A stretch of DNA of 41,459 nt from Gammaproteobacteria bacterium (GTDB taxonomy: Bacteria; Pseudomonadota; Gammaproteobacteria; Steroidobacterales; JABDKV01): the NCBI GenBank assembly GCA_013002045.1, contig JABDKV010000058.1, positions 1 through 41,459 of the forward strand, written 5' to 3'. Shown here in pieces: positions 1 through 41,459 of the stretch. Positions within the stretch are counted from its first letter, which is position 1. Every line of letters begins with the position of its first letter. The notes under the pieces are model-generated. The model did not search any database, was not told the origin of the DNA, and saw only the letters and a program-made list of their open reading frames with translations. Both the position numbers and the translations under genes were made by a program.

Positions 1-137
1 TCCATGGCCTGAGCGGATCGGGGGCGTCTTGCTCGGGCGTCCTGCTTCGCTCGCCGCCCACGACGCTTCGAACAGGGGGCAGCCATTAACGGGACAGACC
101 TCGTGGGGCGGGGTGGGTTGGCTTCGAGGGAGGTGTG

Positions 138-287
138 GTCGGGGAGATTGTTCCGAGGTTGGGGTTGGTTGGCTTCGATTATCGCGGCTGAAGCCGCTCC
201 TACCGGGAGGGGCGGTCGGAGAGATTCCCGGAAGGTTGGGGTTTATGGACGTTCGGGATCGCGGCTGAAGCCGCTCCTACGGGGAGG
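138..287. repeat. Two tandem ~75-nt units, each ending in a REP-like palindromic element ATCGCGGCTGAAGCCGCTCCTAC
   Basis: Unit 1 (about 138-210) and unit 2 (about 211-287) align by eye (GGAGAGATT..CCG.AGGTTGGGGTT...ATCGCGGCTGAAGCCGCTCCTAC.GGGAGG). Hairpins GCGGC-TGAA-GCCGC lie at 184-197 and 261-274. Confidence 0.8.
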
Positions 288-300
288 TGCGCGCAGCGCG

Positions 301-370
301 CGTAGGAGGGGCATCAGCTCCGATTGATAGCGAAATCGCGGTAGCGCTCGGGACTGAAGTCCCTCCTACG
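301..370. repeat. Degenerate REP-like copies in opposed orientation
   Basis: 301-324 CGTAGGAGGGGCATCAGCTCCGAT resembles the reverse complement of the canonical element. 350-370 GGGAC-TGAA-GTCCC-TCCTACG is a forward-orientation variant hairpin. Confidence 0.65.
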
Positions 371-501
371 GCGGCTGCGCCGCCTTGGCGCGGTGGGTTG
401 CGGGTGGGGGAGGGTTGGTGGCCGGGGTTTTGGTGCGAGTGGGGCATTTTGGTGGCTGGGCTGTTGCCAATCGGGGGCGAAGTGGCGAGAATGCGGCGGC
501 C

Positions 502-591
502 GGAGAGGTGGCAGAGCGGTTGAATGCACTGGTCTTGAAAACCAGCAAGGGCTAGCGCCCTTCGAGGGTTCGAATCCCTCCCTCTCCGCCA
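502..591 (+). tRNA. tRNA-Ser (anticodon TGA)
   Basis: Acceptor GGAGAGG/CCTCTCC, anticodon loop CTTGAAA, long variable arm, T-loop GGTTCGAATCC, encoded CCA. Confidence 0.93.
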
Positions 592-719
592 GTATTCAAC
601 TTAAGAGCGGGTTGCAGTTCACATATTAACTCATTGATCCGTCGATATTTTTTACAGGGCAGCATTATGCTCTGCGAGTCTGCCTGCTAACCACCTGATT
701 TGGCTGAACACGGCGCGAT

Positions 720-735
720 TGGCCCGTTTCCTGCA
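720..735 (+). promoter_or_regulatory. Candidate sigma-54 (-24/-12) promoter for the EPS export operon
   Basis: TGGCCCGTTTCCTGCA versus consensus TGGCAC-N5-TTGCA. GG and GC have the correct 12-nt register, with one mismatch in each half. It lies about 290 nt upstream of the first CDS. Confidence 0.4.
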
Positions 736-1024
736 ACGAGGTACGCGTTGTTTGGGGGATTCGCCCGTCAGCCGGAGTCCCGGCGGGCTGAGGTGGTCAA
801 CGACAGGTTTCGACACCGGTGCGTCGAATCAGGTCATTCGGAGACAGGTCGGTCCAGGTGTGGCCGACGGACATTACGTGAATAAGGGTAGCGCTTACCT
901 GTTAAATTACGGGAACTTAAGCGCGCTTCCTGGACGTTTCTGTATTGCCAGAGAATCGCAATCTCTGTACGCTGGAGCGTTCCCCGGCAGCCCCCCAATC
1001 ATGTCTTTCAGGAGCATTGTCAAG

Positions 1025-1597
1025 ATGAGGATTTCGATGAGGCGTTTAATGTCGCTTTTTTGCCTGGCAGCAGTTTGTTGCAGCGCGCCGCTCACCGCGG
1101 CCGAAAGCGATGACGGTTACGGCCTCAATCCCGGCGACATATTACAGGTGTCAGTGTGGCGCGAGCCTGAACTGAGTCGCGAGGTCCTGGTACGTCCCGA
1201 TGGCAAGATTAATTTCCCGCTAGTTGGCGATATCGATGTTGCCGACCGCACGCCGGAAGATGTGCAGGTCGAACTGATCGAGCGCTTAGAGCGCTTCATC
1301 CCTGACGCCGTCGCCACCGTTGCCGTCCTCAATGTGGCTGGTAACAAGATTTACATACTCGGCAAGGTGGCACGTCCGGGTGAGTTCCCGGTTACCGGCC
1401 AGGTCGATGTAATGCAGGCACTGGCAATGGCTGGTGGGCTCAATCAGTTTGCAGCCGGAAACAAGATCAAGATTCTGCGACGCGATCAGAACAATGTGCA
1501 GCGCGCGATCGAATTTCGCTACGGCGATGTCGAAGATGGTCGTAGCCTGCAATCCAATATCATGCTGGAGAGTGGTGACGTTGTTGTCGTTCCGTAA
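1025..1597 (+). CDS. Periplasmic polysaccharide export protein (Wza/Poly_export + SLBB; PEP-CTERM-locus EpsE-like)
   Basis: Signal peptide MRISMRRLMSLFCLAAVCCSAPLTA. Motifs PGDILQVSVWREPELS, VRPDGKINFPLVGDIDVA, KIYILGKVARPGEF. AGGAG Shine-Dalgarno at 1010-1014 favours the ATG at 1025 over the track start at 719. Confidence 0.85.
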   Translation: MRISMRRLMSLFCLAAVCCSAPLTAAESDDGYGLNPGDILQVSVWREPELSREVLVRPDGKINFPLVGDIDVADRTPEDVQVELIERLERFIPDAVATVAVLNVAGNKIYILGKVARPGEFPVTGQVDVMQALAMAGGLNQFAAGNKIKILRRDQNNVQRAIEFRYGDVEDGRSLQSNIMLESGDVVVVP

Positions 1598-2795
1598 CAA
1601 CTTTCTGCTGATACTCGGTTTGCTGCTGGCCATGCCGGTAGCGGCGGTCGAGTACACACTGCTGCCGTCGGTCATGCAGCGCGCCTACTATGACAGCAAT
1701 ATCGTGCTGGCGCCGGTCGATCTGGAAGAGGTTTTTTCATACGAGGTGGCACCGTCGCTGTTGCTGCGTGCACGCGACCCCGGCTATAGCCTCGATGTGC
1801 GTGGCACGCTGCGTACTTCCCAGGTTTCAAACAGTAACTATGAGAGTGACGACCAGTTGTTCGCACTGGATTTCGAGCGTATGGGAGAACGTTCACGACT
1901 TGAGGTGTCGCTCGACGCCGATCGCGTTTCGACGTTGTCCCAGGCCGAGCAGCTGGGTGTTTCACTGCAGGCACTGCGCGCGGAAAATTATTCCGCCCGC
2001 GCCAACTACACCCAGTTACTGAGCGAACGAAACTCTGTCGGTGTGGGAGCCAACTGGGGGCGCTCAAACTACGATTCGCGCTCACGCTTCTCCGATTACG
2101 ACTCGATCGGTTACGACCTGTCGTACCTGCGCCAACTTACAGAGTCATCGACACTGAGTGTGGTTGCCTACCAGTCCGACTACGAGTTTGGCGGCGTCGA
2201 TTCGGAAACCCGCGGATTGCAGGTGGCCTACGATCGCTCGGTTAACCAGCGACTGTCTACCTTTGGCCTGATCGGGGCACGCGACGTCGAAACACGCTAC
2301 CCGCAGTTTTGCGATTTTTTCTCAGCCATCTTCGGTCTGTGTGATTTTGGTGAGGAAATCGGTGCGTTTGTTTCTGACAGCTCAGGATTCACCGGCCGCG
2401 TCGGCTTCGATTACCAGGGTGAGGTGTACCAGTTGGGTGCGTCCTACGAACGTACATTGCAACCGAATTCGCTAATAGGCGGACTGCTCGAGAGTGATCG
2501 TATCAACCTCAATGGCAGTCGCCAGATCGGCCCCCGCCTGCACGTCGATCTTGTCGCAGAATTCTTCAATGAAGATGCTGTCGACGAAATCAGCTTCGAT
2601 CGCTCCCGGTCACGAATCAATGTGGGACTGCGCTGGCGTATGGCCGAGCGCTGGACGCTGCGTACGATGCTGCGACACCGGATGCGCAAGGACGAGCGCC
2701 TGCTCGGCGGTGTCCCGGTCGAATTCGATCCGGACAGTACGGCGCTCATTATGCAACTGAATTATTCACATCCACGTATGCAGTGGTCGCGCTGA
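1572..2795 (+). CDS. Predicted outer-membrane beta-barrel protein of the PEP-CTERM EPS locus
   Basis: GTG starts at 1572/1575 give the signal peptide (M)TLLSFRNNFLLILGLLLAMPVAA. The body is rich in Y/S/D/R/G with an alternating pattern. It sits between the exporter and the chain-length determinant. The start is uncertain (TTG at 1581/1584 is also possible). Confidence 0.55.
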   Translation: MVTLLSFRNNFLLILGLLLAMPVAAVEYTLLPSVMQRAYYDSNIVLAPVDLEEVFSYEVAPSLLLRARDPGYSLDVRGTLRTSQVSNSNYESDDQLFALDFERMGERSRLEVSLDADRVSTLSQAEQLGVSLQALRAENYSARANYTQLLSERNSVGVGANWGRSNYDSRSRFSDYDSIGYDLSYLRQLTESSTLSVVAYQSDYEFGGVDSETRGLQVAYDRSVNQRLSTFGLIGARDVETRYPQFCDFFSAIFGLCDFGEEIGAFVSDSSGFTGRVGFDYQGEVYQLGASYERTLQPNSLIGGLLESDRINLNGSRQIGPRLHVDLVAEFFNEDAVDEISFDRSRSRINVGLRWRMAERWTLRTMLRHRMRKDERLLGGVPVEFDPDSTALIMQLNYSHPRMQWSR

Positions 2796-2815
2796 CCCTG
2801 TAGTAGAGGTGCAAA

Positions 2816-4582
2816 GTGGAAACTAACGAAAACAGTTTAAAAGATTATTTGGCCGTTCTGCGTCGTCGCAAGGGGCTGATGATAATTACTTTCTTTTCGT
2901 TGCTGGTGATCTCGATCATCGCGGCATTCCTGTGGCCACCGACCTATCGTTCGACGGCAACGATTCTGATTCGTGACCAGGAGATTCCGCGTGACCTGGT
3001 GCCATCGACCATTACCAGCTTTGCTGACCAGCGCCTTATGGAAATTCAGGCGCGAGTGGTGACCTCGGCCAACCTGATCAAGCTGATCGAAGACTTTGAT
3101 CTGTATCCGGACCTGCGTCGACGCCTGCCGGCGACCGAGGTCGTCGATGAAATGCGCGACGACTATTCGCTCGACCTGGTTAGTGCCGACGTGATCGATC
3201 CACGCACCGGGCGACCCACTCAGGCGACGATTCTTTTCACGTTGTCGTTTGATTACGAGACGCCCGCTATCGCGCAGCAGGTAGCCAATCGTCTCGTCGA
3301 CCTGTATCTCGCAGAGAACCTGCGTGATCGAACCGAGCGTGCGCAGGAAACCACCAGCTTCCTGACTGAGCAGGCGGAAAAGCTGGCCCGCGAAATCGGT
3401 ACGCTGGAGGAGCGCATGTCGCGCTTCAAACAGCAGAATGCAGGTGCACTGCCAGAGCTCTATTCCATTAACCTGCAGATGATGGATCGCACCGAGGCTG
3501 AACTGCGCGAGATACAGCGCCAGATCCGGGTCAACAACGAGGCCCTGATCTACCTGCAGTCGGAACTGGCAACCACACCGAAGGCGGCGCCTATATATAG
3601 TCGCGAGGGCACGGTATTGCCACCCGATCAGCAACTGTCGGCGCTGCAATCGCAATACGCCACCCTTAGCGCCAGCTACGGACCCAATCACCCCGATGTG
3701 GCCTCGATAAGACGTCAGATCGAAGCGCTGAAAGGCGAGGTCGGTGAGGTCACCGATATCGGCGCCCTCGAGACGCAGATGCAGACGGTGCTGGTGGAAC
3801 TGGAAGGCTATCGGGATCGTTATGGTCCGGAACATCCTGACGTGCGCCGACTCGACCGCCAGTATGAGCGCCTGACCGCTGAACGTGATGCGGCGCTGGA
3901 AGCGCAGGTAGCCGGGTCTGATAGTGGTGGCGGATCCGTTGATTCCGGAAATTCGGTGTCGAATCCGAGTTACGTTGCTCTTTCAGCGCGGTTGGCTGCA
4001 GCGCAAGCGGAACAACGCGCCTTGCAGATACGCCAGCAGCAGCTGGCGGACAAGATGGCCAATTACGAAACCCGACTGGTAGCGGCGCCGGAAGTCGAAC
4101 GGGAGTTTAGCGAAATTATCCGTGACCTCGATAATGCCCGCGCCAAGTACCAGGAGATTCGCTCCAAGCAGCTGGCAGCCGAAGTTTCAGAAAGCCTCGA
4201 GCAGGGTCGTAAGGGTGAGCGCTTTGAAGTCGTTGACCCGGCGATGTTACCAACGCTGCCGCATACCCCGAACCGGCTGGCCCTGTTATTCCTGGGCCTG
4301 GTCCTGTCGATGGCCGGCTCGATCGGTACTACTGCGGTATCGGAAAGTATGGATAGCTCAGTGCACAGCCCCAATGCGCTGGCGAAGCTGACCGGGATTG
4401 CGCCGATTGCGACCATCCCAATGATCGAAAATGAGATCGATGTACGGCAAAAACGTCGCCGCATGTGGATGATTATCGGTGGGGTGAGCGCGGCTGTGCT
4501 GATAACCGCCTTGCTCGTCAATTTCCTCTATAAACCGCTCGATGTGTTGTGGTTTATTCTCCTCCGTAAGCTCGGTATCTGA
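2816..4582 (+). CDS. Polysaccharide chain-length determinant (Wzz/GumC-like, PEP-CTERM-locus EpsF-like)
   Basis: N-terminal TM (LMIITFFSLLVISIIAAFLW) followed by PPTYRSTATILI, a long coiled-coil periplasmic region and C-terminal TM helices. GTG start preceded by GAGGT. Confidence 0.85.
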   Translation: METNENSLKDYLAVLRRRKGLMIITFFSLLVISIIAAFLWPPTYRSTATILIRDQEIPRDLVPSTITSFADQRLMEIQARVVTSANLIKLIEDFDLYPDLRRRLPATEVVDEMRDDYSLDLVSADVIDPRTGRPTQATILFTLSFDYETPAIAQQVANRLVDLYLAENLRDRTERAQETTSFLTEQAEKLAREIGTLEERMSRFKQQNAGALPELYSINLQMMDRTEAELREIQRQIRVNNEALIYLQSELATTPKAAPIYSREGTVLPPDQQLSALQSQYATLSASYGPNHPDVASIRRQIEALKGEVGEVTDIGALETQMQTVLVELEGYRDRYGPEHPDVRRLDRQYERLTAERDAALEAQVAGSDSGGGSVDSGNSVSNPSYVALSARLAAAQAEQRALQIRQQQLADKMANYETRLVAAPEVEREFSEIIRDLDNARAKYQEIRSKQLAAEVSESLEQGRKGERFEVVDPAMLPTLPHTPNRLALLFLGLVLSMAGSIGTTAVSESMDSSVHSPNALAKLTGIAPIATIPMIENEIDVRQKRRRMWMIIGGVSAAVLITALLVNFLYKPLDVLWFILLRKLGI

Positions 4583-4608
4583 CCGGCCAAACCAAGTGCA
4601 ATAGAACA

Positions 4609-5427
4609 ATGGAACGAATCAAGGAAGCCCTCGACCGGGCGCGGCAACAACGCGAAGCCGACAATCATGCGGCTCCGGCCAAAGCAGCGCCCGAGGTTGG
4701 CAGGCCCGCCTCATCCGGGCTCGATATCGCGTACACCAGGACACGTGTGCTGACACCCGACCCGGTGGTCATGCGTGATTCGAAGCTGATCGGCTTCGGG
4801 CAAAGCGGCGATGTAGTGACTGACGCCTACCGCATGCTGCGTACCCGCACATTGCGGGCGATGGACGACAATGGCTGGCACTCGCTGGCCGTAACCAGTC
4901 CATGTCCGGGCGAGGGTAAGAGTCTCACTGCAATCAATCTCGCCATGAGCATGGCGCGGGAGATCAATCGCACCGTGTTGCTGGTCGACCTGGACTTGCG
5001 TCGACCCAGCGTGCACAAGTTTTTTGGTTTCGACATCGAGCACGGCATCAGTGAATACCTCACCGAAGATGTGGCGCTGGAAGATGTGCTGATCAATCCT
5101 GCGGTCGAGCGCTTTGTCATCCTCCCCGGGAGTGGCAGGGTGCAAAACTCATCCGAGTTGCTGAATTCACCTCGCATGCGGGCGCTGGCCAGTGAACTGG
5201 CGCAGCGCTATCCGGAACGCATCGTGATTTATGACCTGCCGCCGGTATTGGCGGTCGATGACGCCCTGGCCTTCTCGTCGCTGGTCGATGCCTTCATGCT
5301 GGTCGTCGAAGAGGGTTCGACACAGGCAGAGGACATCGTTGCAGCACATGACGTGTTATCGCAGGCCAATATTGTCGGCACGGTGCTGAACAAGGCGGCT
5401 GAATCCCAGGGTCACTACTACTACTGA
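4609..5427 (+). CDS. BY-kinase-type protein-tyrosine kinase / chain-length co-determinant (EpsG-like)
   Basis: Walker A SPCPGEGKS, Walker A' VLLVDLDLRRP, Walker B IVIYDLPP. The C-terminus ends GHYYY. Confidence 0.85.
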   Translation: MERIKEALDRARQQREADNHAAPAKAAPEVGRPASSGLDIAYTRTRVLTPDPVVMRDSKLIGFGQSGDVVTDAYRMLRTRTLRAMDDNGWHSLAVTSPCPGEGKSLTAINLAMSMAREINRTVLLVDLDLRRPSVHKFFGFDIEHGISEYLTEDVALEDVLINPAVERFVILPGSGRVQNSSELLNSPRMRALASELAQRYPERIVIYDLPPVLAVDDALAFSSLVDAFMLVVEEGSTQAEDIVAAHDVLSQANIVGTVLNKAAESQGHYYY

Positions 5428-5439
5428 CGAAGGCCGACG

Positions 5440-6306
5440 ATGTACGAGTCCTTTTACGGATTTGAGGAAAAACCATTTTCCCTGTTGCCCGACCCGGCAT
5501 TTCTGTACCTGGGTCGTAAACATCGTATGGCGTTGACCATGTTGCAGTACGGCCTGATGAATAATGCCGGATTCACCGTTATCACTGGCGAAATCGGCTC
5601 AGGCAAAACGACACTGATCCGCCAGCTACTCGACGAGATCGAGGCCGATGTGACCGTCGGCCTGATCACCAACACCCACGAGTCCTTCGGTGACCTGTTG
5701 CAGTGGGTATTGATGGCTTACGGTCTTGAGTACAAGGGTAAGGAAAAAGTCGAGCTCTACGAGACTTTTGTTGAGTTCGTTGTCAACGAGTACGCCGAGG
5801 GTCGGCGGGCTGTGCTGATAATCGACGAGGCACAGAACCTGTCACCGAAAACGCTCGAAGAACTGCGCATGTTGTCCAACGTCAACGCTGACAAGAACCA
5901 GGTTTTACAGATGATCATGGTGGGGCAGCCTGAGCTCCGTACGATGTTGATGTTGCCGAGTCTGAAGCAGTTCGCGCAGCGGGTGTCCGTCAGTCATCAC
6001 CTGGATCCGCTCAACTCCGAAGAAACGGTCAAGTACATTCACCATCGCGTATCGGTCGCTGGTGGCGATCCGGCGGTTTTTCCGCCAAAGAGTTGCTCGT
6101 TGATCTGGTATTACAGTCGCGGCGTGCCTCGCGTGATCAACTCACTTTGCGATACCGCGCTGGTTTACGGATTCGCCGAGCAGCGCAAGGAAATCGAGCC
6201 GGAGTTGATCAAGGATGTGGTCCGCGATCGCAAGGCTGGGGGTCTTTTCCCCACTCGCGAGGACGAACCACCGGTGCAACCGACCGGGACAGACGACGGG
6301 GCCTGA
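5440..6306 (+). CDS. ExeA-like AAA+ ATPase (PEP-CTERM-locus putative secretion ATPase)
   Basis: FGFEEKPFSLLPDPAFLYLGRKH N-terminal signature, Walker A GEIGSGKT, Walker B VLIIDEAQ, GVPRVINSLCD. Confidence 0.85.
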   Translation: MYESFYGFEEKPFSLLPDPAFLYLGRKHRMALTMLQYGLMNNAGFTVITGEIGSGKTTLIRQLLDEIEADVTVGLITNTHESFGDLLQWVLMAYGLEYKGKEKVELYETFVEFVVNEYAEGRRAVLIIDEAQNLSPKTLEELRMLSNVNADKNQVLQMIMVGQPELRTMLMLPSLKQFAQRVSVSHHLDPLNSEETVKYIHHRVSVAGGDPAVFPPKSCSLIWYYSRGVPRVINSLCDTALVYGFAEQRKEIEPELIKDVVRDRKAGGLFPTREDEPPVQPTGTDDGA

Positions 6307-6380
6307 ATCGGACGGCCGAACTTTATACAATGTCACGAACGATGGCGCATTCAGCGCCTTTTTATATTTTGAGGTTAATC

Positions 6381-8810
6381 ATGTTGAATATGCGTAATGT
6401 CCTGATACTGCTGGCTGCACTGGTGACTGTCGCCTGCAGCGGCCCCGAGCAGAGGGCAGACAAGTACATGGCCAAGGCGAATGCCTCGTTCGAGGCGGGT
6501 GATTTCGTCAAGGCTGAACTCGATGCCAAGAATACGCTGCAGATCGAGCCACAGAACGCCGATGCCCGTATGTTGCTGGCAAAAATCGCCGAGCAGGAAC
6601 TGCTGACGAACCCGGATAAGTGGCGCGAGATGATGGCGCAGTTGCAGCGTGTGGTCGAACTGGACCCGCAGAATGTTGAGGCGCGCATCAAACTGGCACA
6701 GCTGTATATGCGCTTTATCGCCAACGCGTCGGACAAGCAGCAGATCTTTGACATGATCCGTGACCAGGTCGAGTCGGCCAAGGCAGTCAAGCCTGACGAC
6801 AGCACAGTGCAGACTCTTGAGACCATGCTGGCTTATCACGAGGCCAACGATGCCGGTGACAGTGAAGCAGTCGCAGCGGCGATTGCCCGCGCTGACGCTT
6901 TATTCGATGAGGACCCAACCAACCTGCTGGCGACCAGCTTCCTCGCAGGCTACTACGCCGCTAGCGATAAAGACCTGGCAGTCAGCTATATCGACAGGTC
7001 ACTCGAAGTTGACAAGCAGCCGGCCCTGCGCGTGTTGAAAATCGGCTTGATGCAGGCAGGTGACGATCTGGCCGGCGCCGAACAGGAATACAAGAAGCTG
7101 ATCGAGGAGAATCCGGAGAACGACGAGGTCAAGTACGGGCTGGTGCGCTTCTATGCCGAGAGCGGCCAGGCGGAGAAGGCCGAGTCCATGCTGCGGGACC
7201 TGGTAGCCGCGGACGATGACAACGCCGAAGCCAAGCTGCAGCTGGCTCGTTTCAAGGCGCGCAGTGGTGATGTCGACGGTGCGGAGCAAATACTGCGAGC
7301 GGCCATGGAAGCCCACCCGGACAATTACGACTTTCCGTTCACGTTGTCACAATTGCATTTGCAGCAGGAACGCCAGGAGGCTGCCGAAGAATTGCTGAAC
7401 GAGATCAGCGAAAGCGCAGGCGCCACCGATGACGGCCTCAAGGCGCGTAACCAAATGGCACGGATACGGCTCTCGCAGGAACGCAAGGCCGATGCCGAGG
7501 CTATTATCGACACCGTTCTCGAAGACGAGGCTGCCAACTCCAGCGCGCTGCTCATGAAAGCGGCACTGCAACTCGAACGCTCGGAAACCGACAGCGCCAT
7601 TGCCAACCTGCGGACAGCGTTGCGCAATGATCCGACGTCAGAGCAGGCATTGACGCTGCTGGCGCGCGCGCAGATTGTGGCAAACGACTATGACCTGGCC
7701 AAGGTGACCTACCAGCGACTGGTTGCCGCGCACCCCAACAATGCGGCCGCCCGTCGGGAGCTGGCGCGACTGATGTCACGCGAACGGCAATGGGACGAAT
7801 TACGCAACCTGTTGGTCGACGGTATTGCACGTCATCCCGATGACGTACAGATGACGCGGATGCTGGTGGATACCCTGATCCGGGTCAATGACTGGGATAC
7901 GGCCCAGGTACAGGCTGACCGGATTGTCGATAAAGAGGAAACGCGTCCGCTGGGACTGTACCTGCAAGGTCGCATCCACCAGGCTCGCGGCCGCTACCAG
8001 CAGTCGATCGACGCCTTCAAGCAGGCACTCGAGTTGCAGCCGCGGGCAATCGAACCGTTAACCAACCTCGTGCGTAGCTACGTCGCGATGGACGACCTCG
8101 ACCAGGCTGCGGCCGATATTGAAGAGTTCCTGGCCAATAATGACAACCACGTTCACGCCCAGACCTTATTGGCCGAGGTATATGCCCGCCAGCAGCGTTG
8201 GAGCGATGCGATTGCGGCCAACGATACGGCGCTCAACATCGATGCACGCTGGGTACCGGCTTATCGCAACCTGATTGGATTGCACTTGCTGCGTGGCGAT
8301 TTCAACGAGGCGGAAAAGGCCGCGAATGGCGCGCTCGAGGTTTTGCCCGAGAACGCTGACCTGCGAATGCTGCTGGCGACGGTCTACGAACGCCAGGAGC
8401 GCTTTGACGAGGCCATCGAGATTTATGCAGAGGAGATTCGTCGCAACCCCGATTCGGAGATTGCAATAAACAACTTCGCCGCACTGGTTTCCGACCATAC
8501 TTCCGATCCGGCCAGGCTGGGGCGTGCTTTGCAACTGGCGCAGCGTTTTCGCAACGCCGACAATCCAGTGTTCCTCGATACGCTGGGATGGTTGATGTAT
8601 CGCAATGGCCAGTTCGACGATGCGGTGAAGGTGCTGGAGCAGGCTGTTGATGGCGCGCCCGGCGAGCCGCAACTGCGTTACCACCTCGGAATGGCCTATT
8701 ACGCCGTCGACCGGCTTGAGGGCGCGAAAAGCGAGCTGCAGGCCGCTGTCGCCGCCGATCGTGCCTTCGTCGGCCTCGAGGAAGCGCGCCAGACCCTGGA
8801 ACTACTGTAG
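6381..8810 (+). CDS. Large TPR-repeat lipoprotein (PrsT-like, PEP-CTERM system)
   Basis: Start at ATG 6381 (GAGG at 6371-6374). Lipobox LVTVAC. About 800 aa of tandem TPR-like repeats. The upstream part of track ORF 6093-8810 overlaps the ATPase gene and is rejected. Confidence 0.8.
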   Translation: MLNMRNVLILLAALVTVACSGPEQRADKYMAKANASFEAGDFVKAELDAKNTLQIEPQNADARMLLAKIAEQELLTNPDKWREMMAQLQRVVELDPQNVEARIKLAQLYMRFIANASDKQQIFDMIRDQVESAKAVKPDDSTVQTLETMLAYHEANDAGDSEAVAAAIARADALFDEDPTNLLATSFLAGYYAASDKDLAVSYIDRSLEVDKQPALRVLKIGLMQAGDDLAGAEQEYKKLIEENPENDEVKYGLVRFYAESGQAEKAESMLRDLVAADDDNAEAKLQLARFKARSGDVDGAEQILRAAMEAHPDNYDFPFTLSQLHLQQERQEAAEELLNEISESAGATDDGLKARNQMARIRLSQERKADAEAIIDTVLEDEAANSSALLMKAALQLERSETDSAIANLRTALRNDPTSEQALTLLARAQIVANDYDLAKVTYQRLVAAHPNNAAARRELARLMSRERQWDELRNLLVDGIARHPDDVQMTRMLVDTLIRVNDWDTAQVQADRIVDKEETRPLGLYLQGRIHQARGRYQQSIDAFKQALELQPRAIEPLTNLVRSYVAMDDLDQAAADIEEFLANNDNHVHAQTLLAEVYARQQRWSDAIAANDTALNIDARWVPAYRNLIGLHLLRGDFNEAEKAANGALEVLPENADLRMLLATVYERQERFDEAIEIYAEEIRRNPDSEIAINNFAALVSDHTSDPARLGRALQLAQRFRNADNPVFLDTLGWLMYRNGQFDDAVKVLEQAVDGAPGEPQLRYHLGMAYYAVDRLEGAKSELQAAVAADRAFVGLEEARQTLELL

Positions 8811-8828
8811 ACCGAGCCGCAGAGACGG

Positions 8829-8856
8829 GCGTAGGAGCGGCTTCAGCCGCGATTAC
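8829..8856. repeat. REP-like element (reverse orientation)
   Basis: CGTAGGAGCGGCTTCAGCCGCGAT, the exact reverse complement of the core at 181-203, located 20 nt after the TPR lipoprotein stop. Confidence 0.85.
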
Positions 8857-8918
8857 CTCCACGCGCGACAAGCCATCAGGCCCCTGATTTCCGGGGTTCG
8901 CAACGGTCATCTGGGCAG

Positions 8919-8950
8919 CGGCTTAACAATTATGTTAAGCCGTTGTCTTT
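8919..8950 (+). terminator. Rho-independent terminator closing the EPS operon
   Basis: A 10-bp perfect stem CGGCTTAACA / TGTTAAGCCG with loop ATTA, followed by TTGTCTTTTA. Confidence 0.7.
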
Positions 8951-9170
8951 TATCGTAAAAGTTGCCTCGCAATATTCGAAACTTAGACTTGCGTCACATT
9001 TGTCCCTGTATTAACCTTCACTACAGAAACTGGATTCATCCATGGACGGGGGTCAGTTTTGAGACATGTCTAACGGACTGCGTCGGACTGTCGATGTTTT
9101 TTACAACCCGGTTCCAGAGGGGAATCACAAGAACAGAACGGGTTTAGTAGATACAACAAATGTTGGGGGT

Positions 9171-9186
9171 TGGCACGATTATTGGA
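9171..9186 (+). promoter_or_regulatory. Candidate sigma-54 promoter upstream of the cohesin-like gene
   Basis: TGGCACGATTATTGGA: the -24 half is perfect (TGGCACG), the -12 half is TTGG instead of TTGC, and the spacing is correct. It lies in an AT-rich 380-nt intergenic region. Confidence 0.35.
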
Positions 9187-9330
9187 CTTGAGTAGGGCAG
9201 CCTACTGGGCAACTACCTACCGATCGCGATGCGACGGCAACGTGGTTTGTCTGGTAACCGAAAATAACCAACACATTTGTGGCACAAGACCAGTCTGAAA
9301 TAACCAAAATATATTAGGGAGATCAAAAAA

Positions 9331-9927
9331 ATGATCAAGAAAATTATCGGTAGCGTCGCATTGCTCGTGCTGGCGGCTGGCGCCAACGCGAACACCGTGA
9401 GCCTGGAGGGCCCGGCACTACCAGTCACGGGTGGCGACACCTTCGACGTCAATGTAATTGGTGAATTCGGCGCCACCGGAATGGGTGCGGGCGGTTTTCA
9501 GCTGTTCTGGGACAACGCAGTGCTGTCGCTGGACAATTATGTGTCCGCGATCAATCTCGACGATCAGCTGTCATGCCCAAGCGATAACCAGCCGAACTGC
9601 CCCAATGATCCGGACGGCACGTTCTCAAATGTATTCGGAAATTTCAATGGGTTGATCGCACCGGACGCTGGCCCCACGCTGATCGGAACGTTTACGTTTA
9701 CCGTGATCGCGGCTGCCTCTTCAGGTGCAGGTTCAACCTCTACCGCACTGACCATGGCCGACTTTACGCCATTCACCGGTGGCTGGTTCAACAATGGGTT
9801 ATCAGAGCCGATTACCAGTCCTGACCTGATCGGTACCACGATCGAAATTCAGCCGATCCCGCTGCCTGCAGCAGTATGGCTGATGGTTGGTGGCCTGGCA
9901 GCGCTGGCGCGCTTCCGCCGCAGCTAA
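9331..9927 (+). CDS. Secreted cohesin-like domain protein with VPLPA/PEP-CTERM-type C-terminal sorting signal
   Basis: Signal peptide MIKKIIGSVALLVLAAGANA. An all-beta body with a cohesin-like pattern (VSLEGPALPVTGGDTFDVNV, GFQLFWDNAVLSL, LIGTFTFTVIAAASSGAGST). Tail IPLPAAVWLMVGGLAALARFRRS. AGGGAG Shine-Dalgarno. Confidence 0.8.
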   Translation: MIKKIIGSVALLVLAAGANANTVSLEGPALPVTGGDTFDVNVIGEFGATGMGAGGFQLFWDNAVLSLDNYVSAINLDDQLSCPSDNQPNCPNDPDGTFSNVFGNFNGLIAPDAGPTLIGTFTFTVIAAASSGAGSTSTALTMADFTPFTGGWFNNGLSEPITSPDLIGTTIEIQPIPLPAAVWLMVGGLAALARFRRS

Positions 9928-9952
9928 GAATTAACCGTAACCGGTTACGAAG

Positions 9953-9984
9953 AAACCCCGCCTCAAGGCGGGGTTTTTTTGTTT
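9953..9984 (+). terminator. Rho-independent terminator
   Basis: AAACCCCGCC-TCAA-GGCGGGGTTT followed by a T-run (TTTTTTTGTTT). Confidence 0.85.
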
Positions 9985-10149
9985 CAGACGGTGAAACCGG
10001 CGGCGCATGCAGGTAAGGTAGAGCGAGCGTGGCCCGGAAACTGGGCAAGTTTTCGAAATCACCATAGAATGTGATTCGGATCCGTAGCGCAAACAAAATA
10101 ACTATGACGCGACGCTCCGGGTTGTTGGGGGATAATTGAGGTGCGATTT

Positions 10150-13100
10150 GTGAAAAGCAAAATGCTGGTTGCTGCGGCGTCCGCGGCAGTAATGCTGGTT
10201 GCCGGTCTTTCGGCCAATGCAACGTTTTCGATTGGCTGGTTGGCGCAGGGGCTGAATCTGGCCGCCACTACCGGCCAGGGATCCGACCCGACGTCCGTGC
10301 GTGTGCGCACTGCGGACAAGAGTAATGGGTTTCGATGGGAAAAGGGATTAGCGGGCCGGCATCGGTATATCGTGCGCCTCGACGATGACCCACTGGCCAG
10401 CTATCGCGGCGGTATAGATGGGCTGACTGCGACCAATCCCGATACGCTGCGTGCCGGCGCCCGGGCGGCCGCAAAAGTCGCTGCGGCGGGAGGTGATGTA
10501 CGGCTGGACGTAGATAGCGCCGCCAGTCGGGCTTACCTCGACTACCTTGCACGCCAACAAACCAAGGTCGAACAACGCCTGAGTCGCGAAGTAGGCAAGC
10601 TCAATGTCATCTACCGTTATCGTCATGCCTTCAATGGCCTGACGGTGGAAATGACCCAGGAGCAGGCGGCCATCGCGGCTACACTGCCGGGCGTTGCCAC
10701 TGTGCAACGCGACTTCCTGCGCAAGATCAATACCGCCACGTCCGTTGACTGGATCGGGGCAGGTGCCGTCTGGGATGGCAGTGCGACCGGGCTGCAGGCC
10801 CGCGGCGAGGGTGTCATCGTCGGTATCATCGATACCGGGATCAATACCGATCACCCATCGTTTGCAGCAACGAGCCCGGGTGATGGCTACGCCCACGTCA
10901 ACCCGCTGGGGTCCGGCAACTACCTGCGTGATTGCGCGCCATTCGATCCGAACACCAATCCTAACGGCGGTCGCGCCGCGCTGTGCAATGACAAAGTCAT
11001 TGGCACCATGGCTCTGCCGTTATCGGCCGAGAGCGTAGGCCAGGAAGATGCCGAAGACTGGAATGGTCACGGCTCGCATACTGCCGGCACGGCTGCCGGC
11101 AACCTGGTGCTCGACGTGCCGTTTCTGAATTTCGAGGGTAATCCCACGGGTATCGTATTCGACAAGATCACCGGTGTGGCACCGCGTGCAAATGTCTCGG
11201 CCTATATGGCGTGCGGTGAGGGCGGTTGCCCCGGATCGGACCTGGTCGCGGCTATTGACGCCGCAACGGCCGACGGTGTCCATGTGATCAACTATTCAAT
11301 CGGCGGTGGACCAATTGACCCGTGGAATGATGCCGACAGCCTCGCTTTTCTCGGTTCCCGGGATGCCGGAATCTTTGTTGCAACCTCGGCGAGCAACGAT
11401 GGCCCCGATCCAGGAACGGTCGGTTCACCGGCCGTGTCGCCGTGGTTGACCTCCGTTGCTGCCAACTCTCACCAGCGTGCCTGGTCAGAAAAATATGTTG
11501 CCGACATGAGTGGCGGCGATACGCCCCCACCGGCGGATCTCCCCGGTCGTAGCGCGACCGGTGGTTTCGGACCGGCGCCGATTATTTACGCCGGTGACTA
11601 TGGCGATCCGCTGTGCGCCCTCAATGCTTTCGCACCGGGTACTTTTGCGGGCGAGATCGTGGTTTGCGACCGCGGTGGCTTTGCCCTTGTAGATAAGGCT
11701 GCCTCGGCGGCCGCAGGTGGTGCCGGAGCGGTTGTTATCGCCAGCACCGCGTCGTCGGCGCAGGGCCTGTTCGATCTTCCGTATGCCATTCCCGGTATCC
11801 AGATCAACCAGGAGCACGGCGACCTGTTACGGGCGTGGCTGGCGAGTGGCAGTGGGCATGTAGCGACAATCACCGGTGCAATCCCCGAAATCAATCCCGA
11901 TGCAGCCGATATTGTGGCGGCATTCAGTGGTCGGGGCCCAAATGCGTCCGTGCCTGACATCATTAGCCCGAACCTGTCAGCACCCGGTGTCAATGTTTAT
12001 GCCGCTGTGCAGTCGCCTACGGAATACGGACAGCTCAGCGGTACATCGATGTCCGGACCCCATGTAGCCGGCGCGGCGGCGTTGCTGCGTCAGTTGCATC
12101 CGGGTTGGACTGCGGCTGAAATCCATACTGCGCTGGCCACCACGGGGGTGCGTGATCTGCGAACCGAGGAAGATTTTCCCGAGATCGGTACACCGTTTGA
12201 CTATGGTGGCGGGACTATACGTGTCGACGCGGCTGCCCGTGCCGGGCTGTTGATGCATGAGACCACAGCCAACTTCCAGGCGGCTAATCCGGGCCTCGGT
12301 GGTGACCCGACGACACTGAACCTGCCGAGTTTTGGCAATAGCCAGTGTCTCGAAGTATGCACCTGGGAACGCACCGTCAAAGCGACAGCCGCTGCAACAT
12401 GGACCGTCAGCGCCGACAGTGACAGCGGCGTAACAATCAACGCGAGTCCGCAGACTTTCTCGTTGACAGAAGGCGAAACGCAGGTGATCACTGTAACAGC
12501 CGATGTCACCGGACAGCCGTTCGGTGAATGGCTGTTTGGCTGGGTGCACCTGACACCGGATAACGTCGCAGTGTCGCCGCAGGCATTGCCCGTTGCGGTC
12601 GCACCGACGGCCGGCATATTGCCGGAGCTGCTCGAGATTACTGCACATCGCGATGCCGGATCGCAGTTGATTGGCGGCTTCGAAACCGGCTCATTGAGTA
12701 ATGTCATCATCGATGCATATGGCTTATCGGCGCCAGTCGAGACCATTGTAGAGACCGAGGGTGACAACGGTGGCGTGTTCTCGCCTTACACCGAGACCGG
12801 TGTTGATATCTCGTTTTACGATGTACCAGCAGGCTCGGTTATTTTCTCTGCCAGTACAGCAAACAGCACGGCACCCGACATCGATCTGTTCGTCGGCCGT
12901 GACAACAACGGCGATGGCATGATTACGGCTGACGAGGAGTTGTGCCAGAGCGGCGGACCCGTCTCCATCGAACGCTGCGACCTTACCGGCGCAGACGTGC
13001 AGCAGGGCGGTAGCTTCTGGGTGGCAGTGGTGGCGTTCGAAGCCAGTGCGCCCAATGCAATCGATACGACGGAGCTGACCGTGGCGACCGCCGCACCGAG

Positions 13101-14586
13101 CACGGGCAATTTCTCAATTGAGGCGCCGTCGTTCGCTACCCCGGGTGAGGCCTGGAACATTCGCGCCTTCTGGGATGAATCGATGTCGGCGGGTGACATG
13201 ATGTTTGGCGCTGTCGAGGTGTTTGGCAACGGCGAATCGCTGGCGCTTATCCCGGTCGAGTTACGCCGCGGTGAGGACGATGTGCGCATCACCGCGTCAG
13301 ATACTATCGTCGACGCCAATCAGCCCATCACCATGACTGTTGAAGTCGAGACCAACCTGTCTCCCGAAGACCTGTTCTATGTCATCGATGCCGACATACC
13401 GGATGGTTTTGAATATGTGCCAGGCTCCGCTGATGTCAGCGAGGGTAATGTGTACGTGATCAACAACCAGTTGATCTGGATTCTGCCGCACCCGACGCTG
13501 GCGTTTGAACCGAATTTCTACGAAACCCACCTGAATGGCCCGGGTGTGGATCCCACCGATCCGCATTACAACCCGGCCTGCGACACCGGCTTTGGTGGTT
13601 ATGTCGATCTGGAGAGTTTTGGTATCGATGCGAACCCGACGATTTCGGGCGACACGATCTCGTACTTCACGCTCGAAGGTCAAAACCTGCCGTTTTACGA
13701 CAAACCGAAGACGGCTTTCACGATCACCGACGATGGTTTTGGCGTGTTTGCCTCGGGTGTAGGCAATACGCCGTGGCAGAACACCGGTATACCCAACGAT
13801 GCAGAACCCAACGATATGGTTGCAATCGCCTGGACCGATACTGAGATCGTCTATGACGCAGCGACCAACAGTGGCGTAACCATTGCGGCGCCGGGACCGA
13901 ACCTGAGTGTTGTCGAGTTCGACGACATGCAGCGTTATCCGGCCGGATCCAGCAGCGACCGGATCGACTACCAGGTCGTGTTCAACGGCGCTATCGATGA
14001 TGGTGCCAACAAGTTTGAACTGGTGCTGGCGTACGACAATATTGTCGGTGACTGGAGCGACGTAACGGTCGGTGTCGAGAACCAGGCCGGTGATGCCGGT
14101 TCGCAATACGGCGGTGCGCTTAGCGATGGCCTGATGATCTGCTATGACTATGTCGGACCGGACCTGAGCGCCGAAACGATGACTTACCAGATTCAGGCTG
14201 TGGATGCTTCAGGCGATATCGCACATGAGCTGTTTAGTATCGTCAATATGCCGGGAAGTCGTGAAAGCTCGACCAGCATCATGCTGACGGTGACGGCAGA
14301 CACTGATGCAGACGGTGTCGGTGACAACATCGATAATTGTACTGCGGTGGCAAACCCGGACCAGGTCGACGTTGACCAGGACGGTTTCGGCAACGCCTGC
14401 GATCCTGACTTCAACCAGGATGGACGAGTCGATTTCTGGGACCTGATGATGATGAAGTCGATGTACCAGACAGCTGATCCGCTGGGTGACCTGACCGGTG
14501 ACGGCTGGGTCGATGTCGCCGACCTCAATGTTATGCGTAGCCTGTTCTTCGGCCTTCCAGGTCCAAGCGCCGCTGGGCAGCAATAA
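10150..14586 (+). CDS. Giant secreted S8 subtilisin-family protease with I9 propeptide, PA insert, PPC-like domain, TSP3 repeats and dockerin-like C-terminus
   Basis: Catalytic motifs VGIIDTGI (Asp), NGHGSHTAGTAAG (His), SGTSMSGPHVAG (Ser). PA-like insert GEIVVCDRGGFALVDKA. DIDLFVGRDNNGDG. Tail DTDADGVGDNIDNC...DQDGFGNACD + DFNQDGRVDFWDL + DLTGDGWVDVADL. Start ambiguous: GTG 10141, GTG 10150 (GAGGTG 6 nt upstream) or ATG 10162. Confidence 0.9.
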   Translation: MKSKMLVAAASAAVMLVAGLSANATFSIGWLAQGLNLAATTGQGSDPTSVRVRTADKSNGFRWEKGLAGRHRYIVRLDDDPLASYRGGIDGLTATNPDTLRAGARAAAKVAAAGGDVRLDVDSAASRAYLDYLARQQTKVEQRLSREVGKLNVIYRYRHAFNGLTVEMTQEQAAIAATLPGVATVQRDFLRKINTATSVDWIGAGAVWDGSATGLQARGEGVIVGIIDTGINTDHPSFAATSPGDGYAHVNPLGSGNYLRDCAPFDPNTNPNGGRAALCNDKVIGTMALPLSAESVGQEDAEDWNGHGSHTAGTAAGNLVLDVPFLNFEGNPTGIVFDKITGVAPRANVSAYMACGEGGCPGSDLVAAIDAATADGVHVINYSIGGGPIDPWNDADSLAFLGSRDAGIFVATSASNDGPDPGTVGSPAVSPWLTSVAANSHQRAWSEKYVADMSGGDTPPPADLPGRSATGGFGPAPIIYAGDYGDPLCALNAFAPGTFAGEIVVCDRGGFALVDKAASAAAGGAGAVVIASTASSAQGLFDLPYAIPGIQINQEHGDLLRAWLASGSGHVATITGAIPEINPDAADIVAAFSGRGPNASVPDIISPNLSAPGVNVYAAVQSPTEYGQLSGTSMSGPHVAGAAALLRQLHPGWTAAEIHTALATTGVRDLRTEEDFPEIGTPFDYGGGTIRVDAAARAGLLMHETTANFQAANPGLGGDPTTLNLPSFGNSQCLEVCTWERTVKATAAATWTVSADSDSGVTINASPQTFSLTEGETQVITVTADVTGQPFGEWLFGWVHLTPDNVAVSPQALPVAVAPTAGILPELLEITAHRDAGSQLIGGFETGSLSNVIIDAYGLSAPVETIVETEGDNGGVFSPYTETGVDISFYDVPAGSVIFSASTANSTAPDIDLFVGRDNNGDGMITADEELCQSGGPVSIERCDLTGADVQQGGSFWVAVVAFEASAPNAIDTTELTVATAAPSTGNFSIEAPSFATPGEAWNIRAFWDESMSAGDMMFGAVEVFGNGESLALIPVELRRGEDDVRITASDTIVDANQPITMTVEVETNLSPEDLFYVIDADIPDGFEYVPGSADVSEGNVYVINNQLIWILPHPTLAFEPNFYETHLNGPGVDPTDPHYNPACDTGFGGYVDLESFGIDANPTISGDTISYFTLEGQNLPFYDKPKTAFTITDDGFGVFASGVGNTPWQNTGIPNDAEPNDMVAIAWTDTEIVYDAATNSGVTIAAPGPNLSVVEFDDMQRYPAGSSSDRIDYQVVFNGAIDDGANKFELVLAYDNIVGDWSDVTVGVENQAGDAGSQYGGALSDGLMICYDYVGPDLSAETMTYQIQAVDASGDIAHELFSIVNMPGSRESSTSIMLTVTADTDADGVGDNIDNCTAVANPDQVDVDQDGFGNACDPDFNQDGRVDFWDLMMMKSMYQTADPLGDLTGDGWVDVADLNVMRSLFFGLPGPSAAGQQ

Positions 14587-14595
14587 AGAAAACCT

Positions 14596-14628
14596 GCCCC
14601 GGGTCTGTGAGACGCGCGGACCCGGGGC
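14596..14628 (+). other. GC-rich intergenic stem-loop between the two protease genes
   Basis: GCCCCGGGTC (14596-14605) pairs with GACCCGGGGC (14619-14628). No T-run follows (AATAACAAAAC), so it is not a classical intrinsic terminator. Confidence 0.5.
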
Positions 14629-14679
14629 AATAACAAAACAGACCTCCGCTCGCAGCAGCCAGTGGAAGGAGGCAGGGTA

Positions 14680-17514
14680 ATGAGAGCAAGTACCTGGATT
14701 TTTTGCCTGATCGCGGTTGTGGCCGCGAGCGCCCACGCAGAGGTTCGCACCACAGTGCTGCCAAAGCTCGATCGTCAGCAACTGCTGACCGAGGATGCTG
14801 CCGCGCCGGCCGGGCAACCACTGCGTGTTGCAATCGACTACCCGATCGGAACAAAAACGCCCGAACGCCTTGCACGGCAGGCCGATGGGGGTTACCGCTG
14901 GAGCCAGCGGTATCACGTACCCGGTGCCACCGAGCTAAGCCTGGGCTTTGGAGACTTCTGGTTGCCTGACGGTATCAGTGTGCGGGTCTACGACGAGCAG
15001 CGACGCACGATGCGTGGTCCCTACACGTCAGCAGACAATAAACCTCATCGTGAACTGTGGGTGCCTGTTGTGCCCGGCGACACGATGATCGTGGAAATCA
15101 GCGCCAACAAGCCGAAAGGCCAGCCAGTCGAGTTGCAGGCGCCAGCATTGAAGATTATCCAGGTCAATGCCGGTTATCGTGACCTGTTCGGCCTCGAGGG
15201 CAAGCCCGACCTGACACGCGGTGGCCCGGCACCGTGCAATATCGATGTAGTGTGCCCGCAGGCCGACAACTGGCGCGATGAGCTACGTGCCGTGGCCCGC
15301 TATACCATTGTGCTGGGCGGCGGTACCTTCCTGTGTACCGGACAGCTCATTGCCGACGAACCTCGGTCGCTAAATAACCTGTTCCTGACGGCGGATCATT
15401 GCGGACCATCACCGTCGAGCGACCAGACCATGATTTTCTACTGGAATTTCGAATCACCAGCTTGTGGCCAGCTCGGCGGCGGGTCGCTGAGCCAGGCACA
15501 ATCGGGCGCAATTTTTCGTGCCTCCCGTCAGAACGTCGATTTCAGCCTGGTCGAACTGGAAGATGAGCCGTTGCAGGACTGGAATGTCTACTACATCGGC
15601 TGGGATCGGAGCTTCGGTAATATCCCGGGCCTGACTGTCGGGATCCATCATCCCGGCGGTAATGAAAAAATGATCAGCCTCAATACCAACGGCACATTGT
15701 CGCAACAGGTTTGTATTGCAGGAACCAACGATCCCAACGGTTTTATCTTCCTCAGCTGGGAGCAGGGTATTACCGAGCCTGGTTCGTCTGGTTCGGGCCT
15801 GTTTCGAGGGGACAACAAGAAACTGGTCGGTGTCTTGAGTGGCGGTACACAAGGCGCAAATTGTTCCAACGTCGGCTTCGACTGCTACGGACGTTTCGCC
15901 AGCGCCTGGGACGGCAGCACTGCCTCGACCCGGTTGCGGGACTGGCTCGATCCCAACGGCACCGACGCCGTCATGGTCGATGGTTTCGACCCCAATGTCG
16001 GTATCTGTGGCGATGCCGTCGTTGTCGGCGCTGAGAATTGTGACGATGGTAATGTGCAGTCCGGTGACGGCTGCTCAGCGAGTTGCCAGGTAGAAGCCGG
16101 CTTCGCCTGCACGTTGCCGGTGAGCACGGCTGGACTGCGTGATGGCAGCTTCGAAGGCGGTACCCCGAATCCGGACTGGCATGAGTTCTCCATGAATAAC
16201 GACGAGATACTGTGCACCGGGCCCGGATGTAGCGGCGGGTTGGCCGAGGATGGCTCGTGGTTTGCCTGGTTTGGTCGTGCCAGCAATGAGGCCGAAGTCG
16301 GGTTTCTCGAGCAGACATTAATCATCCCGGTCGACGCGACGACTTTTGCTATGCAGGTGGTGGCGCCAATCTGTGACAGCGCCAATGACCTGCTACGGGT
16401 GACGATAGATGACAGCCCGATCATTCAGATCGATGGTGACGATCTGGATTTCTGCCCCACATTTGCCTATGTGCCGGTCAGTGGCGACGTGACGCCCTTC
16501 GCGGATGGCGGTGTGCACGTGCTGCGCATCGAGGCGCAGCAACACCTGCAGGGTGGGTCGAGTACGGATTTCTTCATCGACTCGCTGGCCCTTGACGGCA
16601 GTACTGGCGGTGACGGCACCCCCAGTATTTGTACGCCCTTACCTGAGACCTGTTTTGCAGACGATTTCAGTGCTGGTCTGGGAAACTGGACGACTTTTGC
16701 GACCGGCGCCAATCCGGCAGGCTGGGGCATTACTAACGATGGTACCTGCAACAGTAATCCTGCCACCCCAGACGGTAACTTCACCAGTGGCAGTGGCGAC
16801 GCCGCCTGTGTTGACGCCGACGCCGCCGGACCCGGGGTGATAGATGCTTATCTGTGCGGACCGTCACTGAACTTTGGCACTATTGTCGATCCACGACTGG
16901 TTTTTGATTACAGCTACCAGATCGACGGTGTGCCCGACAGCGACGACCTGTTGGCCGTGCTCGTCGGCAATGCACCTCCCGGTGCCGCGACCATCGGCGG
17001 TTACACTGCTGTGTGGGACCGCACAATAGATGCCGGTGCCGAATTCAATGTGCCGGGCTTCGATGCAGATTTGCCGCTCGACAGCTTCACCGGCCAATCG
17101 GTGCACGTGTGTTTCCGATACCGCGCCGACGATGACTGGTATGCACAAATCGACAACGTCGCGGTGCGCGCCAGCCAATGCGAATCCGCAATAGATACCG
17201 ACAATGATGGTATTGCCGACCCGCTGGATAACTGTGTGCTGCTTGCCAACGCAGGCCAGGCTGACAGTGACGGCGACAATATCGGCAATGCCTGCGATGC
17301 CGACCTCGCACCACAACCCAACGACTGTATCGTGAACTTTGCCGATCTGAATGCGCTGAAGAATGCGTTTTTCTCAAATCCGCAATCACCGTCGTGGAAT
17401 GCCGATGCGGACTTCAATGACGATCAGCAGGTCAATTTCATCGACCTCAATATCATGAAGCAGGGTTTTTTCGGGGCGCCCGGGCCAAGTGGATTGCCGA
17501 ACGACTGTAGCTGA
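14680..17514 (+). CDS. Secreted S1 (lysyl-endopeptidase/Achromobacter protease I-like) serine protease with Cys-rich repeat, two jelly-roll-like domains, TSP3 repeats and dockerin-like C-terminus
   Basis: AGGAGG 7 nt before ATG 14680. Signal peptide MRASTWIFCLIAVVAASAHA. LTADHCG (His), NVDFSLVELE (Asp), TEPGSSGSGLF (Ser), RLRDWLDP as in Lys-C. CGDAVVVGAENCDDGNVQSGDGCSASC Cys-rich repeat. Tail DTDNDGIADPLDNC...DSDGDNIGNACD + two dockerin-like segments. Confidence 0.88.
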   Translation: MRASTWIFCLIAVVAASAHAEVRTTVLPKLDRQQLLTEDAAAPAGQPLRVAIDYPIGTKTPERLARQADGGYRWSQRYHVPGATELSLGFGDFWLPDGISVRVYDEQRRTMRGPYTSADNKPHRELWVPVVPGDTMIVEISANKPKGQPVELQAPALKIIQVNAGYRDLFGLEGKPDLTRGGPAPCNIDVVCPQADNWRDELRAVARYTIVLGGGTFLCTGQLIADEPRSLNNLFLTADHCGPSPSSDQTMIFYWNFESPACGQLGGGSLSQAQSGAIFRASRQNVDFSLVELEDEPLQDWNVYYIGWDRSFGNIPGLTVGIHHPGGNEKMISLNTNGTLSQQVCIAGTNDPNGFIFLSWEQGITEPGSSGSGLFRGDNKKLVGVLSGGTQGANCSNVGFDCYGRFASAWDGSTASTRLRDWLDPNGTDAVMVDGFDPNVGICGDAVVVGAENCDDGNVQSGDGCSASCQVEAGFACTLPVSTAGLRDGSFEGGTPNPDWHEFSMNNDEILCTGPGCSGGLAEDGSWFAWFGRASNEAEVGFLEQTLIIPVDATTFAMQVVAPICDSANDLLRVTIDDSPIIQIDGDDLDFCPTFAYVPVSGDVTPFADGGVHVLRIEAQQHLQGGSSTDFFIDSLALDGSTGGDGTPSICTPLPETCFADDFSAGLGNWTTFATGANPAGWGITNDGTCNSNPATPDGNFTSGSGDAACVDADAAGPGVIDAYLCGPSLNFGTIVDPRLVFDYSYQIDGVPDSDDLLAVLVGNAPPGAATIGGYTAVWDRTIDAGAEFNVPGFDADLPLDSFTGQSVHVCFRYRADDDWYAQIDNVAVRASQCESAIDTDNDGIADPLDNCVLLANAGQADSDGDNIGNACDADLAPQPNDCIVNFADLNALKNAFFSNPQSPSWNADADFNDDQQVNFIDLNIMKQGFFGAPGPSGLPNDCS

Positions 17515-17621
17515 CATGGATTTCTGAGCGGGAAATGAACTGGGGAAGGCAAGGATGCTGACATAATGAACCGCTGGCGTGACCTGTCCACCGCGACCGT
17601 ATAGCAAGCTAGAATAGGCTT

Positions 17622-19223
17622 ATGCACGGATCACTCGGTGTTTCCACGTCGGCCTTCCGCTCCCTGCCGGACCCGGCATTGCTGTACCTGTCTGACCAGC
17701 ACGCGCGCGCGCTGGCCTTCATCGACCTGTCGCTTCGCTATCCCGGATGTATGAGCGTGCTCATTGCCGAGCGCGGCTGCGGTAAGACCATCCTGGTCAG
17801 TACTGCGCTGGCCGCCGCCGTACGACCTGTCGAGGTGGTGCAACTCGATGCCGCCGGATTGACCGCCAGGGACATCCTGCAACAGGTACAGGCGCAATTA
17901 ATCAGCAGTGAGCCTGGCGATTCCGTCTTACCAGGATTGACGGCGGTCCGCGCGACACTCGCCAGGCGGGGTGATCTGGTCGTACTGGTTATCGACAATG
18001 CACATCGGATCGATGTGGCGCTATTCGAAACGATCAACGCCATGACGCGGGGCGATGACGGCGCCGGCCGACTCAGCCTGGTCCTGATCGGCGAGCCCGG
18101 GCTCGATGTGCTGGTGCATACCCTCGATCGCAGTCTGCTGGAAAACTGGACGACACTGGTGGCGCACGTTCACCCGCTGAATCTCCAGGATGTGCAGCAA
18201 TATGTCATGCAACGCTTACGGGCCGATGGCAGTGAGAACCCCGGAGAACTGGTTGCAGACGAGGTGTTTCCGCTTCTGCATAGTCTGAGCGAGGGCATAC
18301 CTGCCAGGATCAATGCGATCTGCGAGGTGGCTACCCGTCTCGCGCATGAATCGGGGGCTCGCATGATCGCGGTAGAGCATGTGCATGCAGCTGCGATCCA
18401 GCTTGGTGTCGGCGTCGCGGACGGTACCGAACTGGCGCTGGTGCACAACACCGCTGTACCGAGCCTCAGTATTGCGCGTGACGACGAAACGCTAAGAGTC
18501 CATCCACTCGACCAGGAAAGGACGATGATCGGTCGTGGCAGGGACAACGAGATCACCATCGATGCGCCGTACGTCAGTCGTCACCATGCACTGATCGTCC
18601 GCGATGAGCGCGGTTTCTGGCTATTCGATATGAATAGCACTAACGGCACCCTTGTTAATGGTCAGCGGGTATTACAGCGACAATATCTTTATCCCGGTGA
18701 TCAGATCCGTATCGGGCGACACCAGATGACTTTTTTTGGACCGCGACAGGAACGCGCCACCGGGGCTGCCGAATTGCGCGATGACCGAAGTCACGCACAG
18801 ACCATGGTTGATACCCATACCGGCGATGCACAGAGTGCCCTGGAGCAGATCGAGCTACGGCTGCAACACAATCCGGACCTGATAGAGCTGAAGTTCGAAC
18901 GTGGCTGCCTGCTGAGTGATCTTGGGCGAGCCGAGGATGCCATTGAGCAGTTCCGTGCAATTACCGAGAGCGACGAATCGACGGCCGAGGCTCATAACAA
19001 CCTTGCAGTCCTGTTTGCCAACAGCGGCGAGTTGCACCAGGCACGTGCCGAGCTTGAGCAGGCCCTGGTAATCGATCCCGACTACAATCGGGCTCGCGAG
19101 AACCTCGGCAATGTGCTGCTACACCTGGCACTGGAGCAATTCGACCTGGCGATGCTGCAACCGGTGGATCCGCAGTCATGCCAGATCAAACGCCTGACTC
19201 TGAGTCGATTGCTCGGGAGCTAG
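17622..19223 (+). CDS. ExeA-like AAA+ domain / FHA domain / TPR fusion protein
   Basis: The N-terminus FRSLPDPALLYLSDQHARAL parallels the ATPase at 5440. Walker A ERGCGKT, Walker B VLVIDNAH. FHA motifs GRGRDNEITI...SRHHALI...STNGTLVNG. C-terminal TPR (AEAHNNLAVLFANSGELHQA...ALVIDPDY). Confidence 0.8.
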   Translation: MHGSLGVSTSAFRSLPDPALLYLSDQHARALAFIDLSLRYPGCMSVLIAERGCGKTILVSTALAAAVRPVEVVQLDAAGLTARDILQQVQAQLISSEPGDSVLPGLTAVRATLARRGDLVVLVIDNAHRIDVALFETINAMTRGDDGAGRLSLVLIGEPGLDVLVHTLDRSLLENWTTLVAHVHPLNLQDVQQYVMQRLRADGSENPGELVADEVFPLLHSLSEGIPARINAICEVATRLAHESGARMIAVEHVHAAAIQLGVGVADGTELALVHNTAVPSLSIARDDETLRVHPLDQERTMIGRGRDNEITIDAPYVSRHHALIVRDERGFWLFDMNSTNGTLVNGQRVLQRQYLYPGDQIRIGRHQMTFFGPRQERATGAAELRDDRSHAQTMVDTHTGDAQSALEQIELRLQHNPDLIELKFERGCLLSDLGRAEDAIEQFRAITESDESTAEAHNNLAVLFANSGELHQARAELEQALVIDPDYNRARENLGNVLLHLALEQFDLAMLQPVDPQSCQIKRLTLSRLLGS

Positions 19224-19388
19224 GCCGGTTGCTTTCATCGTCAAGCCATGGACGCTATAGGAAAAATTAGATAAATCAGTAATATATAGTGTTTTTATCA
19301 ATTGTCTCTAAGGATCGAAATCTGTTGATCCCAGGTTTCGTCATGGCGGCACCTTGAATCCCTGCATGCGACCCCCGATATTGCCTAC

Positions 19389-19688
19389 ATGAATTACCAT
19401 CGTTTGCCGTCGCCTCAGCCCTCACTGCTCCAGCGCGCCATTGCCGCGGTGGTCGGTGCGGTGGTGCTGGCTGGCCTGTTCATCGTTGGCGTGTTCGCCT
19501 CAGTGGTGCTGGCCGGCGCCGCACTGGTAGGTGGGATAGCGCTGTCAATCTGGGTCTGGCGGCAACGCCGCCAGTTTGAGAGATTCAGGGCTGCGCACGA
19601 AGAAAAGCTGCGTCAGGCCATGGGTGAAGCTGGTGACAGCGATGCAATCGAAGGTGAGTTTGTCGTGCGCGAACGGCGCAAACACTAA
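19389..19688 (+). CDS. Small two-TM membrane protein, hypothetical
   Basis: Two hydrophobic helices (AIAAVVGAVVLAGLFIVGVFASVVLAGAALVGGIALSIWVW) and a charged tail. No recognisable family. Confidence 0.5.
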   Translation: MNYHRLPSPQPSLLQRAIAAVVGAVVLAGLFIVGVFASVVLAGAALVGGIALSIWVWRQRRQFERFRAAHEEKLRQAMGEAGDSDAIEGEFVVRERRKH

Positions 19689-19693
19689 GGGCC

Positions 19694-19978
19694 TTAATCT
19701 GTCACTTCGACGCCACGCCAGAACGCCACCCGACAACAGATGTTTTTAGCCGCGTCTTTAGGATTGGGGTAATACCAGGCGGCAGCCGGGTTGGTGTTGC
19801 CGTCCACCACGACGTCGTAGTAGCTCGCGGTACCTTTCCATGGACAGGTGGTGTGATAGGCGCTGTCCTTGAAATGCTCTCGGTTGAGGCTTTCGGCGGG
19901 AAAATAATGATTGCCTTCGACGACGATGGTGTCGTCACTATGTGCCAGTACAGCGCCGTTCCAGGTGGCTTTAGGCAT
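19694..19978 (-). CDS. DUF427 domain protein
   Basis: MPKATWNGAVLAHSDDTIVVEGNHYFP...CPWKGTASYYDVVV. The internal ATG at 19978 is chosen; the longer track ORF overlaps trmH. Confidence 0.75.
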   Translation of the reverse strand: MPKATWNGAVLAHSDDTIVVEGNHYFPAESLNREHFKDSAYHTTCPWKGTASYYDVVVDGNTNPAAAWYYPNPKDAAKNICCRVAFWRGVEVTD

Positions 19979-20657
19979 GCGGCAAATCTCCTGTGCGCAA
20001 CGTGAAGGTGTTTTCGACAATACTGCCATCATCGGCGAGGCGTGGGTAGGGCACGCCAAGCTGGCGGCAGCGGTGGGCGATCCTTGGGTAGCCCCATTCG
20101 AACAGCAACCGATCATACGTCTGGCGATCGAGACGACAGCGATCATAGAGTCCGGCGCGTTCACGTTGCCGCAGGGCTTCGTACAAGACCAGTGCGGCGG
20201 CAACCGAAACGTTCAACGATTCGACCAGGCCTTTCATGGGAATGCGGATGTGCTGGTCTGCCAGTTGGGCAGCCGTCGCGCTGACGCCAAAAAGTTCGCT
20301 GCCAACAATAATCGCGCAAGGCTGGGTGTAGTCCACTTCGCGAAAGTCGACGGCTGATGGGGAAAGGTGTGCTGCAAGCAACCGCAAACCGTTGCTGCGC
20401 AGTTGCGCCAGTGCATCCGACTCGCTGGCATGACGAATCACGGGTACGCGCTTGTGCGATCCGGCCGAAACCATATGATGCCGCCGCACCGGCTCGTCGG
20501 CCACGGCATGCAACTCGCTGACACCGACCGCATCACATGTGCGTAATAACGCGGCGATGTTGTGCGTCTTTTGCGTATTCTCGGCCAGCAAAGTCAGGTC
20601 CGGCTGTCGTCGGTCCAGGGCCCTGCGCAGTATGGCCAGCCGTTGCGGTGTCACCAA
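19971..20657 (-). CDS. trmH: tRNA (guanosine(18)-2'-O)-methyltransferase, SpoU family
   Basis: Collinear with E. coli TrmH as recalled: RRQPDLT, HN..A..RT.DAVGV.E.HAV, DFRE.DYT.P, IPM.G.V.SLNVSVA.AL.LYEA.RQR. TTG start (GTG at 20654 is an alternative). Confidence 0.85.
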   Translation of the reverse strand: MVTPQRLAILRRALDRRQPDLTLLAENTQKTHNIAALLRTCDAVGVSELHAVADEPVRRHHMVSAGSHKRVPVIRHASESDALAQLRSNGLRLLAAHLSPSAVDFREVDYTQPCAIIVGSELFGVSATAAQLADQHIRIPMKGLVESLNVSVAAALVLYEALRQRERAGLYDRCRLDRQTYDRLLFEWGYPRIAHRCRQLGVPYPRLADDGSIVENTFTLRTGDLPHA

Positions 20658-20680
20658 CCGCCCTCGTGTAAACTGCAGTG

Positions 20681-21094
20681 ATGATCTACCAGGATTCTTT
20701 GTACATCGAAACGGCGGGACGTGGCACTATCGACATCACCAGCGACGTCCAGCATCGGGTGGCAGAATCCGATGTCGATGCGGCCCTGTGCAATGTTTTT
20801 GTCGCCCACACCAGCGCCTCGTTGATGCTTTGTGAGAATGCTGATCCCGATGTGCGTGTCGACCTCGAGACCTTTATGTCCGCACTGGTGCCCGATGGTG
20901 ACTCGCGTTTTATTCATACCGCCGAGGGACCCGACGATATGCCGGCGCACGTGCGCTCGATCCTGACCACTAATTCTCTTAGTGTTCCGGTCAGTGCGGG
21001 CCGGCTGGCACTGGGCACCTGGCAGGGTGTCTACCTGTGGGAGCATCGTCACCGTCCGCATCGGCGCCGCGTCACGATTACCGTCTACTCCTGA
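20681..21094 (+). CDS. yjbQ: YjbQ/UPF0047 family protein (secondary thiamine-phosphate synthase-like)
   Basis: IDITSDV...NVFVAHTSASL.L.ENADPDVR.DL...GPDDMPAH....L...SL..PV..G.L.LGTWQG.YL.EHR. Confidence 0.8.
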   Translation: MIYQDSLYIETAGRGTIDITSDVQHRVAESDVDAALCNVFVAHTSASLMLCENADPDVRVDLETFMSALVPDGDSRFIHTAEGPDDMPAHVRSILTTNSLSVPVSAGRLALGTWQGVYLWEHRHRPHRRRVTITVYS

Positions 21095-21543
21095 GCGGCC
21101 GTCGCCATGACCCGGCGAAAAAAAGCTTCGTGCTTTGCAATCATGAAATCCGCCTGGATGGCATCGGCGATTTTTCCTTCTGCGTCGATCAGAAAACTTG
21201 CCCGTCGCACCCCGAAACCGAGAGGTCCGTCGACATCATAGGCGTGCACGGCCTGCTTGTCGGGATCGGCAAGCAGGGTGAACGGCAGTTCGTGCTCGGT
21301 AGCGAAACGTCGGTGACTGTCACTGTCCTGCGGGCTGATGCCAACGACTCGCAATCCGGAGTTGACGATGTCATCGTGCATGTCACGCAGTGAGCACGCT
21401 TCACGGGTGCAACCAGGTGTGAAATCGGCCGGATAGAAGTACAACAGGAACGCCCCGTCAGCCAGCAACGAGGCCAGGCTAACCTCGTTTCCATCCTGGT
21501 CGCTCAAAACGAACTGCGGTGCATCGCTTCCAATTGCGATCAT
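21085..21543 (-). CDS. bcp: Peroxiredoxin, Bcp-type thiol peroxidase
   Basis: GSDAPQFVLSDQDGNEVSL...LLYFYPADFTPGCTREACSLRD. Its 3' end overlaps the yjbQ 3' end by 10 nt (convergent). Confidence 0.85.
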   Translation of the reverse strand: MIAIGSDAPQFVLSDQDGNEVSLASLLADGAFLLYFYPADFTPGCTREACSLRDMHDDIVNSGLRVVGISPQDSDSHRRFATEHELPFTLLADPDKQAVHAYDVDGPLGFGVRRASFLIDAEGKIADAIQADFMIAKHEAFFRRVMATAAQE

Positions 21544-21586
21544 GCCTGGACTCCGCGTATACGGCAGGCTGGTTCGAGGTGGCGAA

Positions 21587-22057
21587 TCATGCTGATACCT
21601 CACTGGCGATTTCAATTTCGAGCACCCGGTATCGGCTATCGTGCATGCCGCGGGCGAGATAGGTTTGCTGCGCCTGGCGATTACTGTCGTGGACGTAAAG
21701 TCGCAGGCCGCAGACGTCGTCGCGTTCGCGGACCAGTTGCATCACGTGATCGTAAAGGGCAGAAAACACACCCAGGCGCCGCGCCGCCGGTCGTACATAG
21801 ACACTCTGAAACCACCAGAACCAGCCATCGCGCCAGTCGCTCCATTCGTAAGTCACGGCCAGCTGGCCGACAATGTCGCCACCGCGCTCGGCAACAAAAT
21901 AGCGGCCATAGCGTGCCGGGTCCGACAGCATCGTTGTTACGCCGGCCGCCAGCCGGTCGCTGTCGAGTTGCCTGTCTTCTGTCTCCTCGGCAAGCCGTGC
22001 GTTGAAGTCGGTTATCAATGCAGCATCGGCCGGCGTTGCGTCACGTATCGTAATCAT
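21587..22057 (-). CDS. GNAT family N-acetyltransferase
   Basis: 156 aa. The acetyl-CoA-binding-type segment VYVRPAARRLGVFSALY fits the GNAT Q/R-x-x-G-x-G/A motif. Confidence 0.75.
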   Translation of the reverse strand: MITIRDATPADAALITDFNARLAEETEDRQLDSDRLAAGVTTMLSDPARYGRYFVAERGGDIVGQLAVTYEWSDWRDGWFWWFQSVYVRPAARRLGVFSALYDHVMQLVRERDDVCGLRLYVHDSNRQAQQTYLARGMHDSRYRVLEIEIASEVSA

Positions 22058-22152
22058 CGGCGGATACTAGCATCGACCCGTGCCGCCGGCAGCCGCTGGC
22101 GCTGGTAGCTGCGGCAACAGTGCACTATTCCCGGTAGAATCCCGTTGCTGGC

Positions 22153-22229
22153 GCCCCGGTAGCTCAGTTGGATAGAGCGTCGGATTCCTAATCCGAAGGC
22201 CCCAGGTTCGAATCCTGGTCGGGGCACCA
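22153..22229 (+). tRNA. tRNA-Arg (anticodon CCT)
   Basis: Acceptor GCCCCGG/TCGGGGC, D-arm TAGCTCAGTTGGATAGAGC, anticodon loop TTCCTAA, T-loop GGTTCGAATCC, encoded CCA. Confidence 0.92.
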
Positions 22230-22232
22230 ACC

Positions 22233-23066
22233 CTAGCGTCGCAGGTCTCCCGGTATACCGTCGGGAAAGACCTCGCTAATAGCCAGCTCGATCCGGGCGA
22301 CCCGGTTGGAGTAGTTGGGGTGGGTGCGATACCAGCCCGGTGTTTGTGAACCACCCGAGCTGGACTCGAGAATCTCCATGACACGCAGCAGCGCCCGCGG
22401 GTCGTAGCCGGCTTCAGCCATGAACCGTACCCCGAGCATGTCAGATTGCAGTTCGTCCTCGCGGCCATAACGCAGGTTGATCAGCTGACCGACCATCTGC
22501 GCAATCTGTGCCTCGGATGCACCGCCGCCACTGGCAATCAACACACCGCCAGTCAATCCGTTGGTCAGTTTCTGCTTGGCCAGTCGTTCCGACGCATGGC
22601 GCGCCACGACGTGGCCGACCTCGTGCCCCAGCACCCCGGCGAGTTCGCCCTCGGTTTCGAAGCGGTCGTACAGCGCCTCGGTAATGAAGATCTGACCACC
22701 GGGCAGGGCAAAGGCATTGACGAGATCGTCGTCGGCGAGCAGATGAAAGTCGAATTGCCAGGGGGTCTCGGCGGCGGCCGTGTTGTCGACGATACGGTGC
22801 CCGACTTCGTCGACCAGGGCCTGGGCCCGCTTATCGGGTGACAGCCCGCCGTGCTGTTGCGCCATTTCCGGTGCCGCTTGCAGTCCTATCGCGATCTCTT
22901 CAGAGGCGGTCATCGCGATTTGCTGTTTCTCGCCGGTCACCGGGTTGAATTCGGTTGAGCATTGATAGGTGATGAAGGCAAACAGCGCAAACAACGCCCC
23001 GATTACCAGCCGGGTCGGGGTGAAGCGCGAGCGGCTGCGACGTCGATTGTTGAATACCAGCGTCAT
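22233..23066 (-). CDS. M48 family zinc metalloprotease, membrane anchored
   Basis: HEXXH in LGHEVGHVVARH. N-terminal TM LVIGALFALFAFITY. Start taken at MTLVFNNRRR (ATG 23066). Confidence 0.8.
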   Translation of the reverse strand: MTLVFNNRRRSRSRFTPTRLVIGALFALFAFITYQCSTEFNPVTGEKQQIAMTASEEIAIGLQAAPEMAQQHGGLSPDKRAQALVDEVGHRIVDNTAAAETPWQFDFHLLADDDLVNAFALPGGQIFITEALYDRFETEGELAGVLGHEVGHVVARHASERLAKQKLTNGLTGGVLIASGGGASEAQIAQMVGQLINLRYGREDELQSDMLGVRFMAEAGYDPRALLRVMEILESSSGGSQTPGWYRTHPNYSNRVARIELAISEVFPDGIPGDLRR

Positions 23067-23079
23067 GACAGTACCGGCT

Positions 23080-23280
23080 TCAGGCGTGACCGCGCGGCTC
23101 GGCAGCGCGTATAAAAAGTTCGTCGACCCGTTGACGATTGGCCCAGCGATCCTCGTCGAGCAACGCCAGCTGGTGGTTGAGCGCATCGTCGAGATCCTGC
23201 CAGCGCCAGCGTACGCAGGCGGACGGACTCGAGCCCAGGGGCGGCAGGTAAGTTGATTCAGTCCCAAAGGTCGCAATCAT
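23080..23280 (-). CDS. Small hypothetical protein (66 aa) upstream of the M48 protease
   Basis: GGAGG lies 9 nt upstream of the ATG. The stop is 13 nt before the protease start. No recognised family. Confidence 0.35.
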   Translation of the reverse strand: MIATFGTESTYLPPLGSSPSACVRWRWQDLDDALNHQLALLDEDRWANRQRVDELFIRAAEPRGHA

Positions 23281-23391
23281 TACGAAAATCCTCCAACGAT
23301 TTATCCCTGACTAAGCAGGGATCGTGCCAACTCCGTAGGGCCTTGATTTTCAGCATCACGGCGACTGTGGCTGCACCGATTTGCCGATCAG

Positions 23392-23420
23392 TGGGCAAAA
23401 GTTGCCCATCGGGCCGTTTT
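23392..23420 (+). other. Terminator-like hairpin in the sucA upstream region
   Basis: TGGGCAA-AAG-TTGCCCA followed by TCGGGCCGTTTTAG. No plus-strand CDS lies upstream of it. Confidence 0.35.
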
Positions 23421-23562
23421 AGTCTCGTTCGTCCGGGCCGAAAAACAGACACATACGGATGTTTCCGATAAACTACCGGGCGCTTTGCCTGTCCCGGCAC
23501 CAGGCAAGGTCTGGCCCTAATTTCGCAAGCCATTGGGTTCGCCGGTCGGTCGATACGAAAAC

Positions 23563-26394
23563 ATGAGCAAATCGCTGCAAGACAGACACGTCTCGACGCC
23601 ACTTTATGGTGGCAACGCCCCGTACGTAGAGTATTTCTACGAGCGCTACCTCGCTGACCCGACATCGGTCGATGACGGATGGCGGCGCTATTTCCAGTCC
23701 ATCAGCGACGGCAGTCAAAACGAGGTGCCGCGCGGACCGATCGAGGCGCAACTGGCGCAACAGCTGGCCAGGCCCCGTGTTGCCGCTGCAGCGGTAGCCG
23801 CAGATGCGGGCGACTTGCAGAAGCAGGCCGCCGTCATGAACCTGATCGCCGCCTTTCGCCTGCATGGTCATCGACTGGCACGACTTGATCCGCTGGGCCT
23901 GGCTGAGCAGGGCCGGGTAGCCGATCTGGATCCGGCCTATCACGGGCTCGGCGATGGCGACATGGACAGCGAGTACTACACCGACAGTCTCGCCGGGACC
24001 GAGCGTCTGCCGCTGCGCAAGATACTCGACCTGCTGCACCACATTTACAGTCGTTCGATCGGTGCCGAGTTTACCCACCTGTCGAGTACCCGCGAGCGCA
24101 ACTGGTTGCGCCATCGTTTCGAAACCGGTGCAGTCGCCGACGTGCTGGATACCGAGGCGCGTATTGAGTTGTTCAAGCAGCTAACGGCCGCTGAGGGTAT
24201 CGAGCGTTACCTGCATACCCGTTACGTCGGGCAAAAGCGATTTTCGCTGGAAGGCGGAGAAAGCCTGATCCCGTTGGCCAATGACCTGATACGTCACGCC
24301 GGCAGTCAGGGCGTCGATGAAGTCGTCATTGGTATGGCTCACCGTGGCCGCCTCAATGTGCTGGTCAATGTACTGGGTAAGCCACCAGCCGAGTTGTTTT
24401 CGGAGTTCGAGGGTCAGGTCGAGCACCGCGGATCCGGCGATGTGAAGTACCACATGGGCTTTTCGTCTGACGTGAAGACCAGTGGCGGCAACATGCACCT
24501 GGCGCTGGCTTTCAACCCCTCGCACCTGGAGATTGTCAACCCGGTCGTCGAAGGTTCGGTGCGTGCGCGCCAGGACCGGCGTCATGACCGGGTACGTAAC
24601 GATGTGGTACCACTGCTGATACATGGCGATGCTGCATTTGCCGGCCAGGGTGTCGTAATGGAGACATTGCAAATGTCTGCTACGCGCGGTTACTCAACCG
24701 GTGGCACAGTGCACATTATTTGCAACAACCAGATCGGGTTTACCACCAGCGACCCCAACGATGCGCGTTCGACACCGTATTCGAGCGACGTTGCGAAAAT
24801 GATCGAAGCGCCTGTTTTGCACGTCAATGCAGACGACCCGGAAGCAGTTATTTTTGCCGCCCGCGTAGCAATGGACTATCGCATGACCTTCAACAAGGAT
24901 GTTGTGATCGACCTGGTTTGCTATCGCCGCCATGGTCATAACGAGGCAGACGAGCCGGCAGCAACGCAGCCGGTGATGTATAAAAAGATTCGCAAGCACC
25001 CAACTGTGCGTTCGATATATGCGGACCAGTTGCGCGAGGCCGGTATTGTCGATGACAGCACGATCAAGAAGCTGGGTACGACCTACCGCGATGCGCTGGA
25101 TGAGGGCAAGGTCGCCTTCCTGTCGACACTGGGCATGATTGGCAACGAATTTACCGCAGACTGGAGCCGCTATCTCGAGCCGGACTGGGAAGAGCCGGTC
25201 GATACTGCTTATTCGCAGGAAAAGCTGGCGCTGTTGGCCGAACGCATCTCGACGGTTCCCGATGAGGTCAAGCTGCATAGCCGGGTCCAGCGCATCATGA
25301 CCGAGCGTGCGCGCATGGCCACAGGCGAGGTCCAGATGGACTGGGGTTTTGCCGAGACCCTGGCTTACGCAGGCCTTTTGACCGAAGGCTTCGATATTCG
25401 CATCAGCGGTCAGGACAGCGGCCGCGGAACTTTCTTTCATCGCCATGCCGTGTTGCATAACCAGACCGACGGCAGCGATTACATCCCGTTGCAACACGTT
25501 GCCGAAGACCAGCGACGATTCGAGGTTATTGATTCGTTCCTGTCAGAAGAGGCCGTGGTCGGATTCGAATATGGCTATGCCACCACCGACCCGGAAACGC
25601 TGGTGATCTGGGAGGCGCAGTTTGGCGACTTCGTCAACGGCGCGCAGGTAGTCATAGATCAGTTCATCAGTTCGGGCGAAGCAAAATGGGGCCGGTTGTG
25701 CGGTCTGGTCATGCTATTGCCGCATGGTTACGAAGGGCAGGGGCCGGAACATTCGTCAGCACGACTCGAACGATTCCTGCAGCTTTGTGCCGAGCACAAT
25801 ATGCAGGTTTGCGTGCCTTCAACTCCGGCACAGAACTTCCATATGCTGCGACGGCAAATGCTGCGTGGTATGCGTCGACCGTTGATTGTCATGACGCCAA
25901 AGAGCCTGCTGCGACACAAGCTGGCGACCTCACCACTGTCATCGATTACCAGCGGGCGCTTCCAAAGCGTTATCGGCGAGGTCGATGATATTTCGCCGCA
26001 GAAAGTAAGGCGGGTCGTGTTTTGCTCCGGCAAGGTCTTCTATGACCTGCTCGAAGCCCGGCGCGAAGCCGAACGCGACGACGTCGCCATTGTGCGTATC
26101 GAGCAGCTGTATCCGTTCCCGATCGAAAACTATGCGGCGCAACTGGCAGACTATCCGCATGCGCGGGATATCGTCTGGTGCCAGGAAGAGCCGCAAAACC
26201 AGGGTGCGTGGTACCAGGTACGGCACCGTTTGCAGGAACCGTTAGCCAGCCAGCAGGAATTAATCTATGCCGGTCGTGACAGCGCGGCGGCACCGGCAGC
26301 CGGTTTTTACAAGGTTCATGTCGAACAACAACAGGCACTGGTGGCTGCCGCGCTGGGACAAGCCCAGCCCGCGACTGTCGCCGCCAGTCAGTGA
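23563..26394 (+). CDS. sucA: 2-oxoglutarate dehydrogenase E1 component
   Basis: YGGNAPYVEYFYERYL, KRFSLEGGESLIP, HGDAAFAGQGVV, RRHGHNEADEP, EAQFGDF.NGAQ. Confidence 0.95.
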   Translation: MSKSLQDRHVSTPLYGGNAPYVEYFYERYLADPTSVDDGWRRYFQSISDGSQNEVPRGPIEAQLAQQLARPRVAAAAVAADAGDLQKQAAVMNLIAAFRLHGHRLARLDPLGLAEQGRVADLDPAYHGLGDGDMDSEYYTDSLAGTERLPLRKILDLLHHIYSRSIGAEFTHLSSTRERNWLRHRFETGAVADVLDTEARIELFKQLTAAEGIERYLHTRYVGQKRFSLEGGESLIPLANDLIRHAGSQGVDEVVIGMAHRGRLNVLVNVLGKPPAELFSEFEGQVEHRGSGDVKYHMGFSSDVKTSGGNMHLALAFNPSHLEIVNPVVEGSVRARQDRRHDRVRNDVVPLLIHGDAAFAGQGVVMETLQMSATRGYSTGGTVHIICNNQIGFTTSDPNDARSTPYSSDVAKMIEAPVLHVNADDPEAVIFAARVAMDYRMTFNKDVVIDLVCYRRHGHNEADEPAATQPVMYKKIRKHPTVRSIYADQLREAGIVDDSTIKKLGTTYRDALDEGKVAFLSTLGMIGNEFTADWSRYLEPDWEEPVDTAYSQEKLALLAERISTVPDEVKLHSRVQRIMTERARMATGEVQMDWGFAETLAYAGLLTEGFDIRISGQDSGRGTFFHRHAVLHNQTDGSDYIPLQHVAEDQRRFEVIDSFLSEEAVVGFEYGYATTDPETLVIWEAQFGDFVNGAQVVIDQFISSGEAKWGRLCGLVMLLPHGYEGQGPEHSSARLERFLQLCAEHNMQVCVPSTPAQNFHMLRRQMLRGMRRPLIVMTPKSLLRHKLATSPLSSITSGRFQSVIGEVDDISPQKVRRVVFCSGKVFYDLLEARREAERDDVAIVRIEQLYPFPIENYAAQLADYPHARDIVWCQEEPQNQGAWYQVRHRLQEPLASQQELIYAGRDSAAAPAAGFYKVHVEQQQALVAAALGQAQPATVAASQ

Positions 26395-26425
26395 TTCATC
26401 GTAGGGCAGGAAAGCGAGTCTACAC

Positions 26426-27643
26426 ATGAGTATCGAGGTTAAGGTCCCGCAGTTACCGGAATCGGTCGCCGATGCCACATTGGTGTCCTGGCACAAGAAG
26501 CCCGGCGACGCGGTCGCACGTGATGAGAACCTGGTCGACCTGGAAACCGACAAGGTGGTCCTGGAAGTACCGGCACCGACCGACGGTGTCATCGAAGCCA
26601 TCCACGAGGACGACGGCGCCACGGTGACCAGCGGCCAGTTGCTGGCAACGATCACCGCAGGGGAAGCGCCGGCGGCAAGCCCACCACCATCAGGCGAGTC
26701 TGAGTCATCGCCTGCGCCGGCAGCAACGGCACCGTCGGCGGCAGCTGGGTCGGGTGCATCAGCGCATAAGTTATCGCCTTCGGTGCGCCGACTGGTCGAG
26801 GAACACGACCTGGATCCGGCGCAGATAAGCGGCTCAGGTCGCGATGGCAGACTGACGAAATCCGATGTCATGTCGCATATCGATGGTGGTGGCAAGAAGC
26901 AGGCACCTGTAGCGGCACCACAGCCCGCGCCAGCCAGCGGCGAACGTAACGAGCGACGTGTGCCAATGACGCGGTTGCGGTCGCGGATTGCCGAGCGCCT
27001 GGTAGATGCGCAGCAGACGGCGGCCATGCTGACGTCATTCAACGAGGTCGACCTGACTGAGGTCAAGAAACTGCGCGCGTCTTACCGTGACGATTTCGAG
27101 AAAAAACACGGCACCAAGCTGGGCTTCATGTCGTTTTTCGTCAAGGCCGCGATCGAAGCATTGCGACGTTTCCCGGTGGTCAATGCCTCGGTCGATGACA
27201 ATGACATTCTCTACCACGATTACTTCGATATCGGGATTGCCGTGTCGACCGAGCGTGGCCTGATGGTGCCGGTGTTGCGTAATGCCGACCAGATGAGTTT
27301 TGCCGATATCGAAAACGGTATTCGTGACTATGCCACCCGCGCACGCGAAGGTACGATCGGACTCGACGACCTGACCGGTGGAACATTCACGATTACCAAC
27401 GGTGGGGTATTCGGCTCGCTGATTTCTACGCCGATTATCAATCCGCCTCAGAGTGCGATTCTCGGTATGCACAAGATCCAGGATCGACCGATGGTGGTCG
27501 ATGGCGAGGTCAAGGTGCGGCCAATGATGTATATCGCGCTAACCTACGATCACCGGATAATCGATGGCCGTGAAGCAGTTATGACATTGGTCACGATCAA
27601 GGAAGCACTGGAAGACCCGGCCCGGTTACTGCTGCAGGTTTAA
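26426..27643 (+). CDS. sucB: Dihydrolipoyllysine-residue succinyltransferase, E2 component
   Basis: Lipoyl domain [15 protein letters not shown], Ala/Pro linker, E3-binding LSPSVRRL, catalytic TYDHRIIDG. Confidence 0.95.
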
Positions 27644-27663
27644 AACTAAGAGGATTCCCGTAA

Positions 27664-29088
27664 ATGAGTAAGTATGACGTGGTCGTCATTGGTGCCGGCC
27701 CTGCTGGCTATGTTGCTGCTATCCGCGCGGCCCAGCATGGCAAGAAAGTGGCGTGCATCGATTCGTGGAAAAACTACGATGGTTCGAAAGCGTTCGGTGG
27801 CACCTGTCTCAATGCCGGTTGTATACCGTCGAAGGCATTGCTGGAGTCGTCTGAACTCTATGAGCGTGCCCGCCATGAATTTGATACACATGGAATCAAG
27901 GTCGGAGATGTCGGTCTGGACCTGGGAACGATGCAGAAGCGTCGTGCCGGCATCGTCAAACAGTTTACCGGTGGTATTACGGCGCTATTCAAAGCCAATG
28001 GCGTGCAGGGTATGTTCGGTAAGGGTCGGATGCTGGGCCCCGGTAAGGTCGAGTACACACCCGATGATGGCAACAGTGAAATACTGGAAACCGAACACAT
28101 CGTTCTGGCTTCGGGTTCGACGCCGATCGAGCTGCCGAATATTCCTTTCGATGAGAAGCACATCGTCGATTCATGGCGCGCGCTGGAGTTCGATTCGGTG
28201 CCACCGACGCTTGGCGTCATCGGCGGGGGTGTGATCGGGCTGGAACTGGGCAGTGTCTGGAGCCGGCTTGGTGCCGAGGTCACAGTGCTGGAAGCACTGG
28301 ATGACTTTCTCGCGCTGGCCGACCAGCAGATTGCCAAGGATGCGATGCGCCAGTTCAAGAAGCAGGGTCTGAAGTTCAAGCTCGGTGCGCGGGTCAATGC
28401 CGGCAAAGTCAGCGATGGCAAGGTCAAACTCAGCTACCAGGACAAAAAGGGCGAACACCAGCTCGAAGTCGATAAGGTCATTGTCGCTGTTGGCCGTCGA
28501 CCCTACACCGATGGTCTGCTGGCAGACGGGACCGGTGTGAAGCTCGACCAACGCGGTTTTATAGAGGTCGATGACGAGTGTCGCACCGGTGTGAGCAATG
28601 TCTGGGCCATCGGGGATTGTGTCCGCGGACCGATGCTGGCGCACAAGGGTTCGGAAGAGGGCATCATGGTCGCCGACCTGATCGCCGGAGAAGTCGCAGA
28701 GCTTAATTACAACGTCATTCCCTCGGTTATCTACACCGCCCCGGAAGTGGCGTGGGTGGGTAAAACCGAAGAGGAGCTGAAAAAAGCCGGGGTGCGCTAC
28801 AAGGTTGGCACGTTTAACTTCGGCGCCAATGGCAGGGCCAAGGCGATGGAGCAGGCTACAGGTGTAGCCAAGGTGCTGGCGGCACAGGCAGATGACGAAA
28901 TACTGGGTGTGCATATCGTCGGCCCGCTGGCCGGTGAGCTGATCCAGGAATGCGTGCTGGCGATGGAGTTCTCAGCCAGTGCCGAGGATATTCAACGCAC
29001 CATCCATGCGCACCCGACACTATCTGAAGCGATACATGAGGCAGCGTTGGCGGTCGACAAAATGGCGATTCACGCTATCAACAAGTAA
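27664..29088 (+). CDS. lpdA: Dihydrolipoyl dehydrogenase, E3 component
   Basis: VVVIGAGPAGY, redox centre GGTCLNAGCIPSK, HAHPTLSE. Confidence 0.95.
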   Translation: MSKYDVVVIGAGPAGYVAAIRAAQHGKKVACIDSWKNYDGSKAFGGTCLNAGCIPSKALLESSELYERARHEFDTHGIKVGDVGLDLGTMQKRRAGIVKQFTGGITALFKANGVQGMFGKGRMLGPGKVEYTPDDGNSEILETEHIVLASGSTPIELPNIPFDEKHIVDSWRALEFDSVPPTLGVIGGGVIGLELGSVWSRLGAEVTVLEALDDFLALADQQIAKDAMRQFKKQGLKFKLGARVNAGKVSDGKVKLSYQDKKGEHQLEVDKVIVAVGRRPYTDGLLADGTGVKLDQRGFIEVDDECRTGVSNVWAIGDCVRGPMLAHKGSEEGIMVADLIAGEVAELNYNVIPSVIYTAPEVAWVGKTEEELKKAGVRYKVGTFNFGANGRAKAMEQATGVAKVLAAQADDEILGVHIVGPLAGELIQECVLAMEFSASAEDIQRTIHAHPTLSEAIHEAALAVDKMAIHAINK

Positions 29089-29091
29089 CGT

Positions 29092-31221
29092 TCACGAGCG
29101 TCGTGTTACCGAGATAATGTTCGGCAGGTTGCCGATCCGCAGCATCAACTTGCTCAGTTCTTCGAGACTGTGAATCTCGACCGTGAGTGAGAAAGTTGCG
29201 GTCATGTCCTGCTTGTTGGTGGTCGTGGTCATGCCGACGATATTAATTTTCTCGGCCGACAACAGCGAGCTGATGTCCTTGACGAGATTGCGTCGGTCGT
29301 AGGCTTCGACGGCGATGTCGACCGGGTAGGCGGCGCGCTCCTCACCGGCCCAGCTTACCTCGAGTACGCGCTCGCGATAGCGATCGGCAAGACGCAGGAA
29401 ATTGGCGCAGTGCTGACGATGAATGGTGACACCACGCCCGAGCGTTATATAGCCGGCAATCGCGTCCGGTGGCACCGGTTTGCAACACCTGGCGAAGGTG
29501 GTCATCAGTCCGCCGACGCCCTCGACATCGATCGAGGCGGGTCCGCCCGTTGTCGGTTTGCGCACCGGTAACTCACGCCCTTCGACCTCTTCCTCATCCG
29601 GCGTCAGCCGTTGTTGTAGCCGCTTGGCAATATCGGCAACCGTGATATCGCCGGCACCGACCGCGATGTACAGATCGGTCGGGCCGCTGAGGCTGAACTC
29701 CTGTGACAACTCCCCATGATCGAGATTGCCAAGACCGAGCCGTGACAGCTCACGTTCCAGCAGGTGCTGGCCCTGGTCGCGATTCTGCTGCTGGTCCTGG
29801 CGCCGGAACCAGGTACGTACCTTGGATCGTGCCCGGGTCGAGGCCAGGTAGCCGAGTTGCGGAATGAGCCAGTCGCGACTCGGTTCACCGCTCTTGGCGG
29901 TAATGACTTCGACCTGCACGCCATTGGTGAGCTTGTGAGTCAGCGGTACGATTCGACCATCTACGCGCGCGCCGCGACAGCGATGACCGAGTTCGGTATG
30001 CACGTGATAGGCAAAATCCAATGGTGTCGAGCCATACGGCAGATCGAGGATATCGCCTTGCGGGGTCAATACGTAAACACGATCTTCGAACAGGTCGGCA
30101 CGGAAGCGTTCGATAAAGTCGTCGTCGCTGTCAGCTTCAGTCGGGTCGAGCAGGCTGCGGACCCAGCGGATCTTGCGTTCAAAAGCAGCATCACTGCCAC
30201 CGCCTTCCTTGTACTTCCAGTGCGCCGCGACGCCGAGTTCGGCATGCGCATGCATCTCGTGCGTGCGGATCTGGATCTCCAGAGTCTTGTTGCCGGGGCC
30301 AATAACGGCGGTGTGCAGCGAACGATAAAAGTTGCCTTTGGGAGTGGCGATATAGTCGTCAAACTCGCCCGGGATATAGGGCCAGCGACCATGCACCGCG
30401 CCGAGGACCGCATAGCAGTCGGCCACGCTTTCGACTAACACCCGTACCGCCCGCACATCGAAGATATGCTCAAAGCCCACACCCTTGCGCTGCATCTTCT
30501 TGTAGATGCTGTAGATGTGTTTCGGTCGGCCCTGGATGTCTGCCTTAATGCCGAGCTTGCTGACTTCGGCTTCGAGTTCTCCGAGCACGGTGCTGATATA
30601 GGCTTCGCGGCTGACGCGCTTTTCAGCCAGCAGTTTTGCAATCTTCTTGTAGGTGTCGGGTTCGAGGAAACGGAAAGAAAGATCCTCCATTTCCCACTTG
30701 AGCTGCCACACACCGAGCTTGTTCGCCAGTGGTGCATAGATCTCGCTAGTCTCCAGTGCGATACGGCGGCGTTGCTCGTCGCTGGCCGATTTCGCCTGAC
30801 GCAGTCGATGCAGCTGGTTGGCCAGCAATACCAGTACCAGCCTGACGTCCTCGACGATGGACAACAGCATTTTGCGCAGGGTTTCGCCCTGCTGTTCGTC
30901 GAGACCGGCACTGACATCCCAGTTCTCCGGGAATGTGAATCCACCGAGCCGAACCAGTTCCCGGGCCAGGCGGGCGACGTCGTCGGGCAGCTTGCGTTGT
31001 AGCTGGCGCTTGCTGAGCAGACCACTCTCGATGAATGGATATAGCATCGCTGCGGCGCGCAGCGTGGGATCGCCACCGAGTTCCTCCACAATCGAGACGA
31101 TGGCGGTGGCCCGCGCCAGGATAGCGGCATCAGCGTCATTTCCCGGGCGTACGCATTGCTCAGCCAGTGCTGCGGCAGTGTTCAGAGGGGCTGGTATGGG
31201 CTGATCTTCGGTGGCGCTCAA
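29092..31221 (-). CDS. relA: GTP pyrophosphokinase, RelA-type (p)ppGpp synthetase
   Basis: Synthetase motifs YRSLHTAV and EIQIRTHEMHAHAELGVAAHWKYKE, plus TGS and C-terminal ACT-like regions. The hydrolase HD motif is degenerate (AAMLYPFIESG). TTG start. Confidence 0.88.
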   Translation of the reverse strand: MSATEDQPIPAPLNTAAALAEQCVRPGNDADAAILARATAIVSIVEELGGDPTLRAAAMLYPFIESGLLSKRQLQRKLPDDVARLARELVRLGGFTFPENWDVSAGLDEQQGETLRKMLLSIVEDVRLVLVLLANQLHRLRQAKSASDEQRRRIALETSEIYAPLANKLGVWQLKWEMEDLSFRFLEPDTYKKIAKLLAEKRVSREAYISTVLGELEAEVSKLGIKADIQGRPKHIYSIYKKMQRKGVGFEHIFDVRAVRVLVESVADCYAVLGAVHGRWPYIPGEFDDYIATPKGNFYRSLHTAVIGPGNKTLEIQIRTHEMHAHAELGVAAHWKYKEGGGSDAAFERKIRWVRSLLDPTEADSDDDFIERFRADLFEDRVYVLTPQGDILDLPYGSTPLDFAYHVHTELGHRCRGARVDGRIVPLTHKLTNGVQVEVITAKSGEPSRDWLIPQLGYLASTRARSKVRTWFRRQDQQQNRDQGQHLLERELSRLGLGNLDHGELSQEFSLSGPTDLYIAVGAGDITVADIAKRLQQRLTPDEEEVEGRELPVRKPTTGGPASIDVEGVGGLMTTFARCCKPVPPDAIAGYITLGRGVTIHRQHCANFLRLADRYRERVLEVSWAGEERAAYPVDIAVEAYDRRNLVKDISSLLSAEKINIVGMTTTTNKQDMTATFSLTVEIHSLEELSKLMLRIGNLPNIISVTRRS

Positions 31222-31365
31222 TGCGTTATTTCCGGTGATATTGACTCGTGTGCGCGGTGAGAAAAACCGTTATCATACCGTCTTTAACAGGTGGGCCTGC
31301 CGCGGTGAAGGCGGTGCGGCCCGGTACAGTGTTTAAACGGTGGAGAGACCATTCAGGACGCGTGC

Positions 31366-31956
31366 ATGAATAAAAGCCACGTCTGGCGGGCACTTGCGAT
31401 CATGGCAGGTAGTGTCATGTGCGGCCCCGCTCTCGCTACCGCTCTCGATCTCAATCTCAACGACGATGCTGCGCGACTGACCTATGCGTCATTGCTTGCT
31501 GATGGCCAGCTGGAGTTCGATCTCGGCTGGCTGCATCACCAGCAACGGGGTGAGCTGCTGTCGTTGTCGCTGGGGCGAATCGGGGAAGCGGGTGGCGGAA
31601 CTCAATCGATAACGGCCGGTATCGGGGGGCGGGTATATCTCGTCGAACCTGACCTGCCGGTGATCCCGGGATTCGATGCTGACCAGCGCGGCGCTTTACT
31701 CGGCGTTGGCGGTTTTTTCCGCATGAAGCTGGCTGAATACGACCGTATCGGTTTTGCTGGCCATGGGTATTACGCGCCCGACGTGCTGGCATTTGGCGAC
31801 GCGGAAGACCTGGTCGAGATTGAGTTGCGACTGACTTACAGCATCCTGCGCGATGCGGATATCTACGTCGGTGCCCGTTACCTCAAGGCCGGGTTCGACG
31901 ACATAGAAGTGAATATGGATAACGGCCTGCATATCGGCCTGAGACTGGAGTTTTGA
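31366..31956 (+). CDS. Small outer-membrane beta-barrel protein, YfaZ-like
   Basis: Signal peptide ...VMCGPALA. Alternating beta pattern, GGRVY, GHGYYAPDVL, ARYLK, C-terminal GLRLEF. Confidence 0.55.
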   Translation: MNKSHVWRALAIMAGSVMCGPALATALDLNLNDDAARLTYASLLADGQLEFDLGWLHHQQRGELLSLSLGRIGEAGGGTQSITAGIGGRVYLVEPDLPVIPGFDADQRGALLGVGGFFRMKLAEYDRIGFAGHGYYAPDVLAFGDAEDLVEIELRLTYSILRDADIYVGARYLKAGFDDIEVNMDNGLHIGLRLEF

Positions 31957-31959
31957 AAC

Positions 31960-32715
31960 GTGGCGGGCCACAGTAAATGGGCGAACATCCAGCACCGCAA
32001 AGGTGCCCAGGACAAAAAACGCGGCAAGCTGTTCACTAAGCTCATTCGCGAAATCACGGTTGCAGCAAAAATGGGCGGTTCCGATATCGCGTCCAATCCG
32101 CGCTTGCGACTGGCGGTCGACAAAGCCAAGGCACAGAGCATGCCCAAGGACAACATCGATCGTGCAATCAAGCGTGGCGCCGGTGAACTCGACGATGCCA
32201 ATTACGAAGAAGTTCGCTACGAAGGCTATGGTCCCAGTGGTGTCGCGGTCATGGTCGATTGCCTGACCGACAACCGCAATCGCACCGTAGCCGAGGTGCG
32301 GCATGCATTCAGTAAGCATGGGGGCAATCTCGGGGCCGATGGTTCGGTTGCCTACCTGTTCAACCATGTCGGTCTGCTCAGTTTCCCCAGCGGTAGCGAT
32401 GAAGACGCCATCATGGAAGCCGCACTCGAGGCCGGTGCCGAAGACGTTGTCGTCAACGACGATCATTCGATCGATGTGCATACCGACCCGGGTGACTTCG
32501 AGTCAGTACGCGATGCAATGATTGCAGCCGGGCACAAACCGGATGATGCCGAGGTCACCATGGTGGCCTCCACCCAGACCGAACTCGGCGACAAGGATGC
32601 CGGGACCATGATGAACCTGCTCGAGCTGCTCGAGGATCTCGATGACGTACAACAGGTTTATTCGAATGCCGAGATCCCGGATGAGATCCTCGCGCAGTTG
32701 TCCGAATCGGCGTGA
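31960..32715 (+). CDS. yebC: YebC/PmpR family DNA-binding transcriptional regulator
   Basis: [28 protein letters not shown]...; GTG start. Confidence 0.93.
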
Positions 32716-33224
32716 CCACAGTCCGCATACTGGGAATCGATCCGGGATCGCGAATTACCGGATTTGGTGTCATTGATATAGCGGGTGACCGCCTGCGCTA
32801 TGTCGACAGTGGTTGCATCCGTACCGGCGGTAACGAGTTCAACGCACGGCTCGAAGAAATCTACGCCCGGGTCGCAGAGCTGATCGCGTTGCATGAACCG
32901 GCGGAGATCTGTCTCGAACGTGTATTCATGCATCGCAACGCCGATAGCGCATTGAAACTCGGGCACGCGCGTGCCGCAGCCATATGCGCGGTGTTCGCCG
33001 ATGCAATCGGTTTTCGGCCGGTGCTGTCAGAATACAGCCCGCGCCAGGTCAAACAGGCGATTGCCGGTTATGGTGCCGCCGAGAAGTCGCAGGTTCAGCA
33101 CATGGTGCAACGACTGCTGTCGTTGGATGGTCAATTGCAAAGCGACGCGGCTGATGCACTGGCCATTGCGGTCTGTCATGCCCATTCACGTCGTACCCGT
33201 GCCATGCTGCAGGCGGCACCATGA
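32712..33224 (+). CDS. ruvC: Crossover junction endodeoxyribonuclease RuvC
   Basis: [25 protein letters not shown]......[11 protein letters not shown]. Its start overlaps the yebC stop. Confidence 0.93.
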
Positions 33225-33814
33225 TCGGATCGTTGCGTGGCAAGCTCATCCTGCGGCAACCACCGAGCCTGATTGTCGAAGTCGGTGGCGTTGGCTATGA
33301 ATTACAAGCCCCGATGTCGACCTTCTATGACCTGCCCGGTGTCGGTGACAGCCTGTTTCTCTATACCCACCTGATCACTCGCGAAGATGCGCGTGAGCTC
33401 TATGGTTTCGGCACACTGTCAGAACGCGACCTGTTTCGTTCGCTGATCCGTATATCGGGGGTTGGTGGTCGTATGGCGCTATCGATATTGTCGGGCATGA
33501 GTGTCAATGAGTTTGTCGCCTGCATCGAACGCGGCGATACCGCCTTGCTGGTCAAGGTGCCTGGTGTCGGCAAGAAGACCGCTGATCGGCTCGTGGTCGA
33601 GATGGGTGATCGTGTCGATGGCCTCGGTACGACCGGTGTCGGCGTTGGCGATGACAGCGGTGGCGGTGCCGAGAATGAGGCCTTCAGCGCGCTGGTGGCC
33701 CTGGGGTATCGTTCGACCGAGGTGACCAAGATGCTGCGAGATATCGAGACTGCCGGTCAGACCACCGAAGAGATCATACGCACGGCGTTGCAGCGACAGG
33801 CGGAGAAGGGATGA
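33221..33814 (+). CDS. ruvA: Holliday junction branch migration complex subunit RuvA
   Basis: MIGSLRGKL......[17 protein letters not shown]...[16 protein letters not shown]. Confidence 0.93.
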
Positions 33815-34854
33815 GTCTCGAACACGACAGGCTGATCTCGGCCAGCGCCAGTGACGACGACGATGCCGTCGACCGGGCGATACGACCACGCACACTCGAT
33901 GATTTTGTCGGGCAGTCTGCGGTCAAGAAACAAATGCGCATATTCGTCAAGGCGGCGGCGCAACGTGGCGATGCACTCGATCATGTGCTGATTTTCGGCC
34001 CACCGGGGCTGGGCAAGACGACATTGGCGCATATCGTGTCCAACGAACTCGGATCGAATCTGCGCCAGACTTCAGGGCCGGTGCTGGAGAAGGCGGGGGA
34101 CCTGGCGGCGCTGCTGACCAATCTCGAGCCGCGTGATGTGCTGTTTGTAGACGAGATTCACCGCTTGAGCCCGGTCGTCGAAGAAGTGCTGTATCCGGCG
34201 ATGGAGGACTACCAACTCGATATCATGATTGGTGAGGGCCCCGGGGCGCGCTCGATCAAGCTCGACCTGCCGCCCTTCACACTGGTCGGCGCCACCACCA
34301 GGGCAGGCCTGCTGACTTCGCCGTTGCGTGATCGGTTCGGCATCGTGCAACGACTGGAGTTTTACAGCGCCCCTGAGCTGGCCAGTATCGTGACTCGCTC
34401 AGCGCGGATTCTGAATCTCGATATCGATGAGCAGGGCGCCGTCGAGATCGCGCGCCGGTCGCGCGGGACACCCCGTATCGCCAACCGCCTGCTACGCCGG
34501 GTGCGCGACTTCGCCGAAGTCGAGGCCGATGGGCGGGTAACGGCTTCGGTGGCGCAGGGCGCGCTCGACATGCTCGATGTCGACAAGGTCGGCTTTGACC
34601 CGATGGATCGCAGGCTGTTGCTAACGATAATCGAGAAATTCGATGGCGGGCCGGTCGGAGTGGACAGTCTAGCGGCCGCAATAGGCGAGGAACGTGGCAC
34701 GCTCGAAGATGTGGTTGAGCCATACCTGATCCAGCAGGGTTTTATCATGCGTACCGCTCGCGGTCGCATGGCTACGGCCACCGCCTATCGTCATTTTGGT
34801 CTGCAGGCACCGGCACAAACCGTGGCCAGTATGCCGCTGTTCGACGAAGACTGA
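33811..34854 (+). CDS. ruvB: Holliday junction branch migration DNA helicase RuvB
   Basis: [12 protein letters not shown], Walker [38 protein letters not shown]. Confidence 0.95.
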
Positions 34855-34858
34855 GCCG

Positions 34859-35257
34859 ATGGACATATTTCGCTGGCCTGTCCGCGTTTACTACGAGGAT
34901 ACCGATGCCGGTGGCGTGGTGTTCTACGCCAACTACCTGCGCTTCCTCGAACGCGCCCGTACCGAGTGGTTGCGATCCATTGGCATCGAACAGGATCAGC
35001 TGCGTACTGAACTGGGCATCATCTTCGTTGTCGTATCGTGCAATATCCGCTATCGCAAGCCAGCGCGCTTCAACGAGCAACTGGATGTAACCGTTCAGAT
35101 TGGCGAGCGCAGGCGCAGCAGCCTGACTTTTGAACAGCAGGTGTTGCGCAACGGCGAACTACTGTGTGACGCGGAAGTACGTGCGGCCGCAGTCGATCAC
35201 CAGACCTTTAAACCCCGACCGCTACCCGCGGTAATCTCCAGGAACCCCGACGCATGA
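34859..35257 (+). CDS. ybgC: Tol-Pal-associated acyl-CoA thioesterase
   Basis: VRVYYEDTDAGGVVFYANYLRFLERART hotdog motif. Sits directly before tolQ. Confidence 0.88.
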   Translation: MDIFRWPVRVYYEDTDAGGVVFYANYLRFLERARTEWLRSIGIEQDQLRTELGIIFVVVSCNIRYRKPARFNEQLDVTVQIGERRRSSLTFEQQVLRNGELLCDAEVRAAAVDHQTFKPRPLPAVISRNPDA

Positions 35258-35928
35258 ATACCGATCTGTCGTTTGTCCAGCTGATACTCGATGCCAGTGT
35301 CGTCGTGCAACTCGTCATGGTGTCGCTGTTGATTGCATCGGTCGCATCGTGGGCCATCATTTTCCAGAAACGCCGCACGCTGCGAATCGCGCGTGCCACC
35401 TCGGACCAGTTCGAGTCGCAATTCTGGTCCGGGGGTGACCTGGCAGCGATTTATCGAACCATTGCCACGCGTGATCGCGACCCGCAGGCGATGGAGAGTA
35501 TTTTCGCGACCGGATTTCGCGAGTTTCAGCGACTCAATGAGCAGCCGACCGTTTCGCCAGGCGAAAAACTCGAGGGTGCGCGTCGCGCCATGCGGGTCTC
35601 ACAAATGAAACAGATAGATAATCTCGAGCGCAGCCTGGCAACACTGGCCACGGTAGGCTCGACCAGCCCCTATGTCGGTCTGTTCGGCACAGTCTGGGGC
35701 ATCATGAACGCGTTTAGATCGCTGGGTAACGTGCAGCACGCGACCTTGTCGATGGTCGCGCCCGGGATTGCCGAAGCGCTTATTGCGACGGCCATGGGCT
35801 TATTCGCCGCCATACCCGCCGTTATTTTTTATAATCGCTATGCCGACCAGGTCGATCGCCTCGAGAGCCGGTTTGATACGTTCACCGAAGAATTCTCGGC
35901 CATCCTGTCGCGGCACGCGCGGAGCTGA
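35254..35928 (+). CDS. tolQ: Tol-Pal system protein TolQ
   Basis: MotA/TolQ/ExbB pattern: LATVGSTSPYVGLFGTVWGIM, IAEALIATAMGL.AAIPAV..YN. Confidence 0.93.
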   Translation: MNTDLSFVQLILDASVVVQLVMVSLLIASVASWAIIFQKRRTLRIARATSDQFESQFWSGGDLAAIYRTIATRDRDPQAMESIFATGFREFQRLNEQPTVSPGEKLEGARRAMRVSQMKQIDNLERSLATLATVGSTSPYVGLFGTVWGIMNAFRSLGNVQHATLSMVAPGIAEALIATAMGLFAAIPAVIFYNRYADQVDRLESRFDTFTEEFSAILSRHARS

Positions 35929-35930
35929 AG

Positions 35931-36365
35931 ATGGCCCGCAGCGGACGCAGACTGATGGGTGAGATCAACGTCGTACCGTATATAGACGTCATGCTGGTGC
36001 TACTGATCATATTCATGATTACTGCGCCATTGCTGACCCAGGGTATCGAGGTCGATTTGCCCGACGCCGCGGCGGAACCGCTCGATGCGGAGCTGTTACG
36101 CGAGACCGAGCCGCTGATCCTGACAGTGACCGTCAACGGTGACATGTACCTCAATATCGGCGATGACGAGGATAAGCCAGTCGATGATCAGCAAATCGTT
36201 GCCCGGGCACGTGCAGTGATGCGGCGTAACCCGGCAACACCGATGCTGGTGCGGGCGGACAATGCTGTGCCTTACGGCAAGGTGGTCGCGGGCATGGTCC
36301 TGTTGCAGGCGGCTGGTGCGCGCAAGGTCGGTTTCGTTACGGAACCGCCGGAGCCGGTGGAGTGA
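35931..36365 (+). CDS. tolR: Tol-Pal system protein TolR
   Basis: INVVPYIDVMLVLLIIFM, ExbD/TolR family, position in the operon. Confidence 0.92.
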   Translation: MARSGRRLMGEINVVPYIDVMLVLLIIFMITAPLLTQGIEVDLPDAAAEPLDAELLRETEPLILTVTVNGDMYLNIGDDEDKPVDDQQIVARARAVMRRNPATPMLVRADNAVPYGKVVAGMVLLQAAGARKVGFVTEPPEPVE

Positions 36366-36372
36366 CGGGCGG

Positions 36373-37308
36373 ATGCGTGGATCGTGGTCAGCCTACTCGT
36401 GGTCGATCCTGCTGCATGCGGGCTTGCTGGCATTGCTGACGATCAGTTTCAGTTGGCAGCAATCGCGCCAGGCGATTGCCGTGCCGCCCCTGGCTATTCA
36501 GGCGACCGTCATTGATGAGGCTACGCTGCTGGCGGCACTGTCACCGGTGACGCCGGACAATGCTGCCCGCGAGCGCCAGGCACGTCTCCAACGGGAACGG
36601 GAGCGCCAGGCAGAGCGTGAGCGGGCCGAAGCGCAACGCCAGGCCGAAGCGACACGTCAGCAACGCCTCGAAGCCGAACGTGCCGCGCAGACCCGACTGG
36701 ACGAGGAGCGCGCGCAACAGGCACGACTGGAGCAGCAGCGGGCGGAGCAGGCAGCGGCAGATGCGGCAGAACAACAACGGCAGGCGCAGGCACGCGAAAA
36801 ACAAGCCGAGCAGGAACGCCAGGCTCGTGAAGAGCAGCAGCGACGGGAACGCGAGGCCGAGGCCGAACGACAAAAACAGGCCGAAGCCGAACGCAAACGC
36901 CAGGTTGAAGTCGAGCGGCAGCGACTGGCTGCCGTCCAGCGCCAGCGCGAGGCTGCAAAGAAAGCTGAACTTGAGGAACAATTACGTCGCGCGCTTGCCG
37001 AAGAAACAGCACGACTCGAAGCCGAAGAGGCCGGCCTGCTGGATGAGTACATAGCCCTGATCAAGCAACGCATCGTGCGCAACTGGATCCAGCCCCCCGG
37101 CGTGGGTGCCGGATTGCGTTGTGAGCTGATCGTCACCCAGATCCCCGGAGGCGAGGTAACCGGCGTCGATATCATTAGCTGCAACGGCGATGCTGCGGTA
37201 CGTCGTTCAATCGAAGCTGCGGTTTACAAGGCGTCACCGTTGCCACCCCCCGCTGACCCCCGTTTGTTCGAAAGAAAAGTGAGAGTGTTTTTTGAGCCAG
37301 ACAGCTAG
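36373..37308 (+). CDS. tolA: Tol-Pal system protein TolA
   Basis: N-terminal TM SILLHAGLLALL, a long E/A/R/Q-rich helical domain, and a C-terminal TolA/TonB-like domain (IKQRIVRNW...CELIVTQIPGGEV). Start at ATG 36373. Confidence 0.88.
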   Translation: MRGSWSAYSWSILLHAGLLALLTISFSWQQSRQAIAVPPLAIQATVIDEATLLAALSPVTPDNAARERQARLQRERERQAERERAEAQRQAEATRQQRLEAERAAQTRLDEERAQQARLEQQRAEQAAADAAEQQRQAQAREKQAEQERQAREEQQRREREAEAERQKQAEAERKRQVEVERQRLAAVQRQREAAKKAELEEQLRRALAEETARLEAEEAGLLDEYIALIKQRIVRNWIQPPGVGAGLRCELIVTQIPGGEVTGVDIISCNGDAAVRRSIEAAVYKASPLPPPADPRLFERKVRVFFEPDS

Positions 37309-38587
37309 AATTTTTGTATTCGCACTGTTGCTGTGTAGTGCCTGGTCGGCGCCCGTACGCGCCGAGTTGACCGTGGTTATACGCGAGGGTGTGACCAATG
37401 CTATCCCCGTTGCGGTCGTCCCGTTCGGCTGGACGGGCGCCGACGCGACGCCGTTCGATTTTGCCGAAGTCGTTGCTAATGATCTTGCGCGTAGCGGGCG
37501 CTTTGCGCCGATGGATCGGGCTGACATGGTGTCGAGACCAACATCGGCCGCTGCCGTGGACTTCTCCGACTGGCGTCTGCTTGGGGCCGAAATCGTTGTC
37601 ATTGGGACGCTCAAGCCGGTGGCGGCGGGTGGCTATGCCGTCGATTTCCAGCTATTCGATGCCGTCCGTGGTTCACAGATGCTGGCTTATACACTGCCGA
37701 CAGATCGCCAGGGTTTTCGTGCCACCGCCCACCGTATCAGTGATCTCGTCTATGAAGCGTTGACCGGAGAACGGGGTGCATTCTCGACCCGCATTGCCTA
37801 TGTCAGTGTCGACGACGGTCGCTACGAGTTAATCGTTGCCGATGCCGACGGTGCCAACCAACAGGTCGTGGTGCGCTCCACCGAACCGTTGATGTCGCCC
37901 TCGTGGTCGCCCGATAGCACTCAGCTTGCGTACGTCGCCTTCAGTGAGTACGGATCATCGGTTTACGTACAGGAGCTGGCCAGTGGCAACCGGCGCGAGA
38001 TTTCTGCGCGACCCGGTGTCAACGGCGCGCCAGCGTGGTCACCCGACGGGCGTCGATTGGCGCTGGCGTTGTCGGACAACTGGGGGAATGTCGATGTGCA
38101 CATCACTACGCTCGACAGCGGTGAGACGCAGCGGCTGACCAATCACCCCGCTATCGATACTGAACCTGCCTGGTCCGAGAGTGGCGACGAGGTCTACTTT
38201 ACCTCTGACCGCGCCGGTGGGCCGCAGGTTTACCGGGTCGCTGCCAGTGGCGGCACGCCGCAACGGGTGACCTTCGAAGGTAACTACAATGCGCGGCCAA
38301 GACTGGCGCCAAACCAGTCCAAGCTTGCCGTCGTGCACAACGATCGGGGCCGTTATCGTATTGCCCTGGTCGATCTGCGTAGTGGAGCGACCCAGGTGCT
38401 GACGGAGGGGCGCCTGGACGAAAGCCCAAGTTTTGCACCAAATGGCAGCATGATCATTTATGCTACCGAGGATCAGGGCGCCGGTGTGCTGGCCGCGGTC
38501 TCGACCGACGGGCGGATCCACCAGCGGCTGGTATCGCAGGCAGGTGATGTGCGCGAGCCGGTCTGGTCGCCATTTCTGACCCCCTGA
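37292..38587 (+). CDS. tolB: Tol-Pal system beta-propeller protein TolB
   Basis: Signal peptide ...SAWSAPVRA. I.V.PF N-terminal domain. Repeated SPSWSPD / APAWSPDG / EPAWS propeller motifs. TTG start overlapping the tolA end. Confidence 0.92.
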   Translation: MSQTARIFVFALLLCSAWSAPVRAELTVVIREGVTNAIPVAVVPFGWTGADATPFDFAEVVANDLARSGRFAPMDRADMVSRPTSAAAVDFSDWRLLGAEIVVIGTLKPVAAGGYAVDFQLFDAVRGSQMLAYTLPTDRQGFRATAHRISDLVYEALTGERGAFSTRIAYVSVDDGRYELIVADADGANQQVVVRSTEPLMSPSWSPDSTQLAYVAFSEYGSSVYVQELASGNRREISARPGVNGAPAWSPDGRRLALALSDNWGNVDVHITTLDSGETQRLTNHPAIDTEPAWSESGDEVYFTSDRAGGPQVYRVAASGGTPQRVTFEGNYNARPRLAPNQSKLAVVHNDRGRYRIALVDLRSGATQVLTEGRLDESPSFAPNGSMIIYATEDQGAGVLAAVSTDGRIHQRLVSQAGDVREPVWSPFLTP

Positions 38588-38615
38588 CAGGATTTTTATT
38601 GAAGTGAGGACGAAC

Positions 38616-39146
38616 ATGAAACAACTTTCGACGGCAGCCCTGTTGGTGTGCATGCTGGCAATTGCTGCTTGTGGCGGTCGTAAAGCGACCACCGATGACG
38701 ATAGTGGCACCGTAGTCGAACCGCCGACAACGAGTGAGACAACCCCGATACGGCCGACCCCGTCGCAGCCCGAGCTGACTGCCGAGCAACGGCGGCAAAT
38801 GGAACTGCAAAAACTGCTGGCGACCCGTACCCTTTATTTCGATTACGACGAGTTCGAGATCAAACCCGATTACATGGATGTCCTCGCCGCACATGCCAGT
38901 AACCTGGCCGATGACCGCAGCCAGCGCATCGTGATTGAAGGTCATTGTGACGAACGCGGATCACGTGAATACAACATTGGTCTGGGTGAACGCCGCGCAC
39001 AGGCCGTGCGTCGTGTGTTGATGCTGCAGGGTGTTAGTGCCAGCCAGATCCAGACTATTAGCTATGGCGAGGAACGGCCCGCGGCTCCGGGGCACAACGA
39101 GCAGGCCTGGGCTCGCAACCGTCGCGCAGAGATCGTTTACCGGTGA
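38616..39146 (+). CDS. pal: Peptidoglycan-associated lipoprotein Pal
   Basis: Lipobox LAIAAC. OmpA-like domain: YFDYDEFEIKP, IEGHCDERGSREYNIGLGERRA, NRRAEIVY. Confidence 0.93.
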   Translation: MKQLSTAALLVCMLAIAACGGRKATTDDDSGTVVEPPTTSETTPIRPTPSQPELTAEQRRQMELQKLLATRTLYFDYDEFEIKPDYMDVLAAHASNLADDRSQRIVIEGHCDERGSREYNIGLGERRAQAVRRVLMLQGVSASQIQTISYGEERPAAPGHNEQAWARNRRAEIVYR

Positions 39147-39154
39147 CCAATACC

Positions 39155-39913
39155 ATGAGGAAGGCATTATTGATGATCGCGATGGTGAGTGCCCTGGCGG
39201 CCTGTTCGACCGTGCCGCCTGAGGAAGATCCCGTCATCATCAAACTCAATCAACTCGAGAGTCGGCTCATGCGCGTCGAGCGCATACTCGACAATCAGAG
39301 TCTGGTTTCGCTGGCCAACGAGTTGCAGCAATTGCGTGGTGAGATGGCCGAGTTGCGAAACCAGGTCGAGACCGTGCAGTTCGAAAGCGAGAACGCCCGC
39401 AAGCGTCAGCGCGACCTGTATGTCGATATCGACACCCGGCTGAACAATCTCGAAGGTGGCGCGGTCGCGGTCACATTACCGGGCGAAGAAGTGCTGCCCG
39501 GGGAAGAGGGCGATGACGGCACCACCGTCACTGATCGCGATGCCTACAAGGCCGCTTTTGGCTTGCTCGAGCAAGGGCGTTACGACGAGGCCAGCGATGC
39601 GTTCGCGGCTTTCGTGACGACCTATCCAGAAAGTACCTTGCTGGACAATGCCCAGTACTGGCTGGCGGAAGCGCTTTATGTAGAGCGCGAATTCCAGCGC
39701 GCGCTGACGGAGTTCCAGCGCGTCGTCGAGTTGTACCCCGAATCACGCAAGATCCCCGATGCCTGGCTCAAGATTGGCTATACCCATTACGAGCTGAAGG
39801 ACTACACCAGGGCCCGCGACGCACTGGAACGGGTGATCGGCGAACACGGTGGATCGACTGCCGCACGACTGGCGGGGCAGCGACTGGAGCGCATGAGTCG
39901 CGAAGGCAACTGA
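39155..39913 (+). CDS. cpoB: Cell division coordinator CpoB (YbgF)
   Basis: N-terminal coiled coil (LESRLMRVERIL...LRGEMAELRNQVE), C-terminal TPR (DRDAYKAAFGLLEQGRYDEA...YWLAEALY). Follows pal. The start could also be GTG 39143. Confidence 0.88.
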   Translation: MRKALLMIAMVSALAACSTVPPEEDPVIIKLNQLESRLMRVERILDNQSLVSLANELQQLRGEMAELRNQVETVQFESENARKRQRDLYVDIDTRLNNLEGGAVAVTLPGEEVLPGEEGDDGTTVTDRDAYKAAFGLLEQGRYDEASDAFAAFVTTYPESTLLDNAQYWLAEALYVEREFQRALTEFQRVVELYPESRKIPDAWLKIGYTHYELKDYTRARDALERVIGEHGGSTAARLAGQRLERMSREGN

Positions 39914-39926
39914 ACGACTGACGCTC

Positions 39927-40595
39927 ATGAGTGCGGTACGCAAAGAGCAGCTGCCAGCCAGTGAGCGGCTGAAAATCACCGAGATTTTTCATTCGCTACA
40001 GGGTGAGTCGAGCCGGGTAGGCCTGCCAACCGTTTTTGTGCGTTTGACCGGCTGTCCGTTGCGTTGCCAGTACTGCGATACCGCCTATGCGTTCTTTGGT
40101 GGTGAGTGGATGCATTTCGACGAGATTGCCGATCGGGTTGCGATCCACGGTACCCGTTATGTCTGTATTACCGGTGGTGAGCCGCTGGCGCAGAAAAACT
40201 GTATCGGTCTGGCGCAGCGTCTTTGCGACGCAGGTTATCAGGTCTCTATAGAGACCAGCGGTGCCTACGATATCGGTGCTCTTGACGCACGGGTTATGCG
40301 CATCATGGACATCAAGACGCCAGGATCGGGGGAGGTGGAGCGCAACCTGCTCGATAACCTCGAATTGCTGCGTGCTCGCGATGAGGTCAAGTTCGTTATC
40401 TGTCATCGTGATGACTATGAGTGGGCACGCGATTTCGTCAACACACATACCCTGCCTTGCGCTGTGCTGTTTTCACCCAGTCATGGCCAGCTCAATGCTG
40501 CCGAGTTGGCAGGCTGGATACTCGAGGATCGGCTGCCGGTCCGGTACCAGGTCCAGTTGCACAAATACCTGTGGGGCAACGAGCCTGGTCACTAA
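39927..40595 (+). CDS. queE: 7-carboxy-7-deazaguanine synthase (radical SAM)
   Basis: [10 protein letters not shown]...[16 protein letters not shown] radical SAM cluster motif. About 220 aa. Adjacent to queC. Confidence 0.9.
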
Positions 40596-41284
40596 TGAAT
40601 TCCACCAGTGGAAAAGCGGTAATCTTACTGTCGGGCGGGCTTGATTCAGCGACGACGCTGGCGCTGGCCCGTGATCGTGGACTTGACTGCCTGGCGTTGA
40701 GTGTTTCATACGGGCAACGGCATCACTGCGAGCTTGAGGCCGCTGCCGATGTTGCCCGGGCACTCGGTGCTCTCGAACACCGTATCGTCGCTGTAGACCT
40801 GGGGACTATAGGCGGCTCTGCGCTGACCGACGACAGCATTGCTGTGCCGGAAATCGAAAGCGACGGAATTCCGGTCACCTATGTGCCAGCTCGTAATACG
40901 ATAATGCTATCGCTGGCGCTGGGCTATGCCGAGGTCAGCGAAGCCGGACATATTTTTGTCGGTGTTAACGCGGTCGATTATTCCGGTTACCCCGATTGTC
41001 GTCCGGTGTTCATCGAGGCATTCGAAAGACTGGCAGCGGTTGCAACTCGCGCGGGCGTGGAGGGCCAGCCAGTCGAGATCCACGCGCCGCTGATCGAGAT
41101 GACCAAGGCTGAGATTATCCGCACCGGTATCGAACTGGGTGTGGATTATCGCCAGACTGTGTCCTGTTACCAGGCCGATGCCAGTGGTGCCGCCTGTGGG
41201 CGGTGTGACTCGTGTCGGCTGCGCCGGCAGGGATTCGCCGAGGCCGGCATTGACGATCCGACCCGCTACGTCACAGATACTTGA
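40595..41284 (+). CDS. queC: 7-cyano-7-deazaguanine synthase
   Basis: [16 protein letters not shown]-loop, YGQRH, zinc site C...CGRCDSC. The ATG overlaps the queE TAA (TAATG). Confidence 0.92.
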
Positions 41285-41328
41285 ACCGCTAGCGCGCTGC
41301 GGTATCATGCGCGTTCGCTGGCGTCAGT

Positions 41329-41404
41329 GGGCCGTTAGCTCAGTTGGTAGAGCACCGGACTTTTAATCCGATGGTCGTAGGTTCGAATCCTACACGGCCC
41401 ACCA
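41329..41404 (+). tRNA. tRNA-Lys (anticodon TTT)
   Basis: Acceptor GGGCCGT/ACGGCCC, anticodon loop CTTTTAA, T-loop GGTTCGAATCC, encoded CCA. Confidence 0.93.
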
Positions 41405-41425
41405 TTAAACCGTTGAAATTCCTGG

Positions 41426-41452
41426 TTATCGCGGCTGAAAGCCGCTCCTACG
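41426..41452. repeat. REP-like element (forward orientation, 5-nt loop variant)
   Basis: TTATCGCGGCTGAAAGCCGCTCCTACG is the same element as 181-203, with TGAAA instead of TGAA in the loop. Confidence 0.8.
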
Positions 41453-41459
41453 AGAGCAG

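Follow-up and report, generated by a model that had tools for sequence, protein, structure and literature searches.

Two unrelated proteases encoded side by side in a gammaproteobacterial contig end in the same kind of tail, and the question raised by this locus is what an S8 and an S1 protease would do with it. An earlier note on this DNA had proposed a docking module, a Ca2+-dependent matrix or exopolysaccharide (EPS) anchor, or an unrecognised secretion or sorting tag. In this work we analysed the whole stretch of 41,459 nucleotides (referred to below as the window), the protein families that its genes belong to, and related loci. All features of the window described here are on the forward (+) strand.

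The two tails are homologous and belong to a large family

The S8 protease (10141..14586, 1481 aa) is composed of a signal peptide, an Inhibitor_I9 propeptide, a Peptidase_S8 domain with PA as an insert, and fn3_6 (Pfam assignments), with a long beta-rich middle and the module at the C-terminus. The S1 protease (14662..17514, 950 aa) also has a signal peptide; it contains a trypsin-like domain, myxo_disulf_rpt, a Cys-rich acidic repeat and choice-of-anchor J, and this last domain lies immediately ahead of the C-terminal module. Its position fits the idea that the module stands in place of an anchor signal. The module is about 100 aa long in both proteins, and both tail translations are as previously reported, each being the C-terminus of a long ORF with a signal peptide.

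The tails share 41% amino acid identity over 99 columns (E=1e-19, BLASTP with compositional adjustment), so that the proposed similarity holds under proper statistics. Their DNA is 64.7% identical and the longest exact word in common is 10 nt; this divergence rules out gene conversion between the S8 and S1 tails and agrees with the earlier view that no recent duplication or conversion took place. In a six-frame translation of the window the FFGxPGPS motif occurs exactly twice, at 14545-14568 and 17467-17490. Asp/Asn-rich repeats are able to inflate similarity scores, and the resemblance might be ascribed to chance, to low-complexity acidic repeats or to recent gene conversion. We give this explanation practically no credit, given the compositionally adjusted score, the match of curated domain models to both tails, the occurrence of the full architecture in hundreds of homologues and the divergence of the DNA.

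The tail is not limited to these two proteins. A protein homologue search yielded 286 homologues, all in proteins of less than 190 aa, and 4,936 cluster representatives match the module at E<=1e-10. Carrier domains, which were taken from the cluster-representative search and not from the short homologues, include S8, M23, GH39, GH43, FG-GAP, Ig-like and PhoD. The family is large in Gammaproteobacteria metagenome genomes, and is found on many different catalytic domains. Dockerin carriers that are named in public records are called only 'thrombospondin type 3 repeat-containing protein'. The S8 protease has an orthologue in L004 (65% identical) with the same terminal module, and the S1 protease has one in L001 (53% identical) in which the tail and its Cys pair are kept. 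Family size and conservation in orthologues bear out the proposal that the module is under selection. Between the S8 and S1 types of dockerin there are differences at helix positions, each type is conserved across genomes by orthology, and no within-genome homogenisation of the two types was seen in an inspection by eye, so that they may not have one receptor in common.

The module is a TSP3 unit fused to a capped dockerin

The module has three parts. The first is a thrombospondin type 3 (TSP3) unit, at 14299..14403 in the S8 tail (DTDADGVGDNIDNC...DQDGFGNACD, with one Cys pair; PF02412, 28.4 bits for a cut-off of 25) and at 17194..17298 in the S1 tail. The latter is slightly under the PF02412 cut-off (24.1 bits versus 25) and can be aligned column by column to its S8 counterpart. 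Both contain the motif DxDxDG/DNC...Q.D.D.DG.GD.CD and two Cys, and the S8 unit has Foldseek matches to the thrombospondin T3 structures 1ux6 and 1yo8. The view that the tails are homologous modules is thus retained, but the plural "TSP3 repeats" is not, as each tail has a single such unit.

The second part is the dockerin, for which we looked for a tandem pair of segments, about 22 residues long, in which a 12-residue Ca loop (D/N at positions 1, 3, 5, 9 and 12) leads into a helix. In the S8 tail (14404..14550; PF00404, 29.6 versus a cut-off of 22.9) the loop-and-helix segments are DFNQDGRVDFWDLMMMKSMY and DLTGDGWVDVADLNVMRSLFF, and the loops DFNQDGRVDFWD and DLTGDGWVDVAD fit the EF-hand-like Ca-loop pattern. 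In the S1 tail (17299..17472; PF00404, 24.0 versus 22.9) the loops are APQPNDCIVNFADL and DFNDDQQVNFIDL; loop 2 is canonical (DFNDDQQVNFID), and loop 1 departs from the pattern in that it has 3 extra residues and its position 6 is a Cys. The AF2 model of the S8 tail (pLDDT 94.9) has helices at tail residues 46-55 and 73-81, one after each loop. Foldseek aligns this model with the dockerin 2y3n_B (target-normalised TM 0.80, rmsd 1.1, 52 columns), and other dockerins come next; owing to the small size of the domain, these matches have only modest E-values (1.5e-3). The module-family profile retrieves dockerins from the PDB at E=3e-11. By sequence profile and modelled fold, the tail is a true dockerin, type-I-like, and the pair of dockerin-like segments described earlier corresponds to the EF-hand-like halves of one domain. 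The module is very acidic and Ca-ligand residues are abundant in it; both tails are predicted to bind Ca2+.

The third part is a short cap that carries the PGPS motif. The S8 cap (14551..14586, GLPGPSAAGQQ and the stop codon) belongs to a Cys-free subclass, and the S1 cap (17473..17514, GAPGPSGLPNDCS and the stop codon) contains a tail Cys. The presence of a Cys in loop 1 covaries with that of a Cys after PGPSG (55 sequences with neither, 39 with one of each, 14 off-diagonal), a pattern that places the tail alongside Ca loop 1 once the domain is folded. In the S1 protease the tail Cys would form a disulfide with the loop-1 Cys.

The conserved C-terminal motif is part of the fold

It had been asked whether the FFGxPGPS end is invariant. 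The PGPS part is near-invariant, and not fully so: of 122 family sequences, 116 have PGP[SAGN] and 109 of these have PGPS, usually at 3-12 residues from the C-terminus. This near-invariance and this position are what could be expected of a C-terminal secretion or sorting signal that a dedicated enzyme or system would read and then remove or modify, and the choice-of-anchor domain ahead of the motif goes in the same direction. We nevertheless hold such a role to be highly improbable, for several reasons. In the two proteases PGPS is followed by 5-7 polar residues (AAGQQ; GLPNDCS), with neither a transmembrane helix nor a basic cluster, so that the tails lack the tripartite organisation of PEP-CTERM, LPXTG, GlyGly-CTERM and similar C-terminal signals, and no NCBIfam sorting-signal model matches the motif. 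The motif is also kept in internal copies of tandem modules, which number four in P0122 (PGPS in 4/4) and six in P0124 (PGPS in 5/6), and in N-terminal copies, of which L038 and the M23 peptidase of L008 provide examples. Furthermore, it is modelled confidently as part of the fold (mean pLDDT 94 for S8 tail residues 81-90 in the AF2 model), and the tail Cys covaries with the loop Cys. The tandem and N-terminal copies and the Cys covariation indicate that the module is a domain, and the motif a fold element, rather than a tag; the sorting-tag proposal is abandoned.

A cohesin-like protein is encoded next to the proteases

Directly upstream of the S8 gene lies an ORF that the earlier note had missed (9331..9927, 198 aa), the product of which is a putative receptor. 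It comprises a signal peptide (9331-9393, aa 1-21), a divergent cohesin-like beta-sandwich (9394-9855, aa 22-175) and, at the extreme C-terminus, a VPLPA-CTERM sorting domain, IPLPAAVWLMVGGLAALARFRRS (9856-9924, aa 176-198). The latter, with its motif, hydrophobic helix and basic cluster, scores 27.4 bits with TIGR03370 (cut-off 25.35), and a VPLPA-CTERM signal, of the PEP-CTERM family, is present in 11/11 relatives of the protein.

The cohesin-like domain was recognised with family profiles, built from 5-10 sequences and searched against 177,635 PDB sequences. These profiles match the Ruminococcus flavefaciens ScaC cohesin 5lxv_A (E=1.3e-5, 3.1e-6 and 4e-5), and the best three PDB matches of the 10-sequence profile are all cohesins (5lxv_A, 4uyp_A, 3kcp_A). 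The AF2 model, made from only 5 sequences and compared with the nine-stranded jelly-roll sandwich of cohesins, is all-beta and of low confidence (pLDDT 55); its top 46 or so Foldseek matches are cohesins, with E-values of 1e-4 to 1e-2 and TM scores of only 0.3-0.5. Pfam Cohesin (PF00963) does not match the window's protein at E<=10, nor does any NCBIfam cohesin model, and it matches 1/6 relatives (E=3e-4). Single-sequence PDB searches with the cohesin-like proteins of two other lineages found no cohesin. With no Pfam match, no single-sequence PDB match and a poor model, the cohesin assignment rests on the profiles of 5-10 sequences, and we call the domain cohesin-like, as it appears homologous to cohesins at profile level. 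Wherever a member of this family is named in a public record, the name is 'hypothetical protein'.

A terminator-like hairpin found in a consensus scan (CCCCGCCTCAAGGCGGGG, then a T run; 9955..9985) follows the cohesin-like gene and weakly suggests that this gene is its own transcription unit; the evidence is weak because terminator-like sites in the region are no more numerous than in shuffled sequence. Upstream, the genes at 719..8810 form an XrtA/PEP-CTERM exopolysaccharide locus (NCBIfam TIGR03027, TIGR03007, TIGR03018, TIGR03015 and TIGR02917, all best matches being under the curated cut-offs; Pfam), with an export protein, a 453-aa ORF of unknown function, a chain-length determinant, a Tyr autokinase, a system ATPase and a PrsT TPR protein. 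In L004, L005, L006 and L032, too, the cohesin-like gene is preceded by genes in this XrtA-type order. The cassette ends with an AAA_22 ATPase-FHA-TPR fusion (17622..19223) related to the XrtA-system ATPase, a gene that is also kept downstream of the S1 orthologue in L001. No exosortase gene is present in the 41-kb window.

Cohesin-like and dockerin genes are linked across lineages

Related loci were collected by genome and metagenome scans with the cohesin-like protein; most of them matched through the VPLPA-CTERM signal only, and served as controls. In 6/7 lineages the dockerin module is present on the neighbours of the cohesin-like gene, irrespective of the enzyme domain that these have (window, L004-6, L008, L009/L029, L026 and L034), and none of 14 control VPLPA-CTERM loci devoid of a cohesin-like domain has a dockerin module. 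Gene order and linked domains vary with the lineage, the latter being S8, S1, M23, lactonase-like propeller, cytochrome-c-like or DUF11. As a separate observation, in L010 a VPLPA-CTERM protein that is not cohesin-like has dockerin genes nearby.

Several observations count against a cohesin-dockerin partnership: L033 has a lone cohesin-like gene, in a housekeeping context and with no dockerin gene near; L002 and L003 have dockerin genes with no cohesin-like neighbour; and the dockerin-module proteins found far outnumber the cohesin-like proteins found. The case of L033 and this excess of dockerins, together with the acidic, Ca-ligand-rich composition of the module, the location of its genes within an EPS locus and the many non-cellulosomal dockerins that have no known partner (PMC5244752), speak for a TSP3-dockerin module that would act with no cohesin at all, as a Ca2+-dependent stabiliser, a self-associating domain or a Ca2+-bridged binder of acidic exopolysaccharide, the VPLPA-CTERM neighbour being an unrelated co-located matrix protein. 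We regard this as unlikely, although it deserves serious attention: linkage tracks the dockerin module and not the EPS locus or the enzyme type, as L008, L029, L026 and L034, which are outside XrtA loci, still pair both genes, and cohesins are the only significant PDB relatives of the neighbour protein.

The cohesin-like VPLPA-CTERM protein could also be a substrate, an inhibitor or a maturation partner of the proteases, for example a PEP-CTERM matrix protein that they process. An S8 protease is indeed the immediate neighbour of the cohesin-like gene in four lineages, and PEP-CTERM proteins are reportedly matrix components (Haft 2006). However, the genes linked in L008, L029 and L034 encode non-proteases (a 302-aa unknown, a lactonase-like propeller, a cytochrome-c-like protein and a DUF11-repeat protein), and all of them carry the dockerin module, which makes a relationship of this kind quite improbable.

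A model for docking of exoenzymes

We propose, and consider reasonably probable on these genomic grounds, that a single cohesin anchored through an exosortase serves as the docking site of exoenzymes that bear a dockerin, either on the surface of the cell or within the matrix. In this model the TSP3 unit would be a Ca-stiffened, disulfide-bonded spacer fused straight to one type-I-like dockerin, and the PGPSG cap would fold back on the first Ca loop as a C-terminal clasp, made covalent by a disulfide in one subclass that includes the S1 protease. The receptor is likely the 9331-9927 product, with its single divergent cohesin and its VPLPA-CTERM signal; the exosortase would process this signal, leaving the cohesin on the cell surface or in the exopolysaccharide matrix that the neighbouring XrtA-type locus makes. 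The Sec-exported proteases would fold in extracellular Ca2+ and then plug into the anchored cohesin, so that they and the peptides they release would be kept near the producing cell. Other dockerin-tagged enzymes encoded elsewhere in the genome could use the same anchor. The cohesin-dockerin contact, the exosortase processing and the final location are all predicted, and the evidence that points to dockerin binding is gene linkage. The model requires that a PEP-CTERM protein be displayed outside a diderm cell, for which no route is known to be established; this counts against it, as does the lack of an exosortase gene in the window.

Among the functions first proposed for the tail, that of a docking module is therefore the one adopted, on the basis of a dockerin recognised by profile and by fold and of an adjoining cohesin-like partner gene. 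The idea of a Ca2+-dependent matrix anchor survives in part, through the Ca ligands and the PEP-CTERM-family receptor in an EPS locus; direct EPS binding does not, as the tether would be a protein-protein contact. More generally, marine and sediment Gammaproteobacteria, including Acidiferrobacterales, may use a hitherto unrecognised two-tier surface display, in which an exosortase-sorted single cohesin, having become part of the cell surface or of the exopolysaccharide matrix, would recruit a diverse secretome tagged with TSP3-dockerin-PGPSG modules; this broader proposal, in which the secretome would comprise proteases, peptidoglycan hydrolases, glycosidases and cytochrome-like proteins, seems to us evenly poised.

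If the docking model is true, it provides a testable function for two groups that are poorly understood, non-cellulosomal dockerins and cohesins and PEP-CTERM/exosortase cargo, and would be the first proposal of a receptor function for such cargo. Sediment- and particle-associated Gammaproteobacteria, which are abundant, would hold proteases and hydrolases on their own matrix against diffusion loss, which bears on 'selfish' versus 'shared' models of extracellular organic-matter degradation. The cellulosome anchor would have in this system a Gram-negative and non-cellulolytic equivalent, and surface display would gain a compact, Ca-switchable pair of cohesin and dockerin that originates from diderm bacteria.

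Comparison with known systems

The closest parallel is ScaE of R. flavefaciens, a single cohesin that sortase links to the cell wall through an LPXTG signal and that docks dockerin-bearing proteins. A dockerin-bearing cysteine peptidase is part of that system (PMC12484212). As in ScaE, there is one cohesin per anchoring protein, with a C-terminal signal for a dedicated transpeptidase-type system, and dockerin-tagged enzymes including peptidases are held at the surface (here a prediction from the genes); moreover, in the PDB the cohesin-like domain of the window has one significant relative only, ScaC (5lxv), and this comes from the same species. Unlike ScaE, the present system belongs to a Gram-negative gammaproteobacterium and has a VPLPA-CTERM/PEP-CTERM signal (exosortase) instead of LPXTG (sortase), it has no X-module, scaffoldin hierarchy, CBM or cellulases, and its dockerin is TSP3-fused and PGPSG-capped.

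The S8 protease Clo1313_0689 of Clostridium thermocellum is described in PMC12484212 as having a double dockerin (PDB 8x39/8x3a; Chen et al. 2024, as cited there), a proposed cell-surface anchoring and an intramolecular clasp in the first dockerin. On that account it shares with the window's S8 protease a subtilisin-like catalytic domain joined to a dockerin and, with the window's module, a proposed clasp; our module-family profile matches its dockerin structure at E=3e-9. Clo1313_0689 is Gram-positive, belongs to a cellulosome context and is without TSP3 or PGPSG, whereas here the dockerin is single and the anchor chemistry is different.

Non-cellulosomal cohesin and dockerin modules were reportedly surveyed by Peer et al. 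in 2009. Structures of such modules include 2xdh, from Archaeoglobus fulgidus, and 2ozn, from Clostridium perfringens toxin complexes. The literature that we found on them, the text of Peer et al. 2009 aside, lists the modules and describes no cohesin anchored by a PEP-CTERM-family signal, no conserved linkage of such a cohesin with dockerin genes and no TSP3-dockerin-PGPSG subtype. Further examples are ORFs of S. degradans (PMC2386152). The modules of the window resemble all these in that cohesin and dockerin folds occur outside cellulose breakdown, often on proteases and with a function mostly unassigned.

PEP-CTERM/exosortase protein sorting was reportedly set out by Haft et al. in 2006 and 2012 (as cited in PMC5244752). 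The putative receptor resembles these systems by its PEP-CTERM-family signal within an XrtA-type EPS locus; the S8 and S1 proteases, unlike PEP-CTERM cargo, do not themselves have such a signal. To our knowledge, no PEP-CTERM cargo has been described so far that serves as a receptor and brings in further proteins as a second tier. The NCBIfam family NF041540 (GC-type dockerin domain-anchored protein) embodies the same idea, a C-terminal dockerin-like domain used as an anchor, and the window tails are not members of it (24.2 bits for the S8 tail versus a cut-off of 29, no match for the S1 tail). Finally, a cellulosome, in which a scaffoldin with several cohesins and a CBM organises dockerin-bearing carbohydrate-active enzymes, is not what this locus encodes: the cohesin-like domain occurs singly in each protein, a CBM is absent, and the linked genes specify proteases and further enzymes that are not CAZymes. 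If docking takes place as proposed, and with the same reasonable probability that we attach to it, the exosortase-anchored cohesin and the TSP3-dockerin-PGPSG tails would together constitute a new form of cohesin-dockerin system.

Each of the two proteases ends in one capped dockerin

The two protease genes are arranged in tandem on the + strand. The first (10141–14586) encodes a secreted S8 protease of 1481 aa with Inhibitor_I9, Peptidase_S8 with a PA insert, and fn3_6 domains; the second (14662–17514) encodes a secreted, trypsin-like S1 protease of 950 aa with a Cys-rich acidic repeat (TIGR02232) and a choice-of-anchor J domain (NF038128, 33.6 bits for a cut-off of 30). Their last 95 (S8) and 106 (S1) residues are identical to those transcribed in the earlier note. 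The tails are 41% identical (E=1e-19 with compositional adjustment) and account for the only two FFGxPGPS sites in the six-frame translation of the window. At the DNA level the tails are 64.7% identical and the longest common exact word is 10 nt, which bears out the claim that they are not a recent duplication: their similarity is old and has been maintained.

Scanned by themselves, the tails matched Pfam TSP_3 and Dockerin_1, and a 58-sequence profile of the dockerin plus cap matched dockerins among solved structures at E=3e-11, including the Clostridium thermocellum serine protease double dockerin. The AlphaFold2 model of the S8 tail (111 sequences, pLDDT 94.9) has helices after both Ca loops, and its best structural matches are dockerin 2y3n_B (TM 0.80, rmsd 1.1) and thrombospondin type-3 repeats. 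These profile matches and the fold model indicate that the "two dockerin-like segments" of the earlier note are the two halves of one dockerin, preceded by a single TSP3 unit. There is no linker at the junction: the GNACD-x-D end of TSP3 is immediately followed by the first Ca loop of the dockerin. TSP3 units differ in number, from one in the window tails to at least 10 in tandem in the S1 orthologue of the related locus L004, as would fit a spacer role. The gene call of that orthologue (15600–19346) is split around 16991, by a frameshift or a late start call.

A word-indexed search with the tails returned 286 matches, all shorter than 190 aa and most without a source name; the few named sources were metagenome genomes of Gammaproteobacteria or Pseudomonadota. 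When 1.84 billion cluster representatives were searched exhaustively by HMM, 38,508 proteins matched at E≤1e-3, dockerins of all kinds, and 4,936 at E≤1e-10; among the best 150, 146 were newly returned, and 56 of these have one or more full-length modules with the cap. Besides the module, the carriers have S8, M23, GH39, GH43, FG-GAP, PhoD, Ig-like or cadherin-like domains. Top HMM scorers such as P0121, P0123 and P0137, with 5–46 dockerin-like stretches and no PGPSG cap, are a separate multi-dockerin class unrelated to the capped module. In orthologues of both proteases from other metagenome genomes, the module is about as conserved as the remainder of the protein (55% vs 65% over the whole protein for S8, 49% vs 52% for S1).

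The PGPSG cap as a putative clasp

PGP[SAGN] is present in 116 of the 122 family sequences, and PGPS in 109 of these 116. PGPS is usually followed by G and 2–10 further residues. The earlier note had also proposed an unrecognised secretion or sorting tag. We rejected this for PGPSG on several grounds: neither a membrane helix nor a basic cluster was found after PGPS in the two tails; in proteins with 2–6 tandem modules (four in P0122, six in P0124) PGPS is present in nearly all copies, including internal ones; and the module lies N-terminal to the catalytic domain in some proteins (the M23 peptidase of L008, and L038). Furthermore, two Cys covary almost perfectly, one at position 6 of the first Ca loop and the other a few residues past PGPSG (neither in 55 sequences, both in 39, few exceptions). 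This covariation implies a tail folded back onto loop 1 and, in the Cys subclass, probably fixed in that position by a disulfide. We read PGPSG and the tail after it as part of the fold, a putative C-terminal clasp that would be covalent, through a predicted disulfide, in the Cys subclass. The S1 tail belongs to this subclass (…PNDC…/…PNDCS) and the S8 tail to the Cys-free one. Such a clasp would be comparable to the intramolecular clasps described in some dockerins (PMC12484212).

Family-wide, a third tail subclass ends in PGPSG-x-x-CAGT-x-PCP, with two Cys within the tail itself; it is found C-terminally and, in the L008 M23 peptidase, behind the internal module. In two rare proteins, P0054 and P0082, a PEP-CTERM-like segment (VSAPATAMLLLAGLLAWRTARRSRA) follows a module with the ending PGPN, which places a dockerin and an exosortase-type signal on one chain.

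A cohesin-like gene linked to the dockerin genes

Between the PrsT and S8 genes lies a + strand gene (9331–9927) for a 198-aa protein composed of a signal peptide, a beta-rich domain of about 150 aa and, at the C-terminus, IPLPAAVWLMVGGLAALARFRRS, which matches NCBIfam VPLPA-CTERM, a PEP-CTERM variant (27.4 vs a cut-off of 25.35). The middle domain is not recognised by Pfam; one relative matched Pfam Cohesin (E=3e-4). When family profiles of 5, 6 and 10 sequences were compared with 177,635 PDB sequences, the only significant match of all three was the Ruminococcus flavefaciens ScaC cohesin, 5lxv_A (E=1.3e-5, 3.1e-6 and 4e-5, respectively); with the widest profile the second and third matches were also cohesins, covering nearly the whole domain. 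Confidence in the AlphaFold2 model is low (pLDDT 55); even so, its top 46 or so Foldseek PDB matches are all cohesins. From these profile-level matches, obtained with small profiles, we conclude that the middle domain is a putative divergent cohesin. A variable loop of the domain (9394–9855) carries two Cys (SCP...CP.DP) that are invariant among the five closest relatives and missing in three lineages (L009, L026, L034) of the ten-sequence alignment; in the L004/L032 lineage this loop has an insertion of about 60 aa. Classical cohesins are not known to have such a Cys pair.

In all, seven lineages were found to have a cohesin-like gene with VPLPA-CTERM, and in six of them it is linked to dockerin genes. 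In the window the order is cohesin-like, S8-dockerin, S1-dockerin. The same order, with the XrtA locus, is found in L004/L005/L006 (Gammaproteobacteria metagenome genomes), where the cohesin-like protein is only 27–36% identical to that of the window, the module closes the S8 orthologue and TSP3 repeats are numerous in the S1 orthologue. In L008 the cohesin-like gene precedes genes for a 302-aa dockerin protein and an M23 peptidase with an N-terminal module; in L009/L029 (Acidiferrobacterales) it follows a 1002-aa propeller with module and precedes an S8 protease and a 746-aa cytochrome-c-like protein, both with modules; in L026 it follows an S8 protease with module; in L034 it precedes a DUF11-repeat protein with module. 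In the seventh lineage, L033, it lies among housekeeping genes with no dockerin gene within 11 kb. L033 and L001 derive from one metagenome; the L033 gene (4769–5422) has a product 40% identical to that of the window, and its neighbours encode pepQ-like and Spondin_N proteins, class II ribonucleotide reductase, Hsp20 and DegP.

What the linked genes have in common is the dockerin module, and neither the enzyme type nor, always, an EPS locus; a module as sole shared feature is the pattern expected for a receptor and its ligands. No module was found in 14 control loci matching the VPLPA-CTERM signal only, a weak baseline since the controls are of mixed taxa, and a crude Fisher test on linkage, with L010 counted as a control locus containing modules, puts p at roughly 1e-4 to 1e-3. 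In L010 (1623–9211) a 235-aa VPLPA-CTERM protein, whose N-terminal domain is not cohesin-like, is encoded 2–4 kb upstream of two module genes (for an S8 protease of 1067 aa and a BNR/sortilin-like protein of 519 aa); this protein may be another kind of receptor, or its position may be coincidental. Dockerin modules greatly outnumber the cohesin-like proteins detected, perhaps because the word-indexed search is of limited sensitivity, or many modules may have other partners or none. In addition, S8-type and S1-type dockerins are unlike and each is conserved across genomes, so that one shared receptor is not guaranteed.

Surrounding genes

An XrtA/PEP-CTERM-type EPS locus occupies 719–8810, with genes for an export protein, a chain-length determinant, a Tyr autokinase, the system ATPase and the PrsT TPR protein. 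ORF 1434–2795 (453 aa) has no family match and a faint PorV-like similarity only; it could be the outer-membrane component of the locus. A second ATPase akin to that of the XrtA system (TIGR03015, E=3e-26), fused to FHA and TPR repeats, is encoded at 17622–19223, and is conserved directly downstream of the S1 orthologue in L001. Judged by its nearest relatives, the window probably comes from an uncultured gammaproteobacterium.

Proposed model and comparison with known systems

By analogy with established exosortase systems and cohesin–dockerin pairs, the cohesin-like protein would be exported by Sec, retained by its C-terminal helix and then processed by an exosortase, to end up at the surface or in exopolysaccharide produced by the XrtA-type locus next to its gene. 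A terminator-like hairpin at 9955–9985 (weak, from a consensus scan) suggests that the gene is transcribed separately. The tails of the exported proteases would fold around Ca2+ and the dockerin would plug into the cohesin, the TSP3 unit acting as a spacer that keeps the enzyme off the anchor and the clasp as a stabiliser of the small dockerin. One cohesin gene would serve many dispersed dockerin genes.

Our literature search found no paper tying PEP-CTERM/exosortase signals to cohesin–dockerin pairs, no curated model exists for the cohesin-like family or the PGPSG-capped dockerin, and the tails fall below the cut-off of the GC-type dockerin model. Non-cellulosomal cohesins and dockerins have been described from all three domains of life, and the literature gives them no known function. 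The dockerin genes of L002 and L003 have no cohesin nearby, and cellulosomal enzymes are likewise encoded away from their cohesin. The closest analogue in logic to the proposed anchored cohesin, whose binding is here putative, is R. flavefaciens ScaE, a single cohesin anchored by sortase.

Follow-up and report, generated by a model that had tools for sequence, protein, structure and literature searches.

A TPR-extended member of the ExeA-like ATPase–FHA family, a putative pseudo-ATPase, encoded at the end of an XrtA/PEP-CTERM polysaccharide cluster

What might a bacterium gain from a single protein which joins an ExeA-like ATPase domain to a phosphothreonine-binding domain and an arm of TPRs, and does it owe these parts to its neighbours? 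The question is raised by a gene at 17622..19223 (+ strand) of the window, by which we mean the whole 41,459-nucleotide stretch of gammaproteobacterial DNA analyzed here. ExeA-type ATPases accompany type II secretion systems, MSHA pili and PEP-CTERM polysaccharide loci; to our knowledge, their regulation is poorly understood.

The gene is an ORF with an ATG start, and its 533-aa product has six full-length orthologues at 46–62% identity. Pfam matches were obtained to AAA_22 at residues 45–162 [E 2.5e-14; 54.2 bits versus a cutoff of 27], to FHA [PF00498] at residues 302–365 [E 7.3e-21; 74.8 bits versus a cutoff of 20.7], and to several TPR families at residues 400–500. Together with the NCBIfam results these agree with the original prediction, made from the sequence alone, that the ORF combines an AAA+ module of the ExeA-like kind with FHA and TPR domains. 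The best NCBIfam match is TIGR03015 [XrtA/PEP-CTERM-associated ATPase] over residues 7–255 [E 3.1e-26]; its 92.4 bits lie below the cutoff of 324.5 and, being 533 aa long with two extra domains where that family consists of single-domain proteins of about 270–290 aa, the protein is not a member of it. The AlphaFold model (pLDDT 72), which was built on only seven sequences, displays three folded domains with disordered linkers at residues 264–278 and 375–401. Neither a signal peptide nor a transmembrane segment was found in a hydrophobicity scan, no stretch rising above a KD19 of 1.55.

Among 1.84 billion representatives, the full ATPase–FHA–TPR architecture is confined to one cluster at 50% identity, and the orthologue set comprises seven members, that is, this protein and its six full-length orthologues. 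Mean pairwise identity among the orthologues is 0.80 for the N-terminal motif, 0.69 for the FHA domain, 0.58 for the TPRs, 0.56 for the AAA core and 0.27 for the linker. Judged from these sequences, the AAA+ domain, and above all its N-terminal signature, is kept under purifying selection.

This signature, FRSLPDPALLYLSDQHARALAF (residues 8–40; 17643..17741, + strand), is the most conserved segment, 23 of its 33 residues being invariant, and it aligns with FSLLPDPAFLYLGRKHRMAL of the ATPase encoded at 5440–6306. The PF13401 match and the aligned F-x-x-x-PDP-x-FLY-x-S-x-x-H pattern place the protein in the ExeA-like AAA+ superfamily. The AAA+ core and lid follow (residues 41–262; 17742..18407, + strand) with an initiator/MuB-like fold, as seen in the AAA_22 match, in Foldseek and in profile comparison. 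Foldseek's top matches are Cdc6/Orc1, MuB, RuvB and TnsC, and include the non-catalytic AAA+-like domain of Sir3; the profile of the orthologue family matches MuB at E 6e-8.

Within this fold the catalytic motifs have fared very differently. Walker A, A49-E-R-G-C-G-K55-T56 (17766..17789, + strand), conforms to the GxxxxGK[ST] pattern of competent AAA+ ATPases, and C53, G54, K55 and T56 are invariant in all seven members. Walker B, by contrast, does not conform to hhhhDE with its catalytic Glu: it reads L119-V-V-L-V-I-D125-N126-A-H-R, the core V-L-V-I-D125-N126-A-H lying at 17982..18005 (+ strand), and the alignment with LIIDEAQ of the 5440–6306 ATPase confirms that Asn stands in place of the catalytic Glu, as had been noted from the letters. 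Where canonical ExeA-like proteins have DEAQ, the seven members have DN, DN, EN, SN, SN, TS and SE. The Asp, which this protein keeps as D125, is also lost in four of seven.

The remaining positions had to be assigned indirectly. No solved structure of an ExeA-type ATPase was found in the PDB, and the alignment with MuB, the closest PDB sequence, ends before the Arg finger; we therefore turned to RuvB via hhalign (probability 95%), in which the QR and PR arginines of the canonical members align with the R-D-R-F Arg finger and the GTPR sensor 2, respectively. On this assignment, which rests on the RuvB alignment and not on a solved ExeA structure, the protein lacks both the Arg finger (box VII) and the sensor-2 Arg. 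W176 (18147..18149, + strand) occupies the Arg-finger position, canonically the L-x-Q-R before beta5, and is Trp in 7/7 members. In the sensor-2 region, G225-I-P-A228-R229-I-N (18294..18314, + strand), the arginine is shifted by one position: canonical G[IV]P-R-x-IN becomes GIP-[AGV]-[RK]-[IL]N, with A, G or V at the arginine position of G[IV]PR in every member and R or K one position later. Since Walker B, Arg finger and sensor 2 are replaced in all seven members while GKT is invariant, the sequences point to a nucleotide-binding pseudo-ATPase. The hydrolysis-impaired switch proposed from Walker B alone is thereby strengthened, if still as a prediction, by the changes at the other two positions.

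Is the protein, then, a product of its neighbours? The original prediction had taken it for a paralogue of the ATPase and TPR-lipoprotein gene pair upstream. The gene at 5440..6306 (+ strand) specifies a canonical XrtA/PEP-CTERM-locus ExeA-like ATPase [TIGR03015, 315 bits] with DEAQ, QR and GVPR intact. It is a distant homologue, with 26% identity over 241 collinear residues [BLASTP, E 4e-18], and every motif pair which had been quoted in support of N-terminal collinearity does fall aligned. ExeA-type homology itself is thus secure, AAA_22, TIGR03015 and BLASTP all matching. The descent from the pair did not hold up, because the ATPase domain alone scores 104–110 bits against Steroidobacteraceae ATPase–FHA fusions and 71 bits against the local ATPase, and the TPR match to the lipoprotein is a generic one. 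A neighbor-joining tree places the protein inside the FHA-fused group, with weak deep support (31/100). It is, on sequence grounds, no recent paralogue of the neighbouring ATPase. Between the window and the orthologous locus L001 the protein is 46% identical and the 5440–6306 ATPase 90%; by this measure it evolves much faster than the canonical locus ATPase.

The TPR arm tells the same story. Residues 403–533 (18828..19220, + strand) comprise three TPRs, a helix that caps them and a C-terminal tail, ...SRLL, which is conserved; the model has seven helices over residues 403–532, and among PDB sequences it is consensus and OGT-type TPRs that match best [E <=1e-22]. Against PrsT, the lipoprotein encoded at 6381–8810, BLASTP gives 34 bits, and against TIGR02917 the protein scores 33.5 bits with the cutoff at 312; with this score and without a signal peptide it does not belong to the PrsT family, and the similarity of the two TPR modules is, as far as sequence comparison goes, generic. 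Since PrsT starts MLNMRNVLILLAALVTVAC, a lipoprotein signal, and this protein has none, the two modules would occupy different compartments. An origin by fusing or duplicating the neighbouring ATPase and PrsT genes was rejected on three counts, namely the FHA-fused affinity, the generic TPR match and the different compartments.

The closer relatives are ATPase–FHA fusions such as those of Steroidobacter, Peristeroidobacter and Povalibacter (P0118-like and P0208-like), whose sole annotation is "AAA family ATPase" or "general secretion pathway protein A." They are collinear with the protein over signature, AAA+ core, lid, linker and FHA, but have no TPR domain. At least 25 representative clusters (about 400–465 aa) match the profile without a break from position 3 to about 380, and more than 8000 proteins, which is every candidate scored, match the ATPase–FHA fusion P0118 at E <1e-20. 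Membership of the present protein in this family follows from a single match that runs collinearly through ATPase, linker and FHA and from an ATPase domain closest to FHA-fused members. Because that domain is closer to its FHA-fused relatives than to the local ATPase, the protein is best described, from its sequence, as a rare TPR-extended member of an existing large ATPase–FHA family, and does not derive from the neighbouring pair by fusion or duplication. Most ATPase–FHA fusions keep DEAQ, QR and PR and are presumably active, whereas this protein lacks all three. In P0208, P0229, P0222, P0197, P0173 and P0013, Walker B, Arg finger and sensor 2 are all lost as they are here, and this joint loss in other FHA-fused members indicates that inactivation recurs in the family. 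In P0208-like proteins, too, the tail that follows the FHA domain contains a conserved motif with a Thr. The TPR-less relatives in the Steroidobacteraceae are stand-alone genes, P0316 and P0286 beside thrABC and P0377 and P0419 beside purEK, and thus away from polysaccharide genes; as a clue to function this context among housekeeping genes proved uninformative. Nothing on ExeA–FHA fusions, nor any experimental study of a family member, was found in the literature.

The FHA domain (residues 281–372; 18462..18737, + strand) is formed by beta strands over 281–372 in the model, and the description of it as canonical stands: the 74.8-bit match is accompanied by G304-R305, S319-R320-H321-H322 and N341-G-T343, invariant in all orthologues and corresponding to the GR, SxxH and NG(T) residues of the domain. 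R305, S319, R320, H321 and N341 are the phosphothreonine-binding positions of characterized FHA domains. Every contact residue is thus kept, the domain is canonical in sequence, and phosphothreonine binding is predicted. Some FHA domains, for example that of YscD, act without phosphate. PDB sequence matches include EmbR, FhaA (TB39.8), Rv1747 and GarA. The FHA domain is followed by a disordered linker (residues 373–402; 18738..18827, + strand; pLDDT <50; cross-subclade identity 0.16), and the sole invariant residue among its 30 is T394 (18801–18803, + strand), in a T-x-x-D context. As to where a phosphorylating partner might be encoded, domain searches of the major ORFs of the window revealed no Hanks-type kinase or PP2C phosphatase domain, just as had been claimed, and no Ser/Thr kinase or phosphatase gene occurs in the related loci examined either.

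The XrtA/PEP-CTERM polysaccharide cluster, whose locus also includes genes for a chain-length determinant (2816–4582) and a BY-kinase (4609–5427), has this gene as its last on the same strand, with convergent housekeeping genes beyond. Directly upstream lie an S8 subtilase gene (10141–14586) and a trypsin-like protease gene (14662–17514), so that ORF and domain calls uphold its position immediately downstream of two proteases. The same pair directly precedes the orthologue in L002, L003 and L006, and a TSP_3-tailed gene fragment is found upstream in L016. When co-occurrence was examined, however, the proposed linkage to the proteases failed in one orthologous locus: in L001 (= L004) the EPS core is followed by a 193-aa VPLPA-like gene and then by the orthologue and a small membrane protein gene, both proteases being absent. 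The gene for this small membrane protein (19389..19688, + strand; 99 aa, 88–103 aa elsewhere, with 44–54% identity in the alignment) specifies a long hydrophobic stretch which we read as two helices [KD19 maximum 2.8]. It was found in L001, L002, L003, L006, L014–L016 and the P0002 contig, and this protein of approximately 90 aa is the only same-strand neighbour present in every orthologous locus.

In every locus seen the gene points the same way as the EPS/protease block, four of the loci having a gap of 62–108 bp, and in the window no terminator-like site lies between the protease gene and the gene under study. In L001 a terminator-like hairpin after the upstream gene and a 248-bp gap before the orthologue imply that the latter has its own promoter. 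No sigma-54-type promoter was seen upstream of the gene and no conserved upstream DNA motif among the orthologous loci. Control by sigma-54/PrsR was rejected, since the window holds 28 matches against 23 ± 5 expected by chance and the best, the only good site, precedes the VPLPA-CTERM gene. A tRNA-Ser (502–591) lies just before the cluster; a genomic island was nevertheless discounted, the GC content being flat at 0.55–0.62 across the window and no tRNA occurring at the equivalent place in the L001 DNA examined. Housekeeping genes flanking the cluster (DUF427, TrmH, peroxiredoxin, GNAT) are equally syntenic and the orthologous loci all belong to a single narrow lineage, which makes the link to EPS a weak one. 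The protein's place as last same-strand gene of the cluster, and the constant downstream two-helix membrane protein, suggest an output directed at envelope or exopolysaccharide export, the basis being synteny in this one narrow lineage only.

The reading we lean towards, by a little, is that of a soluble cytoplasmic phospho-dependent adaptor built on an ExeA-type AAA+ module which probably binds nucleotide and would be incapable of hydrolysing it. Its FHA domain would dock it onto a Thr-phosphorylated partner, the kinase being encoded elsewhere in the genome, and the TPRs and the dead AAA+ module might bring in further partners. Co-assembly with an active ExeA-type ATPase is conceivable, in which case the protein could receive an Arg finger but would have none to donate. 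Its conformation would be set by nucleotide occupancy, which would perform no work. T394 in its T-x-x-D context is a candidate phospho-site for the protein's own or a neighbouring FHA domain, by analogy with GarA/OdhI-type autoinhibition. A bolder version, which we consider a long shot, would make it a dead "capping" subunit co-assembling with the 5440–6306 ATPase and placing the export of polysaccharide or PEP-CTERM proteins under Ser/Thr-phosphorylation control, the assembly being turned on or off by FHA contact with a phosphorylated partner or, in an autoinhibited state, with the protein's own pT394, and the two-helix protein serving as the membrane anchor; the ExeA-type ATPase–FHA fusions would then be a widespread class linking Hanks-type kinases to envelope machines, active and inactive paralogues being paired.

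A real but lesser possibility is that the protein is a general phospho-signalling adaptor with no tie to the polysaccharide/PEP-CTERM locus, its position an accident of lineage-wide synteny and its partners the small membrane protein or proteins encoded elsewhere. One would then expect what is seen at the border it occupies between the EPS block and the convergent housekeeping genes, in the separate promoter implied for L001, in the missing sigma-54-like site, and in the closest TPR-less relatives standing alone by thrABC and purEK. It is harder to reconcile with the constant co-direction with the EPS/protease block, the short gaps in four loci and the lack of a terminator-like site after the protease gene, and with the fact that characterized ExeA-type ATPases (GspA/ExeA) act on envelope-spanning machines, as MshM is predicted to do. 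The functional idea attached to the original prediction, a dedicated factor for secretion or surface display of the two upstream tail-bearing proteases, draws on the same short gaps and undetected terminator and on the adjoining protease genes of four loci, with the TSP_3-tailed fragment in L016; we think it improbable, for L001 retains the orthologue and the small membrane protein without the proteases, and proteases with signal peptides would take general export routes while the protein is predicted to be cytoplasmic.

The two remaining alternatives concern the NTPase itself. An active ATPase using non-canonical catalytic residues would accord with the intact P-loop, the retained D125 and the basic R229 one position past the canonical sensor-2 site. 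Yet both Walker B positions are freely variable among the orthologues, with D, E, S or T in the first place and N, S or E in the second, which is at odds with a conserved catalytic role; all members have Trp at the Arg-finger position; and in AAA+ proteins hydrolysis is abolished when the Walker B Glu is changed to Gln or Asn. We give this reading very little credence. Least credible is a STAND-type or anti-phage NTPase sensor with a TPR arm. NTPase-plus-TPR is a common STAND layout and there is a weak AAA_16 match [E 5.8e-4, below cutoff], but the best PADLOC match, LmuB [E 0.0068, 13 bits], is not meaningful and assigns the protein to no defence model, only three TPRs and no effector domain are present, and the NTPase is clearly an AAA+ domain of the ExeA/MuB kind.

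To return to the phospho-dependent adaptor which we favour: were it true, the protein would offer an entry to Ser/Thr-kinase control of exopolysaccharide and exoprotein export in Gram-negative bacteria, and were it merely a general adaptor the result would be a modest refinement of annotation. Under either reading the ExeA-like ATPase–FHA fusions are brought to light as a large family, on which we found no experimental study in the literature. In some of its branches, the present one among them, the Walker B, Arg-finger and sensor-2 residues have disappeared together while the P-loop has been kept, and in one small uncultured gammaproteobacterial lineage a TPR arm has been gained and the gene lies at the end of an XrtA/PEP-CTERM cluster.

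Among known systems, the TIGR03015 ATPase (5440–6306) has in common with this protein the ExeA-type AAA+ domain, the F-x-x-x-PDP-x-FLYL signature, the strand and the cluster; the differences are the lost catalytic motifs and the added FHA and TPR domains. ExeA/GspA, typified by Aeromonas ExeA, possesses a homologous cytoplasmic AAA_22 domain (P0034, P0036 and P0058 score 70–79 bits) and acts with ExeB in secretin assembly. It differs in having a transmembrane segment and, in the periplasm, a domain that binds peptidoglycan [PF01471, detected in P0034, P0036 and P0058]; our protein has neither, showing no PF01471 match, and the window contains no GspB-like or secretin gene, so that it is not an ExeA/GspA protein. 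The non-catalytic AAA+ scaffolds, that is, the Sir3 AAA+-like domain, clamp-loader delta-prime and Orc4/Orc5, retain an AAA+ fold with degraded catalytic motifs and serve protein–protein assembly. Sir3 and ORC subunits are among the Foldseek matches, although the likeness would be one of principle only, there being no relation in sequence or biology. On the FHA side, GarA/OdhI, FhaA/FhaB of Mycobacterium and Fha1/TagH of type VI secretion have canonical FHA domains which directly match that of this protein in sequence, but none of them carries an AAA+ module or TPRs. In GarA/OdhI the FHA domain is accompanied by an autoinhibitory phospho-Thr, and it is this arrangement which the conserved Thr in the disordered segment beside our FHA domain may, by analogy, recall.

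The gene at 17622–19223 (plus strand) specifies a protein of 533 amino acids, here the target, which possesses Pfam AAA_22 (residues 45–162, 2.5e-14) and FHA (residues 302–365, 7.3e-21) motifs together with matches to TPR families over residues 400–500. Its top NCBIfam match is TIGR03015 (XrtA/PEP-CTERM-associated ATPase; residues 7–255, 3.1e-26), at 92.4 bits, far below the 324.5-bit cutoff. An AlphaFold model built from the seven-sequence family alignment (mean pLDDT 72) contains three folded domains (18–261, 281–372 and 403–532) separated by low-confidence linkers (264–278 and 375–401). The Pfam matches and the model confirm the original prediction's observation of this gene and its three-part ATPase/FHA/TPR layout. 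ExeA-type homology holds as well: BLASTP aligned the target with the canonical ATPase of the locus (5440–6306) over 241 collinear residues (26% identity, 4e-18), with every previously proposed motif pair in register. Foldseek matches of the first domain are Cdc6/Orc1, MuB, RuvB and TnsC, MuB being the nearest by sequence profile (6e-8).

A motif table compiled over 55 ExeA-like domains gave a canonical set, whether FHA-fused or not, of GxxGxGK[TS], hhhhDEAQ, GQPEL, L-x-Q-R before beta5, and G[IV]P-R-x-IN. Profile-profile alignment (hhalign, probability 95%) with the RuvB encoded in the same window pairs DEAQ with DEIH, QR with R-D-R-F and GVPR with GTPR, the RuvB motifs being known as its Walker B, Arg finger and sensor 2, respectively. 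Within the target family all seven sequences retain C-G-K-T; their Walker B positions read DN, DN, EN, SN, SN, TS and SE, while Trp (W176) occupies the QR position and P-[A/G/V]-[R/K] the PR position in 7/7. The target itself reads LVVLVI-D125-N126-AH, the Asp-Asn Walker B originally described. Taken together, the table and the RuvB alignment therefore indicate that three catalytic elements have been jointly lost and the P-loop kept, and thus the proposal that the protein would bind and not hydrolyze nucleotide has better support than one Glu-to-Asn substitution alone could give. The joint loss recurs in six FHA-fused proteins (P0208, P0229, P0222, P0197, P0173 and P0013). The domain is not decaying: its N-terminal signature is the most conserved stretch of the protein (mean pairwise identity 0.80) and 37 of the 145 AAA+ core residues are invariant.

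The FHA domain is canonical, as had been claimed, since the full set of phosphothreonine-contact residues of characterized FHA domains is invariant across the target family; its matches in the PDB include EmbR, FhaA, Rv1747 and GarA. The 30-residue FHA–TPR linker is disordered (cross-subclade identity 0.16, pLDDT < 50), with T394 (18801–18803) as its lone invariant residue, in a T-x-x-D context in 6/7 sequences. A similar [D/E]-T-x-[V/L] element occurs after the FHA domain, in the tails of several TPR-less relatives. Across 120 P0208-like proteins, most positions of the tail motif DPGETLCFARPGFP show at least 90% conservation; it was not seen in the P0118-like proteins. T394 and DPGETLCFARPGFP are each a candidate phospho-acceptor for the FHA domain next to it and, as a hypothesis only, such a Thr would fit a phospho-acceptor read in cis or in trans, by analogy with GarA/OdhI.

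The region upstream of the target is a typical XrtA/PEP-CTERM polysaccharide core, comprising genes for an export protein (719–1597), a 453-aa product (1434–2795), a chain-length determinant (2816–4582), a tyrosine autokinase (4609–5427), the ExeA-like ATPase and the TPR lipoprotein PrsT (6381–8810). The 453-aa ORF has no Pfam or NCBIfam match at E < 1e-5 and is kept at the equivalent place in L001, a locus of another genome (40% identity). Where this ORF truly begins is uncertain, since the start given for it falls within the last part of the export-protein ORF. A tRNA-Ser(TGA) at 502–591 directly precedes the first gene of the cluster, over which GC content does not shift, giving no hint that an island was acquired recently. 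After the core comes a VPLPA-CTERM protein gene (9331–9927), with a sigma-54-type promoter-like site, TGGCACGATTATTGGA (9171–9186, one mismatch to TGGCAC-N5-TTGCW), about 145 bp upstream and a strong hairpin and T-run terminator (9940–9980) right behind it. The site agrees with a sigma-54 motif that has been described ahead of PEP-CTERM genes (PMC1569441); window-wide, such matches are not above chance (28 vs 23 ± 5).

An S8 subtilase (10141–14586) and a trypsin-like protease (14662–17514) follow, and a gap of 107 bp separates the latter from the target, which does lie immediately downstream of two proteases. Their homologous C-terminal tails of about 90 residues (14299–14586 and 17230–17514, 41% identity) match thrombospondin type-3 repeat and dockerin-like models, and the same tail is present on protease orthologues in L002, L003 and L006. 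Behind the target, a strikingly AT-rich spacer (19224–19388, for example AAAAATTAGATAAATCAGTAATATATAGTGTTTTTATCAATTG; the genome has about 58% GC) carries promoter-like hexamers on the minus strand only (19310–19281). The next gene (19389–19688, 99 aa) specifies a small membrane protein whose long hydrophobic stretch is read as two helices and which also has a basic W-R-x-R-R-R-F-E-K-F motif (W-R-x-R-R-R in the family) and an acidic tail; it fits no family, its sole match being a weak one to DUF6232 (0.006). Convergent housekeeping genes (DUF427, TrmH, peroxiredoxin, GNAT and M48 protease) come next and, farther downstream, sucAB-lpd, spoT/relA, ruvCAB, tol-pal and queCE. As originally stated, none of the window genes listed has a Ser/Thr kinase or PP2C phosphatase domain.

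A homolog of the small membrane protein (88–103 aa; 44–54% identity among loci with DNA) follows the target orthologue in every locus recovered, with convergent DUF427 and TrmH genes next in orthologous loci. Upstream, both proteases have orthologues in L002 and L006, L003 has the trypsin-like one at its contig edge, and L016 a TSP_3-tailed fragment. L001 (same contig as L004), however, has a complete core, and its orthologue is directly preceded by a VPLPA-like gene, with no proteases; the expected co-occurrence with tail-bearing proteases therefore fails as an obligatory link. Comparison of L001 8612–9442 with window 9331–17622 shows a two-protease segment of about 7.4 kb absent from L001 and all flanking genes collinear, a clean presence/absence difference between related genomes. 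Between these two loci the locus ATPase is 90% identical (5440–6306 vs L001 5044–5910), against 40–70% for other locus proteins, among them the target (46%), PrsT (54%) and the chain-length determinant (65%); the ATPase is under unusually strong constraint for a protein of unknown mechanism.

We lean towards the target being a soluble, nucleotide-binding, non-hydrolyzing AAA+ scaffold, recruited through its FHA domain and possibly acting on envelope or polysaccharide machinery. The FHA domain would dock it onto a Thr-phosphorylated partner, and the TPRs and dead AAA+ face would bring in further partners; it may act on the machinery encoded upstream, and may do so with the small membrane protein encoded downstream. 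The main rival, which we consider possible though less probable, is the same molecule free of any functional tie to the polysaccharide cluster: flanking housekeeping synteny is common to all these genomes, so that link has no independent support. The gene context of the TPR-less relatives is no help on function, P0208-like genes lying upstream of thrA-thrB-thrC (L010 and L011) and P0118-like genes downstream of purE-purK (L012 and L013). A role specific to the proteases, which adjoin the target here, is unlikely given the protease-free L001. Rather less likely still is a cryptically active ATPase: the P-loop is kept, but the Walker B positions drift among orthologues and fit no catalytic role. 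That the scaffold is instead a defence NTPase seems very improbable.

As to origin, the ATPase domain alone (residues 1–265) finds, beyond orthologues, ATPase–FHA fusions of Steroidobacteraceae at 104–110 bits (about 1e-28), against 70–79 bits for GspA-type proteins and 71 for the locus ATPase. In an NJ tree (100 bootstraps) the target family forms a long-branched clade with 100% support, nested within the FHA-fused group; deep nodes are weak (31/100 for that group). The TPR region scores 34 bits against PrsT and 33.5 against TIGR02917, and consensus and OGT-type TPRs match it much better, so the likeness to PrsT is generic. PrsT has an N-terminal lipoprotein signal, as described for its family (Haft et al. 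2006, PMC1569441); no hydrophobic segment was found in the target. The proposed paralogy to the ATPase and TPR-lipoprotein pair is accordingly not upheld, and fusion or duplication of these nearby genes was rejected. With closer FHA-fused relatives, a generic PrsT match and no hydrophobic segment, the target is most readily understood as a member of the ATPase–FHA family that acquired a cytoplasmic TPR arm.

Only six full-length orthologues (533–536 aa, 46–62% identity), all from uncultured Gammaproteobacteria, were found among 5.8 billion proteins; scanning a single genome from each of 185,579 species for the pattern found three, and when 1.84 billion cluster representatives were searched by profile, the full architecture fell into just one cluster at 50% identity. 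That profile search also brought up at least 25 representative clusters (about 400–465 aa) of ExeA-like ATPase plus FHA without TPRs, which align without a break from profile position 3 to about 380. At least 8000 proteins match P0118, one of these fusions, at E < 1e-20; among the matches listed, the named fusions of this type belong to Steroidobacter, Peristeroidobacter and Povalibacter. Fusion of ATPase to FHA is therefore common, though unstudied, and what is rare is the TPR extension. Steroidobacteraceae have two distinct families of such fusions, P0118-like with intact catalytic motifs and P0208-like with degenerate ones. A third architecture (P0171, P0186, P0196 and P0013; 808–1197 aa) places some 500–900 coiled-coil-like, Glu/Leu/Ala-rich residues between an N-terminal ExeA-like ATPase and a C-terminal FHA domain; the Walker B of P0013, IIDNAH, is target-like. 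Compared with the known but uncharacterized ExeA-like ATPase–FHA fusions, what is new in the target is that it is TPR-extended, catalytically degenerate and located at a polysaccharide locus.
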